From Fibrobacter succinogenes subsp. succinogenes S85 (lineage in GTDB: Bacteria; Fibrobacterota; Fibrobacteria; Fibrobacterales; Fibrobacteraceae): DNA of 32,000 nt. The position numbers and the translations under genes were made by a program. The notes under the pieces are model-generated. The model did not search any database and was not told the origin of the DNA. It saw only the letters and a list, made by a program, of their open reading frames with translations. The stretch covers positions 420,001-452,000 of the forward strand of contig NC_017448.1 of assembly GCF_000146505.1 (NCBI RefSeq). The letters are read 5' to 3'. This document shows positions 1 to 32,000 of the stretch, in pieces; position 1 is the stretch's first letter; each line of letters starts with the position of its first letter.

Positions 1-54
1 ATCACTACAGCCATTGTAAGCCTCCATTGTAAATAAATGTAACAAAATAATTCA

Positions 55-100
55 AGACGAAAGAACGCTTGCAAAGCAAGCTACAGACGAGAGACGAAAG
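55..100 (+). repeat. Heptad/hairpin element copy 1 (AGACGAAAGAACG - CTTGCAAAGCAAG - CTACAGACGAGAGACGAAAG)
   Basis: Read directly from the sequence. It is homologous to 2497..2534 and, in inverted orientation, to 131..174. Confidence 0.85.
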
Positions 101-130
101 TTATAGTTTGGCAGCGAAGCTGCGATTTTT

Positions 131-174
131 TCTACTCTCGTCACTCGTCTACCAGCGAAGCGGTCTCTCGTCTA
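131..174 (-). repeat. Heptad/hairpin element copy 2 (inverted)
   Basis: The reverse complement reads TAGACGAGAGACCGCTTCGCTGGTAGACGAGTGACGAGAGTAGA. It is complementary to copy 1, so the two can form a long imperfect hairpin. Confidence 0.85.
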
Positions 175-275
175 ATTAATTATCAAAATATTACGGTTTT
201 TATCGCAATTATTCGCATAACATTCCCATTTTATGTTATTTTTCTTTGCGTTAAAAACATTAAGTGAGAAAATCT

Positions 276-2492
276 ATGGAATGGAACGATTTCACGAGCC
301 TGACCGCAGAAAACATGCAGGCAATTTGGGACTTCAAGACTAAAGACCCGTTTTCAATTTTAGGTATCCACCCGCTCGAAACCGATCGCGGGATCAAGAC
401 CGTCATCCGCACCTACCAGCCGCAGGCCAGCTTTGTCCGCGGTGAATCGTGCGACGGCACTGAAGAATTTGATTTTGTGAAGCTTGGCGACACAGGATTT
501 TTCGAAGCCATCCTCGACTTGGAATACAAGCCGTTCTTTTACAAGCTCATCATCAAGCAGGGCGACGGCATCGAATACACGCTCGTCGATCCGTATGCAT
601 TCTTGCCGGTCCTCAGCGACTTTGACCGCCACCTGATTGCAACAGGCACGCACTACGAACTTTACCGCAAGCTCGGCGCCAACATCATCGAACACCAGGG
701 ATTCAAGGGCGTTCACTTCGCCGTCTGGGCTCCGAACGCTCGTGCCGTTTCTGTGGTCGGCAACTTCAACAGCTGGGACGGCCGCCGTCACCAGATGCGC
801 ATGCTCGGTGCCTCGGGCATTTGGGAAATCTTCATTCCGAATCTTGGTGAAAACGAACTCTACCGCTTTGAAATTCACGGCGCCGACGGGAACCTCCATG
901 TGAAGGTGGACCCGCTTGCAAAGCTCGCCGAAGTCCGCCCGGCAACAGCCTCCATCACAACACACCTCGACGGTTACGAATGGGGCGATGATCTTTACAT
1001 GAAGACGCACTGGGCCACAAAGGTCTTTGGCGCTCCGATGAACATTTACGAAGTCCACGCCGGTTCCTGGCGTCGCGACCCGGCTAATCCGGACCGTTTC
1101 CTCAACTGGGACGAGCTCTCCGAACGCCTCATCCCGTACCTCAAGGAAATGGGATACACGCACGTGGAATTCTTGCCGCTCGCCGAACACCCGCTCGACG
1201 AATCTTGGGGCTACCAGGTTACCGGTTACTACTCCCCCACGAGCCGCTACGGCACACCGGACCAATTCCGCCACTTTGTGGACCTTTGCCACCAGAACGA
1301 AATCGGCGTGATTTTGGACTGGGTTCCGGCCCACTTCCCGAAGGATGCACACGCTCTCGGACGTTTCGACGGCACTGCCTGCTACGAGCATGCCGACCCG
1401 CGTCAGGGCGAACACCCGCACTGGGGCACATACATCTTTAACCTCGGCCGTAACGAAGTCAAGAACTTCCTCATTGCAAACGCGATGTACTGGCTCAAGG
1501 AATTCCACTGCGACGGTCTCCGCGTCGATGCTGTAGCCTCCATGCTTTACCTCGACTACGGTAAGGGTCCGGGCGAATGGGTGCCAAACAAGGACGGCGG
1601 CAACATCAACTACGATACGCTCGAATTCCTGAAGCACTTGAACAGCATCATGGGTCGCCTGACCCCGCATGCCATCCTCATCGCCGAAGAATCAACAAGC
1701 TTCCCGAGCATCACTCGCCCGCCAGAGCAGGGCGGTCTCGGCTTCCACTACAAGTGGAACATGGGCTGGATGAACGACTTCTTGAGCTACATCCAGCACG
1801 AACCGATCCACCGCAAGTACCACCATAACCAGCTTACGTTCAGCATGGTCTACGCTTATTCTGAAAACTTCATACAAGTTTTCAGCCATGACGAAGTGGT
1901 ACACGGCAAGGGTTCCATGCTCGGCAAGATGCCTGGCGACAACTGGCAGAAGTTTGCAAACCTCCGCCTCACCTACGCTTTCCAGTACGCACACCCGGGC
2001 AAGAAGCTCAACTTCATGGGCAACGAATTCGGTCAGTTCCGCGAATGGAACGAAAAGCGCTCGCTTGACTGGCACTTGGTCAGCTGGGATAGCCACGGCA
2101 AGCTCCTTGAAATGATGAAGGTTCTGAACCACATCTACAAGGAAAATGCTCCGCTATGGGAAATTGACCATTACTACACCGGCTTTGAATGGATCTGGTG
2201 CGACGACGCCGACAATTCCATCGTAAGCTTCGTCCGCAAGGATGACCATGGCAACATGATTCTCTGCGTGTTCAACTTCACGCCGGTTGTCCGTAACGAT
2301 TACCGTCTGGGCGCTCCTGCTCGCGGTGCTTGGAAAGAAATTTTCAACACCGATGCAGCCATGTTCGGCGGCTCCAACGTCGGCAATCTCGGTGAAGTCT
2401 GGACGCAAGATGTTCCATGGCAGAATCGTGAATGGAGCTTGAACATCAAGCTTCCGCCTCTCGCGGCAGTTTACTTCAAACTCGAGAGATAG
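276..2492 (+). CDS. glgB: 1,4-alpha-glucan branching enzyme (GH13)
   Basis: Track ORF 264..2492 (742 aa). It is a full-length GlgB-like protein with a CBM48-type block GVHFAVWAPNARAVSVVGNFNSWDGRRHQM and GH13 blocks DGLRVDAVASMLY, ILIAEEST and FSHDEVVHGK. The GTG at 264 has no obvious SD, so the first ATG at 276 is preferred as the start. Confidence 0.93.
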   Translation: MEWNDFTSLTAENMQAIWDFKTKDPFSILGIHPLETDRGIKTVIRTYQPQASFVRGESCDGTEEFDFVKLGDTGFFEAILDLEYKPFFYKLIIKQGDGIEYTLVDPYAFLPVLSDFDRHLIATGTHYELYRKLGANIIEHQGFKGVHFAVWAPNARAVSVVGNFNSWDGRRHQMRMLGASGIWEIFIPNLGENELYRFEIHGADGNLHVKVDPLAKLAEVRPATASITTHLDGYEWGDDLYMKTHWATKVFGAPMNIYEVHAGSWRRDPANPDRFLNWDELSERLIPYLKEMGYTHVEFLPLAEHPLDESWGYQVTGYYSPTSRYGTPDQFRHFVDLCHQNEIGVILDWVPAHFPKDAHALGRFDGTACYEHADPRQGEHPHWGTYIFNLGRNEVKNFLIANAMYWLKEFHCDGLRVDAVASMLYLDYGKGPGEWVPNKDGGNINYDTLEFLKHLNSIMGRLTPHAILIAEESTSFPSITRPPEQGGLGFHYKWNMGWMNDFLSYIQHEPIHRKYHHNQLTFSMVYAYSENFIQVFSHDEVVHGKGSMLGKMPGDNWQKFANLRLTYAFQYAHPGKKLNFMGNEFGQFREWNEKRSLDWHLVSWDSHGKLLEMMKVLNHIYKENAPLWEIDHYYTGFEWIWCDDADNSIVSFVRKDDHGNMILCVFNFTPVVRNDYRLGAPARGAWKEIFNTDAAMFGGSNVGNLGEVWTQDVPWQNREWSLNIKLPPLAAVYFKLER

Positions 2493-2496
2493 AAAA

Positions 2497-2534
2497 AGAC
2501 GAAAGAACGCTTCGCTACAGACTAAAGACGAAAG
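2497..2534 (+). repeat. Heptad/hairpin element copy 3 (AGACGAAAGAACGCTTCGCTACAGACTAAAGACGAAAG)
   Basis: It starts 5 nt after the glgB stop, in the same orientation and with nearly the same sequence as copy 1, but without the CTTGCAAAGCAAG hairpin. Confidence 0.85.
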
Positions 2535-2572
2535 ATGTTTTAGTAATTCTGAGCGAAGTCGTAAGATTTAAG

Positions 2573-2600
2573 ATCGGTAGCGCTATGCTGCCGATTTTTT
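2573..2600 (+). terminator. Rho-independent terminator for glgB (shared convergent site with the OMP gene)
   Basis: ATCGGTAGC-gctat-GCTGCCGAT (9-bp stem with one G-U) followed by TTTTTT. The T run overlaps the stop codon of the minus-strand OMP gene. Confidence 0.7.
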
Positions 2601-3216
2601 AATTCAATGCCACCGAGAACAAAAGCATCATGGAAGACGAGCGAAATACGCCATCGTCATCGGACCAGTATTCACCCGAATTATAGGCTAGCGACACCCC
2701 AATAGCGGTATGTTCACCAACCCACCAGTCCTTGCCCACTTCAATATCAAAGCTAAGCGCACTGAGCCCCGTATTCCCAGAATATTTATGGCAATTCAGG
2801 TTATAACCCGTCAAGCCCAGTGACCCGCTAATAAACACATTGTTCCACCCGGGTACATAATACGTTGCGCCAACGCCTAAATAAACGGAACTCAGCACGT
2901 AAAAATCGTGATCCATATAAGTCGCAAGCCCATAGCGCGCCTCTTGGAAATTAGAATACATCACGTACCCCAAATTCGCATGCAACGCCAAATCCGGCAC
3001 GACATAAAAACCGAGTTTTCCATGCACCCTTGCACCAAAACCATTGGCAGTCAAGGATTCCTCGCCATCGGCGTTTTCAAAAGACGCATACCCCATTCCC
3101 ATTGACGCATTTGCAAACAGCCCGTCGTGCGTAAACGGAGCAGAAAGCGGTCCGGCCCAAGTTGCCGAAACAGCCACTGACAATGCAAGCAATAATATAG
3201 CGAGAAGACGATCCAT
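2599..3216 (-). CDS. Small outer-membrane beta-barrel protein (hypothetical, OMP_b-brl-like)
   Basis: 205-aa ORF with an N-terminal signal peptide (MDRLLAILLLALSVAVSATWA). The rest is Gly/aromatic-rich with alternating hydrophobic strands (GFYVVPDLALHANLGYVMY, VYLGVGATYYV, AIGVSLAYN). The start lies 2 nt after the stop of the upstream B1 gene (TGA-TT-ATG). Confidence 0.7.
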   Translation of the reverse strand: MDRLLAILLLALSVAVSATWAGPLSAPFTHDGLFANASMGMGYASFENADGEESLTANGFGARVHGKLGFYVVPDLALHANLGYVMYSNFQEARYGLATYMDHDFYVLSSVYLGVGATYYVPGWNNVFISGSLGLTGYNLNCHKYSGNTGLSALSFDIEVGKDWWVGEHTAIGVSLAYNSGEYWSDDDGVFRSSSMMLLFSVALN

Positions 3217-3218
3217 AA

Positions 3219-4802
3219 TCAGTTTTGATACTCTAATTTAGCAAAATCAGAGACTTTCCAAAGCTTGACAACATCACCACGCAACCTAAACCCAAGCGAT
3301 ATATACGGCGAAATTCCTTTGGAATGACCATATTTCGAAGCTTTCATATTATGAAATCCGGCCTTCAAACGAATTGCAATTCGCCCCGTTATTGGATCGC
3401 CCTCAGGCATGGTCTTGCCTTCAAGACTCGGGAAAAGATAATCCACATACGCCCCAAAGCCGTAACGGAAATAACGTTCTTGCCTGTTTTCGCGTTTTTC
3501 TTCACCATCTCTGCGAACCACATAGAAAGCGGTACCCAAATTTGCAAATGCGGCCCCTTCAAAATATTTTGTCCTAAGCACTCTATAACCTAGCAAAGAA
3601 TGTATTCCATAATCAAAAAAGCCGCAGGAATCGCACTTTTCATCCAAGGATCGTGTATTGAATTCAAAAGAGAACAAAACATTATAAATCCTAAAATCTA
3701 AAGCGACATTAAAGAAGAAATATGGTTTGTAATCCGGGAAATCCCCAGCCAAAAACGGAATACCAAAATCGCTACCCAAGCCAAAACTGAAAGAGGACTC
3801 CCCTTCAATCAGGGATTTTAACATTTTTCCTAAAGCAATTGATTTCATCACAGGGCATGCCAAATCTTTATTGACTTCGGGCTTATCTTGCAAATCTTCA
3901 CATTTAAAATTTTCATGATAATCACGTTCTGCAACACGATTCAAAAGCAAATCAAGACCATCTTCGTATCGATACGTACTTTGCCTTACCAAATAATTTG
4001 ATGAAGAATCTTTATTTAAAATAAATTCATAATCACGATTCAAGTATTTCAAAAGAGCTTTTGATCGTGGCGACAAGTCCGCAGAATCCACAAGCTGAAC
4101 AGCAGTTGCATAATCACCATCGTAGACAAGAGATTCTATGCGTTTACGTACTTCAATCGCCGAGTTAGGTTCCACGCCATAATTCAAACGGTATGGGAAA
4201 AATTGTACATTTTCCAAGCTTTGAACATCCAAAAAAGCAACTGATTCAGATACACCTTCCAAAAAGAAAATTCTCTTATTCGGAATTTCTGAATCAAATT
4301 TGGGTACAGCAATCACGCGCAGGATCAATTTAAACGAAGAAGAATCCTTTAAAATATCAGGACCCATGTATGCAAATTGAGTGAAGACCTTTTTTGTTTT
4401 TTCGACAGGCGGATCCACCCAAGTTTTAGTTTCTTTGTCATAAATTTTGTCTACATGAATAATGTTATGGATTAAATAAAAACCATTTGTTTCTTTTTGC
4501 GAGCGCAGTTCAAATGTTTTGCGGACAATCTCGGGCGCTTCGGCCAAATCACGTTGCATTCGGGCCGTTTTCAGTTCAGACCATTCCATAAAAGATTTAT
4601 AGACATCCGGATATTCCTTATCAAAATTGACCCAGGGCAACCTATCCTCGCTGTACACATTACCCGTGATGAGCGAGCCATAATAAGCTACAGGCGCGGT
4701 TTCTAGCTTTTTCGCCACTGTTACCGAATTCACCAACATATCGTCATATGCAAAGCTATAAGACAGCAGCGTCAATACAATTGCAAAAATGTACTTAACC
4801 AT
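3219..4802 (-). CDS. Hypothetical secreted/outer-membrane protein, cassette gene B (copy 1)
   Basis: Track ORF 3219..4838, with the likely start at ATG 4802 (MVKYIFAIVLTLLSYSFA signal peptide). It is a clear paralog of 9786..11390: VAKKLETAPVAYYGSLI/VAQKLQTAPIAYYGSLI, SADLSPRSKALLKYLNRDYEFILNKDSS/SADLSPRSKILMKILNKEYDFIVNEDST, PFLAGDFPDYKP/PFLAGDFPDFDP, RSLDEKCDSCG/RSLDAKCDSCG, ERYFRYGFGAYV/ERYFRYGFGIYV. The C-terminal ~190 aa look like a beta-barrel. Confidence 0.75.
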   Translation of the reverse strand: MVKYIFAIVLTLLSYSFAYDDMLVNSVTVAKKLETAPVAYYGSLITGNVYSEDRLPWVNFDKEYPDVYKSFMEWSELKTARMQRDLAEAPEIVRKTFELRSQKETNGFYLIHNIIHVDKIYDKETKTWVDPPVEKTKKVFTQFAYMGPDILKDSSSFKLILRVIAVPKFDSEIPNKRIFFLEGVSESVAFLDVQSLENVQFFPYRLNYGVEPNSAIEVRKRIESLVYDGDYATAVQLVDSADLSPRSKALLKYLNRDYEFILNKDSSSNYLVRQSTYRYEDGLDLLLNRVAERDYHENFKCEDLQDKPEVNKDLACPVMKSIALGKMLKSLIEGESSFSFGLGSDFGIPFLAGDFPDYKPYFFFNVALDFRIYNVLFSFEFNTRSLDEKCDSCGFFDYGIHSLLGYRVLRTKYFEGAAFANLGTAFYVVRRDGEEKRENRQERYFRYGFGAYVDYLFPSLEGKTMPEGDPITGRIAIRLKAGFHNMKASKYGHSKGISPYISLGFRLRGDVVKLWKVSDFAKLEYQN

Positions 4803-4803
4803 A

Positions 4804-6000
4804 TTAGCGTTCCATGGTATCAGGATAAACAAATTCAACCGGTTTCATAGTCAACACAGGAATAGAAAACTCAATTGACATATAAAACCTAAATCCAGAA
4901 GCATTTACAGTATGATCCCCCCAAATATTTTTTATACCCGATCTGAAACGAAGATAAAACATATCGTACAGGATTCCAGCACCATACACCGGATAAACCT
5001 GATACGAATCCATGCTTGATCTATTTTTATCATCGTTACTTTTATTTTCACCGTAGAAATCGGCTTCAACACCAGTCGTTAAATAACACAACAACGAAAT
5101 ATCCCTAAAGTAATAGCCAACATTTAAGTTCCAGCCCAAATTGGAAAAATGAAGAGTATCACTGGATCGGACATCATTGAAATGCGCGTTGATTTGGCCT
5201 TCAAAACTTACATTGTTCCAATACCAGTTTGTCCCCCCATAAAAACCAAAACCATTCTTAACCTTATCCGAAATATCTCCTAAAAAGGCGACATAGGAAC
5301 CACCTAAGAAAAACGTATATGACTTGAGCGGGTCAACTTCCTTTTTATCCCAATAAGCATCAACTAGATATTCTAACTGTTCTCGTTTTTTCAATTGGAG
5401 TTTGTGTTCTTCAATCAATGATGGAACATCATATTTGTATTTAAAGAAACCCTTTAATACAATACAAATAAAAATCCTGTCACTCTCGTTTTCAACACTT
5501 TTGAGTTTTTCATCAAGTATTCCAGATTCAATTTCTGCTTTCAATTTTTCCTTAAAGGTTTTATGGAACGTATCGTAAACATAATCCGGCCTTGCATTAT
5601 AACGCGATACAAATTGAACATCACTAAGCGATTCAAAATCGCCTAAAAAGTATTTCAAGAGAAGTTTTTCGCTATCATGAATTATAAAATAAGTAGACGT
5701 CTTTTCATACGACTCAGCAACATCAACCAGTTTCTTTAAACGTACAAGGTTATCATCTTGCAAAGCTTTTCTCATCGCATTGCGAAGATACTTGACCTGG
5801 TCAAACTCTTGCCGAAGCATTTCTGATTCGCTGAATTTTTCAACGAGGCTCAACGAATCTATAGATTTAGTCTCTTCATAATCATGAACAAACAAGTTCA
5901 TCACAGAATCGCGCGAAGTCGATGCCTCGGCAAATGCATTACATACAAAAAACAGCGACAAAGCACTCAAAAAAGCAAAACATTTTACACAAACTCGCAT
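4804..6000 (-). CDS. Hypothetical secreted/outer-membrane protein, cassette gene A (copy 1)
   Basis: Track ORF 4804..6195 overlaps the xerD 3' end. The realistic start is ATG 6000 (MRVCVKCFAFLSALSLFFVCNAFA signal peptide), 34 nt after the xerD stop. It is a paralog of 11387..12646: DSVMNLFVHD/DSVMYLFVQN, LLLKYFLGDFESLSDV/LVIKYFLKDFEFLSQV, ESDRIFICIVLKGFFKYKYDVPSLIEEHKLQL/ESDRAFIYIVLNSMFRYKEDVSSMIENYKYQL. The stop TAA is 1 nt from the B1 ATG. Confidence 0.75.
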   Translation of the reverse strand: MRVCVKCFAFLSALSLFFVCNAFAEASTSRDSVMNLFVHDYEETKSIDSLSLVEKFSESEMLRQEFDQVKYLRNAMRKALQDDNLVRLKKLVDVAESYEKTSTYFIIHDSEKLLLKYFLGDFESLSDVQFVSRYNARPDYVYDTFHKTFKEKLKAEIESGILDEKLKSVENESDRIFICIVLKGFFKYKYDVPSLIEEHKLQLKKREQLEYLVDAYWDKKEVDPLKSYTFFLGGSYVAFLGDISDKVKNGFGFYGGTNWYWNNVSFEGQINAHFNDVRSSDTLHFSNLGWNLNVGYYFRDISLLCYLTTGVEADFYGENKSNDDKNRSSMDSYQVYPVYGAGILYDMFYLRFRSGIKNIWGDHTVNASGFRFYMSIEFSIPVLTMKPVEFVYPDTMER

Positions 6001-6034
6001 ACGATAAATATACAAAGTTTTAGTAAAAAGTAGC

Positions 6035-6928
6035 CTACTTCCCGCCCATCTCCCTCGGATGGAAACTGCGATGTTCTTGCTTGATAAAGTCTTTATCGAC
6101 GTGCGTGTAAATTTGCGTAGTGCTGATATCCGCATGGCCGAGCAGCTCTTGCAATACACGCAAGTCCATACCCGCCTCCAGGCAGTGCGTAGCAAAGCTA
6201 TGGCGGAACGTATGCGGCGAAACCTGTTTGCTCAAGTGCATCGTATGCAGTTGCACAATTTTCCAGGCGCCCATACGGCTCATCGGCTTACCATGCGCAT
6301 TCAGGATGATATTGTCCGTTGTCGGATGCGTTAAAGGGCGCCCTTCTTCAATCCAGGCGCGGAGATTTTCCTTTGCCTTGCTCCCAAGCGGTACAAGACG
6401 CTGCTTATTGCCCTTGCCAATCGGCATGAGCCATTCATTTTCAAGGTCAATTTGCGAAAGCTTGATGCCAAGCGCTTCCGAAATACGAAGCCCGCCACTG
6501 TACATGAGCTCAATCAAAGCCGTATCACGGAGCGGATTCTTACCGTTCGCTGCACTCTCAAAAACGCTGTCGATTTCTTCACGGGTCAGGTACTGCGGCA
6601 GGTAATGGCCAAGCTTTGGCGTTGCAAGCATCGATTCCGTGCTGTAATCGTACTCGCCCTGGATCTGCATGTACTTGAGGAACCCGCGCAAGCTCGAAAA
6701 ATGCCTCGCAACCGATGTCGGGGAATACTCTTCTTGCCCCGCCGTAAGCGTCAAGAATTCGTCCAGCTTTTCGGGCTGCAAGTCCTTAAGATCAATACCG
6801 TTCTCGTCAAGCCAGGCGATAAAATGCCTCAAATCCTCCTGATAGCTTTGAATCGTCACCGGGGATAGATTCCGTTCTACCCCGAGGTGCGAAAGAAAAG
6901 CGTCCAGACGGTTGGAGTTGAGGCTCAT
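6035..6928 (-). CDS. xerD: Tyrosine site-specific recombinase XerD
   Basis: 297 aa. It has an SAM-like N-terminal domain (LDAFLSHLGVERNLSPVTIQSYQEDLRHF) and catalytic blocks LMYSGGLRISE, GKGNKQRLVPLG, HTFRHSFATH and LLGHADISTTQIYTHV. GKGNK is typical of XerD rather than XerC. Confidence 0.9.
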   Translation of the reverse strand: MSLNSNRLDAFLSHLGVERNLSPVTIQSYQEDLRHFIAWLDENGIDLKDLQPEKLDEFLTLTAGQEEYSPTSVARHFSSLRGFLKYMQIQGEYDYSTESMLATPKLGHYLPQYLTREEIDSVFESAANGKNPLRDTALIELMYSGGLRISEALGIKLSQIDLENEWLMPIGKGNKQRLVPLGSKAKENLRAWIEEGRPLTHPTTDNIILNAHGKPMSRMGAWKIVQLHTMHLSKQVSPHTFRHSFATHCLEAGMDLRVLQELLGHADISTTQIYTHVDKDFIKQEHRSFHPREMGGK

Positions 6929-6947
6929 TTTAGCACGCTATGTAAAT

Positions 6948-8942
6948 TTAATCTTCTTCGTCTTTTTTTGAGGGCTTAGCGCAGCGGTCTGTAGCCCAGT
7001 TGGTCGACTTGAAGCAGGCACTTCTGGTGTAGCAACATCCGTATGCATTTTTATTGCCAAGATCTTCGCAATGGCAAGCAATTCCGTCACCTTCCTTCTC
7101 TTCGTCAACAAGTTCTCCGTTAGCGCAGACCACCATGTATCCGCCAGTGTGATAACTTGTGTTGATGCAGGTTTGGAGAGAATTGTGGCAAACTCCGAAG
7201 TAGGTACCCTGGATATTGCATGTTACGTGTCTCGTCTCGTTTGTAAGGTCGAATTCGAAATCTTCCACGCGTTCATCAGGAGAGGAGACTGGTTTGTGAT
7301 TATTCCAGTTGTACCCGTGAACGGTTTTTGCGGCCATCTTTTTACTAGGAATCAGTTCCTTCCATTTCTGTTTCGTCTCGAAACTTCTGAACGGCGGGTA
7401 GTCGGGGTCTTCGTCCTTGAGAATTTGCTTGCAACGTTCTTCGTTGTAGCAGGGATTGAAATCGTCCCATCCACTTTCGGAACGTCCCCAGCAAGGATCG
7501 CAATCAGAACATTGATCCGTGTTGCATTGGTCTATCATCTTATCTATAGGGTAGCCTTCTCTACAAGCGACGGGGCACTTGTAATACTCCTTGTCAAGCG
7601 GGTCGAACTTGTTATGGAGCCTTTCCCATTGCCCGTCGACGCACCTGTACATGATGGCGTTGTTATTGATGTCGTTGTCGCACCTCAGTTCGCCGTTAAG
7701 ACATTCGCCGCAGATGGCCTTGTCGGTACGGCACGACTTGTTGCCGCATATGGAAACGGCTTTCTTAGCTTCGCCGGCGACGCACTCGTAGACGGTTCCC
7801 TTTCCTTCGTCATCGTTGGTACAGGTGTGTTCGTAGTTCGTGCACTCGCCGCAACCGTTGTCGCGCGGGTCGCAGGATTTCCCGTTACAGCTCTCGGTCA
7901 CCTTCTCGCCCTTTTCGCAGCGGGTGACTGTCGCCTTGAAGTTTTTGTCTTCGGTGCAGGTCTGCACGTTGTCGAGGCATTCGCCGCAATCCGTGCCCTT
8001 TTCGTTACAGGAGACCAAGCCACACGAGCGGTTCACAATAACTCCTTTTACACATTCCTTTACGATACCGATATTTGCAGGGCTGTTAGAGCAGGAGTTC
8101 GTGTAGCTGTCGCCGCATTCCTTTTCAAGGACGTCCTTGTTAGCGCATTCCTTGCTCTTGGTATTGCAAAGAACACCCTCGTCACAAGCAGTTTCCTTGC
8201 AGACGCAAGCACCGTCTTTCGCGGTACCACCAGAAGCCTTGCACAAGTCATCGAAGGTCGGAGCGGATGCCGAGGAAGAGCTTGACTTGGATTCAGAAGA
8301 GGCGGCAACAGAGGATGAGCTGAGCTTGACCTGGTTTCCGCAAGCACCCGTGACAGTGTTGCAAACGGCACCTTCGTCACAGACCTCGCCTTTACAGACG
8401 CAGGCGCCATCTTTCATGGAGCCACCGGATGCCTTACACAAGTCGTTGAAGGTTGGAGCCGCGGAAGAGGAACTTTTTTTGGAGTCCGAAGATATATCGG
8501 AAGGTTTGCTTTGGTTTCCGCAAACACCAGTAATGGTGTTGCAAACGGCACCAACGTCGCAAAGTTCGTTTTTACAGACGCAAGCACCGTCTTTTGCGGT
8601 ACCACCGGACGCCTTACAAAGATCCGTGAAGGACTTCAGATCGTCCTTGACTTTGGACGAGGAACTGGCCTTGCTACTAGATGATTTTGCAGAACTTAAA
8701 GAATCTTTCTTGGAAACAGGAATCCAGTTTTCGCTGTGGCAATAGTAATCAGCATCTTCTTTTTTGGCGTAAACAGTATCGCCTTCATTTTCATCGCCAC
8801 ATATTCCAAGTTCGTAAATCGAGTTGACCTCCGTAATGATTTCTCTTGGGAGAGTTTCATCGCTAGATTCATCACTACAGGCGACAAGAATTGTCACGAC
8901 CATCATAGTCGCAAACAAAACGTCTAAAATTGTTTTTTTCAT
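6948..8942 (-). CDS. Ser/Cys-rich repeat lipoprotein (hypothetical)
   Basis: Track ORF 6948..8966. The start at ATG 8942 gives MKKTILDVLFATMMVVTILVAC with a lipobox (LVAC). It carries three ~60-aa repeats (F[TND]DLCKASGG..KDGACVCK..CD.G..CNT) separated by poly-Ser linkers. These are followed by four ~45-aa six-Cys modules (C-x2-C-x6-C-x12-C-x9-11-C-x4-C) and a further Cys-rich C-terminal region. Confidence 0.8.
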   Translation of the reverse strand: MKKTILDVLFATMMVVTILVACSDESSDETLPREIITEVNSIYELGICGDENEGDTVYAKKEDADYYCHSENWIPVSKKDSLSSAKSSSSKASSSSKVKDDLKSFTDLCKASGGTAKDGACVCKNELCDVGAVCNTITGVCGNQSKPSDISSDSKKSSSSAAPTFNDLCKASGGSMKDGACVCKGEVCDEGAVCNTVTGACGNQVKLSSSSVAASSESKSSSSSASAPTFDDLCKASGGTAKDGACVCKETACDEGVLCNTKSKECANKDVLEKECGDSYTNSCSNSPANIGIVKECVKGVIVNRSCGLVSCNEKGTDCGECLDNVQTCTEDKNFKATVTRCEKGEKVTESCNGKSCDPRDNGCGECTNYEHTCTNDDEGKGTVYECVAGEAKKAVSICGNKSCRTDKAICGECLNGELRCDNDINNNAIMYRCVDGQWERLHNKFDPLDKEYYKCPVACREGYPIDKMIDQCNTDQCSDCDPCWGRSESGWDDFNPCYNEERCKQILKDEDPDYPPFRSFETKQKWKELIPSKKMAAKTVHGYNWNNHKPVSSPDERVEDFEFDLTNETRHVTCNIQGTYFGVCHNSLQTCINTSYHTGGYMVVCANGELVDEEKEGDGIACHCEDLGNKNAYGCCYTRSACFKSTNWATDRCAKPSKKDEED
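8145..8630 (-). repeat. Three tandem ~180-195-bp coding repeats inside the lipoprotein gene
   Basis: Repeated DNA blocks on the + strand, e.g. gcagacgcaagcaccgtctttcgcggtaccacc (8200s), acagacgcaggcgccatctttcatggagccacc (8390s) and acagacgcaagcaccgtcttttgcggtaccacc (8570s). They correspond to protein repeats at residues ~105-144, 165-204 and 230-266. Confidence 0.85.
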
Positions 8943-8986
8943 GATTTTCCTCGATAACCAGGGCAAAGAAATAAAATTTTACGTAA

Positions 8987-9015
8987 AATTTAAATAAAAT
9001 AACAATTCACGTCAA
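8987..9015 (-). promoter_or_regulatory. Candidate sigma70-type promoter for the lipoprotein-xerD-A1-B1-OMP gene string
   Basis: The minus strand reads TTGACG - 17 nt - TAAATT, about 45 nt upstream of ATG 8942. It overlaps a near-perfect AT-rich palindrome AAAATTTT-ACGT-AAAATTT (8973..8991). Confidence 0.35.
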
Positions 9016-9147
9016 CGCGCTTGTGCGTTACAAGTTCAATGAAACCAATTCCATTGTTGTCTGGCCATGCGACGTAATCCAGCAAATTTCAACGAGCGGA
9101 TTCTTTTCATAATTCCACATTTTTTTTCTTTTTTCTTTAAAATCCCC

Positions 9148-9176
9148 TTGCCAATGCGTTTTTTCTTTTCTATAAT
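9148..9176 (+). promoter_or_regulatory. Candidate sigma70-type promoter of the tRNA-Lys array
   Basis: TTGCCA (9148..9153), a 17-nt spacer, then TATAAT (9171..9176). It is preceded by a T-rich UP-like tract, and the first tRNA starts 23 nt downstream of the -10 element. Confidence 0.55.
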
Positions 9177-9198
9177 TGTGCGCGTCCTAAGCGACTAT

Positions 9199-9271
<73 letters not shown>

Positions 9272-9401
9272 CTAAGCACTAAACCGCAAGGCTAGGTGCT
9301 GCAAATACAAAAGCGTCAGACAAAGCTAAGCGTCTAACGAACTTTGAAACTGCGGCTTTTGATTTTTGCAAAAAGACATTGCTGAAAGGCGACCAAATCA
9401 T

Positions 9402-9474
<73 letters not shown>

Positions 9475-9625
9475 CTAAATACCAAACCGAAAGGCAAGGT
9501 ATTGCAAATACAAAAGCGTCAGACAAAGCTAAGCGTTTTTGAAAGCGAAAGTGGAATCTAACGAACTTTGAAACTGCGACTTTTGATTTTTGCAAAAAGA
9601 CATAGCCAAAAGGCGACCAAATCAT

Positions 9626-9698
<73 letters not shown>

Positions 9699-9702
9699 CT
9701 AA

Positions 9703-9734
9703 ACACCATCTCATTGAGGTGGTGTTCTTTTTTA
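9703..9734 (+). terminator. Rho-independent terminator of the tRNA array
   Basis: Stem ACACCATCTC / GAGGTGGTGT (one G-U pair), a short loop, then TCTTTTTTAT. Confidence 0.75.
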
Positions 9735-9785
9735 TACCTAAGACCCAGCGCACAAATTTGCGCATGTCGCCCCCTCGTCTCACGC

Positions 9786-11390
9786 TTAACGCACGCCCAT
9801 GCAATGCCAGGTAATGCCAAGCGAGACAAACGGCGAAAGCCCCTTCGCCTGCCCGATATCCGAAATATTGATGTTCTGCGCCCCAAGCTTCAGTCGCACA
9901 CCAAAACGGTTCCCTATCCCCTGCTCAAAGAAACTATCAACAGGTCTCCCAATTAGCTTCGGGAACAGCGCTTCAACATAAATGCCAAAGCCATAGCGGA
10001 AATAGCGTTCATGCAGGTACTTTGGATCTTCAACGCCCTTTTGCGGAGGAACCTCTATCGCCGCAAATCCAAAATTGCACCAAACGCCGCTTTCAATATA
10101 ATCCTTTTTCAACCATAAATATCCAATTTCCACATGCGCACCAAAGTCCCCAGTACCGCACGAATCGCACTTGGCATCCAAACTGCGAATGCTAAGCCCA
10201 AGTCCGCCAAACCAATTGCCTAAGTAAACATTAAAACCAAATCCCAGATAAAATACAGGATCAAAGTCCGGGAAATCGCCCGCCAAGAATGGCCGTCCAA
10301 AATCGGCATACGCGTTAAAGCGAATAGGCCCCATCCAATGCACTACAGGCTTCGGCATTTCTCTTAAAGCAACCTTTTTGACAGCCTTGCAAACCAAAGC
10401 CGAATCCACATCTGGGTTATCCTGCAACGACTTACAATACCTGCCACTGACATATTCATGCATAGCGGCATCATTTAAAGCATCATCCAGCCGATCTGTG
10501 TAAACCACCCCATTGTAATCATCAAGATAGAGTCCCGTTGAATCTTCATTTACAATAAAATCATATTCCTTATTCAGAATTTTCATAAGGATTTTTGAAC
10601 GAGGCGACAAGTCCGCCGACTCCGCCAAAGCACCCGCAGATGCAAAATCCCCGCTTTCTACAAAGGCTTGCATCTTTTCACGAGCAGACATTGCAGCTGT
10701 CGGCTTCACATCATACTTCAATCGATGCGGAACGTAATGAATCTTATCAAGAATCGAAGTATCCATCAAGGAATAGCACTCTTCCGAATATCCATCCATG
10801 AAAAAGATTCTTTTAACCGGAACAGTCTGGTCTTCGGAATTGGGCAAAAGCACCATCATTCTCTGGGAAATTATCCACGAAGAATCTTGAGAAATATCCG
10901 GTCCGACATACGCAAAAGAAAACAGTTCCTTTTTCGCATCTTCAGGTTTGGGAGTCACCCATGTATGGGTCGCCTTGTCATAGATTTTTTCCACACGTAT
11001 TTCATCGTGGATCAAGAAAAAGCCCTTTATATTCATCAATGCATAGCGCTGTTCAAACATCTTCTGGTATTGTTCTGGAGCCTGCGTCAAAAGATTATCC
11101 TGGCGTTTCTGCTTATAGTTGGCCCACCCGACAAAAGACTCGTATACACGCGGATATCTTTGCTCGAATTCGGCATTCTCCGCATTATAAAAATCCTTCT
11201 GCAAATACGTTCTTTGGATAAGGCTACCGTAATAAGCAATTGGAGCCGTTTGCAATTTTTGAGCAACGGTCTGCGATTGAGAATAGCCCACAGAAGAATC
11301 GGAAAGAACGATATTATATCTAGTATATCGCGCTGCAAAAGAAAGGGACACCATGACCCCAAGCATCATCAAAAACCAACGAGCCATCAT
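9786..11390 (-). CDS. Hypothetical secreted/outer-membrane protein, cassette gene B (copy 2)
   Basis: 534 aa with a signal peptide (MMARWFLMMLGVMVSLSFA). It is a paralog of 3219..4802 (motifs listed there). The start overlaps the A2 stop (ATGA, 4-nt overlap). Confidence 0.75.
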   Translation of the reverse strand: MMARWFLMMLGVMVSLSFAARYTRYNIVLSDSSVGYSQSQTVAQKLQTAPIAYYGSLIQRTYLQKDFYNAENAEFEQRYPRVYESFVGWANYKQKRQDNLLTQAPEQYQKMFEQRYALMNIKGFFLIHDEIRVEKIYDKATHTWVTPKPEDAKKELFSFAYVGPDISQDSSWIISQRMMVLLPNSEDQTVPVKRIFFMDGYSEECYSLMDTSILDKIHYVPHRLKYDVKPTAAMSAREKMQAFVESGDFASAGALAESADLSPRSKILMKILNKEYDFIVNEDSTGLYLDDYNGVVYTDRLDDALNDAAMHEYVSGRYCKSLQDNPDVDSALVCKAVKKVALREMPKPVVHWMGPIRFNAYADFGRPFLAGDFPDFDPVFYLGFGFNVYLGNWFGGLGLSIRSLDAKCDSCGTGDFGAHVEIGYLWLKKDYIESGVWCNFGFAAIEVPPQKGVEDPKYLHERYFRYGFGIYVEALFPKLIGRPVDSFFEQGIGNRFGVRLKLGAQNINISDIGQAKGLSPFVSLGITWHCMGVR

Positions 11391-12646
11391 TTCACCCCGC
11401 TTTCTCTGAATGAATAGTCAAAATCAATAGGCTTCTTTGTATACTCACGGAACGTCCATTCAAGAGACGCATACAACCTAACGCCAGACGTTTTCAAGAC
11501 ATCCCCCGAAAAAAGGCTCCTCACGCCAGTCCTAAAGCGAAGTCCATGATGAATATGTTTTTTTTCCGTAAAGAACAGGTCCACCATCACTCCCGCGCCA
11601 AACGCCGGACTAAACTGAATTGGCAAATCATTATTCGCCTTGTCGTTAGAATCTTTACCTCGAGCGCTAAGTCCATTCATGCCCAGCCCCGCAGAAACAT
11701 AACCAAACAAGTTCAAGTGATCTTTTTTCAAGAATGTATAGCCAAAATTAAAATCCCATCGCATGTCATAAAACTGCAGGGAATCCAGTTCCTTATTTTG
11801 GCAACCATTGATATCCATAAACCATTCGTACAGAAAATCCTTACGCACGAAGTCAATGCCAAGGTACATACCGGGACTTAATCCAATTTTATCAGACAAT
11901 CGCCCAAACGACTTTATTACAGCCCCACCCCAAGAAAACGCAAAGTATTTTTTTGAATCATAATTTTCTTTATGCCAAAAACGATTGACCAAGAAATACA
12001 ACTGTTTTTCATCCGTCAGCTGATACTTGTAATTTTCAATCATCGATGAAACATCTTCCTTGTACCTAAACATGCTATTTAGAACAATGTAGATAAACGC
12101 ACGATCGCTCTCATCGGGAATTTCCCTAAGCGACTCTTCCATTTCTCCAGTTTCAATTTCTCGTTTCAACTTGAGATATACAGCAGAATGCAGGTCTCCC
12201 TTTATATGTTTTTTTAGCAAAGGTTTTACAGAATCCACTTGGCTCAGGAATTCAAAATCCTTCAAAAAATATTTTATAACCAGCTTGTCATTTGCATAAA
12301 AAACGTGATATACCGAAGCATTCTGATCAAAAATCTCCGCTTCTTCAACAACCTTCTTTAAACTTTCCATTCGGTCATCTTTCGAAGAATGCTCCAAGAT
12401 GTGTTCTATCGTGTTCCGATAAAACACCGCCATATCGCGCTCTTTTTCCAAAGAATCTTTATAGTTAGATACGATTTCCACATTTGCCGAAGTTTCAACA
12501 TAATTCAGCTTTTTTGAAGTATTTGTATCGGGATTTTGCACAAACAAATACATTACGGAATCAAACGGAACATCGCTTGCAGACGATGGCCGGCCCAAGA
12601 CAACAACAGACAAAAGAATAACAATAAGCAAAAATCGATGAAGCAT
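11387..12646 (-). CDS. Hypothetical secreted/outer-membrane protein, cassette gene A (copy 2)
   Basis: Track ORF 11387..12661 begins with TTG. The first ATG at 12646 gives the signal peptide MLHRFLLIVILLSVVVLGRPSSA. It is a paralog of 4804..6000. Confidence 0.75.
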   Translation of the reverse strand: MLHRFLLIVILLSVVVLGRPSSASDVPFDSVMYLFVQNPDTNTSKKLNYVETSANVEIVSNYKDSLEKERDMAVFYRNTIEHILEHSSKDDRMESLKKVVEEAEIFDQNASVYHVFYANDKLVIKYFLKDFEFLSQVDSVKPLLKKHIKGDLHSAVYLKLKREIETGEMEESLREIPDESDRAFIYIVLNSMFRYKEDVSSMIENYKYQLTDEKQLYFLVNRFWHKENYDSKKYFAFSWGGAVIKSFGRLSDKIGLSPGMYLGIDFVRKDFLYEWFMDINGCQNKELDSLQFYDMRWDFNFGYTFLKKDHLNLFGYVSAGLGMNGLSARGKDSNDKANNDLPIQFSPAFGAGVMVDLFFTEKKHIHHGLRFRTGVRSLFSGDVLKTSGVRLYASLEWTFREYTKKPIDFDYSFRESGVK

Positions 12647-12659
12647 AAAGTCAATATAC

Positions 12660-12691
12660 AAAAAAGAACTCCGCCGTTTCCGACGGAGTCC
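12660..12691 (-). terminator. Rho-independent terminator after the glycoside hydrolase gene
   Basis: The minus strand reads GACTCCGTCGGAAACGGCGGAGTTCTTTTTT: a 9-bp stem with one mismatch, loop GAAA, then a T6 run. Confidence 0.7.
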
Positions 12692-12733
12692 TTTTCAAGA
12701 TTTCTAGAATCTAGCTTACGAACCCTTGTTCAC

Positions 12734-15700
12734 TTATTCCAAAGTGATGAGAGTAAGGGTGCGCTTGCCGACCTTGATACCCTTAGAGATATCGACAGTC
12801 TTAGCCTTCTTGGACGGGTCGTTTGCCCAGCCTTCCTTAAGCTTTTCGGAGGTCTTGTCCAAAGTCTGGACCTTGGCCTTACCCTTGAAGCCCGGAATGT
12901 CAAGCTTGATGTCGAATTCGCTGTACGGGCTCTTGTTCACGAGGAGGAGCTGCTTCTTGTTGCCGTTTACAGTCCAGTAAGCGGTCAGGAGAGCGTCTTC
13001 GTCACCCTTGATGGTGGTCTTCATGAGCTTGCCACGGAGAGCGTCGGAAGCCATCTGGAATGCCCAGTAGCTCGGGCGCGGGCAGTTCATGCATTCTTCA
13101 CCAGAACGGGTCAAGTAACCATAGTCACCGCCTTCCGGAGTGATGTCGTTGTGGATATCCCAGTACTGAGCGTTGTCGACGTTTTCAGTAGCGAGCATAC
13201 CGAGGTAGTCAGCGACGAACAAGCCGTTTTCGACAGACAAGGTCTGCGGACCCGGGTTGAAGTCAACAGAGTTCCATTCGGTGAGCCAGAGTTCGATCTT
13301 CTTATCCTTGTTGTACTTCTTGGTCCACTTGTCCACGACCTTGTGCAAACGTTCGTAGATTGCGGTAAGGGTCTGCGGAGCAGAGAGCATAGCGAAGTCG
13401 TTTTCTTCGCCGAAGTGCTGCGGGTAGTGGTGGACGATAAGACCGTCAGCGATGTCACCCGTTTCAGCAAGGACCTTGTCGTTCCAGTCGCCTTCGAGAA
13501 CGCCGAGCACAGCCACCTTGATGGTCGGGTCAACTTTCTTCATGGCTTCGATGAACTTACGAGCGCGCTTACCATAGATGGTACCGCCGTCCTTACCATA
13601 CTTTTCGTAATACGGATGCCAGTTACCGTAGATTTCGTTACCGATTTCCCAGTAGAGGATGCCGGCCTTCTTGTCGATGTTCGTGTGCTTGACCCAGTCA
13701 GCGGCTTCCTTTTCAGTGCCGGAACCGAAGTTCACAGTGAACATAGCGTTAGAGCCAGTCTTCTTCAACCATTCGAGGAATTCGTCGGTGTCGACCATCC
13801 AGTCGTGGTTGTCGAGGATTTCCTTCCAGTGGTCGTCATCAGCACGGAGACCACCCGGGTAACGGATAATGCCGTGGTTGATGCGCTTTGCGTATTCGCG
13901 AGTCTGAACCTTGAAGTTCTTGTTGTCGAGCATGTCGCCGTCCCAGAGAGCGGCGTTGATACCGAACAAGCCACCAGAGATATTCGGGTTGAGGACATCC
14001 TTTTCGCCCTTCACCAAGACCTTGATGACAGCCGGACGTTCCTTAGCCTTGACTTCGCGCTGGTTGGTCAAACGAATGTTGTCAACCTTGAAGCCACCTG
14101 CAGTACCTTCACCACTCGGCTTGAAGTCGAGAGCAGTTACACCCTTGAGGTCGAAGAGACCGTTTTCAACAGCGTTAGGCGGTTGATAGTACGGGAACTT
14201 GCCGAACGTACGGAACGGAACGAGGATTGTGGTCTTGCCCTTCGGAGCACCGACGTTAGAAACGAAGATTTCGTTGCCAGCATCCTGAACCTGAACGGTG
14301 ATGGACTGCCATGCCTTTTCAGAGTAAACGTCGAACATGATGCCCCAGTGCTTGGTCCAGTCACGGTCAGCAGCCGGACGGCCATTCTTCTGCATGTCGA
14401 GCACAACGTCAACCCAGTCAGCAAGGAGGTAGTGTTCGATATTCAAGCAGTTGCTCTTGAATTCGGCGCAGTTTTCAACCTTGAACTTGAGCTGAGACTT
14501 CGGACCGGTGGACGGTTCCCACTTGTCCTTAGCAAACTTGCCTTCGAAGTCGGAGATCACGTAGTCCGGAGCGTTGGACTTGAAGGAATCCCACTTGAGA
14601 TCCGGGTCCACCCAGTCGATGTTGGACGTGAAGGTGATCTGGTCCACGAAGACCGTCACAGGAGCCGGCTTGCCCGGTTCGCCTGCGTTTTCGCCCTTGC
14701 CAACAGAGAAGCGGATTTCCTGAATCTTGTCCCACTTGATGTCCTTAGCGACTTCAGCGGACTTGTTAGCGTCCCAAGCCTTACCCTTGTCGGTGAAGCG
14801 CTTGAGAGGAATCTTGGCGAGCTGCCAATCCTTGGAGACCTTGATCCAGTCGTTGAGGCCGACCTTGGTCTGGCTCTTGATATCGTTGCCCTGGTTGTCG
14901 AGGATACCGACGTAGAGCTTTTCGCCACCGAGCTTACCCTTGATCCAGAAGTAGAGACCGCCCTTGTCGCGAACCTTGGAGAGGTCAATGAACTTGCCTT
15001 CACCGAGAGAGTAGGTCACGCCAGACCAGTCGTTGTTATCGATGTACATGGCGAGCACGTTCTTGTTGCCCGGAGTCTTGGACTGAGCTTCACGCTGAGC
15101 GGTGAGACCACCGTAGCTGTAAGAGAAGCCCTTGACCTGGTTGTCATAGAACGTAGCGAGCGTCTTGGCCTTGCCGTCGAGCTTTTCCGGGTTCTTCGGG
15201 CCGTCAATGATATCATTGTTTTCGTCCCAGTAGACCATCTGCTTCTTCGGGGCAGCCTTCTTGTTGCCCTTCACGATTTCGATGTTGTCGACCCAGACTT
15301 CGAATTCGCTTGCAGCGCTCTTGTCAATGGAGAAACGGATTTCAGCAATCTTGTCCCAGTCAATACGAGACGGGAATTCGGACTTGCGGGTGTTGTCCCA
15401 GTAGAGACCACGGTCCGGGAAGTCCACGAGAGGAATGGAAACCTTCTTCCAGTCCGTCGTCACGGCGCCGCCTTCGATGTACTTGTTCATCGGAAGCACG
15501 ACCTGAGTCTTCTTGCCGTCAGAAACTTCTTCGTCGAGGAGGCCGACCTTAACAGATTCGCCACCGTTCTTGCCCTTGATCATGAATTCGACCTTGGAGT
15601 CAAGCATGTACTTGTTCAAGTCGAAGAATTCATTGTAAAGGCAGATGGAAGCACCGGAGTATTCCTTCGGGTCCAACTTGATGTTCAAGGCAGCCTTGGA

Positions 15701-15895
15701 CTTGTAACCACCAGACTTGGTGATGGTGACACCCTTGCTCGTGCCGCCGTAAGAGTAATCGTATCCACCCGGACGGTACTGTTCATCGAAGAACTTGTAC
15801 ACAGCCAGATGCGGACGTTTCGGCTGAGCCATTGCAGCTGTAACGCTCAAGCCGAGGACGGCGAGCGAGGCAACTTTCAATGATTGCTTAATCAT
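12734..15895 (-). CDS. Secreted multi-module glycoside hydrolase (three CBM-like beta-sandwich modules plus a clan GH-A, GH51/GH79-like catalytic domain)
   Basis: Track ORF 12734..15904. ATG 15895 has AAGGA 8-9 nt upstream and gives MIKQSLKVASLAVLGLSVTAAMA. Catalytic-domain blocks are IIRYPGG, FTVNFGSGTEKEAADWVKHTN, WEIGNE (acid/base NE), HHYP and LTEWN (nucleophile E). The N-terminal half has two paralogous modules (YSYGG...IKGK.GGE...IPL..F...WDKI.EIRFS) and a third module starting ISDFEG. The exact GH family is not determinable by eye. Confidence 0.8.
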   Translation of the reverse strand: MIKQSLKVASLAVLGLSVTAAMAQPKRPHLAVYKFFDEQYRPGGYDYSYGGTSKGVTITKSGGYKSKAALNIKLDPKEYSGASICLYNEFFDLNKYMLDSKVEFMIKGKNGGESVKVGLLDEEVSDGKKTQVVLPMNKYIEGGAVTTDWKKVSIPLVDFPDRGLYWDNTRKSEFPSRIDWDKIAEIRFSIDKSAASEFEVWVDNIEIVKGNKKAAPKKQMVYWDENNDIIDGPKNPEKLDGKAKTLATFYDNQVKGFSYSYGGLTAQREAQSKTPGNKNVLAMYIDNNDWSGVTYSLGEGKFIDLSKVRDKGGLYFWIKGKLGGEKLYVGILDNQGNDIKSQTKVGLNDWIKVSKDWQLAKIPLKRFTDKGKAWDANKSAEVAKDIKWDKIQEIRFSVGKGENAGEPGKPAPVTVFVDQITFTSNIDWVDPDLKWDSFKSNAPDYVISDFEGKFAKDKWEPSTGPKSQLKFKVENCAEFKSNCLNIEHYLLADWVDVVLDMQKNGRPAADRDWTKHWGIMFDVYSEKAWQSITVQVQDAGNEIFVSNVGAPKGKTTILVPFRTFGKFPYYQPPNAVENGLFDLKGVTALDFKPSGEGTAGGFKVDNIRLTNQREVKAKERPAVIKVLVKGEKDVLNPNISGGLFGINAALWDGDMLDNKNFKVQTREYAKRINHGIIRYPGGLRADDDHWKEILDNHDWMVDTDEFLEWLKKTGSNAMFTVNFGSGTEKEAADWVKHTNIDKKAGILYWEIGNEIYGNWHPYYEKYGKDGGTIYGKRARKFIEAMKKVDPTIKVAVLGVLEGDWNDKVLAETGDIADGLIVHHYPQHFGEENDFAMLSAPQTLTAIYERLHKVVDKWTKKYNKDKKIELWLTEWNSVDFNPGPQTLSVENGLFVADYLGMLATENVDNAQYWDIHNDITPEGGDYGYLTRSGEECMNCPRPSYWAFQMASDALRGKLMKTTIKGDEDALLTAYWTVNGNKKQLLLVNKSPYSEFDIKLDIPGFKGKAKVQTLDKTSEKLKEGWANDPSKKAKTVDISKGIKVGKRTLTLITLE

Positions 15896-15943
15896 AATGT
15901 GCATCCTTTTGTTGTTTTTGATTTTAAATTACAAACTTGGAAA

Positions 15944-15981
15944 TTAAAAAGCGCACACGTCAATCGATTTAACGTGCACGC
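15944..15981 (-). terminator. Rho-independent terminator after the DsbA-like gene
   Basis: The minus strand reads GCGTGCACGT-taaatcgattg-ACGTGTGCGC followed by TTTTTAATTT. The stem has an internal 2x2 mismatch. Confidence 0.55.
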
Positions 15982-15993
15982 CTGAAAACGTAA

Positions 15994-16728
15994 TTACTTG
16001 GCTTCCTTCAACATCTTTTCGACGAGATCCGGGCTGAAGCGGTCCTGACGCTTGCCGTTGATGTAGAAGTTCGGAGTTCCCTGAACGCCGACCTTGACGC
16101 CCAACTGGAAGTCCTTGTCGATGCGAGCGTTCATAGCAGAATCGAGAACCATGTCCTTCTTGAACTGTTCGATGTTGAGGCCAATTTCCTTAGCAACAGC
16201 GAGGTAGACGGAATCGGAGAGTTCGCGGGAGTGCGGTGCGAGAGCATAGCGGTATTCCCAGAACTTGCCCTGCTTCTGAGCTGCGATAGAAGATGCTGCA
16301 GCGGCCTTAGCATTGGAGTGGAAGCTGAGCGGGAAGTGCTTGTAGACGAACTTGATTTCGTTCGGGTACTTCTTGTTGAGTTCCTGCATAGCCGGAGCGA
16401 TGCGAGAGCAGTACGGGCATTGGAATTCGGTGAATTCAACAATCGTGAGCTTCGGGCTCTTGGTGTTGCCAAAGACCGGGCTGTCTTCGTCCGGGATGTC
16501 CCAAACCTTGTTGTCGGCTTCCATTTCGGCACGGGCCTGTTCGAGGGAGATGCCGCGCTTTTCAAGAGCGTACTTGAAGATTTCAAATTCTTCCTTAACC
16601 TGCTTGAAATCCTTTTCAAGGGAGTCGAGGCGAGCCTGCTGGTTGAACGAACCGCCAGCGGAAGCTTGGTTGCAAGCAACGAGGCCGGAGACTACGAGAG
16701 CCATAGCAAAGAGAGAGAGACGTTTCAT
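15994..16728 (-). CDS. DsbA-family thiol:disulfide oxidoreductase lipoprotein
   Basis: 244 aa with a lipobox signal (MKRLSLFAMALVVSGLVAC). The thioredoxin fold has the active site FQCPYC. An N-terminal ~60-aa coiled-coil-like segment precedes it. Confidence 0.85.
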   Translation of the reverse strand: MKRLSLFAMALVVSGLVACNQASAGGSFNQQARLDSLEKDFKQVKEEFEIFKYALEKRGISLEQARAEMEADNKVWDIPDEDSPVFGNTKSPKLTIVEFTEFQCPYCSRIAPAMQELNKKYPNEIKFVYKHFPLSFHSNAKAAAASSIAAQKQGKFWEYRYALAPHSRELSDSVYLAVAKEIGLNIEQFKKDMVLDSAMNARIDKDFQLGVKVGVQGTPNFYINGKRQDRFSPDLVEKMLKEAK

Positions 16729-16999
16729 TTTAGTCCTTTAAGTTAAAGCTTGAGGGCACAATCAGCCCACGATGTGTGAGAAATATAATAACGAAAACTT
16801 ACTTTGATTGAAGAAAAACATCAAAAAAGCATACACAATCGTCTCATCTGTATCCGACAAAATCAATTGTAAAATCCGAATTTTTGACCATTTTTCGCCA
16901 ATCAGGATCCGTAACTATATACAAATCAACAAGTTACAAAAATGAGGGCATGAAAATCGTGACTAGAATCGCACGAAAAGAATTTACAATTTGGTACAC

Positions 17000-17020
17000 A
17001 GTAGGAAGTCGGAAGTTGAA
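17000..17020 (+). repeat. Heptad array AGTAGGA-AGTCGGA-AGTTGAA (left arm, metXW leader)
   Basis: Three consecutive 7-nt units read directly from the sequence. AGTAGGAAGT(c)GG is complementary to 17116..17128. Confidence 0.8.
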
Positions 17021-17095
17021 GTGTTTAAAGGTTGCTGGATTTATAAGCAACAATAAACAAAAGCTATGATCAAAAAACAAAAGGCGAAAGCCCAA

Positions 17096-17128
17096 CCTAT
17101 TCCTACTGTCTACCGCCTACTTCCTACT
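17096..17128 (-). repeat. Heptad array AGTAGGA-AGTAGGC-GGTAGAC-AGTAGGA-ATAGG (right arm, inverted)
   Basis: Reverse complement of cctattcctactgtctaccgcctacttcctact. It lies 19 nt upstream of the metXW ATG 17147. Confidence 0.8.
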
Positions 17129-17146
17129 AAAACTTTACTATCTTTT

Positions 17147-18979
17147 ATGCATATGAGTGAATATTTGCATAAATCGTTTGGTCCCGTAATCCCCAAGGAT
17201 TTCAACAAGGATTATGGTGAACAGGGCTTTTTGCTGGAAAGCGGCAAGACGCTCCCGGCCCTGACCATCCGTTACGAAACGTACGGCACATTGAACGCCG
17301 CCGGCGATAACGCCGTGTGGGTTTGTTCGCCGTTGACCGCCGATGCGCACGCCGCCGGCTGGTACACCGAAAATGACAAGAAGCCCGGCTGGTGGGACGA
17401 ACTCATCGGACCTGGCAAGGCTATCGATACAGACCGATTCTTTGTAGTTTGCAGCAACATCCTTGGCGGATGCAAGGGCTCGACCGGCCCGGCAACAATC
17501 AACCCGCGCACGGGCAAGCCCTACGGCAGCACCTTCCCTACCATTACGATAGGCGACATGGTACACGCCCAGAAAGAACTTGCAGACGGTCTTGGCATCA
17601 AGGAATTCTACAGCGTCATCGGCGGATCCATGGGTGGATTCCAGGCGATGAAATGGGCAATTTACTACCCGGAACAGGTGAAGCGCATCATCGTGATTGC
17701 AAGCTCTCCGCGCTTTTCTAGCCAGGCGCTCGGCTTTGAAGTTGTAGCCCGCGATGTCATCACGCAGGACCCGAACTTCCACGGTGGCGACTATTACGAT
17801 GAAGGTAAAACAAGACCGGACATCGGCCTTGCGAACGCCCGCAAGCTCGCGCACATCACGTACCTCTCTGCCGTTGGCATGGAGAAAAAGTTCAAGCGCG
17901 CCCAGGACCAGGAGAACAGAAGCCACGCCGTCACTTACTCGACGCCGTACGACTTGAACCTCCCGATTGAAAGCTACTTACGTTATCAGGGAACGAAGTT
18001 CGTCGACCGTTTTGATGCGAACAGCTACTTGCACATCGCACATGCGACCGACGCATTCGACCTTGAAACCGAATACGGCAGCATAGAAAACGCCTTCAAG
18101 GGCATCAAGGCTGAAGTCCTGAACGTGAACCTTTCAACCGACTGGCTTTTCCCGCCGCACGAGAGCCGCCGCATTACAAGCGCACTCCTCAATACCGGCA
18201 AGACCGTGACGAGCCTCGAACTTGACACGCAATTTGGTCATGACGGATTCTTGATTGAAGTGGGCGAACTCGGCAAGGCTGTAGGCCGCTTCCTCGATTC
18301 AAAGATTATCCCGCAGAACGGAACGCAGGCAGTACCTGTATTCCACGACCAGAACGACTTCCAGCGCATCAGCAAGCTCGTGAAGGAAGGTAGCCATGTA
18401 CTCGACCTCGGTTGCGGCAGTGGCGACTTGCTAGATTACCTTATCCGCAAGAAAAACGTCACGGGCTTTGGCATCGAAAAGAACATCAAGGGAATTCTCG
18501 ACTGCCTCGAAAAAGACGTACAAGTTATCCAGCGCGACTTGGATGAAAGTGGTCTCACGGACATCAAGGATGGCAGTTTCGACTATGCGATTATCAACCG
18601 CACGATTCAGGAAATCCGCGACCCGGTCGCCCTTTTGAACGAGCTTTTGCGCGTCGCAAAGCAGGTCATCGTGACGTTCCCGAATTTCGGCCACTGGTCT
18701 GCCCGCGGAAGCCTGATGCTCCACGGCCGTATGCCGATTTCGAAGGAACTCCCCTACGAATGGTACGACACGCCGAACATCCGCGTGCTTACGCTCAAGG
18801 ACTTCTATACCTTGTGCAACAAGGAAGGTTTCAAGATTGAAAACTTGCACTTCCAGAATGAACACAAGATAAGCAAGTTCCTGACCGCCATAGGCCTGCC
18901 GAACTTTGGCGCCGAACATGTGATCGCGACTATTAGTAAATTAGACGAAAGACGAGAGACGAGAGACGAAAGAGGATAA
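17147..18979 (+). CDS. metX: Homoserine O-acetyltransferase MetX fused to a MetW domain
   Basis: Track ORF 17066..18979. The first 27 codons are encoded by the heptad repeat element, so ATG 17147 is preferred. The MetX part has LTIRYETYGTLN and a GGSMGG nucleophile elbow. The MetW part from about residue 400 has the VLDLGCGSGDLLDYL methyltransferase-like motif. The last ~11 codons (DERRETRDERG) come from an (AGACGAR)n element. Confidence 0.9.
   Translation: MHMSEYLHKSFGPVIPKDFNKDYGEQGFLLESGKTLPALTIRYETYGTLNAAGDNAVWVCSPLTADAHAAGWYTENDKKPGWWDELIGPGKAIDTDRFFVVCSNILGGCKGSTGPATINPRTGKPYGSTFPTITIGDMVHAQKELADGLGIKEFYSVIGGSMGGFQAMKWAIYYPEQVKRIIVIASSPRFSSQALGFEVVARDVITQDPNFHGGDYYDEGKTRPDIGLANARKLAHITYLSAVGMEKKFKRAQDQENRSHAVTYSTPYDLNLPIESYLRYQGTKFVDRFDANSYLHIAHATDAFDLETEYGSIENAFKGIKAEVLNVNLSTDWLFPPHESRRITSALLNTGKTVTSLELDTQFGHDGFLIEVGELGKAVGRFLDSKIIPQNGTQAVPVFHDQNDFQRISKLVKEGSHVLDLGCGSGDLLDYLIRKKNVTGFGIEKNIKGILDCLEKDVQVIQRDLDESGLTDIKDGSFDYAIINRTIQEIRDPVALLNELLRVAKQVIVTFPNFGHWSARGSLMLHGRMPISKELPYEWYDTPNIRVLTLKDFYTLCNKEGFKIENLHFQNEHKISKFLTAIGLPNFGAEHVIATISKLDERRETRDERG
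18941..18973 (+). repeat. Heptad array AGACGAA-AGACGAG-AGACGAG-AGACGAA-AGAGGA
   Basis: Read directly from the sequence. It overlaps the metXW 3' end and supplies AGAGGA 6-7 nt upstream of the yicC ATG 18981. Confidence 0.85.
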
Positions 18980-18980
18980 A

Positions 18981-19862
18981 ATGTCTATTATCTCCATGAC
19001 CGGGTTCGGTAAGAGCGAATCCACATTGCAAGGAATCACGTGCGTTATCGAAGTGCGCAGCGTGAACAGCCGTTTCCTCGAAATTTCGAGCAAGATTCCA
19101 AAGAACTTCGCCTACCTCGAAAACGATTTCAAGGCACAAATCAAGGACAAGCTCGTTCGCGGTTCCGTGAACTTTTCGATTACGCTTGGCGCAGGCAACG
19201 CCGGGAACATTCCCGTTTGCTACAACGAAGCCGCCGTGGCAAAGTTCGTGGAAATAACGAAAGCGATGCAGAAGAAGTACGGCATTGCAGGCGACATCAA
19301 GCTTGAACATGTGCTTGCCATCCCTGAGGTTTTGCAGTTCACGGACGGCAATGGCGACAACGAAGTCTGGGAAAAACACCTGAAGGCAGAACTCGACAAG
19401 GCTTTGGACGGCGTCATCGCCATGCGCGAAAAAGAAGGCGCAAACCTCGCCGTGGACCTCACCCGTCGCGTAATCCACCTGAACGAAGTCATCGATAAAG
19501 TCGAAGTTCTCGATCCGCAACGCATTGAAACGTGGAAGGTCAAGTTCCGCGAACGCATCAATACGCTCATGAAGGATTCCGAAATCGACGAAGTCCGCCT
19601 CTTGCAAGAAGCCTGCATCATGGCCGACAAGCTCGACATCCACGAAGAAATCACGAGATTCAGAAGCCACAACAAGCTGTTCCTCGACGCACTCGCCAAG
19701 GGCGGCGCCCAGGGCAAGAACCTCGGGTTTATCCTCCAGGAAATGGGTCGTGAAGCGAATACGCTTGGCACCAAGTGCCAAAATGCCGAAATCGCAGCAC
19801 TTGCCATCGAACTCAAGAACGAGATTGAGTGCATTAGGGAACAATCAATGAACGTGGCATAA
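18981..19862 (+). CDS. yicC: YicC-family protein (stress-induced endoribonuclease family)
   Basis: 293 aa with the typical N-terminus MSIISMTGFGKSE and a C-terminal DUF1732-like block NLGFILQEMGREANTLGTK. Confidence 0.9.
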   Translation: MSIISMTGFGKSESTLQGITCVIEVRSVNSRFLEISSKIPKNFAYLENDFKAQIKDKLVRGSVNFSITLGAGNAGNIPVCYNEAAVAKFVEITKAMQKKYGIAGDIKLEHVLAIPEVLQFTDGNGDNEVWEKHLKAELDKALDGVIAMREKEGANLAVDLTRRVIHLNEVIDKVEVLDPQRIETWKVKFRERINTLMKDSEIDEVRLLQEACIMADKLDIHEEITRFRSHNKLFLDALAKGGAQGKNLGFILQEMGREANTLGTKCQNAEIAALAIELKNEIECIREQSMNVA

Positions 19863-19927
19863 GGCTAAAGCCGAGCGCGCGGAAATTCTCAACACCATTT
19901 CTCAACATGGATTTTTTATCCATAAAA

Positions 19928-19955
19928 AGCCCTACGAAAGTAGGGCTTTTTGTTT
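19928..19955. terminator. Rho-independent terminator (bidirectional shape) after yicC
   Basis: AAAAAGCCCTAC-GAAA-GTAGGGCTTTTTGTTT: an 8-bp stem and GNRA loop, flanked by A and T runs. Confidence 0.75.
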
Positions 19956-20010
19956 CAAAACAATCTAACTTATAAATAGAAAGAATAAAACATCCACACT
20001 CCAACAACAA

Positions 20011-20043
20011 GCGTCTCGTGCAAATCGCACGGGACGCTTTTTG
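20011..20043 (+). terminator. Second rho-independent terminator (orphan)
   Basis: GCGTCTCGTGC-aaatc-GCACGGGACGC (11-bp stem including one G-U) followed by TTTTTGG. It lies about 55 nt downstream of the first terminator. Confidence 0.6.
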
Positions 20044-20082
20044 GTAATACTGAAAAAAGACACCTTTTTAAAGGTCTTTCCC

Positions 20083-21339
20083 CTATTTGGCTACAAGGCG
20101 GGCAGCGCATTCACGAGCGTCGCGGAGGATTTCTTCTTCCCCATCGACATGGCGACCGCGCATCACGAACTTGCCATTGCACATGACAGAGTCAATTGCA
20201 CTAGAATTTGCAGAATAGACCCAGTTGCTATAGATGTTATAGCACGGCACCATACGTTCGTTATTCAAGTCAATCAGCAAGCAATCCGCAAGACAGCCTT
20301 CTGCAATGCGCCCTGCATTGATTCCAAAGAACTGCGCAACATTGCATGTAGCCATCTTGAGAGCTTCTTCTGCCGGGAGCGTTTCTGCCGTTCCGAGATA
20401 CTTCGCCAAAAGCGCAATCGTCTTCATTTCTTCTTGCATGTCGAGATTATTATTCGACGAATCGCCATCCGTGCCAAGACCAAGCTTCATGCCGTCCTTG
20501 AGCATTTCGGCAACCTGCGGAATGCCGCTGTTCAGCTTCATGTTGGAGCACGGGTTCAGAATTGCGGTTGCACCCGATTCCGCAAAAATCTTGCGGTCAG
20601 AGGCCGTGAAATGCGTGCAGTGCGCTGCCGAGAAATTTGAATTCAAGCCGCCAAGGCGCTTCCAAAATTCCACAGGAGTACAGCCGAACTGTTCCATGCA
20701 ATTCTTAATTTCGGTCATCGTTTCGGACAAATGCGTGTGAATCTTGTAATTCTCGGCATGAGCAAGTTCAATGAGTTCTGCAGTTTTCTCCTCGCCCACC
20801 GTGTAAATTGCATGCGGCATTACCACGAGCTGCACACGTTCCGATTCGCCCGTGTGATTCTTCAAGAAATCGACATTCGCCGCCCAAGCTTCTGGCGACA
20901 TCAGCGGTTCCGCAAACGTAACGCCAATTGCCGCACGGATTCCCATCTCTTCGACAACGCGCATCGTCTGTTCACGATGCCAATACATGTCCGTAAAAAA
21001 TACCGTTCCCGACTTGATCATTTCGAGAACTGCAAGGTGGCTCCCAACAGCGATATCGTCAGGCGTGAGTTTCGCTTCTGTCGGCCAAATGTATTCGTTG
21101 AGCCATTTGCCAAGTTCCATGTCATCGGCAAAACCGCGCAACAAGCTCATCGCCGCATGCGTATGGCCGTTATAGAAAGCAGGCATAATCGCGAAATGCG
21201 AACAATCAACGATTTCAGCGCCTTCGTAATCAGCAAGTTCCAGCGGACGCGTCACCTTTTCAAAGAGATTACCGACAATCAAGATGTCGCGCTTTGCGCC
21301 ATCAAAAAACACATTTTTTAGAACAATCTTTTTGTCCAT
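20083..21339 (-). CDS. mtaD: 5-methylthioadenosine/S-adenosylhomocysteine deaminase-type amidohydrolase
   Basis: 418 aa amidohydrolase with metal-ligand blocks NGHTHAAMSLLRGFADDMELGKWL, HTHLSET and LGTDGDSSNN. Confidence 0.85.
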   Translation of the reverse strand: MDKKIVLKNVFFDGAKRDILIVGNLFEKVTRPLELADYEGAEIVDCSHFAIMPAFYNGHTHAAMSLLRGFADDMELGKWLNEYIWPTEAKLTPDDIAVGSHLAVLEMIKSGTVFFTDMYWHREQTMRVVEEMGIRAAIGVTFAEPLMSPEAWAANVDFLKNHTGESERVQLVVMPHAIYTVGEEKTAELIELAHAENYKIHTHLSETMTEIKNCMEQFGCTPVEFWKRLGGLNSNFSAAHCTHFTASDRKIFAESGATAILNPCSNMKLNSGIPQVAEMLKDGMKLGLGTDGDSSNNNLDMQEEMKTIALLAKYLGTAETLPAEEALKMATCNVAQFFGINAGRIAEGCLADCLLIDLNNERMVPCYNIYSNWVYSANSSAIDSVMCNGKFVMRGRHVDGEEEILRDARECAARLVAK

Positions 21340-21486
21340 TGCAATTTTCCCCTATTTTCGACAAGACCGCACGAGTCTAATACAACCGCACGAGCCTTTC
21401 GCCTTCATTAAACTTAATCAGGCTCGTGCTCTCGCCGACACGACTCGTTAATACGAGTCCCTTTCGGCTCACAACCTGATGTGCGC

Positions 21487-22914
21487 TTATCGATCTTCTA
21501 AAAGTTGTTTGACGTAACATGCATATTCCTTTAAGCTAGGATCTCTTGCCCCCATCAGCAAAATCGTGTCACCCGGCTCTGCATATTCTAGCATTTTCTT
21601 GGCGCACTCGTTGCGGTCAGCAATGTAAATAGCCTCACAACCCTTGAGAATCAAGTCATCTGCAAGGTCGCCTGCGCTAATGTCACGCGTAACAGTTCCG
21701 CCAGCGTAATAGATTTCGCTGAAGAACATCACATCGTTCTTGCGGTCAAAATCCATGTCCATCGGGCGGAGCGTCTTGGCGATAAAGTCCACCAAGTCCT
21801 TGCGCAAGAATCGCGTCGGACCAAAGCCATGCGGCTGGAACCAAGCAATCACGCGGCCTTCAGTAAAGTCCTGGGCGCTTTTGATGCTTGCGGCAATTTT
21901 CGCCGGATTGTGAGCAAAGTCATCGACAAGCGTAATGCCGTTAAACGTTCCGAGAATCTGGTGACGGCGGAACACGCCCGGGAAAGACGAAAGCGCATCG
22001 GCACAAGTGTGGAGCGAAACGCCCGCGCGGAGCGCGGCAGCAGTTGCGGCTAAAGCATTTTCCATATTGTGCTTGCCCGGTAGCGGAATTTCGAACTTCA
22101 CAAGTTCATTGCCATGACGCACGCGGAACTGAATATGCGTTCCGACAGACTTAAAGTCAATTCCCTGGACGCTCACATAGCTTTCATAGCCAAAGTCAAA
22201 TTCACGACCGGCGCTAAACTTCTTTGCGAGCGGGTGTGCATCGTTCACAATCAGAATGTGACCTGCGCTCAAGACGTTCTGGCTGAACTTCAAGAAAATT
22301 TGTTCGAGCTCGGAGATTTCCTTGTGGTCCTTATCAATGTTCAGAATAACGCCGATTTCCGGTTCATAGCGAACAAGCGTTCCATCGCTTTCATCGACTT
22401 CGGCAACAAGCCATTCACCCTTGCCACTCACGGCGTTACCAATCTTGCCCTGAGCTTGCAAATTCACGAGGCCAGCCCCCGTCATCACAGACGGCTGGAG
22501 TCCAGCATAATCGAGAATGTGGTAAACCATCGCGGTCACCGTCGACTTTCCGCTCGTACCACTAATCGCAATCGTGCGTGCTTCCTTGGAAATCTTCGCA
22601 AGCATTTCACTGCGGTGCATCACTGGGACGCCAAGTTCCTTCGCACGCTTCAAATCCGGATTCGAATCTTCAATAGCGGTGCTCACCACAACTGCGGTAA
22701 GTCCTTCGACAACGCCGGAACCATCCTGCGCAAAGCACTTGATTCCGCAATCTTCAAGTTGGCTCATGACAAGCGGCTTCTCGGCATTTCCGTTCAGGAA
22801 CTCGCCAAACTGACGGTCGCTACCGCTTACAGCAACGCCCTTGCCCACCAAATACTGCGCGATGGCACTCATGCCCACGCCAGCAACACCGATAAAGAAG
22901 TAAGAATTAGTCAT
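21487..22914 (-). CDS. Mur ligase family protein, MurC-like (UDP-N-acetylmuramate--L-alanine ligase type)
   Basis: 475 aa with a MurC-type N-terminus FIGVAGVGMSAIAQYLVGKGVAVSGSD, an ATP P-loop GTSGKSTVT and the Mur ligase middle and C-terminal domains. It is not in a dcw cluster, so it may be a paralog or a recycling ligase. Confidence 0.7.
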   Translation of the reverse strand: MTNSYFFIGVAGVGMSAIAQYLVGKGVAVSGSDRQFGEFLNGNAEKPLVMSQLEDCGIKCFAQDGSGVVEGLTAVVVSTAIEDSNPDLKRAKELGVPVMHRSEMLAKISKEARTIAISGTSGKSTVTAMVYHILDYAGLQPSVMTGAGLVNLQAQGKIGNAVSGKGEWLVAEVDESDGTLVRYEPEIGVILNIDKDHKEISELEQIFLKFSQNVLSAGHILIVNDAHPLAKKFSAGREFDFGYESYVSVQGIDFKSVGTHIQFRVRHGNELVKFEIPLPGKHNMENALAATAAALRAGVSLHTCADALSSFPGVFRRHQILGTFNGITLVDDFAHNPAKIAASIKSAQDFTEGRVIAWFQPHGFGPTRFLRKDLVDFIAKTLRPMDMDFDRKNDVMFFSEIYYAGGTVTRDISAGDLADDLILKGCEAIYIADRNECAKKMLEYAEPGDTILLMGARDPSLKEYACYVKQLLEDR

Positions 22915-22935
22915 TGTTAGCTTGTAAGTTTTAGA

Positions 22936-24210
22936 TTAAAGCAATTCCGGGTCAATTGTGGGTTCGTAACCTGGTTCCACAAAGTCTTCCGGGGCAACTC
23001 CCTTACGGCGAGCAGCCTTCATCTGCTTGATGAGCTTGCGTTCGGCAGCAACGGCACGGCGCTTGGCGGCAGTCGCCTTTTTCTCGGCGAGGCGCTGGGC
23101 ACGAGTCTTGCGTTCCTTCACAGGAGCGGCTTCATCTGGCGAGATTTCCAGCGGTTCTTCGTATTCGTCAAATTCATCATCTTCGTCAAAGCGAATCTGC
23201 GCATCGAAATCGCGGAAGCCTTCTTCTTCGTCATATACAGGCGCCGATGCCGGGCATTCCTTCTTCAAGAGCTTGAGCACATTCGCAAACGGCTCTTCCA
23301 TCGGAACCTTGAACGTAAGCTTCTTGTTCGTGCGCGGATGAATGAGTTCAATCTTCACGGCCTGCAAAAGCTGCGCCGGAGCAATTTCAAGAACCTTCTC
23401 CGCCACCGGCTTCATCAGAGGCGGCACACGGTTCAAGCTTTCGTCACGACCATCGTAGAGCGGATCGCCCACGACCGGATGGCCCGTGTAACGGCTATGC
23501 ACACGAATCTGGTGCGTACGGCCAGATTCCAACTGCAATTCCAAGAGCGTTGCAATCGCAAAGAACTGCTTCGCCACATAATGCGTACGGCTTTCCTTAC
23601 CGCCCTTCACCACCGCCATCTTGAGGCGGTTCTTCGGATTGCGGCCAATCGGAGCGTCAATCGTTCCTTCGAGGTCACGCGGGCAACCCCATACAAGCGC
23701 ATTGTACGTGCGGTGGAGCGTGCGCGTTTCGAGCTGGTGCGCTAAATGCCTGTGTGCAGCGTCGTTTTTCGCGACCACCATAAGCCCCGGCGTATCCTTG
23801 TCCAGACGGTGGACAATACCCGGACGGAGCGGACCGTTCACGGTCGAAAGATTTTCCTTGAAGTGGTACAAGAGCGCTGCGGCAAGCGTTCCCTTGCTCA
23901 CGCCATTACCCGGATGCACCACCAAATTGCGCGGCTTGTTGATGACCACGATATCATCATCTTCGTAAACGATGTTCAGCGGAATATCCTCGGGTTCAAG
24001 AGTCGAAGATTCCTTCTCAATCATCTTTTCAACGACAACCGCCATCCCCGTTTCTACGCGGAAGTTCTTGGAGACTTTGCCACCGCCGACCTTGACTTCG
24101 CCCGCTTCAATCAGCTTCTGCACGTCTGTGCGGGAGACATTTTCCATAACGCCGACAAGGAACTTGTCGATACGTTCACCATTATGCTTTTCTTCTACGA
24201 TATAATTCAT
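22936..24210 (-). CDS. rluD: RluD-family 23S rRNA pseudouridine synthase with a long charged C-terminal extension
   Basis: 424 aa with an S4 domain at the N-terminus and the catalytic motif HRLDKDTPGLMVVAKN followed by RTHQIRVH. About 107 extra C-terminal residues are first acidic, then Lys/Arg/Ala-rich. Confidence 0.9.
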   Translation of the reverse strand: MNYIVEEKHNGERIDKFLVGVMENVSRTDVQKLIEAGEVKVGGGKVSKNFRVETGMAVVVEKMIEKESSTLEPEDIPLNIVYEDDDIVVINKPRNLVVHPGNGVSKGTLAAALLYHFKENLSTVNGPLRPGIVHRLDKDTPGLMVVAKNDAAHRHLAHQLETRTLHRTYNALVWGCPRDLEGTIDAPIGRNPKNRLKMAVVKGGKESRTHYVAKQFFAIATLLELQLESGRTHQIRVHSRYTGHPVVGDPLYDGRDESLNRVPPLMKPVAEKVLEIAPAQLLQAVKIELIHPRTNKKLTFKVPMEEPFANVLKLLKKECPASAPVYDEEEGFRDFDAQIRFDEDDEFDEYEEPLEISPDEAAPVKERKTRAQRLAEKKATAAKRRAVAAERKLIKQMKAARRKGVAPEDFVEPGYEPTIDPELL

Positions 24211-24225
24211 TTTTTGTATTAGGAT

Positions 24226-24810
24226 TTAGGGGTTAGGCGGGTTTTCTTTAGCACTTTTTTCCGCGTCTTTTTCTTCTTTAATTTGCTTATGCAATTTGCG
24301 TAAAATTACGGGAGACAAAATCACAAGAGCAACGCCGACAGTCACAAACGAGTCCGCCACGTTAAACGTCGGGAAACGGGTCATGATAAAATCTGGGAAA
24401 TCGCAGTCGATAAAATCCACAACCATCTGCATGCGCATACGGTCAATGAAGTTTCCGACAGCACCGCCAAGAATCATCACAACGCCCAAGCGGCTCAAAT
24501 AATCGCGCTTGTCGATAGACTTGTAGAACCATGCAAGTGCAAAAGCGGCGACAATCGAAATCAGCAAAAAGAACAGCCAAGGCGGCAAGAACGGCATCAA
24601 GTCTTGCGGACGGCTACTGAACGCAGCACCCTTGTTGTACACAAGCTGGAAGCGCACAAGTTCACCAATCACAGGAATTTTCTCGTACGTAAAATTCCCT
24701 GCTTCGTCCGTAAAACGCGCCACCGCCCACAGCTTCGTCAACTGGTCAGAAACAATGCTAAAAACAATCACCGCCACATGGAACGGCCACTTATTATAAA
24801 ACTTTTCCAT
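24226..24810 (-). CDS. lspA: Lipoprotein signal peptidase II
   Basis: Track ORF 24226..24885. The start at ATG 24810 lies 1 nt after the stop of the upstream gene. Motifs are SDQLTK, NKGAAFS, GGAVGNFIDR and FNVADSFVTVG. Confidence 0.9.
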   Translation of the reverse strand: MEKFYNKWPFHVAVIVFSIVSDQLTKLWAVARFTDEAGNFTYEKIPVIGELVRFQLVYNKGAAFSSRPQDLMPFLPPWLFFLLISIVAAFALAWFYKSIDKRDYLSRLGVVMILGGAVGNFIDRMRMQMVVDFIDCDFPDFIMTRFPTFNVADSFVTVGVALVILSPVILRKLHKQIKEEKDAEKSAKENPPNP

Positions 24811-24811
24811 A

Positions 24812-25894
24812 TTATCCTTTGATTTTCTTATAAGCTTCATCAATCCACTTGTCCGAATAGAAGTGCATCGACGTTTCCTTGACAATTCGCTTCACCGTAT
24901 CGCGCGTGATTTTCACCTTCTTGTCCGAAGTGAACACCGACACGCCATTCCCGATCAAGCTCAAGTTCTCCGCCGCCATAAAGAGCGGCCAGAGGCAGAA
25001 GAGCCTTGTGCGCATCTTGATGTTTGGGATGAGCTTCGTGTAGGCAATCGCATCGTCCAGATGATGCCAAGCCTTCTCGACAAGTTCCGAAAGCACTGCA
25101 CCGCATTTTTGTGCATCAGCCCCTGCTGCAAACAGTTCGCTCGGGTGCGCAAAGCCATGACGCTTGCAAATCTCTTCAGGGATAAAGCACACGCGGCGTC
25201 CAGAATCCTCGACGCAGTCCTTCACGATGTTCACGACCTGCAAGGCAAGCCCAAAGCTCACGTCCAGCTTCGAAAGTTCCGCCTCGCGTTCAGCATTGAT
25301 AAAGCACGTGTCCGCCGAGAATAGCTTGGTCAAGAGCTTGCCGACAATGCCTGCCACATAGTAGCAGTATTCATCGAGTTCACCCACGTTCGCAAGCGTA
25401 AACCAGCCCGCCGAAAGCGCGGCTTCCTGACGGAGTGCAAACTTCGCCATGCCACCGCACATTTCAATCACCACGTCGCAAACCGGCTTCTGGTAGTTCT
25501 TAGGAAGCGACTTCAAAAGCGGCACCACGACTTCAGACTTTGAGCAAAGATCCTTGTTCGGGTCTTCGGAGCCATGCCAAGATTCCGGGAGCGCCGCCAC
25601 AAACGTGCGGATTTTCTCGGTCTCGAGTTCACCCGTCTTGAATACATCAGCAAACAGCGCAAGCACGCGGTCTTTTTCGGTTGCCTTCATGTCCGGGTCA
25701 TCTTCGACCGTATCGGCAATGCGCAAATAAAGGTACGCAAGCAAAATACTGCGGTGCAACTTGCCACGCAAAACCTGGATGTTCAGCGCAAACGTACGCG
25801 ACACCAACTGCAGGATATCTTCGGCATACTTCCACGCCGCCTTGCCTTCGAGCACCTTCTCGCCCACATCTAAAGAATCCAATTTATCAATCAT
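24812..25894 (-). CDS. Squalene/phytoene synthase family (trans-isoprenyl diphosphate synthase, head-to-head)
   Basis: 360 aa with the first Asp-rich motif YLYLRIADTVEDD and a second, VNIVKDCVEDSGRR, in an all-helical SQS_PSY-like layout. Confidence 0.8.
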   Translation of the reverse strand: MIDKLDSLDVGEKVLEGKAAWKYAEDILQLVSRTFALNIQVLRGKLHRSILLAYLYLRIADTVEDDPDMKATEKDRVLALFADVFKTGELETEKIRTFVAALPESWHGSEDPNKDLCSKSEVVVPLLKSLPKNYQKPVCDVVIEMCGGMAKFALRQEAALSAGWFTLANVGELDEYCYYVAGIVGKLLTKLFSADTCFINAEREAELSKLDVSFGLALQVVNIVKDCVEDSGRRVCFIPEEICKRHGFAHPSELFAAGADAQKCGAVLSELVEKAWHHLDDAIAYTKLIPNIKMRTRLFCLWPLFMAAENLSLIGNGVSVFTSDKKVKITRDTVKRIVKETSMHFYSDKWIDEAYKKIKG

Positions 25895-25899
25895 ATGAG

Positions 25900-26475
25900 C
25901 TAGTACACCTCATACATTTCCGGCGGCACCTTTTTAGACGCAGCCATCGACTTTACGTACTTCCAAAAACGGCCATGATCTTCGGCATTGCGAAGCTTAT
26001 GCGCATAGCTCAACCCCGCACGGTCACGCACGTTTTCATCCGACATCGCAATACCCTTGCGCTGGATCCCATAATTCACCCAACGGTACTCCAGATAAAA
26101 AGCCGACTGGAACAAGTCCGTAAGCTTGTGTTCCGTCCTGCGCTTCATCAAATGAGCAATCCAGGCAAAAATAAGCACAGACACAAATCCATAATAGGCA
26201 TTAGCACCAAGCCCAATCTTTTGGAGAGTCCATACAATAGCCGATGCTGTAGCAAACGACGTCACTAGCGTAAACAGATAATCGCAAAAACGCAAGAAGC
26301 TCACGCGCCCCGGGTGTTTCACAAATCCGCTCAACACGTAAGCCCATTTTTCGCCCCGATCGAGCTGATTTTTCAAAAAAACGACGTACGAGACATTCCT
26401 AAACCAAAAATGGAGACCGACCCAGAGCAAAACGGGGATCCAAAAAATGTATTCCACAAGCGTATTTATTACCAT
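25900..26475 (-). CDS. Hypothetical integral membrane protein
   Basis: 191 aa with about four hydrophobic segments (IFWIPVLLWVGLHFWF, LFTLVTSFATASAIVWTL, YGFVSVLIFAWIAHL). It sits 5 nt upstream of the SQS/PSY-family gene. No family was recognised. Confidence 0.6.
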   Translation of the reverse strand: MVINTLVEYIFWIPVLLWVGLHFWFRNVSYVVFLKNQLDRGEKWAYVLSGFVKHPGRVSFLRFCDYLFTLVTSFATASAIVWTLQKIGLGANAYYGFVSVLIFAWIAHLMKRRTEHKLTDLFQSAFYLEYRWVNYGIQRKGIAMSDENVRDRAGLSYAHKLRNAEDHGRFWKYVKSMAASKKVPPEMYEVY

Positions 26476-26598
26476 CGTAGAAAAAATTAGAAAATTTGCA
26501 AAATTTCAAGGATTCTTGCCAACGCGCGGAGGCTCAAACATTGACGTTAATTTTCGTTTACAGAGAAGTAAGAAATTTTTTAGGTTTATTTCACTCCC

Positions 26599-26655
26599 AA
26601 TCTATCAACATTCCAAAGAATTAGCTAAATTTTAACGCCTAGTTGTTGATAGATT
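26599..26655. promoter_or_regulatory. Perfect 12-bp inverted repeat with DnaA-box-like cores upstream of dnaA
   Basis: AATCTATCAACA (26599..26610) and TGTTGATAGATT (26644..26655) are separated by 33 bp. The core CTATCAACA matches the DnaA box TTATCCACA at 7/9 positions. Confidence 0.5.
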
Positions 26656-26677
26656 ATTAATCGGATGAGGATTGAAG

Positions 26678-28003
26678 ATGCAGGTTGAATGGGAAAGATG
26701 CTTGAACTACCTCCACGGAATGCTGTCGGATACGGTATTCAAGACATATTTTGCACAGACCAAGCTTGTAAGCCAAACCCCAGGACACGCCGTTATCGCT
26801 GTGCCTCCCGGACTTGACGTCAAAGTCTATGCCGCTTACAAGGACCTGATCCGCCTCGCCTGGAAAGACGTTTCCCACGATGAAGCTCCGGTGGAATTTG
26901 AATTCCAGCCGCAGGACGTCTACCAGCCGCAAGTCAGCTCTTCTGACAACTCTTTCCGCGAATTTATCAAGCCGAGCGTTCCGCTTTCTGGCAGCTTCCG
27001 TTTCGAAAACTTCGTCCCGGGTGACAAGGCCCAGCTCGCCTTCAACGCCGCCCTCGCTGTCGCCAGGAATCCGGATGGAACGCAGTACAACCCGCTATTT
27101 ATTTATGGTTCTTCCGGTCTTGGCAAGACGCACTTGCTCCAGTCCATCGGTAACTACATTCTCGAAGAAGACCCGACCAAGCGTGTGATTTACCTCACGT
27201 CCGAAGACTTCTCGCAGCAGTACATGAAGTGCTTGCAAGAAAAGCGCATCACCGAAATGTCGGACTTCTACCGCAACGAAGTGGACATTCTCTTGATCGA
27301 TGACATCCAGAACTGGACGGGCAAGTACGAAACGCAAAACGAATTTTTCTTGATCTTTAACGCACTGCACCAGGCAGGCAAGCAGATCGTGCTTACGTCT
27401 GATGCTCCCGCTGCCGAAGTCAAGAACCTCTCCGACCGCCTTGTGAGCCGATTCTCCTGGGGCTTAACAGTTGACATCCAGCCGCCTGACGTCGAAACGC
27501 GCGAAGCCATTCTCCACAAGAAGGCCGAAGAACGCCACCTCGAAATCAGCGACGAAGTCATCCGTTACCTTGCTGAAAATATTGCAAGCAACGTGCGTTG
27601 TCTCGAAAGCGCCATCATCAAGCTCACGCTCCAGTCGAGCCTTATGAGCCACGACATCGACATGAACATCGCACAGAAAGTCGTCACCGAAATCGCCCCG
27701 ACACTCCGTCGCCGCGTAAGCCTTGACGCCGTGCTCCATGCCGTATCGCAGCACTACGAAGTTCCCGAAACCAAGCTCATCGAACCGGGCCGCGGCACCA
27801 AAGAAATCTCGAAGGCTCGCCAGGTCGCCATGTTCCTCATGCGCGAACTCTCCCCCATCAGCTTGCAGAGCATCGGCTCCCGTTTTGGCGGCAAGGACCA
27901 CTCCACCGTCGTGCACGCCATCAAGAGCGTCAAGAAAGAGATGGAAACCGACCCGAGCTTTGCCCGCTTGATCGAAAGCCTCAAGAACACCATTCACGAT
28001 TAA
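26678..28003 (+). CDS. dnaA: Chromosomal replication initiator protein DnaA
   Basis: The track ORF starts at TTG 26672. ATG 26678 has GAGGA 6 nt upstream. Motifs are Walker A GSSGLGKTHLLQSIGN, Walker B LLIDDIQ, and the C-terminal DNA-binding signature ARQVAMFLMRELSPISLQSIGSRFGGKDHSTVVHA. Confidence 0.95.
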   Translation: MQVEWERCLNYLHGMLSDTVFKTYFAQTKLVSQTPGHAVIAVPPGLDVKVYAAYKDLIRLAWKDVSHDEAPVEFEFQPQDVYQPQVSSSDNSFREFIKPSVPLSGSFRFENFVPGDKAQLAFNAALAVARNPDGTQYNPLFIYGSSGLGKTHLLQSIGNYILEEDPTKRVIYLTSEDFSQQYMKCLQEKRITEMSDFYRNEVDILLIDDIQNWTGKYETQNEFFLIFNALHQAGKQIVLTSDAPAAEVKNLSDRLVSRFSWGLTVDIQPPDVETREAILHKKAEERHLEISDEVIRYLAENIASNVRCLESAIIKLTLQSSLMSHDIDMNIAQKVVTEIAPTLRRRVSLDAVLHAVSQHYEVPETKLIEPGRGTKEISKARQVAMFLMRELSPISLQSIGSRFGGKDHSTVVHAIKSVKKEMETDPSFARLIESLKNTIHD

Positions 28004-28029
28004 ATCGTTAGAAGGCATCTCCTTTATAC

Positions 28030-28064
28030 AAAAAGCCTCGGGTTTAACCCGAGGCAATTTTGTT
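28030..28064. terminator. Bidirectional rho-independent terminator between dnaA and ddh
   Basis: AAAAAGCCTCGGG-tttaa-CCCGAGGCAATTTTGTT: an 8-bp GC-rich stem. The minus strand reads GCCTCGGGttaaaCCCGAGGCTTTTTGT. Confidence 0.7.
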
Positions 28065-28127
28065 GCATTGTCCCCCCGAACACTGTTCCGGGGGCGGAAA
28101 AAACTTTACTCCGTAAGCCGTAGGCGA

Positions 28128-29111
28128 CTACAAGCAGTGAGCGCGGAGGTCTTCGTCGCTAAGCGTGCTGAGGTATGCAGGCGGAACGTCGAGAACAGTC
28201 TTGCAACCAGTCTGGCCGTTAGCCTTCATGCGGAGAGCAGCGCGAGCGTAAGCCACGAGAACGCTCGTCGTGAATTCCGGGTTGGAATCAAGCTTGAGGC
28301 TGTATTCGATCACGTGCGTGTGTTCCTTGTTCATGCCGGTCTTGCCAGTACGGATCACGAAACCACCGTGAGCGAGGCCGCTGTGGTTCTTGTTGAATTC
28401 TTCTTCGCTGATGAAGTTGACGGTAGTGTCGTATTCATCGAAGTAGTTCGGCATCGTCTTGATGGCGTTTTCGATGTATGCCTTGTCAGCACCTTCTTCA
28501 GCAACCACGTAAACGAGACGAGTGTGCTTCTGGCGAGTGGTGAGTTCCGGCATGGAACCGCTACGCACGGCTTCGAGAGCAGATTCCACCGGGCAGGTGT
28601 ACTGTTTGGCGTTCTTCACACCCTTGATGCGGCGGACTGCGTCGCTGTGGCCCTGAGAAACACCCTTGCCCCAGAACGTGTAGTCCTTGCCTTCCGGAAG
28701 GATGGACTGAGCATACACGCGGTTCAAGCTGAACATACCCGGGTCCCAACCGACAGAGATCATAGCAATCTTGTTTGCGCCCTTGGCAGCAGCGTCAACA
28801 GCAGCGAAGTGCTGCGGGATCTTGGCGTGCGTGTCGAAGGAGTCGATTACGTTGAACATAGAAGCATACTTCGGGGTGAGCACCGGCAGGTCCGTAGCAG
28901 AGCCACCGCAAATGATGAGCACGTCCACCTTGTCCTTCCATGCTTCCATTTCAGAAACGTTCAACACCGGAACGCCAGCCGTCTGGATCTTCACCGTCAG
29001 CGGATCGCGACGAGTGAAAACAGCGACGAGTTCCATATCCGGAGCCTGCTTCACAGCGCATTCCACACCGCGACCGAGGTTACCGTAACCGAGAATAGCA
29101 ATCTTTGCCAT
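28128..29111 (-). CDS. ddh: meso-diaminopimelate D-dehydrogenase
   Basis: The track ORF 28128..29234 N-terminus runs through a heptad repeat. ATG 29111 gives a 327-aa protein starting MAKIAILGYGNLGRGVECAVKQAPDMELVAVFTRRDP, the typical Ddh N-terminal Rossmann motif and length. Confidence 0.9.
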   Translation of the reverse strand: MAKIAILGYGNLGRGVECAVKQAPDMELVAVFTRRDPLTVKIQTAGVPVLNVSEMEAWKDKVDVLIICGGSATDLPVLTPKYASMFNVIDSFDTHAKIPQHFAAVDAAAKGANKIAMISVGWDPGMFSLNRVYAQSILPEGKDYTFWGKGVSQGHSDAVRRIKGVKNAKQYTCPVESALEAVRSGSMPELTTRQKHTRLVYVVAEEGADKAYIENAIKTMPNYFDEYDTTVNFISEEEFNKNHSGLAHGGFVIRTGKTGMNKEHTHVIEYSLKLDSNPEFTTSVLVAYARAALRMKANGQTGCKTVLDVPPAYLSTLSDEDLRAHCL

Positions 29112-29156
29112 AAGATAATCCTTGTTAAAAATTTTTGCGTGGAAAATATAGGAATT

Positions 29157-29187
29157 AGACGAAAGACGAGAGACGAAAGACGAGAGA
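29157..29187 (+). repeat. Heptad array AGACGAA-AGACGAG-AGACGAA-AGACGAG-AGA
   Basis: Read directly from the sequence. It lies in the ddh/LolA-like divergent intergenic region, 46-76 nt upstream of the ddh start, where it reads pyrimidine-rich in the ddh sense. Confidence 0.85.
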
Positions 29188-29370
29188 ATTTCATGTAAAA
29201 TTAGTAGGTATGAAAAACGTGCTCTAGAACACACAAAACACCCCTATAATACAATTCGGACTATAATTTTACAGAAATTGTTACTAGAACGAGCAAAATG
29301 ATATATTTTTCTTACAAAGAGTCAAGGCGATTTTCATAAACCGCCTTTAAATTTTTTGAAGGAGAAAAAT

Positions 29371-30159
29371 ATGAAAAATCATTTCTTGAGCGCTCTTAGC
29401 GCAGGTTTTCTGCTTTTCACAACTTGTTTCGCGCAGTCCGCGAATGAAATCGCCAAAAAAGTCCACGACTTACCTTCCGGGAAAACATCTTCCGGACTTG
29501 TTTCTGTAACTTTGATTGATAAAAACGGCAAGACCCGCAACCGCGAATTAGTCTCTTACACCATGAAAGACGGCTCAACCGACAAGACTGTTCTCATGTT
29601 CAAAACTCCGCGTGATGTAGCAGGCATCAGCTACCTCACCTACGACTATCCCGACAAAGCCGACGGTTCCACAGTCGATAGCGACAGCTGGATTTATATC
29701 CCAGCCATGAAAAAGGTACGCCGCGTTTCTGGCTCCAACAAGGACGACGATTTCCAGGGAACCGACTTCACTTACGACGATCTCGGCACCCGCAGCCTCT
29801 CCAAGGACAACTTTGCCCTCCTTGGCGAAGAAAAAGTGAACGGCATCGACTGCTGGATTTTGGAAGCCAAGGCCAAAGACCCGAAGGCTAAAGTCAGCCG
29901 CCGAGTCACATGGGTGAACAAGAAGACCTTCGTCGTCCAGAAAGGCGAATACTACGACAAGCAGAACCGCCTGCAAAAAACGCTTACCGCAGACGATATC
30001 AAACAGGTGAACGGCTACTGGACCACGCTCAAGCAGACAATGACTAACGTCCAGACAAACCACAAGACCATCTACGAAGTCAAGAACCTCAAATACGATG
30101 AAAAGGTCAACGAGAGCTACTTCACTGTAAGCGCTCTTGAACGTGAACAGATTAAGTAG
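29371..30159 (+). CDS. LolA-like outer-membrane lipoprotein-sorting family protein
   Basis: The track ORF starts at TTG 29356. ATG 29371 has AAGGAG 7 nt upstream. It has a signal peptide MKNHFLSALSAGFLLFTTCFA and the family-typical block WIYIPAMKKVRRVSGSNKDDDFQGTDFTYDDL. Confidence 0.75.
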   Translation: MKNHFLSALSAGFLLFTTCFAQSANEIAKKVHDLPSGKTSSGLVSVTLIDKNGKTRNRELVSYTMKDGSTDKTVLMFKTPRDVAGISYLTYDYPDKADGSTVDSDSWIYIPAMKKVRRVSGSNKDDDFQGTDFTYDDLGTRSLSKDNFALLGEEKVNGIDCWILEAKAKDPKAKVSRRVTWVNKKTFVVQKGEYYDKQNRLQKTLTADDIKQVNGYWTTLKQTMTNVQTNHKTIYEVKNLKYDEKVNESYFTVSALEREQIK

Positions 30160-30179
30160 ATAGAAAAGGACAGCAAAAT

Positions 30180-32000
30180 ATGAAAGTCGAAAAATTCAAC
30201 AAATTTTTCGGCAAGATCGGACAGGCGCAAATTCGCAACCGCTGGAAGATTCTTGCCGGATTGCTTATTGTCACGGTCATTTGCTGTTTAGGCTTGAGCA
30301 ATTTTTCGCTAGCGCTTGGCGAAGAAGGCTGGTTCGGCAACTCCGATGAAATAACCATCAACACTAAGAAATATGAAGAAACCTTCGGAAACCTGAACGG
30401 GATTGGCGTCCTTGTCGTAAAGCAAGGCGAAGGCGATGTCTTTAGCGAAGACATGCTGAAGGTCATCGAAAAAATCGGCAACCGCATGCGTGATGAAATT
30501 CCGTTTGCAGACCGATTGACCTCCATCGTCGAAGTCGATATTCCAGTCGGCAATGACGAAGGATTTTCGATTGTAAAGCCCTATGAAAACGGCATTCCTT
30601 CGGATTCCGAAGGGCTTGCCAAAGCGCGTGCTCTCGTGATGCGCGGGAGCGAAAAGACGAACGCACTCATCAATTCGCTTGTCAGCGATGATGGCAAAGA
30701 AACGTGGATTTCCCTTTCACTCCATCCATTCACAGGAAAAGAGCTCGAAGAAAAGTACGGTGGGGACAACACCGAAGTTTCAACAGACATCGGCTACAAG
30801 CTGATGAACATCATCGAAAGCGAAGAATTCCAGAACAAAGGATTCAAGCTTTACGGTGGTGGTATGCCATACGACAGCGCCAACGAAGACCGTTACGAAG
30901 TTCCCGAATACGGTGTAAGAGTCCTCTGCAGCATTGTCGTGATGCTCTTGTTCTTGGCAATTTGCCTGCGCAACGTCTTTGGCGTGATTGTTCCAGCAGT
31001 GGCAACAATCAGCGCTATCGCCACAGTTTTTGGAGCGATGTCGTTTTTTGGAGAAAAAGCAGACTCCGCTCTTGTGACTTTACCGGTTGTCCTTGGCATG
31101 GCACTTGCCGTCGGCTATTCCGTACACTACATCAAGATGTTCAAGTTGCATTTTAGACGCACGGGCAAGCGCAAGGAATCTGCCATCAAGTGCGTCGAGG
31201 AATGTGGATGGCCAGTACTGTTCACGGTTCTTACGACCATGGCATCATTTATCAGCTTCCTGTTCGTGAACATGAAGCCCCTAGAATGGATGGGTAAGAC
31301 ATCCGCGTTTATCGTGCTCGCGATTTACATCTACGTTACCGTGCTCATCCCGATTCTGCTCTCGTTCGGCAAGGACCGCGCGCCCAGAGCTACTCAAGTG
31401 AACGGAGCTACAAAACTGGATCTCTCTTTTTCGAGATGGTCTAAGTTTGTCCACGACAGAAAGAAATCGTTCATTGTCATTAGCGCATTGGTTATCGCCG
31501 CATTCATTCCAGGGATGTTCAAAATCACGGCACAGCTCGATTACCTGACCATCACGGGCGACAAAATGCCATACATTCAAGAAGTCAAAAAAATGTTGGC
31601 ACAAAAACTCGGCAATCAGTACAGCTACACAGTCATGATTTCTTATGATGAAGAAGGTGCATTCAAGAAGCCCGAAAACATGAAAGCGCTCGTGCAGCTC
31701 GAAGATTATCTCGGCACGCTCTCGCTCACCAAATGGTCGGGCGGAAAGGCCCGCATTACCTCGGCGACAAGCATCCTGAAAGAAATGAACCGCGCCCTCA
31801 ACGAGGGCAAGGATTCAATGTACACCGTCCCTGAAGACGAATACGTACTTGCACAGCTGATGGAACTTTCTTCTATCGAAATGCACAACGACTTCAGCGA
31901 TGTCATGGATGACGATTTTAAGACAACCGTTGTCAGCGTGGACATGACGCAGTTCGCCACAGAAGAAGCGCTTGCCAACATGGACGCTTTGAAGGCAAAA
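30180..32000 (+). CDS. MMPL/RND-superfamily membrane transporter (5' part, runs off the window)
   Basis: It is not in the supplied track because no stop occurs in the window. My hand translation from ATG 30180 is open for 607 codons to position 32000: MKVEKFNKFFGKIGQAQIRNRWKILAGLLIVTVICCLGL..., a large loop, then a TM cluster VLCSIVVMLLFLAICLRNVFGVIVPAVATISAIATVFGAMSFFG, LPVVLGMALAVGYSVHYI, WPVLFTVLTTMASFISFLF. It lies 20 nt after the LolA-like gene. Confidence 0.8.
   Translation, partial: MKVEKFNKFFGKIGQAQIRNRWKILAGLLIVTVICCLGLSNFSLALGEEGWFGNSDEITINTKKYEETFGNLNGIGVLVVKQGEGDVFSEDMLKVIEKIGNRMRDEIPFADRLTSIVEVDIPVGNDEGFSIVKPYENGIPSDSEGLAKARALVMRGSEKTNALINSLVSDDGKETWISLSLHPFTGKELEEKYGGDNTEVSTDIGYKLMNIIESEEFQNKGFKLYGGGMPYDSANEDRYEVPEYGVRVLCSIVVMLLFLAICLRNVFGVIVPAVATISAIATVFGAMSFFGEKADSALVTLPVVLGMALAVGYSVHYIKMFKLHFRRTGKRKESAIKCVEECGWPVLFTVLTTMASFISFLFVNMKPLEWMGKTSAFIVLAIYIYVTVLIPILLSFGKDRAPRATQVNGATKLDLSFSRWSKFVHDRKKSFIVISALVIAAFIPGMFKITAQLDYLTITGDKMPYIQEVKKMLAQKLGNQYSYTVMISYDEEGAFKKPENMKALVQLEDYLGTLSLTKWSGGKARITSATSILKEMNRALNEGKDSMYTVPEDEYVLAQLMELSSIEMHNDFSDVMDDDFKTTVVSVDMTQFATEEALANMDALKAK

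Follow-up and report, generated by a model that had tools for sequence, protein, structure and literature searches.

A strain-specific copy of an apparently undescribed family of modular repeats with a seven-base unit upstream of glgB in Fibrobacter

The sequence at positions 55–174, upstream of glgB, belongs to a family of short modular repeats with the 7-base unit AGACGAR that appears not to have been described before, and this copy is specific to the strain. All positions refer to the window, that is, the whole stretch of 32,000 nucleotides that was analyzed. The family is a short interspersed intergenic repeat with unusual features. Even where the flanking proteins are 95–99% identical, strains differ by gain, loss, and exchange of modules. 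The copy at 55–174 is an insertion or replacement, specific to the strain, in the region where an acyl-ACP thioesterase gene and glgB have their divergent promoters, and it serves neither gene as a conserved regulator or terminator. On balance, we favor the reading that the family is a modular interspersed intergenic repeat acting at the DNA level, similar to REPIN/BIME and STRR elements, and that the copy at 55–174 is not a glgB regulator. No paper on AGACGAGAGACGAG or on intergenic repeats of Fibrobacter was found in the literature.

The composite at 55–174 and its module family

The left arm of the element (55–100) reads AGACGAA-AGAACG-[CTTGC-AAA-GCAAG]-CTAC-AGACGAG-AGACGAA-AG, the center (111–123) reads GCAGC-GAA-GCTGC and is followed by GATTTTTT, and the right arm (131–174) is the imperfect reverse complement of the left arm with a small insert of its own, in agreement with the first-pass annotation of this DNA. 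AGACGAR occurred 25 times in the window compared with 9.1 ± 2.9 times in shuffled sequences, none of which reached 25 in 100 shuffles. The folding energy of positions 50–180 was −46.5 kcal/mol as + strand RNA (z −4.8), −54.5 kcal/mol as − strand RNA (z −6.5), and −26.5 kcal/mol as DNA (z −4.1), and no shuffle folded as low in any of these cases. Therefore, the inverted pair of heptad-periodic arms is real and not due to chance, and so is the potential for a long hairpin or cruciform that had been noted before. The arms had been regarded as the two sides of a stem; they are indeed complementary, but each is more than half a stem, being a module that is found alone elsewhere and has its own covarying hairpin.

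Modules were typed in the Fibrobacter loci together with the window (380 kb). The R4 module is (AGACGAR)4AGA, and exactly four heptads were present in 45 of the 66 arrays. The H module is AGACGAR-AGAACG-[hairpin]-CTAC-AGACGAR-AGACGAR-AGA, in which the second heptad is exchanged for ACG-[variable GC hairpin]-CTAC, and H′ is a variant of H with ACCG-CTnCGC-TGGT instead of the hairpin region. Arrays have conserved flanks, with TT before and AGA(AT) after. Among 24–28 H modules, the flanks were constant and the hairpins variable; this was also the case within single genomes (L105, L026, and the window).

At 55–100, an H module has its purine strand on the + strand (covariance-model hit at 49–101+, 45.4 bits). 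It consists of the heptad AGACGAA, AGAACG, an inserted hairpin (GCTTGC-AAA-GCAAGC, 67–81), CTAC, and then AGACGAG AGACGAA AG. At 131–174, an H′ module has its purine strand on the − strand (134–179−, 28.8 bits), which reads TAGACGAG AGACCG-CTTCGC-TGGT AGACGAG TGACGAG AG. It is the variant with the ACCAGCGnAGCGG mini-hairpin, and the same variant was present in L026, L079, and L228. The hairpin of the spacer with its GATTTTTT (111–131) was terminator-like on the + strand only in a pattern scan. On the left, the composite is bordered by an A/T-rich flank (44–54), in which ATAATT prolongs the inverted repeat, as delimited by comparing the filled site with the empty site of L201. On the right, it is bordered by an A/T-rich flank (175–184, AATTAATTAT) that mirrors 44–54 and beyond which the window is colinear with the empty site.

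A covariance model built on seven H modules from other genomes found five modules in the window, namely the two described above and those at 2491–2535+ (48.6 bits), 18937–18973+, and 29151–29187+; the next hit had an E value above 1. The earlier count of at least five loci in the window thus holds for modules, which are located at four loci. R4 arrays aligned to the same model with the hairpin alone deleted, indicating that R4 and H are homologous. The hairpins of H covaried across 23 modules: 98.9% of the cells were paired compared with 71% in shuffles and at most 64% in slid controls, and 22 cells were changed on both sides compared with 6.3 in shuffles, in an alignment that was fitted to the structure and for a feature, the perfect palindrome, that may also arise mechanically. 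Read on the pyrimidine strand, the hairpin follows GTAG in approximately 20 of the 24 H modules (with ATAG and ACCA as variants), and the hairpin loops are mostly GNA closed by C-G. On this strand, one H subfamily carries GCGAGC-loop-GCGAGC, which, as judged by inspection, could pair through tandem G·A mismatches.

The heptamer GCGAAGC, whose DNA form is a known mini-hairpin, is located at 155–161, as reported before, and at 114–120, which had been placed one base off at 113–119. It was not enriched, with seven copies in the whole window compared with 7.6 expected; three of the seven were exact copies inside the modules. Since GNA loops predominate on the pyrimidine strand of the family hairpins, reading this part of the element as a d(GCGAAGC) mini-hairpin is plausible. 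On the other hand, the loop of the main H hairpin of 55–100 is AAA/TTT, not GNA.

Inverted doublets with a short spacer were found at 55–174 of the window and as composites in L002, L014, L057, L079, L083, L093, L095, L105, and L224. The other composites consist of H and an inverted R4, with spacers unrelated in sequence. The strand preference of pairing was mixed in the composites, neither strand folding consistently better. The usage of A and G at the seventh position differed between H and R4 to an extent too modest to interpret.

The modules at the other three loci of the window are solitary. A solo H module at 2497–2537 on the + strand, whose hairpin is minimal (GCGAAGC when read on the minus strand), begins 4 nt past the TAG stop codon of glgB (2490–2492) and lies ahead of a terminator at approximately 2574–2600. 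It was present after the glgB stop codon in the window only; the relatives have a different 3′ spacer and terminator. An R4 array, (AGACGAR)4AGA, at 18943–18973 on the + strand is located at the 3′ end of the MetX-MetW ORF, and the ATG of yicC follows 8 nt beyond it. The other R4 array (29157–29187, + strand) is followed on the minus strand by aattc, CTATATTTT (29151–29143), and the ATG of the diaminopimelate dehydrogenase gene at 29111. Both R4 arrays, which were also found by the covariance model, were detected by Tandem Repeats Finder as pure arrays of 4.4 units each.

A heptad scan of one genome per species, in which three consecutive heptads were required, gave at least 120 stretches, and among those listed, 47 were from Fibrobacter/Fibrobacteraceae and 14 from Alistipes/Rikenellaceae. 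The Bacteroidota loci contained only R4 arrays and no H modules, and other phyla carried long arrays of variable copy number. About six modules were found in 87 kb not chosen for arrays and five in the 32-kb window; by rough extrapolation, the copies per genome are on the order of 100. The window contains five modules and numerous copies occur in other Fibrobacter genomes; the element is therefore not confined to this DNA, and its earlier assignment to a repeated family was correct.

At some orthologous sites, arrays have been retained in different species with their core unchanged. Between orthologous arrays of different species, the core was identical at 210 of 216 positions and the seventh position at 8 of 32, and the flanks were 52–69% identical. 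Internally uniform arrays (GGGG or AAAA) accounted for 22 of 45 compared with 7.4 expected, with a maximum of 18 in 10,000 shuffles. The uniform seventh base, the fixed copy number, and the invariant core together point to arrays that evolve in concert while the AGACGA core and the array length are constrained. This constraint could come from a protein that binds or processes the array or from gene conversion combined with selection, and it is the main argument against the family being junk only.

Exchange between strains and positions beside genes

glgB occupies 276–2492, and its product is 97% identical to GlgB of Fibrobacter sp. UWB12 and 92–99% identical to many Fibrobacter metagenome proteins. 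The other genes of the window, including that of a CBM30/CBM11 protein, also fit Fibrobacter. The left neighbor is the acyl-ACP thioesterase gene on the minus strand (ATG at 14–12, with GGAGG eight bases upstream), and the corresponding gene of UWB12 and further relatives, which encodes an acyl-ACP thioesterase of 143 residues, is likewise located to the left of glgB on the opposite strand. The element is intergenic, between the divergent thioesterase gene (start at 14, minus strand) and glgB (start at 276), and the view that the heptads are non-coding was confirmed. Because the left gene is divergent, the central hairpin at 111–131 terminates no obvious transcript. A hairpin and a T-run are present, but no co-directional gene ends before them and they lie between two promoters; the terminator role suggested for the tip was thus rejected. 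In the pattern scan of positions 1–3000, terminator-like sites were no commoner than in shuffles.

The element had also been described in relation to the downstream glgB. We compared the site between 'aaatgtaacaaaa' and 'caaaatattacRg' upstream of glgB among relatives. The window carries the 120-nt composite at this site, and the site is empty in UWB12 (L201 and L202; GlgB 97% identical). L213, whose GlgB is the closest found (99%), has an unrelated 42-nt filler. In L209 (GlgB 95% identical), the H module of the window recurs with an identical hairpin, and other repeats come after it; L203–L208 and L210, which share the GlgB protein of L209, have the first heptad followed by a different cassette (TCGTCATCCTGAGC...GAAGGATCCAGTG). 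The neighboring GTCATCCTGAGC repeat in L203 matched no Rfam family. The block conserved upstream of glgB is at approximately 185–275 of the window, outside the element, and a conserved glgB leader was rejected on the basis of the empty and alternative sites. In a metagenome scan with GlgB, the single relevant relative (76% identity) had a non-syntenic locus without the element.

A similar pattern was observed upstream of the diaminopimelate dehydrogenase gene, within one protein cluster at 97% identity. The array is present in the window (four copies) and in L224 (three copies) and absent in L220–L223, which retain the CTATATTT box and everything downstream of it. The −7 box was therefore rejected as part of the mobile unit. 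The turnover of modules on the time scale of strain divergence indicates that 55–174 is not a conserved control element of glgB. Several of the intergenic differences between strains resemble wholesale replacement rather than clean insertion. No target-site duplication could be defined at 55–174 from the filled and empty sites, as its A/T-rich ends themselves belong to the inverted repeat. Spread by phages was considered and rejected, since only nine viral contigs matched and all of them represented one unrelated prophage locus with a simple repeat of variable copy number (the same heptad unit in 5–12 copies).

The positions of the modules relative to genes followed a junction rule: the end of the pyrimidine strand is followed by 3–5 A/T bases and then by CTA. 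In our loci, which were mostly chosen for carrying an array and on which all position statistics are thus conditional, CTA was present at offset 5–7 past the pyrimidine end in 17 of the 66 arrays (1.4 expected) and at offset 4–6 in 7 of the 24 H modules (0.5 expected). At some junctions, this CTA opens a CTATATTT promoter box, and at the others, it is a TAG stop codon read on the complementary strand.

In Bacteroidota, the established promoter element at −7 is TAnnTTTG. When the arrays are read along the pyrimidine strand, CTATATTTn follows 4–6 bases on, and a co-directional ATG comes 5–45 nt later. TAnnTTT was present at offset 6–8 in 12 of 64 arrays compared with 0.66 expected, and an ATG opening a long ORF was located within 60 nt of 23 of the 66 arrays. 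The same array-to-box geometry was observed in the Alistipes loci L035 and L049. The composite at 55–174 also fits the rule: from its pyrimidine end on the minus strand, the left flank reads tgaat-TATTTTGT, then TACATTTA and GGAGG, up to the thioesterase ATG at 14, 40 nt away.

The H modules showed the opposite polarity. A long ORF in the purine sense stops within 12 nt upstream (usually 1–5 nt) in 11 of the 24 modules, compared with 1 of 24 in the other sense. The stop codons beside H modules were mostly TAG, and genome-wide usage is TAA 59%, TAG 29%, and TGA 12%. Several H modules precede canonical terminators, and at gene ends, the bases after CTA are not box-like. Since CTA is common to promoters and TAG stop codons, the shared feature is CTA and not the promoter. 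We infer that the junction rule probably reflects a target-site or junction preference rather than promoter function.

The genes behind an array and a box encode citramalate synthase, glucose-6-phosphate isomerase, AlaRS, MiaB, ArgG, enolase, acetate kinase, DapA, a CorA-like protein, and diaminopimelate dehydrogenase. The functions of these ten annotated genes are diverse and of the housekeeping kind, indicating that there is no single regulon, and a specific regulon was rejected. By inspection, a −33 TTTG of the Bacteroidetes type supplied by the array was not seen. An orientation relative to replication, as estimated from local GC skew, was also considered: the purine strand of R4 was on the C-rich strand in 48 of the 66 arrays, which follows from gene orientation and from loci that are not independent, and this bias was therefore set aside.

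Comparison with known repeat systems

Only tRNAs reached the threshold in an Rfam search of the window, and the best match of positions 1–300 was a plant miRNA family with an E value of 6.2. The family resembles REP, BIME, and REPIN elements in that it is short, non-coding, and intergenic, occurs in many copies, and differs in presence or absence between strains. As in REPs, there is a GC-rich hairpin with GTAG at its 5′ foot, here on the pyrimidine strand of most H modules, and as in REPINs, a module can stand by itself or be paired with an inverted partner to give a long hairpin, and mosaics with other short motifs are also found. In contrast, the REP palindrome is conserved within a genome, whereas here the hairpin varies and the heptad flanks are conserved. 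Moreover, these flanks are tandem 7-nt repeats, and the host phylum is other than Proteobacteria. The REPINs of Proteobacteria are mobilized by RAYT transposases. No gene for a RAYT (Y1 HUH transposase) was seen within the 32-kb window.

The units of the STRRs are CCCCAGT, TTGGTCA, and CAACAGT. STRRs of heterocystous cyanobacteria are tandem 7-bp intergenic units that form hairpins, and although their function is not established, they have been proposed as possible stabilizers of transcripts (PMC2670836). The present family shares with them the tandem heptanucleotides in intergenic DNA and the capacity to form hairpins. It differs in its unit (AGACGAR), in its host (Fibrobacter and not a cyanobacterium), in a copy number of essentially four, in the variant split by a hairpin, and in the precise junction to a promoter box or stop codon. 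One cyanobacterial hit of the scan, L082, resembles a true STRR with mixed heptamers.

The BOX element of Streptococcus pneumoniae (boxA-boxB-boxC) is made of modules of 45–59 nt, not of tandem heptads. It is similar to the present family in consisting of a few short cassettes in variable combinations that are intergenic and foldable, with no known relation in sequence. The heptads of the omega repressor of inc18 plasmids and the AGACGTCT metboxes of MetJ are contiguous repeats of 7 or 8 bp that cover promoters or stand just upstream of them, with a degenerate last position, and the metbox shares the bases AGACG with the AGACGAR heptad. At least two contiguous 7-bp repeats at a promoter, as in omega operators, are also seen here, since approximately one-fifth of the arrays have four heptads that stop 5 nt short of a −7-like box. 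Unlike the present repeats, of which many copies are located away from promoters, the omega and MetJ operators are bound by known ribbon-helix-helix proteins and serve small regulons. We regard both as mechanistic analogies only. In integrons, attC sites have an RYYYAAC core at the 5′ end and GTTRRRY at the 3′ end of an imperfect palindrome after the cassette ORF. An attC site was rejected because the ends of the composite, (G/T)TTAGAC...GTCTAA(T/C), show the reverse order of the cores.

Interpretation of the family

If the family is a DNA-level repeat, as we favor, 55–174 would be a REPIN-like doublet of H and H′ in inverted orientation around a short spacer, whose hairpin and T-run would be incidental. 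The long hairpin or cruciform potential would then be a by-product of two modules placed head to head. A putative sequence-specific factor may read the AGACGA core in a 7-base register, on DNA or single-stranded DNA; with such a factor, it would be understandable that the core does not vary, that the copies always tend to number four, and that the seventh base switches in concert. The precision of the junction would reflect the choice of target sites and not promoter function, and effects on neighboring genes would be secondary, arising where a module replaces the region upstream of a promoter box. Against the mobile reading, no transposase, recombinase, or binding protein for the family was identified, and the palindrome varies while its flanks are conserved, unlike in REPs. 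The persistence of arrays at orthologous sites is at least as compatible with a selected function in the host as with a selfish element.

A host function is the core of a serious rival, which we nevertheless consider unlikely. By analogy with the heptads of the omega repressor and the tandem metboxes of MetJ, (AGACGAR)4 would be a set of operator-like sites for a putative protein with a 7-bp register. The arrays would cover −13 to −45 of many promoters and would be found at gene ends in the opposite orientation. Their role would be to determine how strong a promoter is or to shield transcription units from each other, and 55–174 would act on the thioesterase promoter, which is located 5–13 nt from its left end on the minus strand. 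The fixed spacing to the CTATATTT box, with the same geometry in Alistipes (L035 and L049), speaks for this proposal, as do the invariant core, the fixed four copies, and the persistence of arrays at orthologous promoters across species. Also consistent with it are the positions before central-metabolism and housekeeping genes and the pyrimidine end of the composite, which faces the thioesterase start 40 nt off. However, the arrays are dispensable, since close strains retain the box and the gene without the array, and H modules show the same CTA junction at TAG stop codons with no box after it. Moreover, no TTTG is supplied at −33 by sequence reading, no coherent regulon emerges, and no binding protein is known.

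A more far-reaching reading appears quite unlikely to us. The arrays would be recognition tracks for a putative factor common to Fibrobacterota and Rikenellaceae, which works in a strict 7-base register on DNA or single-stranded DNA, installs or maintains four units, and marks the boundaries of transcription units genome-wide. If true, such tracks would lie directly upstream of −7 boxes and directly after TAG stop codons, and they would represent either a new promoter or insulator architecture or a new type of targeted insertion that makes uniform heptad arrays from a short template.

An RNA-level element that works in transcripts, through its purine strand within 3′ UTRs and through its pyrimidine strand ahead of genes, is a very unlikely explanation of the family as a whole. 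Composites would form long hairpins that terminate transcription or protect 3′ ends, a role also suggested for REP/BIME elements and cyanobacterial STRRs, or the C/U-rich strand would provide a loading site for Rho. This proposal is in line with the strong folding of 50–180 on both strands, the covariation of the inserted hairpin, and the H modules that lie 1–5 nt past stop codons in the mRNA sense and before canonical terminators (2497 of the window, L026, and L062). In addition, H on the pyrimidine strand is a GC hairpin followed by GUUCUUUCGUCU, which was terminator-like by pattern scan, and STRRs possibly stabilize transcripts (PMC2670836). Solo H modules sit between a stop codon and a terminator and are therefore transcribed; they may have an RNA-level role in 3′ UTRs. 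Such a role is unlikely for 55–174, which is upstream of both flanking promoters: with divergent promoters on both sides, transcription of neither flanking gene should run through it, and a transcript of the + strand would meet the hairpin and T-run before the right arm is made. Approximately one-fifth of the arrays lie directly upstream of a −7-like box and thus should not be transcribed from that promoter. Other points against an RNA element are that neither strand of the composites is consistently the better folder, that no Rfam family matched, and that the covariation comes from a structure-fitted alignment of palindromes, which can arise mechanically.

An ordinary slippage microsatellite or a chance inverted repeat with no family identity is scarcely credible: the homogeneous units within an array, the four versus three copies at the same site in the window and L224, the 5–12 copies of the heptad unit at the prophage locus, and the long variable arrays of other phyla would suit it, but it conflicts with the four copies in most Fibrobacter and Rikenellaceae arrays, the conserved flanks (TT before and AGA(AT) after), the defined structure of the H variant, the junction rule, the strong over-representation of the heptad, and the strongly negative fold z.

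Fibrobacter is a principal degrader of cellulose in the rumen, and its promoters and non-coding sequences have hardly been characterized. The family can readily serve to mark gene boundaries, since it points at stop codons and at −7 boxes of the CTATATTT type. It also contributes to variation at the strain level, coinciding with differences in intergenic regions and gene neighborhoods between near-identical strains. That the core does not change, that arrays have four copies, and that the seventh base changes in step within an array together pose a mechanistic puzzle. Rikenellaceae of the gut carry a related 31-nt array, pointing to an old shared factor or to exchange between co-resident phyla. 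For annotation, the arrays are transparent to ORF callers and artificially lengthen genes, as in the last 12 codons of the MetX-MetW ORF.

Strain variation and gene calls at the modules

Among strains whose GlgB proteins are 93–99% identical, the genes 3′ of glgB vary, as does the block at window 2599–6928, which comprises three minus-strand ORFs without Pfam hits and an adjoining XerC/D-type integrase gene (6035–6928). In UWB12, a degenerate R4 array [R4, (AGACGAR)4AGA] is located 5′ of its integrase gene (L201 16618–16654). The neighbours of the diaminopimelate dehydrogenase gene (protein 97% identical) also vary by strain on both sides, and a comparison of L220–L229 with window 28128–29400 showed that the breakpoints around this gene fall at the spacers carrying modules (R4 and the homologous hairpin-containing H and H′).

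All reading frames of the R4 arrays are free of stop codons, and the arrays will lengthen gene calls. At window 18943–18979, the MetX-MetW fusion ORF (17066–18979) runs through an R4 array (18943–18973), which encodes its final 12 codons. The same array supplies the GAGG located approximately 8 bases 5′ of the yicC ATG (18981).

Companion repeats beside the modules

A repeat of the form GTCATYCTGAGC-[variable hairpin]-GAAGRATCCAGTG represents a second family (window ~2543–2569; L203 3529–3565; and L032, L036, L041, L045, L080, and L118), whose copies are frequently located immediately after R4 arrays. Its outer stem covaries (ATCCT/AGGAT versus ATTGC/GCAAT), and a search of Rfam returned no match for this family. 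A further conserved motif, AGAGGATTGTTnnTTTCCAnTGT, which is often located 3′ of modules (L228 2239–2390; L018 and L024), may be another cassette of the repeat mosaic.

Heptad repeats in the same spacers and in other hosts

The intergenic regions with modules were also crowded by additional short repeats in tandem, most of them with 7-nt units, such as TTAGTGG/TTGGTGG, TAGTTAC, TAGGGGT, CTCAACT, and AATGCAG (L203 3570–3880; 3′ of glgB in L213 and L214; L100, L105, and L119; and L023, L040, L088, and L112 of Alistipes). Therefore, heptad periodicity is not limited to AGACGAR. In several non-FCB phyla, arrays of complementary heptads come directly or shortly after long (AGACGAR)n stretches (L007, L043, L046, L047, L058, and L104), indicating that heptad-built palindromes recur widely. 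The repeat of L082 (Microcoleus) looks like a cyanobacterial STRR (short tandemly repeated repetitive) sequence. Viral contigs L230–L238 carry a single prophage-like locus with (AGACGAG)n or (AGACGAA)n (n = 5–12). Each array is internally uniform in its unit, and the copy number differs among contigs. The locus resembles a common type of simple repeat with variable copy number, belonging to a different host.

Longer repeats in the window

Three tRNA-Lys(CTT) genes are arranged in tandem at window 9130–9708 in repeat units of 203–224 nt, the last two of which show 97% identity. Additionally, a 121-nt direct repeat occurs in three copies with 67–78% identity (window 8137–8632). These copies sit within a minus-strand ORF of 672 residues (6948–8966), for which Pfam gave no hit, and they are presumably coding repeats.

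Follow-up and report, generated by a model that had tools for sequence, protein, structure and literature searches.

The window, a 32,000-nt stretch of Fibrobacter succinogenes subsp. succinogenes S85 DNA, carries two diverged copies of a two-gene cassette whose products, here called A and B, are small barrels of the OmpA/OmpX type bearing large unrecognisable domains, rather than a new kind of system. A and B are probably co-expressed as the two parts of a heteromer, each anchored in the outer membrane and reaching into the periplasm with its soluble domains, and the whole account, including a scaffold role for the pair, stands in our judgement at about an even chance. The family is real and its names P2 and P3 were deposited long ago; otherwise it is uncharacterised in the literature found.

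Genes of the two cassettes

The features concerned, all on the minus strand, are as follows.

2599..3216, minus: C1 (Fisuc_3104), 205 aa, lone small outer-membrane barrel gene
3219..4802, minus: B1 (Fisuc_3105 / ACX76685), 527 aa, deposited as 'putative P3 protein'
3258..3812, minus: B1 barrel, aa 331-515, 8 strands predicted by AlphaFold2, CDSC motif in the strand 3-4 connection
3813..4166, minus: B1 helical middle domain, aa 213-330, with a C-x15-C pair, homologous to the A helical domain
4167..4727, minus: B1 alpha/beta domain, aa 26-212, specific to B-type proteins
4804..6000, minus: A1 (Fisuc_3106 / ADL25558), 398 aa, deposited as 'P2 domain protein'
4831..5346, minus: A1 barrel, aa 219-390, 8 strands predicted by AlphaFold2, then a short conserved K..F.Y tail
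5347..5829, minus: A1 helical domain, aa 58-218, holding the invariant E-S-D-R-x-F motif
6035..6928, minus: XerD-type tyrosine recombinase, Pfam Phage_integrase and SAM-like domains
9786..11390, minus: B2 (ACX76689), 534 aa, deposited as 'P3 protein'
11387..12646, minus: A2 (ACX76690), 419 aa, deposited as 'P2 protein'
12661..12696, minus: terminator-like hairpin, 16 bp stem and T-run
12734..15904, minus: cel51A / celF (endoglucanase F, FSU_0382), two CBM30 domains and a CBM11 domain

An ORF check bore out the five A, B and C1 reading frames at these coordinates, and the peptides quoted as examples in the first-pass annotation were all found in the A and B translations. That annotation saw no recognisable family in either protein. 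This stands in so far as neither A nor B matched a Pfam or NCBIfam family, but names had already been deposited: A2 and B2 are the 'P2' and 'P3' ORFs beside celF (AAC45378 / P71327; ADL25495, ADL25892), a 251-aa P2 fragment of the older deposit (AAC45378 / P71327) falls into the same cluster as A2, and the database names of A1 and B1 derive from the same labels. P2 and P3 are mere ORF labels dating from the 1990s celF clone, and no mention of these names, of the locus tags or of any function was found in the literature searched.

The coupled junctions of A and B, described for both copies, were confirmed on re-reading. B1 starts 1 nt past the A1 stop codon (CGC TAA T ATG), and the A2 stop codon overlaps the B2 start as ATGA. 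B1 and C1 are separated by 2 nt (TGA TT ATG), and the gap between xerD and A1 is 34 nt. All five N-termini show a basic n-region and a hydrophobic h-region with 10-residue Kyte-Doolittle maxima of 2.4-3.6, a profile that fits the signal peptides already predicted for the A and B proteins.

The suggested full-length paralogy of the two copies is far beyond chance, A1 and A2 being 32% identical over 404 columns (E 4e-61) and B1 and B2 41% identical over 524 columns (E 1e-130). At the DNA level, where the copies had been called not alignable by eye, megablast gave no match between copy 1 and copy 2, and blastn only three short ones, the top one at 75% over 115 nt. A and B are moreover homologous to each other (hhalign probability 98.3%, E 1.3e-14, 289 columns, B 222-525 against A 94-427), and the possibility that they are two unrelated components was rejected on this ground. 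The B profile separately matched the A-family proteins P0075 (E 1.7e-8) and P0175 (E 9e-6); relative to A, B has an extra N-terminal alpha/beta domain. Since A and B are paralogous, the cassette itself is an old tandem duplication: one ancestral gene would have given rise to A and B, and the pair would then have been duplicated anew as a unit, yielding the two cassettes in the strain-variable stretch between cel51A and glgB.

Domain architecture and barrel class

The AlphaFold2 models of A1 (pLDDT 79.1) and B1 (pLDDT 83.8) reproduced the two-part layout described earlier, a soluble domain followed by a C-terminal domain; the placement of the domains relative to each other is uncertain in both (pTM 0.60-0.62). 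In A1, the signal peptide and a low-confidence linker of about 30 residues are followed by helices (58-216) and 8 strands (228-382), whereas B1 is composed of a mixed alpha/beta part (26-212), helices (215-324) and 8 strands (331-515). A accordingly consists of a Sec signal peptide, a helical domain of about 160 residues and an 8-stranded barrel of the OmpA/OmpX/NspA class, and B of a Sec signal peptide, an alpha/beta domain of about 190 residues, an A-like helical domain and a similar 8-stranded barrel.

That the C-terminal parts are small outer-membrane barrels, as had been supposed, is supported by the 8 predicted strands and by Foldseek hits at probability 1.0 and TM values around 0.7. The B1 barrel matched NspA (TMt 0.72) and OmpA (0.70), and the A1 barrel OmpA, Ail, OmpX and OmpW (target-normalised TM 0.52-0.68). 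Hydrophobic and polar faces alternate along the strands of both barrels, which contain about 20% aromatic residues and 11% Gly (FYW 21% and Gly 11% in the A1 barrel). In the models, the C-terminal stretch of 155-185 residues in A and B folds into 8 antiparallel strands, polar inside and hydrophobic outside, as in OmpW, OmpX, Ail, NspA and the N-terminal domain of OmpA, and it superposes on these small barrels with TM values up to 0.72 (B1) and 0.68 (A1). A and B had no sequence-profile match to Pfam barrel families, including OmpA_membrane and OMP_b-brl. They also differ in layout: in OmpA the order is reversed, whereas the A/B barrel stands behind 200-310 residues of soluble domains, no peptidoglycan-binding domain of the OmpA type is present, and OmpX, Ail and NspA consist of the barrel alone.

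A periplasmic N-terminal domain followed by a C-terminal barrel is found in Treponema Msp/Tpr (MOSP family) and in OmpM/SlpA (SLH and coiled coil). There too a signal peptide precedes a soluble, partly helical N-terminal region, presumably periplasmic, and the barrel comes last, a likeness to A and B in layout only; Tpr proteins also occur as diverged paralogs within one genome, as A and B do. However, A and B gave no MOSP_N, MOSP_C or SLH match, their barrel has 8 strands instead of being large and porin-like, and Msp/Tpr and OmpM/SlpA are not known to come in coupled A-B pairs. Phage-encoded small barrels (BFVD models) share the fold as well (probability 1.0, TMt up to 0.60), the match being limited to the A/B barrel.

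In 8-stranded barrels of the OmpA/OmpX/NspA class, the N- and C-ends both face the periplasm. The strands are connected by 6, 2, 5, 4, 13, 2 and 7 residues in A1 and by 8, 2, 5, 3, 10, 13 and 5 residues in B1. If the N-terminus is periplasmic, the shortest connections (2-4 residues) lie on the periplasmic side and a long, hydrophilic and indel-rich connection becomes external loop 3. Because the barrel ends of this class face the periplasm and the shortest connections fall on that side, the barrel is most likely a membrane anchor from which the soluble domains would hang into the periplasm, while at the cell surface the long strands, of 14-22 residues, would protrude together with the variable third loop. 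The third periplasmic turn of B counts against this topology, as 13 conserved residues are odd for a turn. No invariant His occurs in the barrel in the B alignment, which argues against an enzyme barrel.

Profile and structure searches, recommended at the outset, returned the known fold for the barrels and no characterised family for the soluble domains. The A1 helical domain had no match in PDB or Pfam, and the B1 alpha/beta domain none in Pfam, NCBIfam or PDB. Three columns are invariant in the A family alignment (E172, R175, F177), and the alpha/beta domain is the best-conserved part of the B family (mean pairwise identity 0.57). The helical middle domain is absent from 'short B' proteins. 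Of the four cysteines initially regarded as conserved in B, those of the barrel stood, C393 being invariant and C390 almost so, but the helical-domain pair did not: it is kept in most long B proteins, reduced to one Cys in two of them and missing from the 'short B' subfamily.

Linkage, distribution and the proposed A:B pair

Searches of 1.84 billion proteins yielded 41 representatives of A/B relatives, and those carrying a name or informative neighbours were all from Fibrobacter. The family is so far restricted to this genus; the module is therefore 'conserved', as first described, in the sense that it is kept across Fibrobacter, but it has no identified relative beyond. A B gene lies directly downstream of 19 of the 22 assessable A genes, in most other loci checked with a 1-nt gap or a 4-nt overlap, and a distant 'big B' is followed by an A-like gene with a 14-nt overlap. 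The divergence matrices of A and B correlate strongly (Mantel r 0.95, p 4e-4). The prediction that the two always co-occur was thus borne out for this tightly coupled majority but fails elsewhere: a solitary A is present at a second locus (L028/L029), one A in L003 lacks a B, and in two loci a short B directly follows cel51A with no A (L008, L010).

Since the genes are translationally coupled and co-diverge, a stoichiometric A:B hetero-oligomer would be the likeliest mode of action, with the two barrels adjacent to one another and the helical domains, which are homologous, paired beneath them. This heteromer is suggested by gene linkage, and the solitary A and A-less short B genes speak against an obligate one. 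The soluble domains have neither structural nor sequence relatives, so that an outer-membrane-anchored periplasmic scaffold or tether, neither channel nor enzyme, would be the default reading. Weak transcription of A1 in culture (25 and 23 RPKM, compared with 1088 and 818 for cel51A) also counts against the account as a whole, as does the failure to find any of the proteins in the searchable supplements of three Fibrobacter proteome or multi-omic papers.

The third barrel gene, C1, had been noted 2 nt behind copy 1, and there it is, but it is no member of the cassette. No homology to A or B was detected (hhalign probability 4% or less against both), and PF13505 OMP_b-brl is a weak hit for five of the seven C1 orthologs (best E 1.8e-4). 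C keeps its place at the glgB/metK side of the locus with A and B present or absent, and in L010 it lies next to xerD although A1 and B1 are absent. C1 is an unrelated resident barrel gene.

Alternative readings and genomic setting

A and B could instead be surface proteins that vary between strains, serving as adhesins or exposed as receptors to phages and predators, in the way of Ail, OmpX, NspA and Opa; the protruding strands and loops would then be the working part, and duplication and strain turnover the outcome of diversifying pressure. We regard this as unlikely. In its favour, the solved structures nearest to them are 8-stranded barrels of the adhesin type (NspA, Ail, OmpX, OpcA), the strands exceed a membrane span, loop 3 is hydrophilic with many indels, codon usage is atypical, the content of the A/B locus varies between nearly all strains examined, and the non-synonymous rate of A and B is 3-5 times that of the flanking genes. 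On the other hand, dN/dS is far under 1 in every A and B comparison (0.13-0.22), divergence is evenly distributed over the domains with no concentration in the barrel, and several barrel segments rank among the most conserved parts of B. Soluble domains making up half to two thirds of the mature protein, predicted to be periplasmic, would be left unexplained, and searches of IMG/VR viral contigs and of PHROG and PADLOC found no relative of A or B.

It is less likely still that the A/B complex is an accessory factor that helps surface glycoside hydrolases, Cel51A among them, to be retained, assembled or deployed at the outer membrane or on vesicles. Upstream of copy 2, cel51A is a conserved neighbour, and an A or B gene, as copy 2 or a short B, directly adjoins it in S85 and in six of the eight other genome loci that hold it. 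The hairpin lies past the cel51A stop codon (12734) and ahead of the A2 start codon (12646), and only 13 nt separate its T-run from the A2 ATG; as this leaves no room for a sigma-70-type promoter, expression of A2 by read-through is plausible. In another Fibrobacter lineage, a 'big B' gene begins 0 nt past a DUF4874/DUF4832 gene, itself located behind a GH9 cellulase gene, and further relatives have a GH43-like or GH18 gene no more than two genes away. The cel51A product has been identified as C9RQE4 / FSU_0382 and carries no T9SS signal or basic terminal domain (PMC6851124), which leaves its route to the surface open. Nevertheless, an 8-stranded barrel cannot let a protein pass, copy 1, placed between xerD and glgB, has no secreted enzyme close by, other relatives adjoin ABC ATPase, UvrA or mdh genes, and A1 transcription did not respond to cellulose (25 vs 23 RPKM). 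Synteny inside one genus is not independent evidence and, as Fibrobacter genomes are dense in glycanase genes, such adjacency may be due to chance. The link of A and B to surface glycanases is only a hint.

The A+T richness of the cassettes pointed out in the first-pass annotation is real, and amino-acid composition alone does not explain it: GC3 is 0.34 in A1, 0.36 in B1, 0.41 in A2 and 0.46 in B2, compared with 0.56-0.72 in ten neighbouring genes. Together with presence/absence variation among strains and with the three tRNA-Lys genes and the XerD-type recombinase located between the copies, this would fit recent import as cargo of a horizontally acquired genomic island, which we nonetheless hold to be quite improbable. 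The recombinase, which marks one edge of the variable slot of copy 1, is conserved, syntenic and under strong purifying selection (91-96% identity to other strains, dN/dS 0.03-0.055). In L001 and L002, A1 and B1 show the same synonymous divergence as the flanks (0.65-0.97 vs 0.71-0.96), which fits vertical descent; no possible donor was identified among relatives outside Fibrobacter, no relative was found on viral contigs, and the simplest layout, Cel51-A-B-C-glgB in L032, has neither recombinase nor tRNA.

Chance retention of decaying or functionless duplicates is very improbable indeed: the low A1 transcript level, the loss in some strains (L010), the split B in metagenome contigs L025 and L035 and the failure to find A/B proteins in the searchable supplementary text of those Fibrobacter proteome and multi-omic papers would fit it, but the purifying selection on A and B already contradicts it, motifs are invariant and models confident, and copies only 32% and 41% identical are both still open. 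Full-length frames were kept in the more than 20 genome and metagenome loci examined save those two contigs, consistent with the initial view that both copies are maintained as real envelope genes.

Gene order, names and composition of the two cassettes

Features of the locus (window coordinates)
15994..16728 (-): DsbA-like gene, flanking cel51A in S85
12734..15904 (-): cel51A (celF, endoglucanase F), two CBM30 domains and CBM11
11387..12646 (-): A2, ACX76690, deposited as 'P2 protein'
9786..11390 (-): B2, ACX76689, deposited as 'P3 protein'
9199..9699 (+): three tRNA-Lys(CTT) genes
6948..8966 (-): cysteine-rich lipoprotein-like ORF, 672 aa
6035..6928 (-): XerD-type recombinase gene
4804..6000 (-): A1, Fisuc_3106 / ADL25558, deposited as 'P2 domain protein'
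3219..4802 (-): B1, Fisuc_3105, deposited as 'putative P3 protein'
2599..3216 (-): C1, Fisuc_3104, small barrel gene deposited as 'hypothetical protein'
264..2492: glgB, convergent

The two copies of the linked gene pair, A1/B1 and A2/B2, were paralogous along their full length, as the first-pass annotation had stated: A1 and A2 shared 32% identity (E 4e-61), B1 and B2 41% (E 1e-130). At the DNA level the copies were indeed unalignable apart from three short blastn matches. The coupling of A and B was found as described before, with TAA-T-ATG at the A1/B1 junction and an ATGA overlap at A2/B2, and likewise the start of C1 lies 2 nt past B1 (TGA-TT-ATG). The suspected A+T richness of the cassettes is real and seated in codon usage: GC3 was 0.34 in A1, 0.36 in B1, 0.41 in A2 and 0.46 in B2 (C1, 0.51) versus 0.56-0.72 in ten neighbouring genes. 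What the first-pass annotation had observed was confirmed, and its interpretation as a heteromeric outer-membrane module was in part supported.

The 1056-aa neighbour of copy 2 is cellulase C9RQE4 / FSU_0382 with CBM30, CBM30, CBM11 and GH51 domains (PMC6851124). The A2 sequence cluster also contains an older deposit, the 251-aa 'P2' fragment AAC45378 / P71327. Together, this deposit and the cellulase identity of the neighbour indicate that 'P2' and 'P3' are ORF labels from the celF neighbourhood. No discussion of P2/P3 was found in main texts when these were searched by Fisuc_3104-3110, FSU_0373-0381, UniProt accessions and names, nor did the proteins appear in the supplementary text, as far as searchable, of Fibrobacter envelope and multi-omic studies. 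The one mention given by these searches was an RNA-seq table row for Fisuc_3106 (A1), whose transcription was low and did not respond to cellulose (25 vs 23 RPKM; cel51A 1088 vs 818; PMC4668043 Table S1). For copy 2, a strong terminator-like hairpin of cel51A (12661-12696, 16-bp stem and T-run) ends its T-run 13 nt before the A2 ATG. This distance leaves no space for a sigma-70-type promoter, and A2-B2 may be expressed by read-through or leaderless.

Architecture and kinship of the A and B proteins

Each N-terminus combines a basic n-region with a hydrophobic core (Kyte-Doolittle 2.4-3.6) and a cleavage motif of small residues, e.g. AFA or SFA, and on these features the signal peptides claimed earlier are again predicted. 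AlphaFold2 was run on family alignments and gave models with a mean pLDDT of 83.8 for B1 and 79.1 for A1.

Segments of B1 and A1 in residues (AlphaFold2 models)
Signal peptide: B1 1-18; A1 N-terminal about 24 residues
Low-confidence linker: B1 about 19-25; A1 up to about 55
Alpha/beta domain with long strands: B1 26-212; none in A1
Helical domain: B1 215-324; A1 58-216
Eight beta-strands: B1 331-515; A1 228-382

When both models were compared with the PDB by Foldseek, the barrels alone found matches, all at probability 1.0, in NspA, OmpA, Ail, OmpX and OmpW. The target-normalised TM was 0.72 (NspA) and 0.70 (OmpA) for B1, and 0.68 (OmpX) and 0.66 (Ail) for A1. In 15 of the 16 modelled strands the two faces were of opposite sign or clearly different, with a polar interior and a hydrophobic lipid side, and the barrels contained 19.5-21.3% FYW and 11% Gly. 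With eight modelled strands, confident Foldseek matches and alternating faces, the C-terminal small outer-membrane barrels read from the sequence in the first pass are also predicted by the models. Structurally, the modelled barrel is in the OmpA/OmpX/NspA class, yet in no curated sequence family. Pfam and NCBIfam scans at E up to 1 were blank for A and B, in agreement with the earlier failure to place them in any named family. Their soluble domains matched nothing in the PDB, either by structure (Foldseek) or by profile search of PDB sequences, and a Foldseek comparison of the B1 model with BFVD returned barrel matches alone, the soluble domains being unmatched. Against PHROGs and PADLOC, neither A, B and C nor the cysteine-rich neighbour had a significant match. 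ssRNA-phage maturation proteins, which appeared in Foldseek with low probability and TM < 0.1, were discarded as noise. The architecture of signal peptide, soluble domains and C-terminal barrel is very probably correct as described.

A and B are also related to each other. B columns 222-525 aligned with A columns 94-427 in hhalign (98.3% probability, E 1.3e-14), a region comprising the helical domain and the entire barrel, and the B profile recovered the A-family proteins P0075 (E 1.7e-8) and P0175 (E 9e-6) in an exhaustive HMM search. This profile homology indicates that the 'two-gene cassette' goes back to a single gene duplicated in tandem long ago; the N-terminal alpha/beta domain is extra in B. 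Two further architectures were encountered: a 'short B' (about 437 aa), in which the helical middle domain is missing, and a 'big B' (570-640 aa) with a B-type N-domain, a longer helical domain containing an A-like 'S-x-D-R-A-F' motif, and a barrel. In the alignments the P2/P3 family is marked by a helical domain with E-S-D-R-x-F (A) or S-A-D-L-S (B), followed by a barrel that ends in R-x-R/K-x-G-x-x-N and G-x-S-P/x-Y-x-S.

The layout of A and B, with a predicted periplasmic N-terminal region and a C-terminal barrel in diverged paralogs, is reminiscent of the Treponema Msp/Tpr and OmpM/SlpA proteins. The MOSP_N and MOSP_C domains of Treponema MOSP (Msp/Tpr) and the N-terminal SLH of OmpM/SlpA-type tethers were without Pfam match in A/B. 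OmpA proper carries a C-terminal peptidoglycan-binding PF00691, whereas A and B have no Pfam match and their soluble domains are N-terminal and unrelated; profiles of PF13505 OMP_b-brl and PF01389 OmpA_membrane did not match either. The type IX secretion components PorP/SprF, PorV, PorQ and PorT likewise found no Pfam/NCBIfam match in A/B. PagL was a weak structural match of A1 (Foldseek E 9e-4), but PagL/PagP barrel enzymes use His-Ser-Glu-type catalysis and A/B have no His among the invariant or near-invariant barrel columns. PopA-like lipid-trapping porins, which are reported in Fibrobacter, were rejected as they have another fold (16 strands) and are other genes. P2/P3 are predicted domain-bearing small outer-membrane barrel proteins, not a new kind of system.

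Distribution, linkage and descent

Among 5.8 billion clusters, a word-indexed search gave 46 of B type and 29 of A type, and an exhaustive search of 1.84 billion representatives gave 41 proteins. All matches having a name or informative neighbours were Fibrobacter, the distant big-B group included, and the same holds for all 10 loci in GTDB species representatives. When IMG/VR was scanned with the A and B profiles for a phage or prophage origin, zero relatives were obtained.

We mapped A, B, C and their flanks at 10 loci from genomes and 14 from metagenomes. B was directly downstream of A for 19 of the 22 assessable A genes, and the spacing in most loci checked was a gap of 1 nt or an overlap of 4 nt. 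Across nine cassettes the matrix of pairwise identities for A correlated strongly with that for B (Mantel r 0.95, p 4e-4), which argues that A-B pairs duplicate and diverge as units. In a distant lineage, an A-like gene follows big B with a 14-nt overlap (hhalign E 4e-5, single sequence). The expectation that A and B always co-occur did not hold: a short B is found directly behind cel51A with A absent (loci L008 and L010), an A-type gene is followed by C with B absent (L003), and a solitary A-type gene has mdh on one side and, on the other, a convergent gene for a small outer-membrane protein (L028/L029). The linkage of A and B is strong, not obligatory. Two tandem cassettes were present in L026 (1867-7362) and L027 (2818-8313), with the order xerD-A-B-A-B-C, and the simplest layout, Cel51-A-B-C-glgB with a single cassette and without xerD or tRNA genes, was that of L032. 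The locus is a hotspot of cassette gain and loss.

Several strains have a further gene in the variable slot, encoding a conserved polytopic membrane protein of 447-450 aa (L004 7548-8891, L005 2560-3903, L008 9597-10949, L009 3194-4546), and L005 has in addition a gene for a serine-rich lipoprotein-like protein. A Fibrobacter-like contig pair (L013 1406-4056 / L011 190-2767) contains two big-B genes, of 638 and 603 aa, the first of which overlaps with an ABC ATPase gene. Between them a 245-aa protein is encoded, in which a small barrel with weak likeness to the A barrel (E 0.0015) is preceded by a short N-terminal stretch.

The first-pass annotation had noted C1 as a third, stand-alone barrel gene behind copy 1. 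Its position held; C is not detectably related to A and B and is present independently of them. As a third A/B family member C received an hhalign probability of 4% or less, and PF13505 OMP_b-brl was weakly matched by 5 of 7 C orthologs (best E 1.8e-4). C keeps to the glgB/metK end of the locus; it is present in L010 though A1/B1 are absent, and missing in L002 though A1/B1 are present. C is a resident neighbour outside the cassette. Just 5' of the C start, the 12-mer TTTTnCTAAATT was seen in four loci (window 3217-3245 (-), L010 11030-11056, L003 10400-10430, L001 6490-6524), and it is retained whether B, an A-like gene or nothing precedes C. Either deletions left it as a remnant of the B 3' end, or it is an expression signal of C itself.

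Compared with orthologs, dN/dS of A and B was 0.13-0.22 versus 0.03-0.11 for the flanking xerD, glgB and cel51A. A and B are under purifying selection, which is relaxed three- to fivefold relative to the housekeeping neighbours, and these values dismiss the idea of pseudogenes. In L001 and L002 the dS of A1/B1 (0.65-0.97) equalled that of xerD/glgB (0.71-0.96), which fits vertical descent. In L003 and L004, dS was higher for A2/B2 (0.9-2.3) than for cel51A (0.34-0.38), which suggests that the alleles are older or were exchanged among strains. The combination of tRNA genes, a recombinase and low GC does not make the region a mobile genomic island, because the XerD-type recombinase is conserved, syntenic and strongly purified (dN/dS 0.03-0.055) and the dS of A1/B1 equals that of the flanks. 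P2/P3 are a real, selected and uncharacterised family, so far from Fibrobacter alone, whose soluble domains match nothing known.

The xerD gene is separated by 19 nt from the cysteine-rich gene before it and by 34 nt from A1 after it, as though transcribed together with the envelope genes, an odd position for a chromosome-dimer resolvase. The N-terminus of the cysteine-rich ORF is lipoprotein-like (…ILVAC), and the ORF contains three copies of the repeated motif '..DLCKASGG..KDGACVCK…CD.G..CNT…'; it found no match in Pfam, NCBIfam, PHROGs or PADLOC, and its identity to the L001, L010 and L026 versions is about 90% (dN/dS 0.19). A unit of about 152 nt occurs in three direct copies at 9130-9708 (+), spaced by 203 and 224 nt, each with an identical-scoring tRNA-Lys(CTT) (9199-9272, 9402-9475, 9626-9699). 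The array was visible in a direct-repeat search and gave no detection in Tandem Repeats Finder, and related Fibrobacter loci have between 0 and 3 copies.

Proposed topology and role

Even-stranded outer-membrane barrels have both termini on the periplasmic side. With the termini placed in this way, the strand connections of 2-4 residues would be periplasmic turns, the long, hydrophilic and indel-rich connection (B1 430-439, A1 319-331) would be external loop 3, and the CDSC motif would be located in external loop 2. This orientation would make the soluble domains periplasmic, and the barrels would act as anchors whose long strands project beyond the cell surface. Given the coupled translation, the linkage, the co-divergence and the shared helical domains, an A:B hetero-oligomer is the most economical arrangement, and we put the chance that A and B form a heteromer at roughly even. 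An 8-stranded barrel is too narrow for a protein channel. Because of this, and because there is no invariant His for a PagL-type enzyme, we chose to read A and B together as an outer-membrane-anchored periplasmic scaffold or tether; the scaffold role is proposed tentatively and is rather doubtful.

Among known cellulose degraders, Fibrobacter succinogenes is one of the most effective, and glycanase genes are numerous in Fibrobacter genomes. Besides copy 2 at cel51A, a distant relative in another lineage, a big B of about 630 aa, is translationally coupled to a DUF4874/DUF4832 gene, which it follows at 0 nt and which is itself downstream of a GH9 cellulase gene, in L014/L015 (7303-10911) and L012 (2-2200). 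Further relatives have unrelated neighbours (ABC ATPase, UvrA, mdh), and a link between A/B and glycanases appears improbable. It is likewise a long shot that A and B form a Fibrobacter-specific complex holding or organising cellulases without a T9SS signal, e.g. Cel51A, on the surface and on vesicles; if true, A/B would supply a missing structural part of the non-cellulosomal cellulose-degrading apparatus of this bacterium. It would fit with the place of copy 2 right behind the cel51A terminator, where a promoter has no room, and with the coupling of the distant big B. The family is worth pursuing for its restriction to Fibrobacter, the purifying selection, the unmatched soluble domains and the strain-variable slot beside the surface endoglucanase Cel51A, and P2/P3 may reasonably be taken as candidates for an envelope component specific to this lineage, and as a small, well-defined object for genetic, proteomic and structural study. 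The barrel is an ordinary fold, and the present value lies in a well-delimited uncharacterised family, not in a new principle. In L014/L015 and L012 a DsbD gene stands on the opposite side of big B, which may be compared with the DsbA-like gene beside cel51A in S85.
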